Shown: positions 1 through 64,000 of the stretch, one piece after another | Layout of the letters: each line of letters begins with the position of its first letter | Position numbering within the stretch: the first letter of the stretch is position 1 | NCBI RefSeq assembly: GCF_004010195.1 | Contig: NC_057758.1 | Span: forward strand, 6,472,650-6,536,649 | Direction: 5' to 3' | Source of the DNA: Chiloscyllium plagiosum | Lineage: Eukaryota | Length of the DNA: 64,000 bases | Program-made: the position numbers and the translations under genes | The notes under the pieces: generated by a model | The model's input: the letters and a program-made list of their open reading frames with translations, nothing else | Databases searched by the model: none | Told to the model about the DNA's origin: nothing

Positions 1-166
1 AGGTGCCGGTGTTGGACTAAGGTGGGCAAAGTTAAAAATCTGACAACACTAGGTTATAGTCCAACAGGTTTATTTGGAAGCACTAGCTTCCGGAGCACTG
101 CTCCTTCATCAGGTAGCTGATAAATCTGTTGAACTATAACCTAGTGTTGTCTGATTTTTAACTTTG
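1..166 (-). mobile_element. Penelope-like terminal repeat fragment forming a fold-back (arms 27-73 and 120-166), with a mutated hammerhead core at 83-112 on the minus strand
   Basis: 47-bp inverted arms are visible. The minus strand reads CTGATGA-AGGAGC-AGT-GCTCC-GGAAGCTAG (GAAA mutated to GGAA). Same family as 36280-36815. Confidence 0.6.
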
Positions 167-514
167 TTTCTGTGTTGCCAGCCCTGAGTAACATTGTTAA
201 ATCTTGCCAAATGCTGTTGAGTCTCAATTCAAAAAGATAATCACAGAGTGAGTTGCGATGAAAATCATGGGTCCCAGGCGCATAATGGAAGCAGCAGCTC
301 CAGGCAAAGCAGACAGCAGAGACCGACACACTGAACACATGGCAAGTATCTCTGCTTAGTTATCATTCCCAGTGGATCCCTCACCAAATAAGAAAATGTC
401 TCAGCATCCCATCCAGCTTTATCCTTTATGAGGTAAAGGAACGAGAGGCGGAGAAAACTTTGAGCAAGAGCCTGCTTGCTTGCTTTCTGTAACTGAACCT
501 AGAACATAGCATTA

Positions 515-655
515 GAGCTGGCAGCATCTGTGAAGAGAAACGTTTTGGGTCGACTGAGCCTCAGAACCCACAGATGCTACCATACCAGCAGAGTCTCTCC
601 AACAATTTCTGTTTTTGTTTCTGATTTACAGCAGCCGCAGTTCTTTTGGCTTTTA
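515..655 (+). mobile_element. Decayed Penelope-like terminal-repeat remnant
   Basis: gcagcatctgtg...acagatgct...tttctgtttttgtttctgatttacagc motif, related to the other palindromic inserts in the window. Confidence 0.45.
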
Positions 656-1014
656 ACATATCATTAGGACTTGACAGAAATGTGGATGTAACAGCCCACA
701 AGCTGCATCTTCTAACAGCCACACTGTAGGTATTTAGAACAATGAAAGGATCTTACACACATTACTGAAGCTAAGCTCCCAGCATCATAAGCCTTCACAA
801 GCCATCAGCATTGAATAGTTCTTTGCGGAGATTAAACAAATGACTTATTTGTCTGACAGATGTTGTGCTTTGAAAAATATTTGCATGCTTCAGCAAAGCA
901 CTCAGATTTTATTGGCCAACCAGTCACCCAGCTTTTCTGCTCCTTCCCTCTTTGTCAGCTGGAACTCAGTCAGTCACATTTGCTTGTAAAGTCAGGCTCA
1001 TTTGGGAATTAAAA

Positions 1015-1097
1015 CACAACAGCGAATGCTGGAGATTGGAAACAAAACAGAAATTTCTGCAGAGACTCTGCTGATATGGTAGCATCTGTGAGAAGAA
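1015..1097 (-). mobile_element. Penelope-like terminal-repeat fragment split by the CR1 insertion; continues at ~2788-2835
   Basis: Ends ...gcatctgtgagaagaaag and resumes gaaagcaag...tttcgagtctggcgattcttcatcagaac after the LINE. Confidence 0.45.
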
Positions 1098-2787
1098 AGG
1101 ACAGGAGTGGGAATTTGTGCTTGGAGTCCGAGGAGATAGGAGAGGTGCTAAATGAATATTTTTCATTAGTATTTACACTGGAAAGAGACAATGTTGTTGA
1201 GGAGAACACTGAGGTACAGGCTATTAGATGAGATGGGACTGAGGTTCGTAAGGAGGAGGTGTTAGCAATTCTGGAAAGTGTGAAAATAGATAAGTCCCCT
1301 GGGCCGGATGTGATTTATCCTCAGATTCTCTGGGAAGCCAGGAAGGAGATTGCAGAACATTTGGCTTTGATCTTTATGTCGTCATTGTCGACAGAAATTG
1401 TGCCAGAAGACTGGAAGATAGCAAATGTTGTCCCCTTGTTCAAGAAGGGGAGTAGAGACAACTTTGGTAATTATAGAGCAGTGAGCCTTACTTCAGTTGT
1501 GGGTAAAGTGCTGGAAAGAATTATAAGATATAGGATTTATTATTAACTAGAAAGGAACAATTTGATTAGGGATAGTCAACACAGTTTTGTGAAGGGCAGG
1601 TCGTGCCTCGCAAAGCTTATTGAGATGGTTGAGAAGATGAATGAGGGTATAGTGGTTGATGTGGTGTACATGGATTTCAGTAAAGCGTTTGATAAGGTTC
1701 CCCATGGTAAGCTGTTGCAGTAAATATGGAGGTATGGGATTGAGGGTGATTTAGTGGTATGAATCAGAAATTGGTTAGCTGAAAGAAGACAGAGAGTGGT
1801 GGTGGCAAATGTTCATCCTGGTGTTCAGTTATTAGTGGTATACCATAAGGATCTGTTTAGGGGCCACTGCTGTTTGTCATTTTTATACATGACCTGGATG
1901 ATGGCGTAGAAGGATGGGTTAGTAAATTTACAAATGACTCTAAGGTCGGTCGAGCTGTGGACAGTGCTGAAGGATATTGCTGCTTACAGAGGGACATAGA
2001 TAAGCTGCAGAGTTGGGCTGAAAGGTGGCAAATGGAGTTTAATGCAGAAAAGTGTGAGGTGATTCATTTTGGAAGAAGTAACAGTAATACAGAGTACTGG
2101 GGTAATGGTAAGGTTCTTGCAGTGTGGATGAGCAGAAAGATCTCCGTGTCCATGTACATAGATCCCTGAAAGTTGCCACCCAGGTTAATAGGATTGTTAA
2201 GAAGGCATATGAACCATGGGGTTATGTTGCAGCTGTAGGAAACTATGGTGTGGCCGCACTTGGAGTATTGCGTACAGTTCTGGTTACCACATTATAGGAA
2301 GGATGTGTAAGTTTTGGAAAAGATGCAGAGGAGATTTATGAGGATATTGTCTGGTATGGAAGGAAGGTCTTCTGAGGAAAGACTGAGTGACCTGAGGCTG
2401 TTTTCGTTAGAAGGAAGAGGTTGAGAGGTGACTTAATAGAGATGTGAAAGATGATCAGAGGATTAGATAGTGTTAGCAGAGAGAGACGTTTTCCTCGGAT
2501 AGTGATGGCTAGCATGAGAGGACATAGCTTTAAATTGAGCGGTGATAGATATAGGACAGATGTCAGAGGGGTAGTTTCTTTACTCAGAGAGTAGTAATGG
2601 CGTGAAACTCCCTGCCTGCAACTGTAGTAGACTCACCGACTTTAATGTCTTTTTAAATGGCCATTGGATAAACATATGGATGATAATGCAACAATGCAGG
2701 TTAGTTCAGCTTCAGGCTGGTTTCACAGGTCAGCACAACATTGAGGGTCAGAGAGCCTGGACTGTGCTGTAATGTTCTGTGTTCTTT
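1098..2787 (+). mobile_element. 5'-truncated CR1-clade LINE (HER1-like): degenerate ORF2 reverse transcriptase plus 3' UTR
   Basis: KSPGPDxIYP, W.IANVVPLFKKG, NYRAVSLTSVVGKVLE, MDFSKAFDKVPH, LQSWAERWQMEFNAEKC; stops and frameshifts; tgttct tail. Confidence 0.95.
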
Positions 2788-2924
2788 GAAAGCAAGATAA
2801 TATTTCGAGTCTGGCGATTCTTCATCAGAACTGTTAACAGCTCAGGAAAGGTGGTAATATATTGAAGTGACGTTTGTGGGAAGGGGTTGGTCTTGCACAA
2901 GGTGACTTACTTGCCGATTTACTT

Positions 2925-3235
2925 CCTCCAACCTCAGTATCCAAGGCCTCAGGCACACCTTCCAGGTGAAGCAGCAGCTTACCTGCACTTCTCTCAACTC
3001 ATTTATTTCATTCACTGCTCAGAATGTGGTCTCCTGTATATCGGGGGAGATGAAACACAGATTTGATGACCGCTTTGCTGAACACCTACACTCTGTCTGT
3101 AAAACATGACCCAGAGTTTCCCACTGCCTCCACTTCAACACACCACTGTGTTCCTACACCAACATTTCTGTCCCAGATCTGTTGCAGTGTTCCTTAACGC
3201 AAGTTCAAAGAACAACACTTCATTTTCCATCTTCT
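2925..3235 (+). mobile_element. Penelope-like element fragment, GIY-YIG endonuclease region (decayed)
   Basis: Frameshifted translation HTFQVKQQLTCTSLN-IYFIHCSECGLLYIGE-KHRFDDRFAEHL matches the PLE GIY-YIG pattern. Confidence 0.8.
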
Positions 3236-3256
3236 CCTGCTGAACACTCTCTGCTC

Positions 3257-3350
3257 ATTCCTGAAGAAGGGCCTGTGCCCGAAACGTCGAATCTCCTGTT
3301 CCCTGGATGCTGCCTGACCTGCTGTGCTGTTCCAGCAATAAAGTTTCAAC
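3257..3350 (+). ncRNA. Penelope terminal repeat with a minimal type I hammerhead-ribozyme-like motif (3257-3292)
   Basis: attc-CTGAAGA-a-GGGC-ctgt-GCCC-GAAAC-GTC-gaat: 4-bp stem I, stem II and palindromic ACGT stem III. Confidence 0.6.
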
Positions 3351-3404
3351 TGCACTCTTGATACTACTGATCTGCACTGTGTCTTACGCCAGACCCACAA
3401 CATC

Positions 3405-3751
3405 ATAGATTCATGCAATCCCTACAGTGAGGAAATACATTACTTGCATCAACAAGTCTACACTGAGCATCTGAAGAATAACCCAACAAGAAGCAGTCCC
3501 CTCCCCTATTAATCCACATTTCCATGAACTCATGAACCTAACCAACATATCCCTGAACACTACGGACATCTTAGCATGGCCAATTCACCTAATCTGAGCA
3601 TCTTCAGATTGTGCGAGGAAACGGGAGCAGCTGGAAGAGCCCAGGCAGAGGCGGAATGTGCAAACTCCACACGCAAAGTTGCCCAAGGTTGTAATCAAAC
3701 ACTGGTCCCTGGCATTTTTGATACGTCAATGCTTACCACTGAGACACCGTG
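3405..3751 (-). mobile_element. Decayed HE1-like tRNA-derived SINE
   Basis: Minus strand begins cacggtgtctcagtggtaagc; gtggagtttgcac and ggtgaattggccatgctaa body motifs are shared with the 15419 copy. Confidence 0.75.
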
Positions 3752-3859
3752 ATCTTTGGATACCAGGAAATATTGCCAGGAATGGTGTTATTGAGCTTTA
3801 TGGATAGGCTCTGTGTGTTTTTCTCTGCAGTATCAGAAAAACAGCATAATATTTTCCCA

Positions 3860-4795
3860 TGATCTACTCTCTCTCTGCATTTGCCTTCAGACCAAAAACA
3901 GTGTGGCTATCACTGATCTGCTCAGGCTACGGATGTGAATCCAGATTCAGAACACTCTATTTCACACTCATCTACTCTATCTCTACCTGTGACTCCAGAA
4001 CACCAGCACTGTAAATATTCTCATCTATACTGTCTCTTCATTCGACTCCAGACCCACAGAACAGTATCTACCACTGAACTGCTGGATATAACTCCAGGCC
4101 AACTGCATTGTGGTCACCACAATCTGCATTATCTCTGCTTATAACTCCAAACCCACAGCACTGTGGGCAACACTGATGGTCTCTGTCTCTACATGAGACT
4201 CCAGAAGCACAACAGTGTGGTTATTATTAACTTGCTGTCTCTACATGTGACTCTAGACCCACGGGCCTGAGGTTACCCCTGACCTGCTCCCTCTCTACAT
4301 CCGCGTCCTGACACACAGCACTGTAGTTAACGATTAACTGCTCTGCATCTGCATTCGAATCAGACCCACAGCAATGTGTTTAATCCAACCTGCGCTTATC
4401 TATAAGTGACTACAGACTCACAGCACTGTTATGAATGACCTGCTCTGTAACGACAGGCACAAAGCACTGGGTGTTCTATTAATCTATTCTGTCTCAATAT
4501 ATGCCGTATGGCCGACGTAATTTCGCTTGGAAATAACCTACTCTCTATCTGCATGTGACTCGAGGCACAAAACATGGTGATGACCAATGACTTGCTTTGT
4601 CTCAACATGTAACTCCAGACTCAAAGCACCGTGGTTGCCATTGACCTATCCTGTCTCTACATTTGAGAGCAGGTCCAAAGCACAGTTGTTCCCACTGACC
4701 TGATATCTATCTACACGAGACACCAGTCCACTGCACTGCAGTTGCCACTGGTCCACGCTGTTTCTGCGCTTGATTCCAGACTTACAACACTGCCC
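3860..4795 (-). repeat. Degenerate ~54-bp minisatellite array, in reverse orientation relative to the other arrays
   Basis: Recurring gactccagacccacagcactgtgg...ctgctctgtctctacatgt units. Confidence 0.8.
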
Positions 4796-4799
4796 GTAA

Positions 4800-5245
4800 C
4801 ACAAAGGATTTGGAAGAAATTTGCCAAGATTTGAGGGGTTGAGCTTCAGGGAAAGCCTCAGCAAGCTGTTGTTTCTATTCCCTGGAGCCGATGGGTGACC
4901 TTATAAAAGTTTACAAAATCATGAGTTTATGGATAAATTGCAAAGTTCATACCTTTCCCCGACAGTAGGGGAGTCCAAAACTGGAGAGCATTTGCTTAAG
5001 GGTGAGAGGGAAAATTGTTAAAAGGGGCGTGAGGGGCGACTTTTTTCATACAGTACATGGTGTATGCATGAAATGTCCTGCTAGCGGATGTGATAAACAC
5101 TGCAACGGTTACAACATTTTAAAAGTATCTGGATGGGCATATGAGCAGGAAACATTGAGAGAGATAAGTATCAAATGGGAAATAATGGGGTAGTTGGACT
5201 AAAGGTCCTGTTTCCCTGCTACACATGTCGGTGATTCTATGATAC
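4800..5245 (+). mobile_element. CR1 LINE 3' fragment
   Basis: ggtgaccttataaaagtttacaaaatcatg (GDLIxVYKIM) and a CR1-type 3' UTR. Confidence 0.7.
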
Positions 5246-5534
5246 TGGACCCGCAGCATTGTGAGTACCAGTGATATACTATGGCTCTACATCTGCATGT
5301 CAAACTAAATCATTTATATATATCAGAATTCGCAGAGGTCCCAGTAAGAACCTTTGTGGAAAACCATTAGTCACGGACCTACAGAAAACAAATACCCTTC
5401 TACAGTCATCCTCTTCCTTATTTGGATAACCCAAAAGTGTATCCACGCGGCCACGTCACCATGGATCCCATGCATCTTAAGATTCTGCATGAGTCCACCA
5501 GGTGGTTTCTTTTCAAATCACTTACTAAAATCCA

Positions 5535-6034
5535 NNNNNNNNNNNNNNNNNNNNNNNNNNNNNNNNNNNNNNNNNNNNNNNNNNNNNNNNNNNNNNNNNN
5601 NNNNNNNNNNNNNNNNNNNNNNNNNNNNNNNNNNNNNNNNNNNNNNNNNNNNNNNNNNNNNNNNNNNNNNNNNNNNNNNNNNNNNNNNNNNNNNNNNNNN
5701 NNNNNNNNNNNNNNNNNNNNNNNNNNNNNNNNNNNNNNNNNNNNNNNNNNNNNNNNNNNNNNNNNNNNNNNNNNNNNNNNNNNNNNNNNNNNNNNNNNNN
5801 NNNNNNNNNNNNNNNNNNNNNNNNNNNNNNNNNNNNNNNNNNNNNNNNNNNNNNNNNNNNNNNNNNNNNNNNNNNNNNNNNNNNNNNNNNNNNNNNNNNN
5901 NNNNNNNNNNNNNNNNNNNNNNNNNNNNNNNNNNNNNNNNNNNNNNNNNNNNNNNNNNNNNNNNNNNNNNNNNNNNNNNNNNNNNNNNNNNNNNNNNNNN
6001 NNNNNNNNNNNNNNNNNNNNNNNNNNNNNNNNNN
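5535..6034. other. Assembly gap (500 N)
   Basis: Run of N. Confidence 1.
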
Positions 6035-6688
6035 CCTGTTGAGCTCTCTGTCACATAATCATCATAAAATTGTACAGTTCTATAAGTGAGACATTTTTAC
6101 GATCGTGTATGTTCTGGTGCTGGAATGTGCTGTCCAGCTCGCCCCATTTGCCAGTATTATTTTGATCCCCCATCTAAATTAATTCCATTGAACTCCACAT
6201 GAAGCTCTCTTTTGAAACCTGCTGTTGAATGAGCCTCCGCCACTCTCCAAGCCAACGCATTCCAAATCCCAGCACCTATCTGGGTAAATAAGTTACAGAG
6301 ATATTGACTTTGGGATCATTCCATTCTTACGCGTGTCAAAATTGTCGATGGATTTTCACTCCCTGAAGGAAAGCTGCTTGGGTAACTCACAATTGCTCAC
6401 TCCAATGCCTCACAGTGAGATCGCACTTCTTAGTTGTCAGTAAACTGTACCAATATGAGGCTGGACATGGAGAACTGCACACAGTTCTGGATTGCACGAA
6501 CAATTATTGGAACACAGTTCAAGCAATATGTACCCTTACAACTCCAGGAATGTCTGGTTAGAACAGCAAGGGTGAAATCTGCAGTGTTCTGGCATTGTGT
6601 ATCTGAGTCAGGTGGCAGGTGAATGTCCTATCGCATCTGACTGTTAGCATCAACGAGTCTTTATTTTTCTTTTTATTTTCTCTCCTAG

Positions 6689-6810
6689 CGCCAATATTTT
6701 CATGTATTTTGGAAGGGAGTTACTGCAGCAGCGTACCATGTGAGAAGAGTATTTCAACGAGGGTTAACGGAATGTGCCCCATCTTACAAGTGTGTTGCGT
6801 ACGTTTGTGA
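6689..6810 (+). CDS. Beta-defensin exon 2 (mature peptide), paralog A; its exon 1 is not present in this contig
   Basis: Polypyrimidine acceptor ttttctctcctag|cg (phase 1). Encodes xPIFSCILEGSYCSSVPCEKSISTRVNGMCPILQVCCVRL* = C-x6-C-x4-C-x11-C-x5-CC. AATAAA at 6951-6956. Confidence 0.8.
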
Positions 6811-7094
6811 AATCGAAGAAGGAAAGAGCAACATGAAACAATGGAAAACATCTGTGTTTCTGATTGGAGAGTTCTGTCATCCCATCATTCAGGCTTCATG
6901 TTATTGTTTCAACTGAATGACCACTGGCCCACTGCTTTCTAAACTACATGAATAAAACTGGGTGATATTGCAAACATTGATTTTCCAAGTCTCACTTCAC
7001 TTTCATATCAATGTCTAAACACAATGTCAGGAAGGAAGGAAGTTGTCAGAAAATGGGTATTATGCATTGATGATCTTTGCACTGTCGTAGCTTA

Positions 7095-7880
7095 GCTGAC
7101 ATGTGGGGCTTTGGTGTGGCCACAACTGGAGGATCGTTTGCAGTTCAGGTCCCCACACCATAGGAAGGATGTAAACGCTTTGGAGAGGCAGGGAAAGTGG
7201 TTTACCAAGATGTTACTTGGATCAGAGTCTACTGGTTACCAACAGCCTTTTGACAAAATTTGGATTGTTCGTGGTCGGGATTTGGAGCTGAGAGGCGATT
7301 TGAAGGAAGTATATAAAACAATGAGGGGCTTGGATAGGTTGCCTAGCCGGACTCTATTGCCCAGGTTGGAAATTTATGGGCAATGTTTTAAGGTGGGGGG
7401 ACATGTTAAAATGATAAGCATGGGACAGTTTTTGTTCAACAGAGAGAGTTGTAAATGTCTACAAAGGATTGCCAAAGAAGGTGGTGGATTTGCATAGAAT
7501 AGCAAAATTGTCAGGCAATTAGATAGATGGAAGAACAGGCAATGTGTACAGCGTTATGGACCATGTGAAGGCAGATAGGATTAGTTTGGAATAGTACACT
7601 TGTCTTCACAGACATATTGCAGAACGGTTTGTTCCTGTGCTGTACGCTTCTCTCTTCAATTGAGCATTTTAGCTTCGGTGAGAGGCTGGATATAAACGGA
7701 TTGTTTTCATTGGATCAGAGACAATATTGGGCAGGCCTGTTTCATGTGAAGAGGTTCATGAGGTGCAAGAAAGAGTCAACAGTAAGCAGCTGCTTTCCTC
7801 AGTCCAATGAGGGGACACAATTGGGAATTGAAAAGCATACGATCCAGACGGGCGTTGAAGGTAATCTCCTAGCTGTTCTG
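7095..7880 (+). mobile_element. Decayed CR1 LINE 3' fragments
   Basis: LVWPQLED..QF.SPHHRKDVNALER, LRGDLKEVYKTMRGLDR. Confidence 0.8.
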
Positions 7881-8149
7881 AATCTCTGATCGAACAGACA
7901 CCAACAGCAGCCCGCGGACAACGTAATTGGCTCGTTGTCCACTATTTTCTTTGGGGAAGGGGAGCGTGATGTTCCATTCAGTGGGACGTTTTCCCATCTC
8001 CAATACATCACTCTCCAAGCTCCAGGACTGGAGGGGAGTTTGAAGGCGCACTGGGAAGTAGCAGGAGAGAAAATGTGCGCTGCTTGCTATTATACTACCG
8101 AGAGAACACCAGTCACGTCACTTCTTCAATCATCACAAAAGTAGATTTA

Positions 8150-8650
8150 CAGTCTCATATAGTGGCAGTGTAAGTCGGTGATAATGATAAGGTTGTGGGT
8201 GTGGATGAACTTGTGAAGACAGTACAAGTTAGTAGCAGTCACAATACCAGATGGCTGGCCGCAGATGTGTAGACACAGAAGAACAGCAATAATATCAGTG
8301 TTATGCAAATGGAGTTACTGTTGGAAATTAAGCAGATCAGTGATAACCACGGTAATGTGAGTCTCGTGTTAGCTGTAGAAACAGAGCAGGTCACTGGGAA
8401 CCATAGTATTGAGGGTCTGTAGTCAATTGCAGGGAATGTCTATGTCAGCGGTAACGACAGCACCTTGACTCTAGTTAATATGAATTTAAATGCTGTGGGA
8501 ATGGATTCACATGCAGATACAAAGCAGGTCACTGATAACCAGAGTGTTGTGAGGATCGAATCACATGCACAGATCGACCATATTAGGGTTGACCATAATG
8601 CTGTTGTTCAGAACCATGTAGATACAGAACAGTTCAGCGGTACAGTACAG
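8150..8650 (+). repeat. Degenerate ~54-bp minisatellite array
   Basis: agcaggtcactgataaccagagtg / gagcagatcagtgataaccacgg units. Confidence 0.7.
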
Positions 8651-8659
8651 ATCAGACAC

Positions 8660-11600
8660 TACAGATCCGGCAGAATGAGGAGAGGAAGTTAGAAAGAAAC
8701 TGAAGAGCAGGACTGCAACAATATTAATCTCTGAATAGCTGCCAGGGTGACATATTGGTGTTGCAAGGAATAGAAAGATAGTGGAGATGAATACTTGGAG
8801 AAAAAACTGATGCAACGGGCATGATTTTTTTGATCTTGGATCAATGGAAGCTCTCCTGCTGCCAGGGTGAACTGTAAAAGAGGCACTGATTGCTCCAAAA
8901 GTGGAGAGCAACCAATATCCTCGCTGCAACTTTCGCTCATACTACATGGGAGTGGTTAAACTAGACTGGCAGGGGATGCAATTACAGCAGCAGAACAACA
9001 AGTGGAGAGATTGACGGGAAGGCAGGTGCTAAGACCAGTGAATCAGAAAGAAATGACAAGCAGAGAGGGGTGAATGAACACAACAGCACTCATGGTCTAA
9101 CGTGTGTTCACATCAATATAAGTAGTATTAAATGTAAGACAAATCAGTTGTAGAGCCTGGATCAGTACATAAGACTAAGATGTTGCGCACACTGCAGATA
9201 CGTGGTTGAGAGAGGGAATGGAAAGGCTCCAGGATTTCGTTGGTTTAGTCGAGATAGAGAAGAAGGTAAAAGATGTGTAGAAGTTGTATTAGTAATCAGT
9301 CAGAATGTTACATCTTCACTCTGAGAGGAAATGCAGAAGGGCACATCCGTTGAGGCAAGAGGGGTAAAACTGAAAATTTAGGTGGGTGCAAACAATCTGC
9401 CAGGATCCTAACGTAGGAACTTCAACTGCAAATGGGAACAAATATGTGGCCGATTATGGAACGATTCGACAACAAAAGAATTTTCGTAATGGGTGACTTT
9501 AACTTCCGCAATATTCATTGTGACTCCCTTACAGCAAGAAATTGAAACAGAGTGGACTTCCTTAAATGCATGTAAGTGTGTTTATTGAAACAGTATGTGG
9601 ATAGCCCAACTGGCAGAGGGGCCATAGTGTAACTTGTATTGGCTAATGAGCCTGGTCAAGTGACTGACCTTTCAGTGGGAGAGCCTTTTGAAAACAATCA
9701 TCAAAGTTCGTTACGTTTTAAGACAGTTATGAGCAGGGAGAAGTCAGGACTTCCGGTTAGGTACAAAAATGGTGGAAGGTAATTTACATCAGCATGAGAT
9801 AGGAGCTAAGGAACTTTAATTGGGAGACACAGTTATCCGGCAAGACAACATTTAAACATGTGGGAATTTGTGAACATCTGGTGTGGAGACTTCTGGACCG
9901 ACATGTTCCAGGAAGGTGGACGGACAAAGGTAGCAAGGTAAGCGACATTTGAAAACGAGGGTGGCTGTGAATTTGTTCAAAAGAGAAAAAGATGCATGTG
10001 TAAGTTTTAGGAAGCTAAAATTGTACGGGCCAATGAATATTTTTTTGGAAAGCAGGTAAGTACTAAAGAGGGGAACAAGAGACCAAGAAGGGGCCATGAA
10101 ATGTCCTTGACAATTCAAGGAAAAGAGAATCCAAAAGAGTTCTATACATATATTAAGAATAGAAGTCTAACTCAGGAGAAAGTAGGACAACTCAAGAATA
10201 CAGGATGGCACTCATGTTTGGAGGCAGAGGATGCTTGAGTTCCAAAGTGAATAATTTGCATCACCATTCTCTCCGTAAAACGACATGGAGAATAGGGAGA
10301 TATGTGTGGAGCATGCCTATAGGCTAGAACATTAAAGAACAAGAAAGTGGTGGCGTTGGATCCCTTGAAGAGTATTAATGCATATAGCTTCGCAAGGCCT
10401 GATGATAGCAACTCCAGTTTATTCGGTGAAGGAAGTGAGGTGATTGCTCAGGCTTTGACCAAAAAAGTGGTCCTCTCGAACCACTTAAGAGATCCCCGAG
10501 GATTGGTGAGTAGGTTATGTTTTCCCCTATTCAAGAAGAGAAGTAGGGATAATCCAGGAAATTATCAGCGAATAAATCTCACATCAGTGGTTGGAAACTA
10601 TTGGAGTGAAATCATACGAATAGAATTTACGCACGTATGGAAAAGCATGACATAATTAGGTGGAGTCGACATAACTTTGTGCATTGCAGGTCATGCCTCA
10701 CTAAATTAATTGATCTATCTGACGAGGTCTCAAAGGTAATTGGTAAGGGTAAACCCGAGGATTTGCTTACATGGACTTTAGTTAGGCTTTCGACAAGTAC
10801 CCACATGGAAGACCCATTCTGAAAATTAAGATGAATGGTTTCCACGGGGACTTGGCCGCTTGGATTGACAATTAGGTTGTCCGTCGAAGGCAGAGAGTGA
10901 TGGTGGAATGGTGACTTTCCGGCTGGAGTTCCATGGCTAATGGTTTTCTCAAAAGATCCGTACTAGGACATCTACTATTTTCTGTTATATGTAGCTGAAT
11001 TAGATTAAATTTACATGAGTAGGTGAGTACGTTTGCAGATGATACAAAGATCGGTGGAGTTGTGGATAGTACAGAGTTTTGTCAAAGGATACTGGGATAT
11101 ATATATCAGTTGCAGTTATTGGCAGAGTAATGGCAGATATAGTTTAATCTGTATGAGTGTGAGATGCGGCAATTTGGGAGATCAAACCTTACGGAAAAGC
11201 ATGCCGTTAATAGCAGCACGCAGAAGAACATTGATGTATAGAAGGAACTTGAGATTCAAGATCTTTGCTCCCTGAAAGTGGCCATGCAAGTAAATAGGTG
11301 GTAAATTAGTCATATGCTGTGCTTGCCTTGACTGGTCAGGGAAATGAGTTCAATATGCCATGTTGCAGCTTTCTAGAACTTTGGTAAGACCACACTTCGA
11401 GTGCCACATTCAATTGCGGTCGCCACATTACATGAAGAATATGGTTGCTTTGGCGAGGGTGCAGATGAGATTTACTAACATGCGGCTTGGATTACAGAGT
11501 TTGATCGATAAGGAGAGGTGAGCAAAATCTCACATTGTTTTCCCTTAAAGAGAAGAGACTGAGAAAAGTCTAGATAGATGTCTGTAAAAATATGAGATGA

Positions 11601-11910
11601 CGAGATGGGGTTAACACACAGAATCATTTCCACAGAATAGAAAAGCTCTATGCTAAGAAGCAGAAGGTGAGGGTGAACGTTCACAGGAGACGTGGTGGGC
11701 AGGTGAGTAAAACAGAAAGTGGTAGGATTCTGAAATGTACTGGCAGGGATGGTAGTGGAGGCAGTAGCGGTTAGGGTACTTAGGGGACGTTTAGATAAGC
11801 ACATGAATATGTAACGAATGGAGAGATATGAAGCAAGGGCAGACATAAGGGATTAGTTCCGCTTGGTGTCATGTTCGGCACAACATTATAGTCTGATGGG
11901 CTCATTAGTA
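8660..11910 (+). mobile_element. Long decayed CR1 LINE (ORF1 3' end, endonuclease, reverse transcriptase, 3' UTR)
   Basis: VMGDFNF endonuclease motif, PLFKKRSRDNPGNYQRINLTSVVG, FADDTKIGGVVDS, LVRPHxEC; many stops. Confidence 0.85.
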
Positions 11911-11924
11911 TCTGTGAAGTTCAG

Positions 11925-14115
11925 TGTCCTATATCAGTGATAACAACAATGCAGCAGACAGAATCAAATTTACAGGCAGAGCAAATCAGACCAACACTCA
12001 GTCGTGTTGGACTGCAGTCAGATGTAATGACGAGCAGGTCGGGGAAACTACAGTGGTATTGTTCTGGAGTCAGATGTAGAGACAGAGTATGCCATTGGTG
12101 CTCACAGTGCTGTGGGTCTAGCGTCATAGAATGATACAGTTAAAAAACAGAAACTTTGCACCAACTCGACAATGCCGAAAAGATATCCGAAATTTATCGA
12201 ATCACTTTTGGCAGCATTTGCCCCATAAATGCTTCCGATTCAAATCCACAACCAGATGCCTTTTAAATTTTGTAGCTTGTGCAGTCTTTTACACATCATC
12301 CGGCAGTTCATTTCGTGCATGCACCATCCTCTAGGCGAAAGGAAGATGCCCCTCAGGTCTCGTTTAAATCGTTTTGCTCTCAGCCTGAAACAGTGGTTCT
12401 TTCGTTCGGTCTCGGCTACCGTGGAAAAAAGGCAAACACTATGCACCCTATCCATGCCCATCATGATATTTTAAACTTTTATAAGGTCACCCATCAGCTC
12501 CAGGAAACAGGAAGAATCAGCCTCTTGAGACGAATGTTCAATGACAAACCCGCCAAAAATGACGATGTACTTATAAATCTTTTGTGCTACACACAGGGCT
12601 GCGGGTTTGGAGTTACATACAGAGACAGATCAGACGAGTCGTAACTGCAGTTCTCTGGAATAGAATCACGTGTAGATTCACAGTAGATCAATGGTAGCCA
12701 CAGTGCTGTGTGTCTGGAGTCACGTATGGAGACAACTTAAGTCGGTGGAAATCACCGTGTTCAGCTCTGGAGTCACGTGCAGAAACAGAGTAGATCATTT
12801 CGAAGCAATTTTTTCCCACTGTTCTACTTGCTGAGACAGAGTTGGTCAATAATGCACTCAGTGCTATGGCCCTGTAGTCCCAGAGCAGGTCAGTCACAAC
12901 CACAGTGCTCTCAGTCTGAAGTAAACTGTGCAGACAGCGCGGGTGGGTACTGACCACAATTCTGTGGGTTGGAGTCAAATGCAGGTGCAGTGCAGATGAG
13001 TGGTAACCAAAGCACTATGTGTTGGGACTTATAAGTAGAGAAGGAGCAGGTCACTGGAAACCATATTGCGGTGTGGCTTGACTCGCATTTATCGACAGAG
13101 CAGTTCAGAAATGACACTTATGCTCTCCTTCTGGTGTCACACGTAGAGCTAGTGTCGAACAGTGGTACCCACAGTGCTGTGGGTTCAGAGACACAGAGAC
13201 AAAGCAGATAGTGGTAACGACGATGCCGTGGGTCTGGAGTCACGTACTGAGCAGTTCAGTGGTCGTCACCATGCTGTGGGTCTGGAGTCACATTAAGAGA
13301 CAGAGAAGATCAGTATATTGACAGTGCTGTTGGTCTGGAGTCAGATTAGTGATAGAGCAGATTAGGGATAAACAGAGTGTTATGGATCTGGAGTCACATA
13401 TAGATTGTGCAGTTGACTGATAACCACGGTGCTTTTGCTTTGGAGTCAAATCCAGAGTGAAAACAGGTCAGGGGAAATCATTGCGCCGTTGCTCTGGAAA
13501 GAGATGTTGAGACAGAGTAGATAAGTAGTACCCATAGTGACGTGGATCTGCAGTCATAGTTCATAGAAATGTACAACATAGAAACAGAACCTTTCGTCAC
13601 CCATGACGATCAGATCGCCGAAATTTATCGAATCACATGTGCCAATATTTGGTCCATATCCCTCCAAACCCCTCTTATTTAAAATCTCACTCAGATGTCT
13701 TTTAAATGTTGTAATTGTAGCAGACTCCAACACTTGCTCCGCCAATTCATTTCATGGTCGCACCACACTGTGAGTGAAAAACATGCCATATCCGTTTGAA
13801 CTCCAATAACCTGGGGTAAAGACATGGACTATTCACCATACCCATGCCTCCCATGCTTTTATAAGCTTCTGTAAGGTTCCGCCGAAGCCTCTGACACTCC
13901 AGAGAACAAAGCAACATCAGTGCCGCGATGTGTCTGGAGTCATATGCAAAGGAGAAACGTAGTATTGGGAACCACAATGATGTGGATGTGTCGTCGCGTA
14001 TACAGACGCAGAATGTCAGTGGTAATCACAGTGCTGGGAGGCAGGCATCACTTGGTGAGACAGAATAAGGGGTAGTAAACAAAATGCTGCCGTTCTGGAG
14101 TCAATTGCTGACAGA
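11925..14115 (+). repeat. ~54-bp minisatellite array interrupted by minus-strand CR1 3' fragments (~12125-12510, ~13555-13910)
   Basis: ggagtca anchors at 13236, 13284, 13337, 13390 and 13442. Confidence 0.8.
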
Positions 14116-15120
14116 TATCCGTCCCTCAGAATTATTCGGGGATTCTGAGGAAGTTTCCCACAATGACCTTCAGGAGATTACCATTAAGCAACTATTCCTG
14201 CCACAATTTTAATGAATTCAAATTTGTCCATCTGTCTCAATGCCATTCGAATCTACATCTCATAAGGTTTTCAGTGAAACGTCTGAAGGAGCTCAGCACG
14301 TTTTGTTTGTTCCCTACATCATAATGTTACAAGAAGACATGTCACTCGTATTCACGCCAGAGGTTTTAGACCAATAACACAGATTCTACAAGGGAGTGAA
14401 TGAATGAAAACTGGATTGGTAGGGGGCATTTTGCAGAAAATTTTCAAGGCAGCAAAAGCAATGCTGGCTTCAAATCTTGGGACTGCAAAATGAGGGCACA
14501 GAAGTTCTGGTTCGATTTCACAAAGCTCTGCTAACGCACGATTGGGATTACTGTGAGCAGATATGTGAACCGGATCTCCAGAAATGTGATATTGACATTG
14601 GAGCAAGTAAATTGCATGCGACAAGAATGATTTCTGCACTTCATGAGTTACGTTATCAGGAGGCCTGCATTCTCTTTAATTTAGAAGGTTAAGGGATGAC
14701 CTAATTGATGTGTTCAATGGGTGATCAGTAAACGGCAGTGTATACAAAAATATTGTGATGTAGGTCCATCGAGTCAATTACGACCCTCTGAAGTACATCC
14801 GGACCAGACGACATCTTCAGCCTCCCCCTTTACACTTGGATTCCCCATGGATAATCCAACAATGCAGTCCATCTCCAAAATGTGGGAGGGAACCAGAGAA
14901 ATCAGAGGAAAGCAAACAATTATGAGGTGAATGTGAAAACTCCACACAGTCAGTTGTGCATTCGTGAAATCAAGTCTGTGTCCTGGTAGTGTGAGACAGT
15001 AATGCTAACTACTGAACTATTGTGCTGCGTAATGAACGAATCTGAGGTGATGTCAATATTCTTGCGGGCTGACATGATATAACATAATATAATACAATAA
15101 CAAAATATAATGATATAATA

Positions 15121-15331
15121 TGGATGTCGGTTTGCTCGCCGAGCTGGAAGATTCGTTTCCAGATGTTTCATCACCATACTAGGTAATATCTTCAGTGAGC
15201 CTCTGAATGATTCTTCATTCGGAGGCTCTCTGAAGATGTTACCTAGCATGGTAACGAAACGTCTGAAAACGTCAGCGAGCAAACCTATATCCAGAATGTC
15301 AACCTGAGCTACAAACGTTCTCAAGACTCGC
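15121..15331 (+). mobile_element. Second-family Penelope-like palindromic insert with a hammerhead-like core (15230-15263)
   Basis: Inverted arms ~15121-15210 and 15213-15292; CTGAAGA-t-GTTACC-tagcat-GGTAAC-GAAAC-GTC; inserted in an (ATAAT)n tract. Confidence 0.65.
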
Positions 15332-15418
15332 CCTGATACAATTTAATGATATAATATAGTATAATGTAATATGACATGACATAATGTAAGACATAATGTC
15401 ATATGACATGACATAATG

Positions 15419-15742
15419 GTGGGCGGCACGGTGGCACAGTGGTTAGCACTGCTGCCTCACAGCGCCTGAGACCCGGGTTCAATTCCTGCCTCAGGCGACT
15501 GACTGTGTGGAATTTGCACGTTCTGTCCATGTCTGCGTGGGTTTCCTCCGGGTGCTCCGGTTTCCTTCCACCGTCCAAAAGATGTGCAGGGTCAGGTGAA
15601 TTGGCCATGCTAAATTGCCCGTAGTGTTAGGTAAGGGGTAAATGTAGGGGTATGGGTGGGTTCCGCTTCGGCGGGTCGGTGTGGACTTGTTGGGCCGAAG
15701 GGCCTGTTTCCACACTGTAATGTAATCTGTAATCTAAAAAAA
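15419..15742 (+). mobile_element. Young full-length HE1-like SINE
   Basis: A box tggcacagtgg, B box ggttcaattcc, LINE-derived 3' end gggccgaagggcctgtttccacactgta and a taatct/A tail; near-identical to the 37281 copy. Confidence 0.9.
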
Positions 15743-15799
15743 TAAGGTAATATAATATAACAAAATGTTACCTTCTTTATTTCTCCAGTTTTGACCTCC

Positions 15800-17480
15800 T
15801 CATCTGAGGAAGAACGTTCATGGAGTCAGTTCATTAAAGGTGCACCAAACTGATTCCTGAGTTGGTGGGACTGTTCTATGAAGAACGATATGATCAGTTT
15901 GGATCGTCTTCACTGTGGCTCGGACTTAAGCGGCAGAGAGTGGGAATTCTCAGAAAATCAGATCATGACCTCATTGGATTGCAGAACGAGGCTCGAGGGG
16001 GCTGAATGTCCTGAATTTAATAAATTCTAATAAGACTATGTTGGTTGAAAGCAGAAAAGGGTGTTCCCGATAACCAAAGGACTTCTGAACCAAATGGGGT
16101 CTCAGTCGAAGGCAAAGACGTTAGGCCATTTTCGACTGAGGAACGGGAAGTTTCCTGTCCAAGTGAGTAGGGAGACTATTGAATTATCTACTGCTGAAAG
16201 CAGTGAAGGAGAAAACATTGACCTTTTTGTTTGAAAATAGTTTGATATGGTTCGTGGAGCTCAATTGATCAAAGTGTACGGGGATAAAGCAGTAACAGGG
16301 ATTGTGTTGAACGATCAGCCAAGGTCACATTGAATGGTGTAGCAGTCTCGAATGGTTGAATGGTTTATTCCTGCTCATAGTTTCTATGTTTCTCTGTGAA
16401 ACCAATAAATCTGTGATTCATTCGTGAAAGGCTGAATAACTTAGTTCCAAGCAGACAGAATGGCAACCGACAATCAATCTGTTCCACGAAAATGGTAAAT
16501 ATTTGACAAGATGAAATAACATTCTGGCAACATTAGGTGGAAGTTTCAGAAACTAATAAAAAGTGACATAGCAAGTGGACAGCTTTGACTAGGTACATCA
16601 TTTAATGTCTGTTAACGGAGGAAGGAATAATATTCTGTTTCATCTCGTTCGTATGTCAGCAATAAGGGATTGATGCGTGTAAGATTGTCAGCAAGAGAGG
16701 TGGGAGTGAGAAGAAAAAAGCAGGGATGCACTTCTGAGGCTTTATAAGTCTCCAGTCGGATTAGACCACATTTTGACTATTGTGAGCGATTTTGGTCCCA
16801 TACGTCAAGAACAATTATCTCAGGAATGAAAGGATTAACATGTGGGGAACGTGTTCGGACTATAGGTCTGCATAGTGTAGAGTGATGCGGCTGGTGGGGT
16901 GGGGGTTGGGTGGGCGATCTCATTGAAACGTAAAGAATATTGAATGGCCGGAAAAGAGTGCATTTTGGGAGATGTTTTCATTTGCAGGAGAGACCAGAGT
17001 CGGAGTGTACAGGCTTAGAGTGAAGTGAAGACTCTTTACCGCGGAGATAATAAAATATTTCATTAGCCACATCATTGTGAATCTGTGGAATTCATTGCAA
17101 CAGGAGCCTGCCAAGTTCAGGTCATTGAATATATTTAAGAAAGAGATTGATAGGTTCACCATTGTTAATGGGATCAAGAATTACTGGGAGAAGGCGAGAG
17201 ATTTTTTGAGAACCTTACCAGCCATGGTTGAATGGCAGAGCAGACTCGATGGTCTCAATTTCTGCTGATTTGTCTTCTGGTCTTATGTTCCTTATCATCC
17301 ATTTCTTCCAGAAAATTGGAAAATTACATTATATGAGAAGATACGGAGACAAATATGACACAACTCTAGTTAGCTTAAATTCTGTCATTTCTAACATGTT
17401 AGATTCTATTACAAAGGAAGTAACAGCAAATACTTTAAACATTGACAATATCGTCCTATACACTCGGCACCAATTTAGAG
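15800..17480 (+). mobile_element. Cluster of decayed CR1 LINE fragments
   Basis: Repeated CR1 3' motifs such as VNLWNSL..FKKEIDRF and ctcgaatggttgaatgg tails. Confidence 0.7.
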
Positions 17481-17902
17481 TAGATTTAGTGGTAATGTCA
17501 TATGTGTTGTTATACACTGAAAAGTGTTGTTTTCTGTGCCATACAGAAAGGTCATACCACCAAAGAACAGTACAGTAACATAACAGAGTGCAGATTTCAA
17601 AGTTCAGCTTCAGACCAGCATCAGAGGAAACTTAGCATGAGAATTTCAGAGGCCTGCTTAGAGGTATGTTAGTAAAGTATAAAACGTTGTTCTTGAATCT
17701 GTTGGCACGTGAATTAAACATTTTAATATTCTGACCGTCGGAATAGGATGGAAGGTAGTATAACCTGGGCAATAGAGTCAAAATATTTGGGTATTTATAT
17801 TGCTAAGTTATTACAGAATAATCGACTTAACAGGAAAACAGATTATTGCTCAGAGTGTGCAGTTCAAAGTCGATCTCTGTTGTGGTACTGCAGTCATGTG
17901 TA

Positions 17903-18032
17903 TTCCTGATGAAGGGCTTTTGCCGGAAATGTCAATTTTACTGCTCCTTGGATGCTGCCTGAACTGCTGTGCTCTTCCAGCACCACTAATCCAGAATCTG
18001 GTTTCCAGCATCTGCAGTCATTGTTTTTACCT
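17903..18032 (+). mobile_element. Right half of a palindromic Penelope-derived insert (left half deleted; intact homolog at 51483-51725)
   Basis: ttcCTGATGAagggcttttgccgGAAATGTC...gcatctgcagtcattgtttttacct. Confidence 0.75.
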
Positions 18033-18039
18033 AGTTCAA

Positions 18040-20265
18040 TAATCAATGCCCTGACTAATGAAGGCGCGTGTTCCAAAAGCCCTCTGCACTGCCCTGGCTA
18101 CCTGTGACTCCACTTTCAGAGAACTGTGCACCTGAAATCCAAAGTCCCTCTGTGGCAATCCGTTCCTTAAAGCCCGACTATTCACCATGGAACACAGACC
18201 TTGATTTGACTTTCCAAAATGCAAGACCACACACGTATCTGTATTAACTATTATTTGCCATTTCTTGGCCCACTTCCCAAGATATCAAAGTTCTGCTTCC
18301 ATTTCTGACAATCTTCCTCACCTTCCACCATACATTTTTTTATTTTAGTGCCGTAGAACTTTGAACATGAAACAGTACAGGCCTTCTGGCCGTCAATGTT
18401 ATGTGAAACCCATCTGAAGCCCAATCAAACTCCACCATTTCAGTTTCCTCCAAATGAAAACGCAATGACAATTTAAATGCCTTTAAATTTGGTGAGTCCA
18501 CTATTATTGCAGGAAGTGCATTCCACGCCCCTACTACTATCTGAGTGAAGAAACTCACTCGGGCATCTGTCCTTTTTCTGCCAACCTTCAATTTACAGCA
18601 ATGCCCCCTCGTGCGAGCCAACACCATCTGAGGATAAACAAAGCATTCGCTGTCCACACGATCCAACCCTCTGATCATCTTATAAGTCTCTACCAAGTCC
18701 CCCTGAATTCTGCTCAGCAAGGAAAACAGCCTTAAGTCCCTCAGACTTTCTTCGTAAGACCTTCCCTCCATACGAGGCAGCATCCTCGGAAATCTCCTCT
18801 GAAACCGTTCCCAAGCTTCTACGTTTTTTCCAATAATGCAGTGACCAGAACTCTCCATAATAATCCAAGTGCGGCTGCAAAAGGGTTTTGTACCCCTGCA
18901 GCATGACCTCATGGTTCTGAAACTCAATCCCTATACAAGTAAAAGCTAACAATCCATATGCCTTCTAAACAACTGCATCAACGTGTGTGTCAACTTCCAC
19001 GGATCTATGTACATGGACACCGAGATGTCTCTGCTCATCTACACTACCATAAGCTGAGAACTCTGCATTGCTATTGCTCCTTCCAAACTTAAACACCCGA
19101 CAATTTTCCGCATTAAATCCATTTGCAACTCTCAGCCCAGCTAGGCAGCGGACCTGAGAGCCTCTTAAACCAACAACATTCTTTTCCACTATCCACAACT
19201 CTAAGGAAGGTAGAGTCATTAGCAGTTTTAACAACCCATTCTTCTGGGCCGTAATGCAGGTCGTTTATAAAATGGCAAGCAGCAGTGGACATAAAACAAA
19301 TCCTTCATGAAAAGCGCTAGTAAATGAACTCCAGGATGAACAATTCCCATCAACCTCCACCCTCTGTCTTCTTTCAGTCAGCTAAATTCAGATCCAGACC
19401 GCTAAATCACTCCCAATCACATGCCTCTGTATTTTGCACGGTAGGGCACCTGGTTAAACGACTTATTTAAATTCATATGCACCACACTAACCACTTTCCC
19501 CTCATGCACCTATTTTGTTGCCTTCTGAAAGAACTCAATCAGGTTTGTGAGGCACGGCCTATCTTTCACAAAGCCCTGTTGACTATCCTTATTCAGCTTA
19601 TTCCTTTCCAGATGATTATGCATCGTCTCTCTTATAACCTTTTCCAACATATTAACCACAACCGAAGTCAGGTTCACTGGTCTCTCATTCCCAGAGTAGT
19701 CTCTACTCCCCTTCTTGTCCGGGGAAAAACATTTTCTATCCTCCAATCTTCTGGCACTGTACCGGTGGAAAATGATGACATAAAGATTAAAACCAATCTC
19801 CTTCCTGCCTTCCTAATGATTCCTATGATAAATCTCATCCGGCCCAGCGAGCTTATCGATTTTTACATTTGTGAGAATTGCTAACACCTCCTCCTTGTGA
19901 ACCTTAATTTATCCAGACTCGTAGACTCCGTAGCAGTATTTTCCTCAATAACATCATCTTTGTCTGCTGTGAATACTGTCAAAAAATACTCATTTTGCGC
20001 TTCCCCTATCTCCTTGGAATTCACGCCGAACTTCCCAGTACTATTCTTGTTTGGCCCTAGTCTGACGATCATCATTCTTTTATTCCACGGATAATGAGAG
20101 ATAGCTTTAGGTTTACCTTTGATAATATCCGCCAACGACATCTCGTGTCTCCTCCTGGCACTTCTAATCTATTCCTTTAGTTCTTGCTTTGCTAATTTGG
20201 AAATCACAAGTGCCTTAACTGAACATTCACATCGCATTGCAACGTAAGTCTTTTTCTTCCTCTCG
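18040..20265 (-). mobile_element. CR1 LINE reverse-transcriptase fragments (two pieces)
   Basis: Minus ORFs ...RIQGDLVETYKMIRGLDRVD...VVGAWNALP, RPVNLTSVV, QQGFVKDRPCLTNLIEFF; tail at ~18354. Confidence 0.9.
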
Positions 20266-20962
20266 ATAAGACAGTCATGATCGAACTTATTAATCATGTC
20301 GTATACATTCGCATCCAAATCATTGATATTGATAACAAAGAGTAATGGGCCCAGCTCCGATCTCTGAGGCACCTCACTGTTGTTTTGAGGATTAATCCAT
20401 TGACATGTGGGTCCAAGTCTCTCTCTCTCTCCAGCTCTCTCCCTCTCTCTCTCTGTTTGTTACTGTTGTATTGGAAACCATGCCCTCTGCTGAGCCCAAA
20501 TGACATTGCACGATAAGAAGAATTCAACAAAGAGTGGGACTTGTTCAGTTTTCACGGTTGCCTCATTAATCCAATGATTTTTTTTTGTTGACAGAAATCA
20601 ATTCAGTCTGTCCTTCGCAATTTAATCAAAGAGAGTATTAACAGATTAAGATGGACATGGGCAATGGTGACCGTCCCGCACCATTGTGTTCCCTCCAGGA
20701 GCTTTCAATGATATCTAGCTTAAAACCTGTGAGAGTCCATCAGAAAACATTGCAAGCTACTGAAATGGTAATAAGATTCATCTGAACTTCTCCAAAAATG
20801 GCGTCAAGCAGAAATGCTTGCATGTAGTTGCAGGGTAAATGCATGCCGTTACGAATGATGCCCAATGACAAATTATTTACTTAATGCAGAAGAAGTATAA
20901 GTAGTTCAGCTCAAGGGAATGTTTCAGACTGTGGTGTCTCAGTCCTTGCACCTTACTTCTCG

Positions 20963-21140
20963 AGTGTGTGTGCTTGTGTGTATATGTGTGTGTTTGTGTC
21001 GGTGAATGTATGTGCATATCTGTGTCTGTGTGTTGGCGCCTGTGTGTGTATTTCTGTGGGTGTGCGTGCGTGTATGTGTGTGTCCGTGTGTTTTCTGTGT
21101 GTGTGTGTGTGTGTGTATAATTCTGTGATGTTTGTGTTGG
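20963..21140 (+). repeat. Imperfect (TG)n microsatellite
   Basis: Direct inspection. Confidence 0.9.
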
Positions 21141-21194
21141 CGCACTTGTTTTTCTGACTGAATCCCTTATGTTTTTCGATGATGTCTGCCGCAG

Positions 21195-21546
21195 GCTGTG
21201 CAGTGGTTTCAGAAACACCCAAATGGAGTGATTTCATCGCTTCAAACACCACACAGTCAGACCTGCCCATGCCCCCACACGCATGCTTATAAAGCAATAT
21301 TGTGTGATGTAGATTGGAGTAAATTAAAGCTCGATGGAGTTCCTGCAATTCGACAAACTTGTCAATCTTGGCGTAGTAAGCCTGATAAATTGCAGACAGG
21401 ATTTGAAGCGAAATCACTTAACACAGAGAACTGTTCCCTGTCAGGTTTCCAGACTCATTCCGAGAGAACTGAAGTGTGTCCGCAGCCCCTCAGTCCTACA
21501 GGTCATGTCATATTCCTGAAGGGACTGACCACACCTTCATTTCCAA
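21195..21546 (+). pseudogene. Decayed Ig V-set (VJ-type) exon
   Basis: Acceptor ccgcag|gc (phase 1) and donor gtaggc. With frameshifts: VVSETP...TVxLPC-x14-W(SK)...NCSL...G-T-x-T-x-LHF; ~352 nt. Confidence 0.4.
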
Positions 21547-21593
21547 GTAGGCAATTCGATATGTGACCTAAACGCCAGGAATGAAAAGAATGT

Positions 21594-21665
21594 TTCTCGT
21601 TCTTATAGTGGTTAGTAACCCGATCTGTAAGGTGGTAATCTAAGATTCAATTCCCTGAAGAGGCA
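21594..21665 (+). pseudogene. tRNA-Asp-derived pseudogene
   Basis: 72 nt aligning gap-free to vertebrate tRNA-Asp(GTC) (TCCTCGTTAGTATAGTGGT..CTGTCAC..GTTCGATTCCCCGACGGGGAG, recalled). Anticodon now GTA, stems broken, no T-run terminator directly downstream. Confidence 0.7.
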
Positions 21666-22110
21666 AGTGAAATGATTTCATTTAAACAATGAAAACAGCG
21701 ACATTTGAATTAAATTTTGATCTGGAAATCTTGGCCACAACGATCGCTCACTGGCGACAGACACGGGAAGTTTCTGTTTGAATCAGACACAGCAGGCCGG
21801 AACAATAGACTGAGAGGAAGGGCACGCCGCTTCAAATTCCAGAGGACATCTCCGTGAGCCTTTTCACACTTGGCTGAATCGGAATTTCTGGAAATCCAAT
21901 GAGCTGATCCCTTGAATTCACGACCATTTGCTGGAGCACTATCGTATTGAACCAAGAGTCACCGCCATTTCGAGTTAATGTTGAGCATACGGGCAGAATT
22001 CACGCATAATCTGACAGTTATCGAGTATCTAATAAACAGTGACAGGGACATGACAGATTAAACCAATTGTAACGTCTGCTGCCACTTTTTTTCTTTTTAT
22101 TTACTTTTAG

Positions 22111-22349
22111 ATGGTAACCGTTCATTATCCTGTCACTTCAGACCCAAATTCAGTTCCTTCACTTCTTTCATTCGTCTTAAATTATTGGAGAAAGCATTCC
22201 AAGTCCCATCCTGAAAAAAGAGTTAAATACATGGACATAATCCGTCAGGAGTGCAAAAAGTAACAGGGACCTGAGCGCTGAGTGAATTTTAACCTCGTGT
22301 ACAACACCAGACACTTTGAAATAAACTCTATCATACGCACTGACAGCCG
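22111..22349 (+). pseudogene. Decayed Ig C1-set-like exon
   Basis: Strong acceptor ttttttctttttatttacttttag|at and donor ccg|gtaaga. Reads DGNRSLSCHF...NTWT*SVRS (NxDGTYSVxS-like)...TSC...TL; contains stops. Confidence 0.4.
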
Positions 22350-23439
22350 GTAAGATACAGAGGCAGAATGAATACCGCAATGAGTGCATGTCCAGAAACA
22401 GAATCCCACACTCCTAGGCATTCATGAATCTGACAGTGAGAGGCGGGGAGAAATCCTTAGTCAAGTACAGAAGCAGGCACTGGATAATGCAGGAGAAATT
22501 CTATATTCGCTTGTACTACCTGAGATTGACAGAAATGGGCACAACCTGCTGCACTTGTCAACGCACAAGACAGTTTGCACGAATGCCAAACAAAATCCGT
22601 TGAATTAATGTCTGAATCTCTACTTTTCGATTGTAAAAGAATTCAGACATCGAAGTGAAAACAGTATTTAACTATGTTACAACTTGTCCTTGACTGTATA
22701 AAGTGTCCCAGAGAGCTTTGGCCATCCCTGTCTTTGAAAAAAGGGCCCGATTTACGTAATCAATTAATATGTGCATGCGCTTCTCTACTTTGTAATCTGC
22801 ATTGTTAAGGACTGCGAGGACATTTACTGCCCGGAACTGAGGACTCTGACTGAATTGTTCAAGTTTACATTTGATTTCAGTATTACAGAAACAAGCCAGT
22901 TTGACCTTAGTCTGTGTGGATATATCTATTCTATTGCTGAAAGTATCAGAGTCAAGCAGCAGAAATTTCAAGAAACTGTAAAGGACTGTTTCCCTTGTTA
23001 AACGGTTGCAAATTAAGTCCACCAGTTTTTTTTTTCAGAAATGTAACAACATTTCTGACGGGTTTCTAAGAACGTGGCTGATATTACATGAGACAATGTA
23101 ATTCACAATCAGAACTGAGGGCTAGTCCAGTCAGTTCACAGTGACAAAAATTTGCAGAGAGCGAGAGAATACAATAAAATAAGAAACTTGAACGTTCATA
23201 GGGGACGTGATGGGCAGTTTTGTAAAACAGAATGTGACAGGATTTTGGAATGCACAGACAGGGATAGTGGTGGGGGCGGTAACGATTCGGGTACTTAGGG
23301 GACGTTTAGGTAAGCACATGAATATGTAAGGAATTGAGGGATATGAAGCAAGTTTAGACATAAGGGATTAGTTCCGCTTAGTGTCATGTTTGGCACAACA
23401 TTATGGGCTGATGGGCCCATTAGTGTGATGTGCAGTTCT

Positions 23440-25740
23440 GTGTCCTGTATCAGTGGTAACAACAGTGCAGCGGATAGAATCAAATTTACAGACAGAGCAG
23501 ATCAGTGCAACACTCAGTCGTGTTGGTCTGGAGTCAAATGTAAGGACGAGCAAGTCAGGGGAAAATAAGGTGGTATGGTTCTGGAGTCAGATGTAGAGAC
23601 AGAGTATGCCATTGGTGCTCACAGTGCTGTGTGTCTAGCGTCATAGAATGACACAGTTAAAAAACACAACCTTTGCTACAACTCGGCCATGCCGAAAAGA
23701 TATCCGAAATTTATCGAACCTCATTTGGCAGCATTTATCTCATATCACTCTAATTGCTTCCTATTCAAATCCACAACCAGGTGCCTTTTAAATATTATAA
23801 TTGTTGCAGTATTTTACATTTCCTCTGCCAGTTCATTTCATGCATGTGCCATCTTCTTGGCGAAAGGAAGTTGCCCCTCAGGTCTCGTTTAAATCATTCC
23901 CCTCTCAGCCTGAAACAGAGGCTGTTTCCTTTGGTCTCCACTACCGTGGAGAACAGACAACAGTTTTCACCCTATCCATGCCCATCATGATGTTTTAAAA
24001 ATTCATAAGGTCACCCATCAGCTCGAGGGAAAACGAAGAATCAGCCTCTTGAGTCTAATCCTCAACGGCAAACCCGCCAAACGTGACGATATCCTTATAA
24101 ATCCTTTGTGGTACCCACAGAGCTGTGGGTCTGGACTTACATACAGAGACAGATCAGACGAGTCGTAACTGCAGTTCCATGGGCTGGAGTCACGTTTAAA
24201 TTCACAGCAGGTTAGTGATAACCAGAGTTCTGTGGGTCTGTTGTCAAATATAGAGAGAGAGAGCAGGTCAATGGTAGCCACAGTGCTGTGGGTCTGGAGT
24301 CACGAATGGAAACAACTTTAGAGAGTGGTAATCACCGTGTTCAGCGTCTGGAGTCAAGTGCAGAAACAGAGGCGATCATTTCTAAGCATAGTTTTGTTTC
24401 CCTATGTTACTTTTTGAGACAGAGTTGGTCAATAGTGCACTCAGTGCTATGGCCCTGTAGTCACAGAGCAGGTCAATCATAACCACAGTACTGTGAGTCT
24501 GAAGTCACCTGTACAGACAGCGCCGGTGTGTACTGACCACATTGCTATGGATCTGATTCGAATGCAGGTACAGTGCAGATGAGTGGTAACCAAAGAGCTG
24601 TGTTTTGGGGCTTATACGTAGAGAGGGAGCAAGTCACTGGAAACCACAGTGCGGTGTGGCTTGACTCGCATTTTGAGACAGAGCATTTCATAAATAACAA
24701 CTATGCACTCCTTCTGGTGTCACATGTAGAGCCAGAGTCGAACAGTGGCACCCACAGTGCTGTGGGTTCAGAGACACAGATACAAAGCACATGGTGATAA
24801 TGACGATGCCGTGGGTCTGGATACCAGTACTGAGCAGTTCAGTGATAATCACCGTGTTGTGGGTCTAGAGTCTCAGGATGATACAGGGAAGATCAGTATA
24901 TTGACAATGCTGTTGGTCTGGAGTCAAATTAGTGATAGAGCAGATTAATGATATACAGAGTGTTATGGATCTGGAGTTACATATAGATTGTGCAGTTGAC
25001 TGATAACCACTGTGCTTTTGGTTTGGAGTCAAATGCAGAGTGAAAACAGGTCACGGGACATCATTGTGCCGTTGTTCTGGAAGGTGATGTTGAGACAGAG
25101 TAGATCAATAGTACCCAAATTGACGTCGGCCTGCAGTCATCGTTCATAGAAACATGCAACAGAAAAACATAACCTTTAGTCACCCATGACGACCAGATAT
25201 CTTAAATTTATCGAATCACATGCACCAATATTTGGTCCATATCCCTCCAAACCTTTCTTATTTAAAATCTCACTCAATGTCTTTTATTTGTAGTAATTGT
25301 AGCAGACCCCAACACTTGCTCCGCTGGTTCATTTCATGGTTGCACTACACTGTGAGTGGAAATAGAATTGCCCATTTTATGTCTATCCCCTCACACTGAA
25401 AAGCATACCATATAGTTCTGGGCTCCAATAAACTGGGGGAAAGTCATGAACTATTCACCATACCCATGCTTTTCATGTTTTTATAAACTTCTGTCAGGTT
25501 CCCGCGAAGCTTCTGATGCGCCAGGGAAAAAAAACAACATCAGTGCCGCTGTGTGTCTGGAGTCACATGCAAAAGGAGAAAGTAGTATTGGTAACCACAA
25601 TGTTGTGGGTGTGTTGTGTGTGTGTGTGGGAACGTCAGTGGTAATTGCAGTGCTGGGAGACGGGCGTCACTTGCGGAGACAGTACAGTTGGTAGAAAACA
25701 CAATGCTGCCGGTCTGGAGTCAATTGCTGACAGATATCCG
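23440..25740 (+). repeat. ~54-bp minisatellite array with CR1 fragments; older duplicate of ~11925-14115
   Basis: ggagtca at 24296 and 24350 (54 apart); same CR1 interruptions as the 12-14 kb block. Confidence 0.8.
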
Positions 25741-26034
25741 TCCCTCAAGCGTAATCGGGGAGTCTGAGGAAGTTTTCCACAATGACCTTCAGTAGATTAC
25801 CATGAAGCAACTATTCCTTCCACAATTTTAATAAATTCAAATGTGTCCTTCTGTCTCGATGCAATTCGAATCTACATCTCATAAGGTTTTAAGTCGAAAT
25901 TCTGGAGAAGCTTAGCATGTTTTGTTTGTTCCCTAAATCAATCTGATGTGTTACTTATTACAAGAAGATATGCCACTCGTTTTGTCACAAGGGTTTTTAG
26001 ATCGATAACACAGATTCTACAAGGGAGTGAATGA

Positions 26035-26534
26035 NNNNNNNNNNNNNNNNNNNNNNNNNNNNNNNNNNNNNNNNNNNNNNNNNNNNNNNNNNNNNNNNNN
26101 NNNNNNNNNNNNNNNNNNNNNNNNNNNNNNNNNNNNNNNNNNNNNNNNNNNNNNNNNNNNNNNNNNNNNNNNNNNNNNNNNNNNNNNNNNNNNNNNNNNN
26201 NNNNNNNNNNNNNNNNNNNNNNNNNNNNNNNNNNNNNNNNNNNNNNNNNNNNNNNNNNNNNNNNNNNNNNNNNNNNNNNNNNNNNNNNNNNNNNNNNNNN
26301 NNNNNNNNNNNNNNNNNNNNNNNNNNNNNNNNNNNNNNNNNNNNNNNNNNNNNNNNNNNNNNNNNNNNNNNNNNNNNNNNNNNNNNNNNNNNNNNNNNNN
26401 NNNNNNNNNNNNNNNNNNNNNNNNNNNNNNNNNNNNNNNNNNNNNNNNNNNNNNNNNNNNNNNNNNNNNNNNNNNNNNNNNNNNNNNNNNNNNNNNNNNN
26501 NNNNNNNNNNNNNNNNNNNNNNNNNNNNNNNNNN
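26035..26534. other. Assembly gap (500 N)
   Basis: Run of N. Confidence 1.
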
Positions 26535-26799
26535 CGTCCACATTCAATTTATTTCCTATTAAATTCCATAAAGGTGAATGAAGAAATTGCAACCATCTCT
26601 GCTCATTTTGGCATATTCTAATGACCCTCGATTTTTTCATGATGCCTCCCTGTCTGAACTTTTTGAAGACGAACGTCGCTGCGCAAACTAATGAATCCAG
26701 CGTCTGCAATAATTTGCTGCTGTGCATTCCAAGCAGTGATTGTGGCGCCTCTCCAGCAGATGGAACCGTGCTGGCCTTTGCTGCCACAATCACAACTGG
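26535..26799 (-). pseudogene. Possible decayed Ig/TCR-type V-set exon, truncated by the gap
   Basis: Acceptor ttttattttcag. One frame gives QQRP...LEC-TAANYCRRWIH*(W)FAQR; other frames give SSFTF and NKLNVD. Possible leader ATG at 26998. Confidence 0.3.
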
Positions 26800-27647
26800 C
26801 TGAAAATAAAATGTCTCTGTCTCTGACGCAGATCACAGTGAACTCTGGGAAATTTCCAGCCTTTCACCGAGCTTATTACTTTATTTTAAGTGTTTGTCTT
26901 CGACCGGCTGAGACTTTCCATTGGTTTCTCGCATTGAAATTACGCGTTCTTCAATTCGGCAACTCAGAGATATATTTTGCAATAAAAATAGTACTCATGT
27001 CACTCTAACATGGCAGCCGCTATAGGCGAGTTGCATTTGGATTGACAAGTTGGGAACAAGTGGCAGAAGAGATGGCACTATCGGGACCCAGAACCTTAAG
27101 GGGAATCAGAGCAATGCCCTGTGACCAAGAGCACAAATAGTGCCTGTCGACAAACTCAGAGCAGTCAAATAGAAACTCTTTGCTCCGTAATTCGACCTTT
27201 CTGTATCAGAATCGGAATGCTTTACTGTCACTTTATTGTTTCCTTTTTTACCTCGTTCTGGCCCTTTAAACCTTGATTTCCTGGTTGGTCTCGAATTGAT
27301 GAGCTCCTCTACATGACTCCGACTTGTCCTTTCAGTCTGTCTCGTCAGACAGCAAATCACACACCTCTCTACAGGCATATCTTTACACAATGAGGCTTAG
27401 AATGAGAAGAAGGCCATTTGGCCCAATGACTCTGCTCAGTTAATAAATGAAATCCTAACTTATCTAACAATCTTTAGAATCACTGTCTTACGTTATTCCT
27501 ATATTTCTTCAAACCTGCACTGATTAAAAATTCATATCTCAGTCTTGTATACACATAATCGTCAAGCGTTGACAGGCATTACAGTGAAGTATTCCAGAGT
27601 CACACCCTCTGACAGGCGAAAATCCTGAAAATGTCTGAGTTAAATGT

Positions 27648-27956
27648 TTGTGCTTGATTGCACTTCTTCTGTTGCTGACAGCTCACATTTCCTCTTGGAT
27701 GAACAGTTTAGATTCGCTGGATGCTACTCCATCTGATGAAAATATCGAGTGTATGTTTGTGATAGATGGGATTCCAACTCCACCAGGACTGTGGTCTGGA
27801 CACTCCTGGCGATTCTGTTATGGGCGATGCATCTGTGACAAGTGTATTGGTACAGAAGCATTTCAACCAAGATACATCACCGTTGTCGGTTCAGTCATCC
27901 ATTACTGCAGTCTTACTCCTTTCCCACCTCTCTCACACTGCCACGAACAATCGTGA
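27648..27956 (+). pseudogene. Cys-rich secreted-peptide-like ORF (defensin-like candidate, no in-frame ATG at the signal)
   Basis: LIALLLLLTA hydrophobic stretch, acidic DSLDATPSDENIE, then SWRFCYGRCICDKC...HYCS. Confidence 0.25.
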
Positions 27957-28796
27957 CCCTGTCCTGCCAATGGGATAGGAAATAATTAACAAAAGTGATG
28001 GTGGTCCCTGAGATATTTCCAATCAGGCCTTTTCTTGATCAGTCAAATTGGCAAAATACAGTTGCAATCGGGAAGGAAATAATGGCTGACCAGCTGAAAG
28101 AATGTCTTTTTTAAGGACATGCATTGTATCTTCAAAAACTAACCAACACCCCTCCCCCCGCATTGCGCACATATGGATGTAATTTCTCCTGCGTGGGGAA
28201 GCACACATGCAGCACTTCTATTTCCCCAAAACCAGGAGTGAAGGCCATGACACCAGACGACGGCAGCCTCCTCTGAAGTTGCCGATCAAACTTTCAGCAG
28301 TCTCGGATGTCTGGAGGAAAGCATAGCATGGTCCTTTCCACTCCTTCACGGTTAGGGGTAACCTGATGACAATCTCACCATTCACATTGAGAAGAACGAA
28401 CAAGTGGCAGCGAGATGATCTCAAAATCGAAATTGGTCTCACTGAACATCCGGCTCGAATCTGCCACTAAGATCGCCTCAGCCCAGATTCCACACAATCA
28501 GTTTGAGTGAAGTTGAGAAACAGCAAGGAGAAACAAATGTTGGGGAGAGTTGCATATCGATTTCAAATCCGCAGTACAAGTTTTGTGCATGTATAAACAA
28601 GCAGTTTGGCTTGTGGGGATTGAAATTGTTCATGGAACTTAACAAGTCTCATTGAATCTGCGTAAAGAAAGCAGTTAATATCTCAATTCTGACGAGTTTA
28701 CATCAAAAGAGTTTGGTTTCAGTTCTTCAGCACACGCAGGTCTTTGTTGTATTTTAAATGTGCAAGTGGTAATGAATGTCTTAGGAAAAATGCTAA

Positions 28797-28951
28797 TTAA
28801 CAGCTGCCTAAGATGACACTCATCCCCCACTCCGTTACGATGCAGCTGGCAAATGTCTTCAGAAGGGCACATCGAATAAAGGAGATGTGGCAATCGCTGA
28901 TACCAATGTTGCATACAATCATTTTAACGAGGAATGTGTGAACATCCTGTA
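28797..28951 (-). pseudogene. Possible decayed beta-defensin-like exon
   Basis: Acceptor cctcctaatatag|ta (phase 1). C-NIGISD-C-HISF, then after a frameshift C-PSEDICQLH-[R]-NGVGDE-C[H]. Confidence 0.25.
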
Positions 28952-29099
28952 CTATATTAGGAGGTAGGGAGTGTGTGGAATGCATTGGACTCTCTCCCCA
29001 ATGACCTCCCCAGGCTGAAGTGACAAGGAGCTCCGAACAAAGATCGATGTGTAAACACATGACACGGGAGGCCTCTTGACAACCTCTCCAAAATATTAG

Positions 29100-29552
29100 A
29101 AAATAACAGCAACATGCGGAATTGGGAATGCTGCCTTTAATGACAGAGAAGGTGTGGAAGTGGGGACACTGCATGAACAAGGAGACATTATGTGGAAGTG
29201 GCAACTCCAGTCAAAATAACAGGGGAATGTGGAAGCGGGAATATTGTCTGAAAAGAGAGGGACAGGTGGAAGTGCAGATTTTGCTGATCATACCAGTGAA
29301 CACTTGGAAGTGGGAATCCTGTCCAATAAAAACAGAGAACATTTTGAAGCTGGAATATCTCTAAAATAACAAAGAAATGTGTAAGTAGGAATGTTGTCCA
29401 AAATAATTGGAATATGTCGAAGTGGTGATACTGTTTAAACCAACAGCACAATGTGGCTATTGGAATGTCATCTCAAATGAAATGATCGTGAGGATGTGGG
29501 AATTGTTTTGAAAATAACAGGAGGATTGTTGAGTTGGGAATGCTGTCTGAAG
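29100..29552 (+). repeat. Degenerate ~37-bp minisatellite; appears to resume near 30650-30800
   Basis: gtggaag anchors at 29154, 29192, 29229, 29266 and 29304 (ttggaag). Confidence 0.75.
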
Positions 29553-30895
29553 TTGATTTAATTATTCATTGATATATTTATTGTCACTCGTATCTCGTTT
29601 CTAAACGTCGTGAAAAGTATTTTATTCTGCGGCCACTCTCTAGTGCCATCTTAAAGCAAAAGAAACATATGTGAAAACATAGAATATAATGTTAGAAAAT
29701 TAGTAAATAGCATCAGAGAATTCATAGAATCTCTACCATGTAGAAACAGGCCAGTCGGCCCAAAACGTCCACCCAGTCCTTCTGAAGAGTAAACCATCCA
29801 GAATCATTCTCCTATTACACTATATTTCCCCTGACTAATGCACTTCGCTACACATCCCTGAATAATATGGGCAATTTAGCATGGTCAATTCACCTAACCT
29901 GCATATCTTTCAATTACAAAAACTCTACAACTTTACTGCTCTTTCATGGGCAATGCACCTCGGGGCGAGGCACGAGGATTGCCCTGGCACTGCAACTGGA
30001 ACAAATATCACTCCTCTTCAGCGCCATCTTTCCGTTGCCACTACGAGTCCTCGCTGGACCTCACCAACACAGACACCACTGGTGCTGACGGGTGCAGAAT
30101 CTGGCAAACTGCCGTCACTATGAGCATTTAGAAACCAGCGGCTGGATCAGACAGATTCAACATGGATTTATGAAGGGGAAATTATGCTTCACAAATCTGT
30201 TGATTTTGGGGAGAAATCAGCATGAGGCTGTTGAGTTGGGGAATGAGCCATGGTCATGATGAATTATGCAGCAGGTTCAAAAGGCTGAATACCTTCCTCA
30301 TGCACTTCTCGCAGGGGCTTCTCCAAGACGGTTTCGGACATCCGTCGGTCATGTAGCCCTGGCTGAGGCCGCCAGGTGTCGTACGAGGCCCGAACACGCC
30401 CAGACCACAGCCTCAAGGAATCTGCGTTCAGACTGTTTCGACAATGCAGAAGCCACGGTCACCAGTCTGCGCTGCTAGGCCCATTTATCGCCTCAGAGCT
30501 CTTCACTGAAAGTCAAATAAAAGGAAATAGAAGATGATAAAAATATTACGGGAGAAGAGAAAAGTAAAGAAACGAAAATAAACGTGGATTGAGCAGACGA
30601 CCTGGTGCTCAGCAGCCCAAATCCAATTCCATTTTAGCGGAAACCAGGGACAATGACAGGAAATATGTGGAAGTAGGAATACTCGAAAACATTGCACGAC
30701 CATATGTACTGATATTTGAACACTCAGCAGTCTGCACTTGCATGCCATCGACAGCAATATAATGTCTACTACGTAGGAAAACTGATACCTGGACTCTCAG
30801 AATTGTTCAGACTCTGTATTATCTACGTAATGCAATGTCTCCAGTACTGCAATGTACACAGCGTGAGAAGTTGTGTCAACTGTTTTTCATCAAAT

Positions 30896-31763
30896 TGTTA
30901 TGGTCAAGCAAAATAAATCCTTGACACTAATTTATAAATCACCCAGTACCAATTCGTTTATCTAACTCTAACAGTAAATAAACTAACTGAACTATTAATA
31001 ACCTGAAAAAACCACTTCTAATTACAAAATAATGCCTAATAAGAGATTCCTAAAGAAACCTGACAAGATTTGTTTGGCGTGCTGATCCAATAGATACAGG
31101 TCCCACCTCTTTAAGAAATCCTAGAATTTAGTCTATCAAATTATAACCAAGTTACATGTCTTCCGCGGTGGTTTTTTGCCTTCTCTGTTTATTCTACATC
31201 AGCATTGTTCTCTAGTTGTGTCGCTGTTCTCGTTGGTAATTCGATGGTGTTTCACCTCAGTCATAGAGAACTGTGAGGTATAGACATTTTCTGTCGGGAG
31301 CTGACGACCGTTCGTTCTGGAAGATGGCAGCCAGCTCTGAGTCCTTTGTCCAACTGCCCCCTTCTTTTTAGACAATTGGTGAGATATCTATAATTTTTAA
31401 CATCGGATTGGTCCTGTGTTGTCAGAACCATCAGGCTTAAATTTATCGGATTCAGGAAACTAAGTGCCTGGTTCAAATTGATTGCCTCAATTCAAAAGTC
31501 TGTCGTCTTGGTAAAAAAAAAAAACTGCTGATTGTCCTGCTGCTTGTACAACCTTTTGATACACATTTCAATTCGGGTGCTTTCTGTGTACGTGCAAACT
31601 TTAAGGCGACTGCTCAAAGACATCCATTCTAGATCTCGAACAACAGAAAATGCACATAATCTACAAAAGCGGACATGCAATGTTTTCATGCCAGCATTGT
31701 GCAAACACGAAATTCTAACTTCCTGACTCACAATCTACAAGTTACCTTTTCAGTTTCACAACA
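30896..31763 (-). mobile_element. Probable solo LTR (~870 bp)
   Basis: TGTTATG...CACAACA termini. Minus strand has two CCAAT boxes, a TATA-like tctaaaaag and AATAAA, and ends ccataaca. No clear TSD. Confidence 0.45.
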
Positions 31764-32519
31764 TTTGGACCGCATTTAATTGCAGCAGAGTCCAGTCCGA
31801 ACATTGAACACACAAGCTTACAAAGAGATGCTGGATCATTTCTAGTCTTTACTGTGTGACAATGCAAACTTTGTTAAACTCTCAGACTGAATGGAGCCTT
31901 GTGGCCAGTGAAGTCCATGTTAGTGGCGAATATAAAACAGAGAGATGAACTGTTCAAAATGGTCAGAGACCGCTTCCCGTCACATCACTGAAATGGAAGT
32001 ATTTCTGTCAATTGTGCCAGCCACCAGGCGTTTGGGCTGCTTTTCTGTTCGTGTTCTGACTTTAGTCTGCAGCTGATTCTCACACATTGATTCTCCACAA
32101 TAAACGTCGAGATACGGAGGGCTCAGGTGGTGCAATGGAAGTGTTCTCTCTTTGTTTCAGAAGATCCAGATTCATCTTCGAAATTTCTTCATCATACCTC
32201 GGAAGCACAAAACCAACTTTGAAATAAGGGCAGTGTTTCCATCAAAATTAAGATTGACTGCTCTTTCATAATTATAGATTCATAGAGTCCTGCAGCCCGG
32301 AGATAGGCCCTTTCACCCTAAATGATCAATGCCGACTAAAAGGTCACCCATACCAACCCCATTTCCCTGCACTTGGCCCATATGCTTCTAAACCTTTCCG
32401 ATCCAATGTATTTGTCCAAATGCATTTTGAATGTTGGTATTGTACTCGTCTGAATCAATTCTGCTAGCTGGTAATTCCATATAAAATCAGATATGTTTTT
32501 AAGTGACTAGTCCATCGTC

Positions 32520-32855
32520 ACGTTCGCTCAGTGGTCAGCGCTTCTGCTACACAGCACCACTGACCCGGGTTCGATACCATCCTCACTGGAATCTCTATGT
32601 GGAGTTTGCAAGTTTTCCCCTTTTCTGCGTGCTTGCTCTCCTGGTGCTCTGGTTTCCTTTCAGAGCCACAAATATGTGCAGGTTAGGTGAATTGGCCATG
32701 TAAAATTGCCATTAGTGATCAGGGATGTGGAGGCCAGGTAATTTAAGCAGGGGAAATGTAGATTCATAGGTGTGGGGCCATGGGTTTGAGTGAGGTATTA
32801 TTTAGAGGACCAATGTGAACCTGTTGGCCAAATGATTTGTTTCCACACAGTGGGG
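32520..32855 (+). mobile_element. Decayed HE1-like SINE
   Basis: ctcagtggtcagc, gacccgggttcgat, ggtgaattggccatg, gtttccacac. Confidence 0.75.
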
Positions 32856-33803
32856 ATTTTAATTCTATTAGTGCAATGAAAGGTATATCGGTTTGCCTGA
32901 TCTTAGAGTAGGATCAAAGGCTGGCACAACACCGAGGACTAAATGCCTTTACTGTTTTGTACTGTTCTATGTTCTTTATTTCGGCTTGAAATCTCACAGA
33001 CTCTGGAAGGTTATTGGGAGATGTAATCGAAGGTTCGGATTACTAACAGGGAAAGATAAGATATATAAGAACAAACAATGTGCACAAGTTGATGTTGAAT
33101 TCAAATATGTGCTGGTACAAAATCACGGAATTCGCGCCCTCGGGTCATTGTGGGTAAACTGCAACGTATGGATTACTGCGAATCAAGAAGGCAGTTCACC
33201 ACCACATCCTCACAGAGACCACACGGGTTGGGCATTCAGTGTTTTCCCCCAACCAGAGATGTCCACATCATAGTCTGAGAACGAGGGTCAGGCAATGCAG
33301 GAAAAATGACAGAATGCACTTCTACACTAAAACAGTTCTGGAGATTTGGAACTCTCACACTCAAATGCGTAGCGATGCTAATTCAATTGTTACATTTAAA
33401 TGTGAGATTGATCACTTTCATTGAGGCAGAGGAGCAAGGGATATGGTCCCAAGCCTTGCATATGGAGTTGTCATACAAATTAGACATGATCTTCCTGAGT
33501 AGCTGAACAGACGCAATGTGCCAAATCGCCTATTCCTATACCTACATACTTGTGAAAAATTGACTTCAATCCTCGACATTTCACTCATTACTCGTGCCCT
33601 TAACTCTGCTCGCTTTATGATGTAAGCGTTAAGGAGATATTTCCAATTTTTCATGACAATTACTGTCAGTCTGAGTTAGTGATCTACACCTTATTAGAAC
33701 GTAAAGTGCAGCCAGTCGCCATTGTATCAGTAATTGATACCACCAGTGTAAGCTGTGAACCCATAAAGGGAGGATGATCGTTTCTTCTCTCATAACCACA
33801 ACG

Positions 33804-33867
33804 ATGATGTTGGCGACCCTGTTATTCCTACTTGGAAGCCTGGTATATATGGAAGCCACCACAATTG
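33804..33867 (+). CDS. Beta-defensin exon 1 (signal peptide)
   Basis: MMLATLLFLLGSLVYMEATTI plus G|GTAAGT phase-1 donor; CATAAA at ~33762; alternative in-frame ATG at 33774. Confidence 0.7.
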
Positions 33868-34130
33868 GTAAGTTTTACTTTTTGTCTCAGTTGTAGAGGT
33901 TTTTTAATCTCCGCTTTCGCAAACATGGGAAGCATGACTTGGAACAGCAACTGACGAGTTCTTCCGATGTATGCTGCCATCTGTGTGTCTCATATGTGTC
34001 TATTCCGTCAGAACATACTGTTTTTGTCATCTTGGAAGAGAAACAAATTTTGCTAAGACTGAACAAGTCACTCGTCAAAGCACTGGTGGAATACTATAAG
34101 TAACGGTGGGCATCTTATCTCAGGAAAGAT

Positions 34131-35724
34131 CATAAGATCGGAAGACCACAGAAATTGGGCCATTTCGCCCAGTGAGTGTGCTCTACCATTCAAACACGGC
34201 TGGTAGAGTTTTCAACCCCATTTTCACGCTTTCTTCCTGTAAATATTGATCACCTTCGCAACCAAGAAACTAACTATATCAATCTTATATATACTAAATG
34301 ACCTGACTCCATGAACTTCTGTGGCAATGCATCCCATAGATTCAACACTCCTTATCTCGAAATGTTTATGTTTATCTCCATACTAAGAGTTCTTCCCTAC
34401 ACTCAAAGGTTGACTCCTCGATTCCTCGTTTTTTTCTGCCAATGGAAAACTCTTCTACATTCCACTTTGTCCAGGTCTTTCAGTCTTCTGAAAGTTTCAA
34501 TCAGGTATAAGTGATTGTTCTGAACTCCATCGAGTTCAGTCCCAGAGTACGCAAATTTCCTTAAATGTTAAGTCTTTCATTCCTCGAATGACTCTTGTGA
34601 ATACCTTCCAGACCGCTGCAGAGCCAATACATCATTCCTGAGGGATGGAGTCCAAACCTGTGCACAATACTCCAACTGTGGAATGACCAGATTTACAGTG
34701 CGTCAGATGTACATCTATGCGTCTTTTTTTCTCGTCTTTTGAGATGCTTGAAAACATTCTGATTACCAACTCAACTTGCACGTTTACCTGAAGAGGATCA
34801 TAGACCAGGACTCGAAGTCCCTTTGAACTTCATATTTCTGAATTTTCTCCCCATTTAGAAAATAGTCCATACTCCTACACGCTCTCCTAATCTCTAAACA
34901 TGTTTGAAGCCCCCATGTCTCCTCAATTTTAACAGCCCCCCTACTTATCATTGTCTCATCTGCAAACTTGACCAGAATGCTCTTAGTTGTTTCATGTTGA
35001 TGGCTAATATATGAAGTGAAAACCTGTGGTCCTAACACTGAGCTTTGTGGAAAGCCACTGGCCACGGGTTTCTTTTCTGTTTTTCTCCCACTTTCTGCGT
35101 TCTGCCAGACAGTCAATTTTCGATACATGCTCGTTCCTGGCGTTTGACAACATCCGGCCATTTCCTACTATGTTGCTTCCTTTGGCATCTTATCAAAAGC
35201 CTTCCGGAAGTGGAGATAGACAACATGGATTGGCTCTCCTTGGTCTAACCTTCTCTGTGCCCCCTCACAAAATTAAAAAACCCCTTGATAAAACAATACT
35301 GAGTTAGCCCAGTTTTGTGATGCATTTCTAAGTATTCAGAATTCTCGCCCTTCAGAATGCATTCCAAAATCTGACCATTGACTGAAGTCAGGTTTTTCAT
35401 TCTGTAATTTCCTGTCTTTCTCCCTATTCCCTTCTGAAACAGCGGTTTAACATTAGTAAGCTTCCAGTATTCTACGAGTCTCCCTGAATTTAGTGACACC
35501 ACCGAGATCACGATTAAAGGCTCCACTGTCTCTTCACTTATCTGCTTCAGAACCGTGGGACGGAGCCCATCTATATCAGGTAATTTGCCCATTTACAGAT
35601 TTTCCATTTTTTTCAGCACCTTCTCCTTGTTGCTGGCCACCGTCCTAATTTCTGCTGTCCACCCCCACCCCCCAACGATGTTAGTCACCGTTTTCACAGC
35701 AGAGACTGATGCAAATTACTCATT
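34131..35724 (-). mobile_element. CR1 LINE nested in a plus-strand CR1 fragment (~34030-34130 and ~35842-36260), inside the defensin intron
   Basis: WKLTNVKPLFQKG..GNYR..NLTSV, PQSSVLGPQVF, KFADET. Confidence 0.85.
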
Positions 35725-35841
35725 CATTCTGAAGGGCGAGAATTCTGAATACTTAGAAATGCATCACAAAACTGGGCTAACTCAGTATTGTTTTATCAAA
35801 GGGTTTTTAAATTTTGTGAGGGGGCACAGAGAAGGTTAGAC
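35243..35841. repeat. 117-bp inverted duplication (35243-35359 and 35725-35841)
   Basis: Arms differ at 2 positions. Confidence 0.95.
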
Positions 35842-36279
35842 TTTGTTTCCAGTCGAAGCAGAATTTGAGGAATCCTGAGAAGATCACGGAACTGACATCA
35901 GCTATGCAGAGATTGAGTAGGACAGGATAATATTGGTGGGAGTTGAGAAGAGTGAGATCTCAGCTTGCTGAAACATGAAAGACTCTTAGAAAAAAATATT
36001 CAGTGGAGAACAGGAGATATTGCTTACCTTTGTGCAAGAATTGTGGACCAGAGTGCATCAGCTCTGAATAAAGTGTAGCCCATTTAAGTCGGCATCGAAG
36101 AAGGTCATCTTCTTTTGACCGGCATTGAAACGGTGAAATTCTTCAGCATAGAGTGCATTTTCATTCAGTACGTTTATGGGTGAGGTTGACAGATTTCCAG
36201 TCAGGATGGGAATCGAGCAATTATCCAGGAGTTGTAGGAAAGGGAAGTGGAGATGATCAGCTCAGTCGTGACACCAGAT

Positions 36280-36815
36280 GCACACATCGTTTTACATTCA
36301 AACATACTTACGCAGACCTTCTTGCAGATACACACTCTCTTTCAGACACACATGTGCAGATACACAGACACACACACACTCCCCTCTCTCCCACCCACAC
36401 ATACATGCACACACACGCTCTCTCTCACGACCTCGCTCCCTCACATGCACACAGAAACACACAAAAATCGATGGGGTGATTTCTTTTTTAAATACAACCT
36501 TTAATTCTCTCAGGAATACAACTTGAAAGAAGTTCTGGGATTTACATATTAAGGAATCTGAACCCGCAGCCCCATTCTAAAAGACAAAAGATTGAACAGC
36601 AATCTCTGTTTGCTTAATATATTGCATATGTGTATGAAATATTGATATTTTGCTCTAAATGTTACTGTGTCCTATAATCCTACTCGACGAGATATGCAAC
36701 AAAGGAGCAGCACAACCCGGTTGCACTTTCAAATAAAACTGTTGAACTATGAATTGATTTCGTGCGATTTTATATAAAAAAAATGTCCACCCCAGTCAAA
36801 TATCAGCACTGACAT
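36280..36815 (+). mobile_element. Decayed Penelope-like 3' fragment with a (CA/CT)n tract
   Basis: gttctgggatttacatat...aaataaaactgttgaactat...tgtccaccccagtc matches the reverse complement of 1-112. Confidence 0.55.
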
Positions 36816-37232
36816 ATCATCAAATCGAAGAGCAAGTTTGACTGGCAAAACGGCCGCCTTCTGCACATCCAATTCCTTGTCCAGTGTCTGCAAATGGATG
36901 CAGGTTGAAAAACTTCGTGGAATCTGAGTTTCTCCAAGTGGGAATTCTGTTCTCGACGCGTTATTAGTGAGCTGGCATAATTGATCATGACTCAAGACGT
37001 CTGTTCTCTGAGGTCGTGTGCCGACTCACAGATATCAATCTCATTTAATCCCGGTCTTGAAGCATCCTTCCTTATCGATATCTGTTGAGTTCGCTGTCAC
37101 ATAATCATCATATAATTGTACAGTTCAAATAGGACATTCTTACAATCGTGTATGTCCTGATGCTGGAAAGTGCTGTCCATCTCGTCCCATTCGCCAGTAT
37201 TATTTTGATGCTCCATCTGAATTCATTCCATT

Positions 37233-37604
37233 GTGGGCGGCACGGTGGCACAGTTGGTGGGCGGCACGGTGGCACAGTGGGTGGGCGGCACGGTGGCACA
37301 GTGGTTAGCACTGCTGCCTCACAGCGCCAGAGACCCGGGTTCAATTCCCGCCTCAGGCGACTGACTGTGTGGAGTTTGCACGTTCTCCCCGTGTCTGCGT
37401 GGGTTTCCTCCGGGTGCTCCGGTTTCCTCCCACAGTCCAAAGATGTGCAGGGTCAGGTGAATTGGCCATACTAAATTGCCCGTAGTGTTAGGTAAGGGGT
37501 AAATGTAGGGTTATGGGTGGGTTTCGCTTTGGCGGGTCGGTGTGGACTTGTTGGGCCGAAGGGCCTGTTTCCACACTGTAATATAATCTAATCTACAAAA
37601 CAAA
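37233..37604 (+). mobile_element. Young HE1-like SINE with a triplicated 24-bp 5' head; absent from copy A
   Basis: Units start at 37233, 37257 and 37281; empty site ttccattg|aactccacat at ~6190. Confidence 0.9.
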
Positions 37605-38102
37605 AACTCCACATCCAGCTCTCTTTTGAAACCTGCTGTGGAATCAGCCTCTGCCCCTCTCCAAGGCAACGCATTCCAAATCCCAGCACCTCTCTGGTTA
37701 AATAAGTTACAGAGTTATTGACTTTGGGATTGTTCCATTCTTACGCTCGCCAAAATTGTCGAAGCATGTTCACTCCCTGAAGGCAAGCTGCTTGAGTACA
37801 TCACAATTCCTCACCCCAATGCCTCATGTGAGAACGCACTTCTCAGTTGTCAGTAGACTGTCCCAATATGAGGCTGGATGTGGAGAACTGCACACAGTTC
37901 TGGTCTGCACGAACAATTATTGGAACACAGTTCAAGCAATATGCACCCTTACAACTCCAAGAATGTCTGGTTAGAACAGCAAGGGTGAAATCTGCATTGG
38001 TCTGGCATTGTGTATCTGAGTCAGGTGGCAGGTGGATGTCCTATCGCATCTGACTGTGAACATCAACGAATCTTTGTTTTTTCTTTTTATTCCCTCTCCT
38101 AG

Positions 38103-38224
38103 CGCCAATATTTTCATGTATTTTGGAAGGGAGTTACTGCAGCAGCGTACCATGTGAGAAGGGTATTTCAACGAGGGTTAAAGGACTTTGCCCCATCTTA
38201 CAAGTGTGTTGCGTACGTTTGTGA
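38103..38224 (+). CDS. Beta-defensin exon 2 (mature peptide), paralog B
   Basis: Acceptor ttccctctcctag|cg. Encodes APIFSCILEGSYCSSVPCEKGISTRVKGLCPILQVCCVRL*, in phase with exon 1. AATAAA at 38366-38371. Confidence 0.85.
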
Positions 38225-40089
38225 AATCGAAGAAGGAAAGGGCAACATGCAACACTGGAAAACATCTGTGTTTCTGATTGGAGAGTTCTGTCATCCCATC
38301 AATTCAGGCTTCACGTTATTGTTTCAACTGAACGATCACGGGCACACATCTTTCTAAACTATGTGAATAAAACTGGGTGATATTGCAATCATTGATTCTC
38401 CATGTCTCACTTCACTTTCCTATCAATGTCTTCACACAATGCCAGGAAGGAAGGAAGTTGTCAGAAAATGGGTATTATGCATTATGATCTTTGCACTGTT
38501 GTAGCTTAGCTGACATGTGGGGCTTTGGTGTGGCCACAACTGGAGGATTGTTTGCAGTTCTGGTCGCCACACCACAGGAAGGATGTAAACGCTTTGGAGA
38601 GGCAGGGAAAGTGGTTTACAAAGATGTTACTTGGATCAGAGACTACTGGATACCAACAGCCTTTTGACAAAATTTGGATTGTTCGTGCTCGGGATTTGGA
38701 GCTGAGAGGCGATTTGAAGGAAGTATATAAAACGATGAGGGGCTTGGATAGGGAACCTTTTCGGACTCTATTGCCCAGGTTGAAAATTTTTTGGGCAATG
38801 TTTAAGATGGGGGGACATGTTAAAATTATAAGCATGGGACAGTTTTTGTTTAACAGAGAGAGTTGTAAATGTCTAGAAAGGATTGCCAAAGAAGGTGGTG
38901 GATTTAGATAGAATAGCAAAATTGTCAGGCAATTAGATAGATGGAAGAACAGGCAATGTGTACAGCGTTATGAACCATGTGAAGGCAGATAGGATTAGTT
39001 TGGAATAGTACACTTGTCTTCACAGATATATTGCAGAAGGGTTTGTTCCTGTGCTGTACACTTCTCTCTTCAATTGAGCATTTTAGCTTTGGTGAGAGGC
39101 TGGATATAAACGGATCGTTTTCATTGGATCAGAGACAATATTGGGCAGGCCTGTTTCATATGACTTTGTTTATGAGGAGCAAGAAAGAGTCAACAGAAAG
39201 CAGCTGCTCTCCTCAGTCCAATGAGGGGACACAATTGGGAATTGAAAAGCATACGATCTAGAACGGCGTTGAAGGTAATCTCCTAGCCGTCCTGAATCTC
39301 TGATCGAACAGACACCAACAGCAGCCCGCAGAAAACGTAATTGGCTCGTTTTCCACTATTTTCTTTGGGGAAGGGGAGCGTGATGTTCCATTCAGTCGGC
39401 AGTTTTCCCATCTCCAATACATCACTCTCCAAGCTCCAGGACTGGAGGGGAGTTTGGAGGCGCACTGGGAAGTAGCAGGAGAGAAAATGTGCGCTGCTTG
39501 CTGGTATACTACCGAAAGAACACCAGTCGCGTCACTTCTTCAATCATCACAAAAGTAGATTTACAGTCTCATGTAGTGGCAGTGCAAGTCAGTGATAATG
39601 ATAAGGTTATGGTGTGGATGAACTTGTGAAGACAGTACAAGTTAGTGGCAGTCACAATACCAGATGGCTGGCCGCAGATGTGTAGACACAGAAGAACAGC
39701 ATTAATAACATTGTTATGCAAATGGAGTTACTGTTGGAAATGAAGCAGATCAGTGATAACCACGGTAATGTGAGTCTCGTGTTACCTGTAGAAACAGAGC
39801 AGGTCACTGGGAACCATAGTATTGAGGATCTGTAGTCAATTGCAGGGAATGTCCATGTCAGTGGTAACGACAGCGCCATGACTCTGGTTAATATGAATTT
39901 AAATGCTGTGGGAATGGAATCACATGCAGATGCAAAGCAGGTCACTGATAACCAGAGTGGTGTGAGGATCGAATCAAATGTACAGATCGACCAGATTAGG
40001 GTTGACCATATTGCTGTTGTTCAGAACCATGTAGAAACAGAGCAGTTCAGCGGTTGTGGGTCTGGAGTTATACAAGGAGAAACTACATA

Positions 40090-43000
40090 TTCGGCAGAAT
40101 GAGGAGCGGAAGTTAGAAAGAGACTGAAGAGCAGGACCGCAACAATATTAATCTCTGAATAGCTGTCAGGGTGACATATTGGTGTTGCAAGGAATAGAAA
40201 GATAGTTGAGATGAATCCATGGAGAAGAAACTGATGCAAGGGGCATGGTTTTTTTGGATCTTGGATCAATGGAAGCTCTCCTGCTGCCAAGGTGAACTGT
40301 AAAAGAGTCACCGATTGCTCCAAAAGTGGAGAGCAACCAATATCCTCGCTGCAACTTTCGCTCGTACTACATGGGAGGGCTTAAACTAGAGTGGCAGGGG
40401 ATGCAATTACAGCGGCAGGACAACAAGTGGAGAGATTGACGGGAAGGCAGGTGCTAAGACCAGTGAATCTGAAAGAAGTGGCAAGCAGAGACGGGTGAAT
40501 GAACACAGCAGCGCTCATGGTCTAACGTGTGTTTACATCAATAGAAGGAGTATTACCGGTAAGACAAATCAGTGTAGAGCCTGGATCAGTACGGAAGACT
40601 AAGATGTTGTGCACACTGCAGATACGTGGTTGAGAGAGGGACTGGAAAGGCTCCAGGATTTCGTTGGTTTAGTCGAGATAGAGAAGAAGGTAAAAGATAT
40701 GTAGGGGTTGTATTACTAATCAGTCAGAATGTTACATCTTCACTATGAGAGGAAATGCAGAAGGGCACATCCATTGAGGCAAGAGAGGTAAAACTGAAAC
40801 ATTAGGTGGGTGCAAACAATCTGCCAGGATTCTAACGTAGGAACTCCAACAGCAAATGGGAACGAATATGTGGCCGATTATGGAAAGATTCGACAACAAA
40901 ATAATTTTCGTAATGGGTGACTTTAACTTCCCCAATATTCATTGTGACTCCCTTACAGCAAGAAATGGAAACAGAGTGGACTTCCTTAAATGCATGTAAG
41001 TGTGTTTATTGAAACAGTATGTAGATAGCCCAATTGGCAGAGGGGCCATAGTGTAACTTGTATTGGCTAATGAGCCTGGTCAAGTGACTGACCTTTCAGT
41101 GGGAGAGCCTTTTGAAAACAATCATCAAAGCTCGTTAAGTTTTAAGACAGCTATGAGCAGGGAGAAGTCAGGAGTTCCAGTTAGGTACACAAATGGTGGA
41201 AGGTAATTTACATCAGCATGAGATAGAAGCTAAGGAACTTTAATTGGGAGACGCAGTTATCCGGCAAGACAACATTTAAACATGTGGGAATTCGTGAAGA
41301 TCTGGTGTGGAGACTTCTGGACCGACATGTTCCAGGAAGGTGGACGGACAAAGGTAGCAAGGTAAGCGACATTTGAAAACGAGGGTGGCTGTGAATTTGT
41401 TCAAAAGAGAAAAAGATGCATGTGTAAGTTTTAGGAAGCTAAAATTGTACGGGCCAATGAATATTTTTTGGAAAACAGGTAAGTACTAAAGCGGGGAACA
41501 AGAGACCAAGAAGGGTCCATGAAATGTCCTTGACAATTCAAGGAAAAGAGAATCCGAAAGAGTTCTATACATATATTAAGAACAGAAGTATAACTCAGGA
41601 GAAAGTAGGACAACTCAAGAATACAGGCTGACACTTATGCTTGGAGGCAGAGGATGCTTGAGTTCCAAAGTGAATAATTTGCATCACCATTCTCTCCGTA
41701 AAACGACATGGAGAATAGGGAGATATGTGTGGAGCATGCCTATAGGCTAGAACATTAAAGAACAAGAAAGTGGTGGCGTTGGATCCCTTGAAGAGTATTA
41801 ATGGAGATAGCTTCGCAAGGCCTGATGATAGCAACTCCAGTTTATTCGGGGAAGGAAGTGAGGTGATTGCTCAGGCTTTGACCAAAAAACTGGTCCTCTC
41901 CAACCACTTAAGTGATCCCCGAGGATTGGTGAGTAGGCTATGTTTTCCCCTATTCAAGAAGAGAAGTAGGGATAATCCAAGAAACTATCAGCGAATAAAT
42001 CTCACATCAGTGGTGGGAAACTATTGGAGTGAAATCATACGAATAGAATTTACGCACGTATGGAAAAGCATGACATAATTAGGTGCAGTCGACATAACTT
42101 TGTGCATTGCAGGTCATGCCTCACTAAATTAATTGATCTATCTGACGAGGTCACAAAGGTAATTGAGATGGAAATGTGTTGCTGGAAAAGCACAGCAGGT
42201 CAGGCAGCATCTAGGGAACAGTAGAATCGACGTTTCGGGCATTAGCCCTTCTTCAGGAACCAGACATTCCTGAAGAAGGGCTAATGCCCGAAACGTCGAT
42301 TCTACTGTTCCCTAGATGCTGCCTGACCTGCTGCGCTTTTCCAGCAACACATTTCCATCTCTGATCTCCAGCATCTGCAGACCTCACTTTCTCTACAAAG
42401 GTAATTGGTAAGGGTAAACCCGAGGATTTGCTTACATGGACTTTAGTTAGGCTGTCGACAAGTACCCACATGGAAGACTCATTCTGAAAATTAAGATGAA
42501 TGGAATCCACGGGGACTTGGCCGCTTGGATTGACAATTGGGTTGTCCGTAGAAGGCAGAGAGTGATGGTGGAATGGTGACTTTCCGGCTGGGGTTCCGTG
42601 GCTAATGGTTTTCTCAAAAGGTCCGTACTAGGACATCTACTATTTTCTGTTGTATGTATATATATATAAATATATATATATATACATATATCAGTTGCAG
42701 ATATTGGCAGAGTAATGACAGATATAGTTTAATCTGTATGAGTGTGAGTTGCGGCAATTTGGGTGATCAAACCTTACGGAAAAACATGCAGTTAATAGCA
42801 GCACGCAGAAGAACATTGATGTATAGAAGGGACTTGAGATTCAAGATCTTTGCTCCCTGAAAGTGGCCATGCAAGTAAATAGGTGGTAAATTAGTCATAT
42901 GCTGTGCTTGCCTTGACTGGTCAGGGAAATGAGTTCAAAGTTCAATATGCCATGTTACTTTGGTATGACCACACTTAGAGTGCCACATTCAATTGCGGTC

Positions 43001-43490
43001 GCCACATTACATGAAGGATATGGTTGCTTTGGCGAGGGTGCAGATGAGATTTACCAAGATGCGGCTTCGATTACAGAGTTTGATCGATAAGGAGAGGTGA
43101 GCAAAATCTCAGATTGTTTTCGCTTGAAGAGAAGAGACTGAGAAGAGACTAGATAGATGTCTGCAAAAATATGAGTTGACGAGATGGGGTTAACACACAG
43201 AATCATTTCCATAGAATAGAAAAGCTCTATGCTAAGAAGCAGAAGGTAAGGGTGAACGTTCACAGGAGACGTGGTGGGCAGGTTGGTAAAACAGAAAGTG
43301 GTAGGATTCTGAAATGTACTGGCAGGGATGGTGGTGGAGGCAGTCGCGGTTAGGGTACTTAGGGGACGTTTAGATAAGCACATGAATATGTCAGGAATGG
43401 AGAGATATGAAGCAAGGACATACATAAGTGATTAGTTCCGCTTGGTGTCATGTTCGGCACAACATTATAGTCTGATGGGCTCATTAGTGT
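40090..43490 (+). mobile_element. Long decayed CR1 LINE (duplicate of 8660-11910)
   Basis: Collinear with copy A. Confidence 0.85.
42166..42394 (+). mobile_element. Young palindromic Penelope-derived insert with hammerhead cores on both strands and a 13-bp TSD
   Basis: 94-bp arms (42166-42259 and 42267-42360, 1 mismatch); TSD acaaaggtaattg at 42153-42165 and 42395-42407; empty site at ~10731. Confidence 0.9.
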
Positions 43491-46400
43491 CTGTGACGTT
43501 CCGTGTCTTATATCAGTGGTAACAACAATACAGCAGACAGAATCAAATTTACAGGCAGAGCAAATCAGACCAACACTCAGTCGTGTTGGTCTGCAGTCAC
43601 ATGTAATGACGAGCAGGTCGGGGGAAATATGGTGGTATTGTTCTGGAGTCAGATGTAGAGACAAAGTATGCCATTGGTGCTCACAATGCTGTGGATCCAG
43701 CGTCATAGAATGATACAGTTAAAAAACAGAACCTTTGCACCAACTCGACAATGCCGAAAAGATATCCGAAATTTATCGAATCACATTTGGCAGCATTTGC
43801 CCCATAAATGCTTCCGATTCAAATCCACAACCAGATGCCTTTTAAATTTTGTAGCTTGTGCATTCTTTTACAAATCATCCGGCAGTTCATTTCGTGCATG
43901 CACCGTCCTCTAGGCGAAAGGAAGATGCCCCTCAGGTCTTGTTTAAATCGTTTTGCTCTCAGCCTGAAACAGTGGCTCCTTCCTTCGGTCTCGGCTACCG
44001 TGGAGAAAAGGCAAACACTATGCACCCTATCCATGCCCATCATAATATTTTAAACTTTTATAAGGTCACCCATCAACTCCAGGGAACAGGAAGAATCGGC
44101 CTCTTGAGACGAATGTTCAATGGCAAACCCGCCAAAAGTGACGATGTGCTTATAAATCTTTTGTTGTACCCACAGGTCTGTGGGATTGCAGTTACATACA
44201 GAGACAGATCAGACGAGTCGTAACTGCAGTTCTCTGGACTGGAATCACGTGTAGATTCACAGTAGATCAATGGTAGCCACAGTGCTGTGTGTCTGGAGTC
44301 ACGTATGGAGACAACTTAAGTCGGTGGTAATCACCGTGTTCAGCTCTGGAGTTACGTGCAGATACAGAGTAGATCATTTCGAAGCAATTTTTTTCCCACT
44401 GTTCCACTTGCTGAGACAGAGTTTGTCAGTAATGCACTCAGTTCTATGGCCCTGTAGTCCCAGAGCAAGTCAGTCACAACCACAGTGCTGTTCGTCTGAA
44501 ATAAACTGTACAGACAGCGCAGGTGGGTACTGACCACATTACTGTGGGTCGGAGTCAAATGCAGGTACAGTGCAGATGAGTGGTAACCAAAGCACTATGT
44601 GTTGGGACTTATAAGTTGAGAAGGAGCAGGTCACTGGAAACCATATTGCGGTGTGGCTTGACTCGCATTTATCGACGGAGCAGTTCAGAAATAGCAAAAT
44701 GGTACCTTCTTTATTTCTCCAGTTTTGACCTCCTCATCTGAGGAAGAATGTTCATGGAGTCAGTTCATTAAAGGTGTACCAAACTGATTCCTGAGTTGGT
44801 GGGACTGTTCTATGAAGAACGATGTGATCAGTTTGGATCATCTTCACTGTGGCTCGGACTTAAGCGGCAGAGAATGGGAATTCACAGAAAATCAGATCAT
44901 GACCTCATTGGATTGCAGAACGAGGCTCGAGGGGGCTCAATGTCCTGAATCTAATAAACTCTACTAAGACTATGTTGGTTGAAATCAGAAAAGGATGTTC
45001 CCGATAACCAAAGGACTTCTGAACCAAATGGGGTCTCAGTCGAAGGCAAACAAGTTAGGCCATTTTCGACTGAGGAACGGGAGGTTTCCTGGCCAAGTGA
45101 GTCGGGAGACTATGGAATTATCTACTGCTGAAAGCAGTGAAGGAGAGAACATTGACCTTTTTGTTTGAAAATAGTTTGATATGGTTCTTGGAGCTCAATT
45201 GATCAAAGTGCACGGGGATAAAGCAGTAACAGGGATTGTGTTGAACGATCAGCCAAGGTCACATTGAATGGTGTAGCAGTCTCGAATGGTTGAATGGTTT
45301 ATTCCTGCTCATAGTTTCTATGTTTCTCTGTGAAACCAATAATGCTGTGATTCATTCGTGAAAAGCTGAATAACTTAGTTCCGAGTTCCAAGATGGCAAC
45401 CGACAATCACTCTGTTCCACGAAACTGGTAAATATTTGACAAGATGAAACAACATACTGGCAACATAAGGTGAAAGTTTCAGAAACTAATAAAAAATGAT
45501 ATAGCATGTGGACAGCTTTGACTAGGTACATCATTTAATGTCTGTTAACGGAAGAAGGAACAATATTCTGTTTCCTCTCGTTAGAATGTCAGCAATAAGG
45601 GATTGACGCGTTTATGATTGTTAGCAAGAGAGGTGGGAGTGAGAAGAAAAAAGCAGGGATGCACTTCTGAGGCTTTATAAGTCTCCAGTCGGATTAGACC
45701 ACATTTTGACTAATGTGAGCGATTTTGGTCCCATACGTCATGAACAATTATCTCAGGAATGAAAGGATTAACATGTGGGGAACGTGTTCGGACAGCAGGT
45801 CTGCATAGTGTAGAGTGATGCGGGGGGTGGGGTGGGGGGGGGGGTTGGGCGATCTATTGAAAACGTAAAGAATTTTGAATGGCCGAAAAAGAGTGCATTT
45901 TGGGAGATGTTTTCATTTGCAGGAGAGACCAGAGTCGGAGTGCACAGGCTTAGAGTGAAGTGAAGACCCTTTACCACGGAGATAATAAAATATTTCATCA
46001 GCCACATCATTGTGAATCTGTGGAATTCATTGCAACAGGAGCCTGCGAAGTTCAGGTCATTGAATATATTTAAGAAAGAGATTGATAGGTTCGCCATTGT
46101 TAATGGAATCAGGAATTACTAGGAGAAGGCGAGAGATTTTTTGAGAACCTTACCAGCCATGGTTGAATGGCAGAGCAGACTCGATGGTCTCAATTTCTGC
46201 TTATTTGTCTTATGGTGTTATGTTCCTTATCATCCATTTCTTCCAGAAAATTGGAAAAATTACTTTATATGAGAAGATACGGACCAAATATGACACAACT
46301 CTAGTTCGCTTAAATTCTGTCATTTTTAACATGTTAGATTCTATTACAAAGGAAGTAACAGCAAATACTTTAAATATTGACAATATCGTCCAATACACTC

Positions 46401-47057
46401 AGCACCAATTTAGAGTAGATTTAGTGGTCATGTCATATGTATTGTTATACACGAAAAAATGTTGTTTTCCGTGCCATACAGAAAGGTCATACCACCAAAG
46501 AACAGTACAGTAACATAACAGAGTGCAGATTTCAAAGTTACAGCTTCAGACAAGCAGCAGAGGAAACTTAGCATGAGAATGTCAGATGCCTGCTTAGAGG
46601 TCTGTTAGTAAAGTGCAAAACGTTGTTCTTGAATCTGTTGGCACGTGAATTAAACATTTAAATATTCTGACCGTCGGAACAGTATGGAAGGCAGTATAAC
46701 CTGGGCAATAGAGTCAAAATATTTGGGTATTTATATTGCTAAGATATTCCAGAATAATCGACTTAACAGGAAAACAGACTATTGCTGAGATTGGGCAGTT
46801 CAAAGTCGATCTCTGTCGTGGTATTGCAGTCATGTGTAGCCCAAAATGCGTGATGACTGCAGATTTCATTCAATGACGTGAGCCAAATGGACATTATTTG
46901 AAAAAGACCCATTATGAACAGGTTTGAGCAGCTATTATTTCCAATTTGCTTAAAATTCAAATATGACGCGAATCAATCGAATGGTGAATAATACCCAGTG
47001 GGCTAATGACCTGATTCTGTACCTACCTTCTCTGCTCTAACTTCGTGCCTGCCTGAG

Positions 47058-47254
47058 ATTTGATCCGATTTTTGTACCCAAAGTGTCTGCCTGGACAGCT
47101 GGGAGAGGTAACGTTGACACTGTGCCACAACCTCCTGAAGGGAGTACGTATCAATGAATACTGCACACACACAAAACCGTGTCAGGAGTCAAGTGCTGCC
47201 GTTGTCCGGGATTTCCCCTGTGCTATAAAGAAACTGGAAGAGCTCCAACGGTAA
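47058..47254 (+). pseudogene. Decayed beta-defensin-like (or WAP-like) exon
   Basis: Branch-like ctctaac and gag|at acceptor (phase 1). C-x12-C-HNLLKGVRINEY-C-THTKP-C parallels C-x11-C-EKSISTRVNGM-C-PILQV-CC; C2 and C6 missing. Confidence 0.4.
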
Positions 47255-48111
47255 TCGTGTAAGCAACGATATCATCTTGAGAGGGTTAAAGAGCAATATA
47301 TAATATACAGCAGGGACCCTTTGGCACAGTGTCCTTCCAAAACAAAATACGAACTCCAGCAGACCCCCTTTCCCACTTGACCTAGAGCCATTTCTGCTCA
47401 GACGTTTCAAGTGGCTCATCCAAGTGCACTTTCTGGTACTGATGCTTCCCTTCCCAATTATCAATGCAGGCAGGGCATTGCAGACTCACCACAAAACTGT
47501 GGGTGAAAACAGTTTTTTGAGCTCCCCTCTCAACCCCTGCCTTTCACTTTCAAACGGTGGCCTGATGTTATTAAACGTTCGGATAAGGAGACCAGATGTT
47601 TTCTAAAATTGTCCATGCCGCTCATGTATCTTGCTCTTGCCCTCAATCGACCTTCTCTGCTTCTCATAAAATAAACCGAGCTTCTCCAGCACTCTGCATT
47701 ACAGAACCTGATCACGCTGGAGACATTTCTCTACTGAGCCCACTCTCTGGTGAAATCATATCCTGCCCGTAACAAGTGAAAACGAACAAATGGCAAAGAA
47801 GATTGCACTTGAATCCAGAGTGGCTAGATTGGAGGGAGGGGAGTGTTGTAGGTCGGCTTTTAACACTTGTTTTCAAGGTACTTGAGTTCACCGCATTGAG
47901 CCTAACCATTGCACAGTGATACGAATTCGCCTGTTCTCTGTTTGTGAACTGTCACTTTAACAGGTCGAGAGCTCGCAGAGAAGTGCTGATGGTGCTGCTC
48001 CTTACCGAGAATTACAGAGATTATTCACTGCAGAGTCTCCGAACCGCTGAATGTAACTCGTGTTTTTTTCATCGACCTCACTGGGATATTGCGGAAGTTT
48101 TGTAGGTGTCA

Positions 48112-49392
48112 ATGAAAGCTGTGCTCTTGCTCCTCGGAACGTGGCCTTTTGAGGAGGCGAACACTGATAGCAGGAGGCTGAAAGGTAAGTAAATTGCCAC
48201 AGGTGGATGCATCCATCAGGAACTGATGTGAAGGATTCTTGACAAAGTAAAGACAGCATTCATCATTTCTAGCCAGGCCTGCTGCTGATTTCGATCCTGC
48301 TGGACTTGGAGATTCACACTGCATCGCAAAGTAGAACCAAAGAGGAAAGTTAAGACATCCAGAAGAAGGGGTAAAAGACAGAGTGAGAGTGCGAAATAAA
48401 CGTACAGTGAGTAATGAGGGAGTAAGAGAGAAGGATAATGGAGATTGAGAAAGGAAGAGGAGAGAACGGAAGCAAAAAGAAATGCAATAAATAAATGTAT
48501 TACTGAGAAAAATGGAGATGGAGACAGACGGTTAAGGTGTTAGAGAGAGGTTAATGAGGAAGGCAGAATGCAGATAAAAGGGGTTAGAAAGCGAAATAGA
48601 CAAGGTAGAATAATGAAAAGCTGAGAGAAAACAGAGATAGGCGTTGCAGTAAAATGGAAAACAGAGAGAGAACTGTGGTTGAGAAAGAGAATAATGAGGT
48701 ACAGAGAAAGAAGGTGAAGAGTTTTGAGAGATTTAAAAAAAAAACAGGCAGAGAAGAATGCGAGAGAATGAAAGCTACATGGAAAAAGGAATTGAAAAAA
48801 ATTGATATTGAGTCATGATTGTGAGAGTGTTTGGATGAAAACGTCAGAAAAAGACTAAAACAGGTATTGAATGACAACAGCGAGGGAGCACAAATAGCGG
48901 CAGTCGCGATATTAATTGAGACTGAGAGATTGATGTGGGAGAGAGAGGGATAAGAATAAAATGTGAACAGAAAATCAATTCACAAATGGAGAGAGAGAGA
49001 GAACCTTCATGTGATCTGTTTGTTGATTTGCGTTCTTCTGACATCGTCAGGATCCTTGCTTCTTACAGTCATGTCTAAATGCTTGCATAAAGTTAGGAGT
49101 TTCACTGACAGTTCTCGAGATTGGAGCAAGACATAGTCGGGAAGGGCAGAAGGACATCCAACCTACAGGTCCGTCTGAAACACCAGCACCATTGTATTCA
49201 CTCACCCTTAATTACTTTTCATTCGCAGGATATTGGTCTGCGGTATTGCCCCTTCCGCCGTTTGTTGGCAATCCCCAATTGTCCCCCTTGAGGAGAGTGG
49301 GGCAGAACTCCTCAGACTGCCTCAGTCCGTGTACCGTAGACAGAGCAGCAATAAAATGGCAGGGAGGCAGCTCCGTGATTTTGTCTGAGTGA
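48112..49392 (+). pseudogene. Candidate two-exon secreted-peptide gene or pseudogene (exons 48112-48184 and 49229-49392), defensin-like only with frameshifts
   Basis: MKAVLLLLG...K plus G|GTAAGT; acceptor cttaattacttttcattcgcag; Cys distributed over three frames; AATAAA at 49350. Confidence 0.3.
48360..49000 (+). repeat. GA-rich low-complexity tract
   Basis: Strong purine skew. Confidence 0.85.
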
Positions 49393-49439
49393 CAGCGAAT
49401 GAACAATCGATATATTTCACTTATACTTCATCCCATTCA

Positions 49440-50200
49440 TTCATAGGATTTGGAAGGCGTTGTCAGACAACAGGTATTGCTCTGTTACTTGGCCCCGTGA
49501 GAAAGTGGCAGTCAGCTGCTTTCTTGAAATAATGCAGTCCATGTGCTCAGTGTAGACCGGCCATTCCATCAGGGAAGGACTTCCACAATTTCAATCGAGC
49601 GGCACTGAATACATGGTGATATATTTGAAGTCAATATGGTGAGTGGCTTGGAGGGGAAAGTACAGGGGTTAGTGGTCAAATCTATCTGCTGCTCTTGTTC
49701 TTCTCTATGGAAATGAACGTGGGTTTCGAAGATTCTAACTGAGGAATTTTAGTAAATTTTTACAGTGCGTCTTTTAGATGGTACACATTGCTGCTGAGCA
49801 TTGCTGGCCAAGAGAGTGGATGTGTGTATATGTTTTGCGAATCAAGTGAGCTTTATTGTCATGGATCCAGTCAAGATTCTTGTGTGTAACAGCAGCTTCA
49901 AAAATCCAGACAGGTGGGTTTGACACTATTCACTTGTGCCTCGTCGATGATGAAACAATTTTGTGGGGAGTGGAGTTGGAGGTGAGGAGCTGGAGGGTAA
50001 GGAGCTGAGAAAGGCGCAGCAGAATTCCTAAACTCTAAATCGCTATTTAGCGAGTATATTGAGCTAGCTGCTCTAATTTAGTTTTTGGTTCAATTTGAAG
50101 GAACTCAATGTAAGTAGATGACGGCTGGGGGTCGGGGAATGGGGCGTGCGAGGTGTACATTAATGATGCCTCGATTGAACATCAAGGGACAATGTTTAGA
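49440..50200 (-). mobile_element. Decayed L2/CR1-group LINE 3' part, same family as 55930-57925
   Basis: gagtggcttggagggga is the reverse complement of the tcctccaagccactca motif at ~56475. Confidence 0.55.
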
Positions 50201-50559
50201 TTCTCTCGTAATGTTAACGTTTAGAACGTTGAAGGTTGGCAGGGAGTAATTCAGTTATGGTAACACCATTGAAGTTCAAGCGGCGACAATTACTGAAGGA
50301 GTGAGAAGGAGGCCAACTCGGAAGATTATGAGTGGGCATAAGTGGTGAAGGCTTGAAAGGATAACCTGAAAAACAATTGGGTTGATGAAAACCTCTGTAT
50401 GAATGAGTGAGGGTGGGGGAGTTGAGCTGATGGGCACTGTCAGCAGTGCGTCAGCATCACCTCCTACTTTTGATTCCAAGTAAAGACAACAAAGCTACAT
50501 GTTTCCACTTTATTCTGAATCTGAAAAGCATAAGTGCTCGACCTGTGTGTGTATTTGGA

Positions 50560-50845
50560 ATTCCTTAGGTATTATGTGTTATTGTAAATGTTGATATGTA
50601 TGCCTATCTGTCCCGATGTGGTTGTGTTGTGTAAGTTTGTATATGTGACTGTTTCCGTGAACCTTCCATTTCACGTGCGCGTCTGTGGCGTGTGGTGTGT
50701 TTTTGTGTGTGTGTGTGTTTCAGTCTCTGTGTTTATCTTTGTGTGTGCATTTATGATTCTATGCATGTATCTTTGTCTGTGTTTCTGTGTGCCTCTATGT
50801 CTGTGATTCTGTCTCTGTGTCTTAGTGCATTCCTGTGTGTATCGA
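50560..50845 (+). repeat. Degenerate (TG)n-rich tract
   Basis: Direct inspection. Confidence 0.8.
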
Positions 50846-51482
50846 TGATTTTGTTTTATTATGCACCTCTATTCAATGGGTTTTCTGTAATCGAGTCATA
50901 GAGTCCTAAAACATGCAGACATGCCCTTTGATCCAAACGGATCCATGCCAAACAAAATGTCCAACCACGCTAACCCCATTTCCTTCAAACTTGGCCCATA
51001 TGCTCCTAATCCTTTTCCATCCATGTATTTGTACAAATGACTTTTAAACTTTGTTAATGTATCCAATCACGTCCACTAACAGCTCATTCCATATGCAACC
51101 AATTCCATGTGTAAGGACGGTTTACCTCAGTTTCCATTTTATTATTTCCCATCTAACATTAAATTTGAGTCTTCCTTTTCTCGATTCTCAAACCTTGAGA
51201 AAAGGACTGTTTGCATTCACGCTATCCATGCCTCACATGTGACCTATTAGATACACACTCAGTCTCCTAAACGCGAATGTAAAAAAGACCTTGCTTGTCC
51301 AACCTCTCTCTATAACAGAGACCACTGAGACCTGACAGCATCCTTGTAAAATTTTGATGCAGTCTTTCCAGATTAATACCATCCTTCTTGCAGCAAGGTG
51401 ACCAAAACCGAACACAATACTCCAAGCGCATCTTCACCAATGTCCTGTAAAACATACCTTCTCAACTTCAACAATCATTGTC

Positions 51483-51725
51483 CTGGATTAGTGGTGCTGG
51501 AAGGGCACAGCAGTTCAGGCAGCATCCGAGGAGCAGTAAAATAGACGTTTCGGGCAAAAGTCCTTCATCAGGAATATTATTTCCCAGGAATATTATTCCT
51601 GATGAAGGGATTTTGCCCAAAATTTCGATTTTACTGCTCCTCGGATGCTGCCTGAAATGCTGTGCTCTTCCAGCACCACTAATCCAGAATCTGGTTTCCA
51701 GCATCTGCAGTCATTGTTTTTACCT
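51483..51725 (+). mobile_element. Palindromic Penelope-derived insert with hammerhead-like cores, within minus-strand CR1 sequence
   Basis: Arms 51483-51576 and 51594-51687; degenerate 18-bp TSD at 51468-51485 and 51729-51746 (15/18). Confidence 0.8.
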
Positions 51726-51729
51726 AGGT

Positions 51730-53130
51730 CAATAATCAATGCCCTGTCTAATGAAGGCGCGTGTTCCAAAAGCCCTCTGCACTGCCCTTGCTACCTGTGA
51801 CTCCACTTTCAGAGAACTGTGCACCTGAAATCCAAAGTCCCTCTGTGGCAATCCACTCATTAAAGCCCGACTATTCACCATGAAACACAGACCTTGATTT
51901 GACTTTCCAAAATGCAAGACCACACACTTATCTCAATTAACTATTATTTGCCATTTCTCGGCCCACTTCCCAAGATATCAAAGTTCTGCTTTCAATTGTC
52001 ACAATCTTCCTCACCTTCCACCATACATTTTTTTTTTGTTTTAGCGCTGTAGAACTTTGAACATGAAACAGTACAGGCCTTCCGGCCGTCAATGTTATGC
52101 CGACGAGTGAAATCCATCTGAAGCCCAATCAAACTCCACCATTCCAGTTTCGTCCATATGAAAACGCAATGACAATGTAAATGCCCTTAAATTTGGCGAG
52201 TCCACTACTGTTGCAGGCAGTGCATTCCAAGCCGCTACTGCTATCGGAGTAAAGAAACTAACTCGGGCATCTGTCAACCTTCAATTTAAAGCAATGCCCC
52301 CTCGTGCTAGCCAACACTGTCTGACGATAAACTAAGCACTCGCTGTGCACCCGATCCAACCCTCTGATCATCTTATAAGTCTCTACCAAGTCCCCCTCAA
52401 TTCTGCTCACCAACGAAAACAGCCTCAACTCCCTCAGAATTTCCTCGTAAGACCTTCTCTCCATACCAGCAGCATCCTCGGAAATCTCCTCTGAAACTGT
52501 TCCCAAGCTTCTACATCTTTCCAACAATGCAGTGACCAGAACTATCCATAAAAATCCAAGTGCGGCTGCAAAAGGGTTTTGTACCGTTGCAGCACGATCT
52601 CATGGTTCTGAAACTCAATCCCTCCACTAATAAAAGCTAACAATCCATATGCCTTCTAAACAACTGCATCAATGTGTTTGTCGACTTTCTCGGATCTATG
52701 TACATGGACACCGAGATGTCTCTGCTCATCTACACTCCCATAAGCTGAGAACTCTGCATTGCTGTTGCTCCTTCCAAACTTAAACACCCGACAATTTTCC
52801 GCATTAAATCCATTTGCAACTCTCAGCCCAGCGAGGCAGCGGACCTGAGAGTCTCTTAAACCAACAACATTCTTTTCCACTATCCACAACTCTACGGAAG
52901 GTAGAGTCATTAGCAGTTTTAACAACCCATTCTTCTGGGCCATAATGCAGGTCGTTTATAAAATGACAAGCAGCAGTGGACATAAAACAGATCCTTCATG
53001 TATAGCGCTAGCAAATGAACTCCAGGATGAACAATTCCCATCAACCTCCACACTCTGTCTTCTTTCAGTCAGCCAATTTCAGATCCAGACCACTAAATCA
53101 CTCCCAATCACATGCCTCTGTATTTTGCAC
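51730..53130 (-). mobile_element. CR1 LINE fragments (duplicate of 18040-19441)
   Basis: RIEGDLVETYKMIRGLDRV. Confidence 0.85.
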
Positions 53131-55734
53131 GGATTTCTTAGAACGTGGCTGATATTACATGAGACAATGTAATTCACAATCAGAACTGAGGGCTAGTCCA
53201 GTCAGTTCACAGTGACAAAAATTTGCAGAGAGCAACAGAATACAATAAAATAAGAAACTTGAACGTTCATAGGAGACGTGATGGGCAGGTTTGTAAAATA
53301 GAATGAGATAGGATTCTGCAATGCACAGGCAGGGATAGTGGTGGAGGCACATGAATATGTAAGGAATGGAGAGGTATGAAACAAGGACAGACATAAGGGA
53401 TTAGTTCCGCTTAGTGTCATGTTCGGCACAACATTATGGGTTGATGGGCCCATTAGTGTGATGTGCAGTTCTGTGTCCTGTATCAGTGGTAACAACAGTG
53501 CAGCGGCAAATTTACAGACAGAGCAGATCAGTGCAACACTCAGTCGTGTTGGTCTGGAGTCACATGTAAGGGCGAGCAAGTCAGAGGAAAATACGGTGGT
53601 ATGGTTCTGGAGTCAGATGTAGAAACAGAGTATGCCATTGGTACTCACAGTGCTGTGTGTCGAGCGTCATAGAATGACACAGTTAAAAAAACAGAATCTT
53701 TGCTCCAATTCGGTCATGCCGAAAAGATATCCAAAATTTATCGAACCCCATTTGGCAGCATTTACCGCATATCACTCTAATTGCTTCCTATTCAAATCCA
53801 CAACCAGGTGCCTTATAATATTATAATTGTTGCAGTATTTTGCACTTCCTCTGGCAGTTCATTTCATGCATGTGCCATCCTCTAGGCGAAAGGAAGATGG
53901 CCCTCAGGTCTTGTTTAAATCGTTCCCCTCTCTGCCTGAAACAGAGGCTCTTTCCTTTGGTCTCCCTTACCGTAGAGAAAGACAATACGTTGCACCCTAT
54001 CCATGCCCATCATGATGTTTTAAAAATTTATAAGGTCACCCATCAGCTCTAGGGACCAGGAAGAATTAGCCTCTTGAGACTAATCCTCAACGGCAAACCC
54101 GCCAAACGTGACGATATCCTTATAACTCCTTTGTGGTACCCACAGAGCTGTGGGTCTGCACTTTCATACAGAGACAGATCAGACGAGTCGTAACTGCAGT
54201 TCTGTGGGCTGTAGTCACGTTTAAATTCACAGCAGGTCAGTGGTAACCAGAGTGCTGTTCGTCTGTTGTCAAATGTATAGAGAGAGCAGGTCAATGGTAG
54301 CCACAGTGCTGTGGGTCTGGAGTCAAGAATGGAAACAACTTTAGAGAGTGGTAATCACCGTGTTCAGCGTCTGGAGTCACGTGCAGAAATAGAGGCATTT
54401 CTAAGCATAGTTTTGTTTCCCTATGTTACTTATTGAGACAGAGTTGGTCAATAATGCACTCCGTGCTATGGCCCTGTAGTCACAGAGCAGGTTAATAATA
54501 ACCACAGTGCTGTGAGTCTGAAGTCACCTGCACACACAGCGCGGGTGGGTACTAATCACATTGCTGTGGATCTGATTCAAATGCAGGTACAGTGCAGATG
54601 AGTGGTAACCAAAGAGCTTTGTTTTGGGGCTTATACTTAGAGAAGGAGCAAGTCACTGGAAACCACAGTGCGGTGTGGCTTGTCTCGCATTTAGAGACAG
54701 AGCAGTTCATAAATAACAACTATGCTCTCCTTCTGGTGTCACATGTAGTGCTAGAGTCGAACAGTAGCACCCACAGTGCTGTGGGTTCAGAGACACAGAT
54801 ACAAAGCAGATAGTGATAACGACGATGCCGTGGGTCTGGATACCAGTACTGAGCAGTTCAGTGGTAATCACCGTGCTGTGGGTCTGGAGTCTCATGATGA
54901 TACAGGGAAGATCAGTATATTGACAGTGCTGTTGGTCTGGAGTCAGATTATTGATAGAGCAGATTAGTGATATGCAGAGTGTCATGGATCTGGAGTCACA
55001 TATAGATCGTGCAGTTGACTGATAACCACCGTGCTTTTGGTTTGGAGTCAAATGCAGAGTGAAAACAGGTCAGGGGAAACCATTTTCTGGAAGGAGATGT
55101 TGAGACAGAGCAGATCAGTAGTACCCATATTGACGTCGGCCTGCAGTCATCGTTCATAGAAACGTACAATAAAGAAACAGAACCTTTTGTCACCCATGGC
55201 GACCAGCTATCCTAAATTTATCGAATCACATGTACCAATATTTGGTCCATATCCCTCCAAACCTTTCTTATTTAAAATCTCACTCAGATGTCTTTTACTT
55301 GTAGTAATTGTAGCAGACCCCAACACTTGCTCCGCCAGTTCATTTCATGGTCGCACTACACTGTGAGTGAAAAAAAAATTGCCCATTTCATGTCTACCTC
55401 CTCACACTGAAAAGCATGCCAGATAGTTTTGGGCACCAATAACCTGGGGGAAAGTCATGAACTATTCAACCTACCCATGCGTTTCATGTTTTTATAAACT
55501 TCTGTCAGGTTCCCGCGAAGCCTCTGATGCTCCAGAGAAAAAAAAGCAACATCAGTGCCGCTGTGTGTCTGGAGTCACATGCAAAAGGAGAAAGTAGTAT
55601 TGGTAACCACAATGTTGTGGGTGTGTAGTCGCGTATACAGACACGGAACGTCAGTGGTAATTGCAGTGCTGGGAGACGGGCGTCACTTGCAGAGACAGTG
55701 CAGCGGGTTGACAAGTGTCAAGGCAAATAGAAGA

Positions 55735-55920
55735 CTGCAGGTTCTGGCGATAAGAGGCCAGAGTGTGGTTCTGGAAAAGCACAACGGGCCAGACAGCATT
55801 CGAGGAGCAGGAAAATCAACGTTTCAGACTAAAGCCCTACCTCAGGAAGGGCTTTTGCCCATAACATTGATTTTCTTGCTCCTCGGATGCTGCCTGGTTT
55901 GCTGTCGTTTCTAGCACCAC
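55735..55920 (-). mobile_element. Decayed palindromic Penelope-derived insert
   Basis: ctggaaaagcac...cgaggagcaggaaaatcaacgtttc / gaagggcttttgccc...ctcctcggatgctgcctg. Confidence 0.65.
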
Positions 55921-55929
55921 ACCCTCAAC

Positions 55930-57925
55930 AGAAAAGTTGCAAGTCATATCCACGTCGTGCACATGCCAAGTTATGATCCCTACCAATTGACCCGACACAT
56001 TCAATGTTGTTACAATCAATGAGTCCCCACTATGAATATCCTGGGCTTTATGTTTGATAAGGAACTTAACTGTACTCACCACGTAAACACATTAGCGACA
56101 GGAAGAGGTCAGCGACTAGGAATACTGTGGCGAATAACTCAGGTCTTAACTACCCAAAGCCTCGGCATAATCTAAAAGATACAGGTCATGAGTGTGATGG
56201 ACTACTGCTCGCTTGTCTGGATGAGTGCAGCTGTAACAACACTTAAGAAGTTGTGAACCATCCAGGATAATGCAGTGCATGAATGGAAGTATATTCCCAT
56301 CTATCCAATCGCTCCAACGCCCACGCTCAGGAGTAGCAGTTTGTTTTTTATATCGGATGTCTTGACAAAATTCAGCAAATTTCTCTCAGATCACACTATT
56401 AAAACCCATGACCAATTTGCCTTACACGAAAAAGGGTAGCAGATTCATGGGGAAGCTATCATCTGCAAGGTCTCCTCCAAGCCACTCATATCCTGACTTC
56501 GAACAAACAAAAAGAAGTCTATCAAAGGAACAGGCCCTAGCCCTCCAAACCTTCGCCGAACATTATGCCCTAATGAAAATAAAACACAAGCCATCTGCCC
56601 TTCTTCCGTCGGTATCCCTCTATTCTCTCCCTATTCACGTACTGATCCAAATGGTTCTGAAATATCGTCAACCTGGTTGCTTTCATTACCTCATGTGGCA
56701 GTGCGTTCCAGTCTCCTACCCATCTTGCTGGATGTTCTTCCGTCGCACATCTCCATTGGCGAATTCTGATGCAAAGTTTTCATTTTGGTCCATGCATAAT
56801 TTCAACTGCGCGCCCTTGATCCTCGAGTGTGCCTGTTAATTCCTTGCGACACAGTTTCTTCTCATTTATGCATGAAATGTCCTAGGATTCTCCTTGACCC
56901 TGTTTGCTAAAGACATTTTGTGGTCGCTTTTAGGATTCTTAATTCCTCATTTAACCTCCTTACTAATTTTCTCTATCCACCCAAAGTGCTTCGTCAGTTT
57001 GTACCTGCCAATGTATATTATACTCTTCTTTTTCCTCTTTTTAAAGAAGCTTACAATTCGCCTTGTTACCCACAATTCCCGATTCTTGTCAGGCTTAACA
57101 TTCAAATTATTTTAATGTTTTGTAGTTTAATCAACTGGCCTATAAAAGCCTCACTATTTCCAGATACAGATTGGCCCTCAAATAACCGTCCAATCCACAT
57201 TCACCAGTTATTATCTAATTAAATGCAATTGAGCCTTTCTAAATTAAGCACTCTAATCAGGCGGCCACTCTTGTTCTTGTCCATGACTCCTCGAAATCTT
57301 ATGAATGTACAGTCACTAAGTCCAAAGTGCTCTTCTACTTCGCACTGATCTACTGTTCTGACACATTTTATAATCTCAAATCTAGTATGGCCGCGTCTCT
57401 AGTTAGATTGTCAATGTACTGTCTCAAAAGTAATCCTCCTGGACACATCCAATAATTTGATCTCCATCTGGTCCCCTGGATCTAAGTGAGTCCCAATCAG
57501 TAAACAGAAAGGTTAACGTCACAAATCACAAAATACCCTGTTTTCTCCAAACGTTTTCAGTAACTCACTACGTATCTGCGCCTCTGTCTCCTCTGAGCCC
57601 AGCGACGTCTCTCTGCCTATTCTTACTCTCGATGATGCCTATCTCGGTCTCACATTTGTCCCAACTCCCTGCACTGACTGGTTCGTTGTTCCGGTTCTGA
57701 TCCAATGCTACAACGGCTGAATCCTTCAGAAGATCTCCAGCCAATATATTTGGAATTATGTAGTTGTTCCGTCACTGTCGCTGGGACAAAATCCCTCCCT
57801 GATATCATTGTGGGTCAACAATAAACTGCAGCCTTTTAAAATGTATGCTCTCCACCGTGTTCTCAAGGGGATGTAGGGGTCGGCAATGAATGCTGGCCAA
57901 CCAGAAAAGCACAGCACCCATAACC
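55930..57925 (+). mobile_element. L2/CR1-group LINE 3' part (55930-56500 and 57745-57925) split by a minus-strand CR1 (~56505-57700)
   Basis: NILG..FDKELNCTHHVNTLATGRGQRLGILWR; tail ctcaagggga..aggg..ggcaatgaatgctggcc. Confidence 0.6.
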
Positions 57926-57986
57926 ACACCTTAAAATAAAATTCTCTGTCATGTTCAAGTTCAAGGATCCAAGTTCATCGGGTAAT

Positions 57987-58167
57987 AGGAGAAAGTGAGA
58001 TGCTGCAGATCAGAGCTGAAAAATGTGTTGTTGGAAAAGCACAGCAGTTGAGGCAGCATCAGAGGAGTAGGAGAATCGACGTTTCGGGCAGAAGCCCATC
58101 TTCAAGAATGACATCCGTTGATGCTGCCTGACCTGCTGCGCTTTTCCAGCAACACATTCTTCAGCTC
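57987..58167 (-). mobile_element. Palindromic Penelope-derived insert with an internally deleted arm
   Basis: gagctgaaaaatgtgttgttggaaaagc ... cttttccagcaacacattcttcagctc. Confidence 0.75.
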
Positions 58168-59304
58168 ATCGGTTAATAGACCAGTCAAGGAGAATGTTGG
58201 CCGATAATTCAAAGAGAATAGTGTGCATAATTAAGTTGATCAAATTATACAAGATATGAGTCACACCACTGCTCTAATTTTGCAAACAGACTTTTTTAAT
58301 CGCTATTTTAAAGAAAAAGTGTGCTTAATGGTTGGGCCAGAATTTATTACTCATCTCTACTTTCCATCTGTCCATTGCCTACGCATTAAATATATATTCA
58401 ACGTTGTCAGCTCTGGTCAATGATTCAAAACAGGTCATCTTTCAAACGAACATAACGAGCACGCTCCCAATACACGAGAATGGAAGACCTTGGACGGTGG
58501 GATTGACATTGCTTTTGAAGGTGGTTGACATGTAACGTTTGCATTTTTAATCTGTCCAAAACATTAATCATAAAGTAACTTATGGTGGACGCTGGAAATC
58601 TGAAATAACGCCCTAAAAATGCTTCAGAAAAGAATTCTACACTGGAATGATTAGTGTTTTCTTTCCTCCCTCAATTGACGCTATTCGACTTGACGTGAAT
58701 TCCACGGATTTCGGGTGTAGTTTTCAGCAGATAACCGTAGTTAAATCATCTTAAAGTTTCAGTGCACATCTCTGATCACCATTTCCCTAATGCCTTTCAA
58801 ACTGTATGTATTTTTATCTTCCTCATTTTAATCTGTCCACCACATGTAATGTATCCAAATCATTTCATACTGATCATTTCTTCCTCCGTGTCTCTTGATT
58901 ACTTTCTCCATTTGGAAGAAAGGTAAATATAGACATACGTACAGTAAGATCCAGTCTTTAACTGACTCCTCTTCTACACGTGTGTTTGCAATGATTGAAT
59001 GGCTTTTCCAGCAAAAGATTTCCGAATTTTGTGACCGTATAGCCTACTTTGAATTGAGTGTTTGATTTAAGTTGTATGCTGCACACCTAGAATTTATAAC
59101 CTGGTTTGCCTGAACCATGGAACATGATTTGAAGTCAATACATTTGATTTTCTAGTTGTTCGGATTACTCTAATTTAATAGTTTGACACTCAAATAGATT
59201 ACTAATATCACTGAAGCGGTTTCTCAATACAAAAGTGGCTTGCATTGAAGAAATTTCTATTTTTCAGCAGTAAACATCAGTGAGTCCACAACATCAGTGC
59301 CTAC

Positions 59305-59374
59305 TTCAAGTATTCAGTAATTTTCCAGGTAGAGGGTATGTTTTACCCTATACTTGCAGCTGTTGGTGTTACTT
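59305..59374 (+). pseudogene. GPR139/GPR142-like GPCR pseudogene, exon 1
   Basis: KYSVIFQVEGMFYPILAAVGVT fits the YYPILAAVGVP TM1 pattern of this family; donor decayed. Confidence 0.65.
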
Positions 59375-60319
59375 GCAAAACTATCACTCTAGTGTTGGTT
59401 ACATAAGATAATATTTAACTGTGTTGTAATGTTCATGAATAAAATTTAACATGTTTGCCAGGATTTACTCATTTCTAAGCCAAGTCATTCTCCCAGAGGC
59501 TGGACGCAAAAATCTTTTCTTGTTTTGCTCGGACTACAGAAATCTGACAGATCAATAAACACTATGGAAGTTCTGTAATTCCAAAATAAAACAATTGCTC
59601 CAAATTATTTCAATTCTTACATATTATGGCATATATTGGTTGAAACAAAATACTTGAATTGATTGATATGCATCCTTGAAGGCTTTTGAAATACATAAAT
59701 GATATGATTTAATATCAACGTAAGTCACGAGGTGATTATCTTTTCTTTATCATCATATTTTATGTGTCCCCTGACCGCCATGCATAAATATACCTGCCAG
59801 TCTTGATGATCTATTGAACCCGTTCTCATTTGCCACAGTTTTGACTGACTGCAATCTGAGTACACTGCATAGTAAAGTTTACTTTAGCTATTTTTTGTTA
59901 TATAATCCTACACTGAGAGATACAAGAAGTTAGGTTTAGAAACATCGGGATAAGTGATTTATTTTTATTTCCACCAGGTAAAAATAGTGTGACGTCTTAT
60001 TATCTTGGATCAGTATTCACACTGCATTATATCTGATGATACATACAATATAAATCTCGAACATGAACATTCGAATTATTTTATAATCCGTTGGAAAATA
60101 TGTGCTTTATTCGATCTGTGGTTATTTGGGTGAAGCATTTACATGTTGATCTTGCCACATCTTGCTTTGTGTGTTGTAAACTGCATGGGTTACTCTGTCC
60201 AGTTTATTTTCACTCTATCATCTGCATGTAAGATTTCACTCTATGGTCTGCTTCTACTGATCACAAAAAATCTTTTCACCATATTTAGTTACACGGGAAA
60301 ATAAATCAAATCAATTCAA

Positions 60320-60975
60320 ATCATAGACTGTTGAGAAGAAATCGGAATATTACTGTTAAGGTGCAAAATCACGGTACTTTCTCAGGAAAAAAAGAGGTTT
60401 CAAACACAAGATACCATGAATTGAGCGTAAACGACTGACAGCAATCGCAGCATCCTACAACCACAATTGCTATTCTCAGCCTGTAGTATCTGGACTTTAT
60501 GTCAGGCCAGAAATGTGTGTAAATCCATCAACTGTGAAAGCAACCGAGAACCAAACACAACAGGGCAGGGCCATAAGAAACAGAACAATTCTGAATGCAC
60601 ACAGAGGGTGGATGTCCAAGAATGCAACGGGGCAATGAATATTGTTAATTCTGTCCAGCAGAACATTGCAAATGATAAGTATTAGATCTGTTCCTGTCAA
60701 TGCCAACAAGCAGCAAGTCACAGGCAGCATCCGAGGAACAGGAGAATCGACGTTTCGGGCAAAAACTCTTCTTCAGAAATTCCGAAAGAAGGGCTTATGC
60801 CCGAAACGTCGATTCTCCTGTTCCTCGGATGCTGCCTGATTTGCTGCGTTTTTCCAGCAACACGTTTTCAGCTCTGATCTCCAGCATCTGCCGTCCTCAC
60901 TTTCTCCTCTAACATTTAGCTTAATTTTCTTCAATGTTCAAGAGAAAGAATTGCATATACCGTGAGGCTGATCAG
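60320..60975 (-). pseudogene. Inverted partial GPR139-like exon 2 (TM1 end to ECL2), interrupted by a Penelope-derived insert
   Basis: LLALTGTDLILIICNVLLDRINNI...LCAFRIVLFLMALPCCVWFSVAFTVDGF; continues IKSRY...IAIVV...WYLVFE...VP*FC. Confidence 0.75.
60710..60908 (+). mobile_element. Palindromic Penelope-derived insert
   Basis: caggcagcatccgaggaacaggagaatcgacgtttcgggc / gcccgaaacgtcgattctcctgttcctcggatgctgcctg. Confidence 0.85.
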
Positions 60976-61401
60976 ACAGTTTCAGCTTACACAATGATTC
61001 CGCATGATAATGTGTCCCTTCCTGTTTCAGCTGCCATAAACATATATGTAATCTTGCCCTGAAATATGGATAGGGAGACTCAGTAAATAAATAATTCATC
61101 ATCTAACAACCTGTTGAACTTACAATAAATGAAAATGAAAATTAATTACATCAGTGAATTGTTTAGTGACCATAGTCGCGTGGAACTTCATTTAAGACTT
61201 ACTTTAGATCCTTTACGAATCCCAGCTAATTCAGGAGATGTAGCCTTAACTTTATTTACTAAAGCAGTATTTTCCTCTATTTCTCAACTCCAATCATAAG
61301 TGTTCCAATGGAAGTAGAATAAAATAAAATGGGATAATGCACTAAGTTTACCCAGAACTCTTGTACATCGTGTTTGGAAACCTGGCTCTTTGATTCCCTG
61401 G

Positions 61402-61850
61402 CAAATTGAAACTGTGACCATCAGTCGAGAAAGGTGAAGCCTTCCAAACTTGCCATTTGTTACTTTTTGGCAATGCCAGCCACACATCTAATACTTGTCA
61501 TTTTCAATGTCCTACTGGACAGAATTATCATTATTAATACCCCAATTTCATTCATTGACATCACTCTTCTGTAAGCTTTCAGAATTGCTCTGTTTCTTAT
61601 GACAATGCCCTGTTCTGTTCACATTTGCTTTCATATTTCATCGCTTTCCCCTCATTTCTGGTCACAAATTAAAGTCAAGATACGACATGAAGAGAACAGC
61701 GACTGTGGTTATTTGATACTGCAAGTGCTGTCAGTTGTTTCTGGTCAATTCCTGATAACTTGCATTTGAACCTGCTGTTGTTAGTAAAAATGTCTTTTAA
61801 TGTTGCAGCTGAACACTACAATATTACTCCACTTTCTTCTGGACTATAAT
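61402..61850 (+). pseudogene. GPR139-like GPCR pseudogene, exon 2 (partial; stops and frameshifts)
   Basis: YFLAMPATHLILVIFNVLLDRI...FIDIT..*AFRIALFLMTMPCSV/FTFAFIFHRF..ISGHKLKSRY..KRTATVVI. Confidence 0.75.
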
Positions 61851-62985
61851 TTGACTTGATATTATTTTATTTTATTTTATTTATAATCCTGCTTAACTGA
61901 GCAGAGCGAAATGGCTTTTTGTGAACAGCACAGGCATATCATAGTAATCAAGGATATATAGATGATAGAATGAAAAAAAAACACTGGACAGATAAAGCCA
62001 TGCGACACACAAAACATCCGCGAGGCAAGGTCAACATTAAAACGTTGAGCAATAATTGGAGTTAAAGACTTCATTAATCAGTCTAATAAGAGCAGAGAAG
62101 AAGCGACACTTGAACACGTCAGTTCGTGTTCTCAAACTTCTGTACCTTCTGCCTGGCAGAAACGGTTGCCGGAAAGTATTTCTGACTGGTTTGGGTCTTT
62201 CATGACGTTGGCAACTTCTCCGTGGAAACGAGACTTGACGATAGAGTCTATAAATGGGAGATTGGATTCCGGGATGATCTCAGCTGTGCACACGTCCTAC
62301 TGTAGTTTCTTCAGGTTCTGCGCAGAGCAGTTGCCGTATCAGGCCATTCTGCACCCGGCAGTATGCTCTCTATGGTGCATCTGTAAAGGTTGGTGAGGGT
62401 TGTTTTGGACATGCCAATTTTTTTGCGCCGCCTGAGGAAGAATTGATGTTTTGACATCTTCTTGACATTCTCATCTACGTGGGAAGTACAGGACAGATTG
62501 TCGGTTATCATCACTCTGAGGAACTTGAAGCTCTCAACTCTCTCAAACTCCACTCAGTTAATATAGATACGATTGTGTTCTCCTCTTTTTTTCTGAAGTC
62601 CGTTGTCAGTTCATTAGTTTTACTAACATTGAGAGAGATAGTTATCATTGTACCACGTAACAAAACCCTCGATCTCTTTTCTTTCTTCTGAGCTCTCATC
62701 GTTGTTTGATATCTTTCCGAGCGTGGTCATCTCGTCAGCAAACGTGGAGATGGCGTTCGTTCTGCACATGTCGTGGATGTGCAGGGAGTATGGTAGGGGC
62801 GGAGAACACATCTTTCTAGGCGCCAATATTGAGTGTTTTGACGGAGGAGATACAGTGGGCTATCTTCACTGATTGCCATCTCTGGTCAGGAAGCTCAGTA
62901 TATAGTCAGAAAGGGTGGTGCTGAGGTCTTACCTCTGAATTTTTAGATCTGTCTTCTTTGGCAATGGTGTTGAACACACGGCTGT
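61850..62985 (-). mobile_element. Rex1/Babar-type LINE: reverse-transcriptase C-terminus plus 3' tail
   Basis: ERVESFKFL..ITDNLS..SHVD..VKK...FFLRR..K.G....LTNLYRCTIESIL; LNVSKTNEL..DFRK; FADE.T. Confidence 0.85.
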
Positions 62986-63129
62986 CGTCAACATTCACAT
63001 TGTGAAGATAACACATCCCTCATATTTTCTTTGGAACACAGAAATATCCAAACATTCAGTGCTCTCAGATTATGGAACATGAATGATATTTGCATCCGCC
63101 TCTCTTTTATTCTTTCCGCAATACACCAT

Positions 63130-63380
63130 TCGTTGATATAGTTTTCACATCTATTTGTAAGTCTACTGTAAAGAAAATTTGTCAACAGCTAAGAAATCGA
63201 CATCAACAAAATCTGAAGCATGAATAACAAATAGCTTAAGGAAGAACTGATTCGATTTTCGCAACGATTTGAGCTTGACTTCTGGAATCTAATGTAAGAC
63301 GAGCTACCATTGGCGGAATTGGACAAATTTGCTTACTTTATCAGCGTCGTGATTTGATTGAAAAACTTAGTATCTCCCAC
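63130..63380 (+). pseudogene. Possible death-domain remnant
   Basis: One frame with stops: VKKICQQL...SIFATI*A*LLESNVRRATIGGIGQICLLYQRRDLIEKL. Confidence 0.25.
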
Positions 63381-63811
63381 ATTCAGTCGAGAAATTGCAT
63401 GACTAACAAAAAAGCTGAATAACATTAATTGTTCAACCTTGCCACATTAGAGAATGAGTAAAGGAGACAATTCTTGACGTGAATTCACACTTATTACTGA
63501 GTAAATGAATTTGTAATTTCATACAAATTAAATGAAGAGCAAAAAAGTGCACAGCAAATCTTCGCCCCAAATACTTACAACAATCACAAAAACAGAATCA
63601 TAATCACAGAACCCTTGCTCTTATAAAGTGATTCAACAATTGAATAACAAGATTAGGTGGCAGGCCGGCAATATTAATAGGTCACATATAATTGCATGAT
63701 GCTTCCACAATTAAGAAGTCAGATTCTACAATCAATTCAGTCTTTAACATTGGTTAGAATATATAAAATTCAGTTAAATGAGACTATGACATTATTGCAG
63801 ATAGTGGAGAT

Positions 63812-64000
63812 TGGAGCGACATTGCGGCTCAGAATTTAATACTGCTGCCTCCCAGCATCAGGAGCCCGTATTCAATTTCACTCTGTGTGGAATTTGCATT
63901 GTCTCCAGCGTGTTCTGTTTTCCTTCCACAGTCGAAACATGCCCTGTTTTGATATATTGCGAAATGCGTGGTTTGGGTGGCTCTGCCCGGTTTGCCCTTC
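63812..64000 (+). mobile_element. Decayed HE1-like SINE, running off the window
   Basis: ggctcag...actgctgcctcccagc...ttcaatt...tgtgtggaatttgca. Confidence 0.65.

What the first reader, a model, noticed from the sequence alone, without database searches (positions are those of the whole stretch)
6689..6956. Second defensin exon-2 paralog differs only in the C3-C4 loop
Seen: across 122 nt the two exon-2 copies differ at 4 nucleotides. These fall in three amino-acid-changing codons between C3 and C4 (S/G, N/K, M/L). All six Cys, the acceptor, the stop and the AATAAA are retained, while the flanks look more diverged. Inference: purifying selection on the scaffold with diversification of one loop, as is common in defensin families. 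The counts are too small for significance. The leader of this copy would lie upstream of the contig start.
Basis: partly seen in the sequence, partly recalled or inferred. Interest (0 to 1): 0.7.

Follow-up and report, generated by a model that had tools for sequence, protein, structure and literature searches.

The report
Duplicated shark defensin exon, selection unproven
This is the intact second exon of a duplicated gene for a small six-cysteine peptide that is likely a shark beta-defensin; its three amino-acid differences from the neighbouring copy all fall in one loop, but they are too few to tell selection from drift, and whether this copy is switched on is untested.

Summary
Copy A (6689-6810) and copy B (38103-38224) differ at 4 of 122 nt, in three codons between C3 and C4. 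Cysteines, acceptor, stop and AATAAA are kept. Both lie in a duplicated block of at least 20 kb, diverged 5.5% (707 of 12,934).

Against that baseline the exon is not unusual (P=0.20; 28 of 104 flank bins are as conserved), though the nearest flanks are more diverged (7.9%, Fisher P=0.09). The scaffold is suggestively clean (0 replacement changes, 3.6 expected, P=0.03, post hoc). Loop diversification is not shown (P=0.06-0.18).

A's leader is absent because its contig, exactly 20,000 bp between gaps, starts 3.2 kb into the intron. Public contigs from two samples contain A-identical intron sequence and a deeper third copy type, so A is a real paralog. No A-type 3'UTR letters were seen. Splicing is untested.

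The family label rests on cysteine spacing, B's leader exon and a weak language-model match; Pfam and fold searches found nothing. The scan noted this family before (45 notes in this genome). Verdict: an ordinary paralog in a family I found undescribed in print.

The parts
6035..26034 (+). Assembly piece of exactly 20,000 bp between two 500-N gaps; holds copy A of the duplicated block
   Evidence: N runs 5535-6034 and 26035-26534; length; collinear with 37082-55714 at 91-96% identity
6660..6688 (+). Polypyrimidine tract and AG acceptor of copy A (phase 1)
   Evidence: sequence
6689..6810 (+). Copy A exon-2 coding part: 2 nt plus 39 codons plus TGA, six Cys spaced 6-4-11-5-0, net charge +1
6742..6774 (+). 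C3-C4 loop (11 codons) holding all four A/B differences (6748, 6768, 6772, 6774)
6811..6956 (+). Predicted 3'UTR of copy A ending in AATAAA (6951-6956)
   Evidence: sequence
33804..33867 (+). Copy B exon 1: 21 codons with a hydrophobic leader-like core plus one G, followed by a GTAAGT donor (phase 1); no second copy in the window
   Evidence: scan; blastn and tblastn
37082..55714 (+). Copy B of the duplicated block, as far as it aligns with the copy A piece
38103..38224 (+). Copy B exon-2 coding part, net charge +2; AATAAA at 38366-38371

Best explanation
The flagged stretch is the intact second exon of a likely beta-defensin gene inside a duplicated block of at least 20 kb; it is likely a minor working paralog whose first exon an assembly gap has cut off, with the cysteine scaffold likely held by purifying selection and the three loop changes likely accumulated by drift. 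Shown: the block duplication, the intact exon with its acceptor, stop and AATAAA, the 4 differences, and A-identical intron sequence in two public samples beside two other copy types. Inferred: splicing to a leader exon like B's (phase 1, 61-codon precursor in B), secretion, three disulfides, and action as a weakly cationic, hydrophobic host-defence or chemoattractant peptide. The N/K difference leaves A one positive charge lower than B (+1 vs +2), next to the G-x-C before C4.
For: Whole-block divergence is 5.5%, the exon 3.3%, P=0.20. The loop excess is not significant, P=0.06-0.18, and tight clusters are common in the flanks, 23 of 104 bins. The scaffold has 0 replacement changes against 3.6 expected, P=0.026. 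Homology runs to A's first bases and the piece is exactly 20,000 bp, so the missing leader fits an assembly cut. Contigs identical to A over 352 nt (X1) and 435 nt (X2) exist in two samples. The spacing fits the lizard beta-defensin motif (PMC12278569, passage). The top language-model hits are PF00711 clusters at 0.84 and 0.80 (a lead only).
Against: No leader for A was found. At six 3'UTR sites the contigs of both laid runs show only non-A letters, at depths of 675-2,623, while A-identical intron contigs have depth 8-12 (contigs drop rare variants and the run type is not on record). An intact frame is weak evidence of life: 27% of neutral simulations at full A-B divergence keep all Cys and the frame. 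Pfam, phmmer, PDB sequence search and both fold searches gave no defensin match.
Confidence: 0.5

Rival explanations
1. Copy A is a silent or dead passenger of the block duplication. Its exon is intact by chance or because it died recently, and the clean scaffold mostly reflects selection on B's lineage.
For: No leader is in hand. Only non-A letters were seen at six UTR sites in both laid runs. Neutral decay leaves the frame and Cys intact in 27% of simulations, and leaves 122 nt free of indels with P=0.69. Earlier notes report dead copies in this family (e1-8028741, e1-8166618; unchecked).
Against: Acceptor, stop, AATAAA and all 28 scaffold codons are unchanged. The leader's absence is explained by the contig edge. 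Contigs drop rare variants.
Confidence: 0.33
2. One reading: A is a live paralog whose C3-C4 loop was driven by positive selection towards a new target or activity.
For: All 3 changed codons lie in one inter-cysteine segment (P=0.02-0.04 allowing any segment). Only 0.5% of sliding flank windows have 4 or more differences all within 27 nt. A deep contig in X2 carries B's K-G-L letters, so N-G-M is probably new on A's branch (3 nt against 0.9 expected, P=0.07). In birds most selected sites lie within two residues of a cysteine (PMC4571063, passage), as the M/L site does and the N/K site nearly does.
Against: The loop rate is not above neutral at P<0.05 for copy A's site counts. There are no synonymous changes to compare with. 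Three of the 4 nt lie within 7 nt and may be one mutational or conversion event (31 such clusters in 12,934 flank nt). Expression is unshown.
Confidence: 0.13
3. Copy A is an assembly artefact: the other allele of B, or an error-rich duplicate placed next to it.
For: A piece of exactly 20,000 bp between 500-N gaps looks like a scaffolder cut (recalled behaviour of Hi-C scaffolders), so its position may be wrong.
Against: There are 5.5% substitutions, 40 small indels and several copy-specific inserts of up to 4.8 kb. A-identical contigs occur in two samples. X1 holds A, a B-like type and a third type together, more than one diploid locus allows if the sample is one animal.
Confidence: 0.04

Closest known systems
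Reptile beta-defensin clusters (Podarcis lilfordi, PMC12278569; Komodo dragon, PMC6716921)
   Same: Six-Cys spacing 6-4-11-5-0 fits C-X(6-7)-C-X(3-5)-C-X(8-14)-C-X(5-7)-CC. The leader is in exon 1 and the Cys motif in a later exon. Near-identical neighbours arise by tandem duplication, and some members are weakly charged.
   Different: The host is a probable shark. There is no Pfam or phmmer match to any of them, and flanking marker genes were not in the window.
Mammalian and avian beta-defensins (Pfam PF00711)
   Same: Two exons with all six Cys in one exon (PMC3978493, passage). The nearest language-model clusters are PF00711 (0.84).
   Different: The C3-C4 loop is 11 residues against 7-10 in the avian consensus (PMC4571063) and 8-10 in the motif quoted by PMC6716921. 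It does not reach the Pfam model. Net charge is only +1.
Teleost beta-defensins
   Same: Precursor length (61 codons in B) and charge fall in the reported 60-77 aa and +1 to +5 ranges (PMC3978493, passage).
   Different: Teleost genes have three exons with the Cys split over two; here all six are in one exon.

Membership tests
Vertebrate beta-defensins (broad definition) | Six-Cys motif C-X(6-7)-C-X(3-5)-C-X(8-14)-C-X(5-7)-CC | tested here: met
   Spacing 6-4-11-5-0; motif from PMC12278569 passage. The only two loose-motif matches in the window that end in CC with this spacing are A and B.
Vertebrate beta-defensins (broad definition) | Signal-peptide exon spliced to the Cys exon | tested here: inconclusive
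   B has a leader-like exon with a phase-matching donor. A's would lie beyond the contig edge. No spliced join was seen or tested.
Vertebrate beta-defensins (broad definition) | Beta-sheet defensin fold | tested here: inconclusive
   Single-sequence model pLDDT 68.6, pTM 0.36, strands at 3-8 and 34-39; the other four models scored 43-49. No match in either fold search.
Vertebrate beta-defensins (broad definition) | Disulfides C1-C5, C2-C4, C3-C6 | not testable with these tools
   Pattern from PMC6716921 and PMC4571063 passages; needs a peptide.
Vertebrate beta-defensins (broad definition) | Net positive charge (typical, not universal) | tested here: met
   +1 (A) and +2 (B) by residue count on the exon-2 peptide; weak.
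Vertebrate beta-defensins (broad definition) | Antimicrobial or chemotactic activity | not testable with these tools
   No assay possible.
Pfam PF00711 Defensin_beta | Score above the curated HMM cut-off | tested here: not met
   No defensin family at E up to 10 for either copy. Atlas similarity 0.84 and 0.83 is below 0.9, a lead only. Not filed as a Pfam member.
Canonical mammalian/avian spacing subtype | C3-C4 loop of 7-10 residues | tested here: not met
   The loop is 11 residues; consensus from passages.
Teleost three-exon beta-defensins | Cys motif split over two exons | tested here: not met
   All six Cys lie in one exon; teleost structure from PMC3978493 passage.

The most novel reading that the evidence does not exclude
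Copy A is a live member of a three-copy shark beta-defensin subfamily in which A alone rewrote the residues before C4 (K-G-L to N-G-M, losing a charge) under positive selection. That would be a natural minimal pair for finding which loop residues set target specificity, in a lineage where no defensins were found in print.
Probability: 0.13. Interest if true: 0.55.

Novelty: new member of a known kind. Interest (0 to 1): 0.3.

Why it matters
Taken alone this copy is an ordinary product of birth-and-death duplication, the pattern known from reptile, bird and mammal defensin clusters. Its value is as one more unannotated member of a beta-defensin-like family in a probable cartilaginous fish. A 2019 review's section on antimicrobial peptides lists no defensin for sharks or skates (PMC6795676, section 14), and five searches listed no paper on one. 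It also shows that this subfamily has at least three sequence types while the window holds two, so the assembly may under-count or misplace copies. If A proved live, A and B would be a three-residue natural pair for testing the role of the C3-C4 loop.

Tried and rejected
No whole genome is held for this window, so other genomic copies and A's leader could not be sought there.

One search scanned Pfam in the wrong frame and is void; one search repeats it in frame.

The homologue search found no candidate. phmmer over 1.84 billion representatives gave 1 hit, a 919-aa protein with 7 matched stretches and no Pfam family, taken as a cysteine-repeat chance match. The PDB sequence search gave 1 hit at E 0.81 to a peroxisome assembly protein, rejected. 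Foldseek and VIA-align found nothing on a middling 40-residue model, which is no evidence against the fold.

No RNA holder was listed. Two single-cell RNA runs, read at about 2 and 6 in 100, laid 0 reads on A's stretch; this is no test. Only 4 of the 16 listed runs were laid, and only on copy A's stretch; a lay over B's whole gene gave no result, so splicing and the nature (RNA or DNA) of runs X1-X4 stay open.

Rfam found nothing in B's intron insert. A third BLAST hit at 27-166 (minus strand, 79%) matches only the 3' non-coding part of the query and carries no Cys motif; rejected as a third exon. The contig left of the gap (1-5534) shares only two repeat matches with B's upstream DNA, so it is not A's missing intron. 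A long gene-conversion tract over the exon was considered: identity extends only 9 nt into the intron and 16 nt into the UTR, so it is not needed.

Full report
Observation. Copy A exon 2 runs from 6689 to 6810 and copy B from 38103 to 38224, both on the + strand. They differ at 4 of 122 nt (6748, 6768, 6772, 6774), in three codons, S/G, N/K and M/L, all within the 11-codon C3-C4 loop. There are no synonymous differences. The six Cys (spacing 6-4-11-5-0), the polypyrimidine tract and AG, the TGA and the AATAAA are present in both.

Setting. The two exons are not isolated paralogs. A self-comparison of the window shows 6036-25698 collinear with 37082-55714 in blocks of 91-96% identity, broken by copy-specific inserts. 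Six aligned blocks, exon excluded, differ at 707 of 12,934 positions (5.5%; K2P 0.057) with 40 small indels. Copy A sits on a piece of exactly 20,000 bp between two 500-N gaps. From memory, round lengths and 500-N gaps are typical of Hi-C scaffolder cuts; no call tested this. A's first bases align to B 37082, which is 3,214 nt downstream of B's exon-1 donor. A scan for ATG, hydrophobic core and phase-1 donor found B's leader exon at 33804-33867 followed by GTAAGT, giving a 4,235-nt intron and a 61-codon precursor. No second leader exon exists in the window, and the contig left of the gap is unrelated to B's upstream DNA apart from two repeats. So A's leader is missing from view, not shown to be lost.

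Is the exon more conserved than its flanks? Against the whole block, 6.7 differences are expected and 4 seen (binomial P=0.20, Fisher P=0.42), and 28 of 104 non-overlapping 122-nt flank bins have 4 or fewer. Against the nearest flanks, which happen to be more diverged (66 of 836, 7.9%), the result is borderline: Fisher P=0.09, binomial P=0.03. The choice of baseline decides the answer, and flank divergence is over-dispersed (mean 6.7, variance 9.6 per bin).

Scaffold and loop separately. The 28 scaffold codons show 0 replacement changes where 3.6 are expected (P=0.026) and 0 silent changes where 0.9 are expected (P=0.39). Empirically 1 of 106 flank bins, and 1.6% of sliding windows, are clean over the same 89 positions. 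This is modest support for purifying selection, weakened because the partition was chosen after the fact and because constraint on B alone would give part of it. In the loop, 4 replacement nucleotides against 1.4 expected gives P=0.058 with A's site counts (0.048 with B's), and 0.18 if counted as three codon events. The clustering itself is mildly unusual: three codons in any one inter-cysteine segment, P=0.02-0.04, and three codons within a span of 9, P=0.10. But three of the four changes lie within 7 nt, and such clusters occur 31 times in the flanks, in 23 of 104 bins. A loop free to drift inside a constrained scaffold explains everything; positive selection is not required and not excluded.

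Public reads. Sixteen runs were listed, four holding part of the stretch, none on record as RNA. Four were laid on 6035-7150. Two single-cell RNA runs gave 0 reads, which is no test. Contigs identical to A cover 6171-6522 (depth 12.5) and 6084-6518 (depth 8.4), so A's sequence is real in two samples. Other intron contigs have depths of 40-354, and 32 of the 40 shown letters match B. At 6836, 6841, 6918, 6921, 6947 and 6948 all depth carries the non-A letter in both runs. By counting, X2 record 16 (6865-7116, 10 differences from A) sides with B at 7 sites, with A at 10 and with neither at 3; X1 record 7 shows the same mixed pattern and is deeper than the B-like record 6 (500 vs 183). This is a third copy type, absent from the window. 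A contig of depth 1,181 in X2 carries B's letters just before C4, so N-G-M is probably derived in A. Depth rises about tenfold over the second half of the exon and the UTR, which looks like RNA with intronic reads. But summed contig depth is a poor measure, no joint or loose end appeared at the acceptor, and contigs drop rare variants, so none of this proves or disproves expression of A. Splicing was not tested.

What the peptide is. Pfam, a word-based homologue search, phmmer over 1.84 billion proteins and PDB sequences give no defensin. The ESM Atlas ranks PF00711 clusters first for both copies (0.84 and 0.83; all ten best family hits agree), which the tool rates as a lead only. The single-sequence model is middling (pLDDT 68.6) and matched nothing. 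The label therefore rests on the spacing, which fits the lizard motif in PMC12278569 (passages), on the two-exon layout with a leader in B, and on the Atlas lead. The 11-residue loop is one longer than the avian consensus (PMC4571063, passages) and the motif quoted in PMC6716921 (passages). All six Cys in one exon is the tetrapod layout, not the teleost one (PMC3978493, passages). The peptide is hydrophobic (GRAVY 0.7) and weakly cationic (+1 A, +2 B). That the host is a shark rests on my recall of the repeat types and on earlier AI notes, not on a call.

Likely working. Shown: duplication of a block carrying at least the 3' part of the gene, slow divergence, an intact exon. Inferred from the family: splicing of a leader exon in phase 1, secretion, removal of the signal peptide, three disulfides, and membrane-directed or chemotactic host defence at a surface tissue. 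I put 0.50 on a minor live paralog with a drifting loop, 0.33 on a silent passenger, 0.13 on positive selection in the loop and 0.04 on an assembly artefact.

Novelty. Five searches for defensins in cartilaginous fish (listings and abstract starts seen) showed no paper on one. PMC6795676 section 14 (read) names only transferrin, squalamine and kenojeinin I for sharks and skates, and PMC10707392 mentions defensin only in a reference (passage). Subscription journals are not covered and no supplements were read. The scan has 45 defensin notes in this genome, including one on copy B of this window and one pair whose exon diverged faster than its flanks; these are unchecked. This pair shows the opposite, an exon at or below the flank rate. 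It is a new member of a known kind, and the specific claim of loop diversification is unproven.

Noticed in passing
public contigs laid on window 6818-7116 (X1 record 7, X2 record 16): A third copy type, unlike both A and B, is the deepest type in both runs and is not in the window; B's own 3'UTR type is not seen at 6918 in X2.
   Followed up: partly
window 6035-26034: The piece is exactly 20,000 bp between two 500-N gaps, likely a scaffolder cut; its placement next to copy B may not be the true one.
   Followed up: partly
window 6191-25698 vs 37605-55714: Substitutions are asymmetric: A has A/T where B has G/C at 305 sites, the reverse at 237 (P=0.004); transitions are only 353 of 707. Unexplained.
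   Followed up: no
window 37234-37604 and 15418-15741: A SINE-like insert found only in B's intron has a 94.8% identical relative inside an insert found only in A, so the element was active after the duplication.
   Followed up: partly
window 42166-42395, 51483-51710, 58000-58170, 60710-60906: A family of short palindromic elements of about 200 bp; the one at 42166 is B-specific and flanked by a repeated target-like sequence.
   Followed up: no
window 35243-35362 and 35722-35841: A 120-nt inverted repeat, 97.5% identical, inside B's intron.
   Followed up: no
X2 record 15, at window 6851: A 2-nt deletion in the 3'UTR on a contig of depth 1,181, in neither A nor B.
   Followed up: no

Follow-up and report, generated by a model that had tools for sequence, protein, structure and literature searches.

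Two small exons in the Chiloscyllium plagiosum genome look like an intact, divergent beta-defensin-type gene in a large defensin array

Two small exons on the forward strand of a 64,000-nt stretch of the Chiloscyllium plagiosum genome (the window) raise the question of whether they form one gene, what kind of peptide it would encode and whether that gene is functional. The list of open reading frames in the window (≥150 residues) held no convincing gene, and much of the remaining sequence is interspersed repeat. Read together, the two exons are an intact-looking gene for a predicted secreted six-cysteine peptide of beta-defensin type (Table 1). The exons, junction, signals, cysteine spacing and charge in the original prediction were recovered base for base, including a phase-1 intron of ~4.2 kb with a long polypyrimidine acceptor, an AATAAA ~140 nt after the stop, a net charge of about +2 (K+R minus D+E) and an 11-residue loop between the third and fourth cysteines (C3-C4). 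Across the phase-1 joint the frame stays open to the TGA, giving a product of 61 residues with five residues between the joint and Cys1. When the whole intron was scanned, the acceptor at 38102 was its sole + strand site with ≥16/18 pyrimidines. The exon-2 peptide has the cysteine spacing 6-4-11-5-0 and a GRAVY of 0.76, and the signal peptide is predicted from hydropathy, Kyte-Doolittle windows of nine residues in exon 1 reaching 2.76. With the six-cysteine search pattern widened by us to permit 11 residues, two occurrences were found in the window and none in 100 Markov-simulated windows, which argues against a chance match.

Table 1. Features of the window relevant to the candidate gene and its second exon-2 copy
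Feature	Position	Strand	Remarks
Assembly gap	5535..6034	.	500 N; the duplicate starts at the gap, just 5' of the second copy
Segmental duplicate of 37082-53132	6036..19441	+	bears the second exon 2; self-BLAST, ~92-96% identity in main blocks
Second exon-2 copy, intact-looking	6689..6810	+	3 amino-acid differences, net +1, same acceptor; AATAAA 6951-6956
TATA-like CATAAA	33762..33767	+	42 nt 5' of likely start codon 33804
Upstream in-frame ATG	33774..33776	+	12 nt past start of CATAAA; probably absent from mRNA
Exon 1, coding part	33804..33867	+	64 nt = 21 codons + 1 nt; hydrophobic, signal-peptide-like; then GTAAGT
Intron, phase 1	33868..38102	+	4,235 nt; GTAAGT...polypyrimidine-TAG; repeat-rich
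Exon 2, coding part	38103..38224	+	six-cysteine mature domain 6-4-11-5-0; TGA stop 38222-38224
Putative 3' UTR	38225..38371	+	AATAAA 38366-38371 at end, 142 nt 3' of stop

The upstream ATG at 33774, which was the start coordinate in the original prediction, is probably not used as a start codon. It lies so close to the start of CATAAA that, given the usual spacing between a TATA element and the transcription start, it probably falls 5' of the transcript, and paralogue L031 lacks this upstream in-frame Met. A CATAAA is also found 5' of the signal exons of the distant paralogues L053 and L059. Exon 1 contains a second ATG at 33807.

Whether the two exons belong together was judged from paralogous loci. 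For the pairing test 20 stretches were fetched, five of which had been chosen with both exons already seen on one contig; in these preselected stretches both exons were ordered and on one strand in 5/5 cases. For the 15 stretches chosen from one exon, BLAST detected the partner exon in seven (two of them partial) and not in the other eight, although in two of these a pattern scan picked out a signal-like exon accompanied by CATAAA and GTAAGT. The same pairing is seen in paralogues as little as ~40% identical, with intron lengths from ~0.3 to 4.2 kb, and one locus (L041) is collinear with the window across promoter, exons and intron at ~93%. The 64-nt length and open frame are retained in 17/19 complete paralogous exon-1 copies, and the phase-1 acceptor lies 14 nt 5' of Cys1 in 29/31 exons of both families described below. 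Together, this comparative evidence supports splicing of exon 1 to exon 2 at the predicted junction 33867/38103.

The window also carries a second, intact-looking exon 2 within a segmental duplicate, a copy that had been overlooked in the original prediction. Its exon 1 was not found in the 64-kb window and may lie inside the adjacent assembly gap.

Several lines of evidence bear on the nature of the peptide. A signal-peptide exon and a phase-1 intron before the cysteine-rich region make up the layout described for vertebrate beta-defensins (PMC7203481), and this is the arrangement found here, with the intron just 5' of the cysteine-rich region. The spacing 6-4-11-5-0 conforms to the vertebrate pattern C1-x6-C2-x3/5-C3...C4-x5/6-C5C6, and the peptide is cationic, at the low end with +2. 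All six cysteines are invariant across 31/31 aligned exons, and the C3-C4 loop measures 11 residues in 13/14 aligned clade members and 12 in one. As the avian beta-defensin motif has a C3-C4 spacing of 9-10 (PMC11874394), we file the gene as a beta-defensin variant. The Pfam check proposed in the original prediction went the other way, with no match of the 61-residue peptide to the beta-defensin models PF00711 and PF13841. Within the clade with the 11-residue loop 1/16 members matched Pfam (E 0.023), whereas a second, linked family passed PF00711 in 3/3 cases. Sequence searches of solved structures with the window peptide detected nothing. ESM Atlas matches were Defensin_beta clusters only, a weak pointer to beta-defensins, and a fold search weakly indicated the same family (human beta-defensin 2 at Z 3.5, Z differences below 1 being ties). 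An AF2 model of the exon-2 domain had three strands and no N-terminal helix (pLDDT 81.7). No homologue was found among candidates in protein collections, consistent with the suggestion that the gene is possibly unannotated. Overall, gene structure, cysteine framework, Pfam-positive neighbours, ESM Atlas and fold search support the proposed beta-defensin type; at the level of sequence the peptide belongs to a divergent, Pfam-invisible clade with the spacing 6-4-11-5-0. A big defensin was considered and rejected: a hydrophobic N-terminal domain is lacking, only the short stretch between joint and Cys1 precedes the cysteines, and the intron has no other strong acceptor.

The gene had been treated as a lone one; it is instead one of many recent duplicates. 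Searching the 3.56-Gb assembly with the exon-2 peptide gave at least 51 matches at E ≤10 and at least 38 at E ≤0.001, and promoter plus exon 1 gave at least 29, all counts being lower bounds, and alleles may be present among the unplaced contigs. Of the exon-2 matches, at least 13 lie on the scaffold that contains the window (C49, 9.98 Mb), where they span 0.84-8.87 Mb and alternate with the second, Pfam-positive beta-defensin family; most others are on small unplaced contigs. The exons read fall into at least six subfamilies, 38-95% identical to the window peptide and with net charges from -1 to +5. Internal stops interrupt 13/51 exon-2 matches, and damage in the broken copies includes stops, frameshifts and the loss of cysteines, acceptors or donors; the donor GT is missing at 4/19 exon-1 loci, two of which are overlapping cut-outs of one contig. 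As far as sequence can tell, the window gene is a recent duplicate within a very large tandem array of defensins shaped by segmental duplication and gene death.

The original prediction had also called the gene functional, a claim that is supported for the family and may or may not hold for the window copy. Compared with other subfamilies, exon 2 of the window gene gave a dN/dS of 0.26-0.59 in 14/14 cases (dS 0.75-1.29). Three intact close copies showed 7/366 coding versus 178/2,666 flanking differences (p = 1e-4, which is optimistic because the intact copies were selected as intact and share one common reference), and three broken copies had 9, 9 and 10 differences per 122. Exon 1 was no better conserved than its flanks (63/832, 13 loci). 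The family could be real and the window copy a silent passenger of recent duplication whose decay is yet to come; in favour of this, duplicates are ~91-95% identical across kilobases and many relatives have lost frames, acceptors, cysteines or donors. However, every element of the window gene is intact, and over the coding part of exon 2 it matches L002 exactly (0/122 differences) despite diverged downstream flanks (38/510), which suggests selection or gene conversion since the duplication; we regard a silent copy as quite improbable.

If the copy is active, what its peptide does is a separate matter. Elasmobranchs are salty, urea-rich animals, and in such a host the low charge and a GRAVY of 0.76 make strong electrostatic lysis unlikely. 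We favour an intact gene of the divergent clade, one of the array, that serves host defence through modest surface binding and chemokine-like signalling. Exon 1 would provide a signal peptide cleaved near the exon joint, and exon 2 a peptide of ~40 residues forming a three-stranded sheet with three disulfides, which by family analogy would be C1-C5, C2-C4 and C3-C6. Secreted at an epithelial surface, it would act there as a host-defence peptide, probably by binding microbial surfaces to a modest degree through its hydrophobic character, together with chemokine-like signalling, rather than by strong electrostatic lysis. The same gene and fold could instead serve in the reproductive tract, in the sperm coat or in protecting oviduct or egg case, or could provide a receptor ligand that is barely antimicrobial; mammalian epididymal beta-defensins, and likewise the ovodefensins of birds, offer a parallel. 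Low or neutral charge in subfamilies A-C (-1 to +2), C-terminal tails in B and C, and the large, young family expansion would suit such a role, as would altered cysteine spacing and recent duplication, both named as ovodefensin traits (PMC9363672). Against this, charges climb to between +4 and +5 in the sister subfamilies D and E, and +2 lies inside the ordinary range of fish and bird beta-defensins: sea bass BD1 has +1.8 (PMC8231796) and AvBD12 +1.28 (PMC11874394), so the charge is no specific pointer to a non-lytic role. The length of the loop and the net charge of +2, originally taken as hints of signalling or reproduction, are therefore weak signs, the loop being clade-wide and the charge unexceptional, and we consider a mainly reproductive or ligand role unlikely. 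A defensin-fold toxin or enzyme inhibitor resembling crotamine, platypus DLP or a cnidarian peptide, or a convergent, unrelated six-cysteine family, is a further alternative. Against it, Z differences below 1 in the fold search count as ties, human beta-defensin 2 scoring 3.5, the acceptor position is common to the Pfam-positive beta-defensins, the loci are interleaved with theirs and ESM Atlas returned only Defensin_beta clusters, which makes an origin of this kind very improbable indeed. Searches for a sequence link to ovodefensins (gallin, 2mjk), crotamine (1h5o), platypus DLP (1b8w) and Ueq 12-1 (5lah) found none.

The beta-defensin family itself is well known, and the window gene adds a member of a divergent clade. 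Taken alone, the gene is a modest advance, and the larger result is the cluster together with the Pfam-invisible clade. The fish antimicrobial peptide section of a 2019 review names no shark or skate defensin (PMC6795676), and the top literature matches, drawn mostly from outside the subscription journals that often carry fish immunology, included no report on cartilaginous-fish defensins; supplements of genome papers may list such genes. If expressed, these genes would bridge the distance from the big defensins of invertebrates to the beta-defensins of bony vertebrates, represent a massive, independent family expansion in the shark lineage and encode peptides adapted to seawater and to tissue rich in urea. 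Most human beta-defensins are described as losing activity to salt (PMC6805989). More tentatively, and with considerable doubt, a cartilaginous fish might possess one of the largest vertebrate beta-defensin repertoires, with about a hundred loci and a 10-Mb scaffold largely theirs, including a Pfam-invisible clade in which near-neutral, hydrophobic peptides have given up electrostatic killing in favour of an action that withstands salt and urea, or of reproductive signalling.

Comparison with known systems places the gene among, and at some distance from, other beta-defensins. With those of vertebrates, represented by Pfam PF00711 and the structures 1fd3, 1kj6, 7lzl and 1ut3 (in this order human beta-defensin 2, beta-defensin 3, mallard AvBD3 and penguin spheniscin-2), it shares the signal exon, the phase-1 intron, six cysteines ending in CC, G-x-C before C4 and an organization in gene clusters with birth and death, and its predicted model is likewise three-stranded; it differs in its C3-C4 loop of 11 residues, its sub-Pfam score and a model without N-terminal helix. 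The array extends over ~8 Mb, compared with 66-200 kb for the avian cluster, which is described as flanked by CTSB and TRAM2 (PMC11874394). In a synteny scan 2/2 matches to PF08127 (cathepsin-B-type propeptide) lay on another scaffold, C9, and 0/14 matches to TRAM/LAG1/CLN8 (PF03798) on C49, although exon-wise searches miss genes and C49 may be an unjoined piece. Relative to the teleost beta-defensins BD1 and BD2 of sea bass, the precursor is of comparable length (61 residues, against 63-66), with a similar signal of ~20 residues and a similarly low charge; teleost genes are described as having three exons, short introns and up to about seven copies per species (PMC8231796), whereas the coding sequence of the shark gene is split into two exons by a 4.2-kb intron like those of mammals, and its loci number in the dozens. 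Were the large-repertoire reading true, the two-exon, long-intron layout would be the ancestral condition of jawed vertebrates, and the few three-exon genes of teleosts would be a derived set. Closest at hand is the Pfam-positive family of the same genome (L061-L083; 6-4-10-5-0), which has the acceptor offset and scaffold in common with the window clade and cysteine columns that align with it. Its members are 18-31% identical to the window peptide and have a C3-C4 loop one residue shorter, and the two groups fall on separate sides of a branch with 100/100 support.

On scaffold C49, which carries the window, the beta-defensin-type clade of the window peptide and the second, Pfam-positive six-cysteine family are intermixed between 0.84 and 8.87 Mb, across most of its 10 Mb. 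C49 holds 13 of the 51 clade matches, plus two further ones, and nine of the 78 matches to the Pfam-positive family. Members of both families that form distinct groups are listed with the repeats of the window in the table below.

Within the clade, the more cationic subfamilies had net charges of +1 to +5 and Gly-Gly ahead of Cys2, and they would be the best candidates for direct killers. In the second family, the Trp-Pro subfamily has Trp-Pro following Cys1 and is without the Gly before Cys4. Weak matches resembling it (query 4-37, open frame 68-70) were numerous on C7, C8, C23, C32, C38 and unplaced contigs, and this spread suggests a dispersed expansion, possibly carried by repeats. One of the three long-branch exons encodes a seventh cysteine; two of the three lie off C49, indicating additional loci beyond the main cluster. 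Separately, exons of a cathepsin-B-type propeptide were found near the end of scaffold C9 (579039-579244).

Some copies were unusual or broken. The paralogous stretch L059 (2316-6868, contig C97408) carries two copies of exon 1 followed by two of exon 2, the latter 754 nt apart, a layout that could permit alternative pairing, or could stem from nested duplications or misassembly. The heavily broken exon-2 relatives showed 77% DNA identity and were absent from the protein-search matches.

Features of the two families and repeats of the window
Feature	Members	Position	Basis
More cationic clade subfamilies	L042-L044, L046	C49:6.09 and 6.27 Mb, C96693, C100438	
More cationic clade subfamily	L056	C8:79.8 Mb	
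Trp-Pro subfamily, second family	L079-L081	C97606, C101307, C8:50850230-50850430	
Long-branch defensin exons	L062, L082, L083	C101976, C46:4.31 Mb, C49:7.72 Mb	
Heavily broken exon-2 relatives	L086-L088	C49:7.01 Mb, C97847, C92901	
Short self-inverted-repeat elements		window 42165-42361 (95%), 51483-51687 (89%)	self-comparison, near-perfect
Decayed LINE-like copies		window 18340-18930 (-), 11674-14403, 23058-26034, 53129-55714	

The intron of the window gene (33868-38102) contains an insertion of ∼370 nt. As it is missing in the in-window duplicate and in three paralogous stretches (L041, L002, L007), it postdates the duplications. A 196-residue frame of the decayed LINE-like copies gave 10 protein matches at 36-65% identity. 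The short self-inverted-repeat elements have relatives at 60711-60906 of the window and are probably MITE-like.
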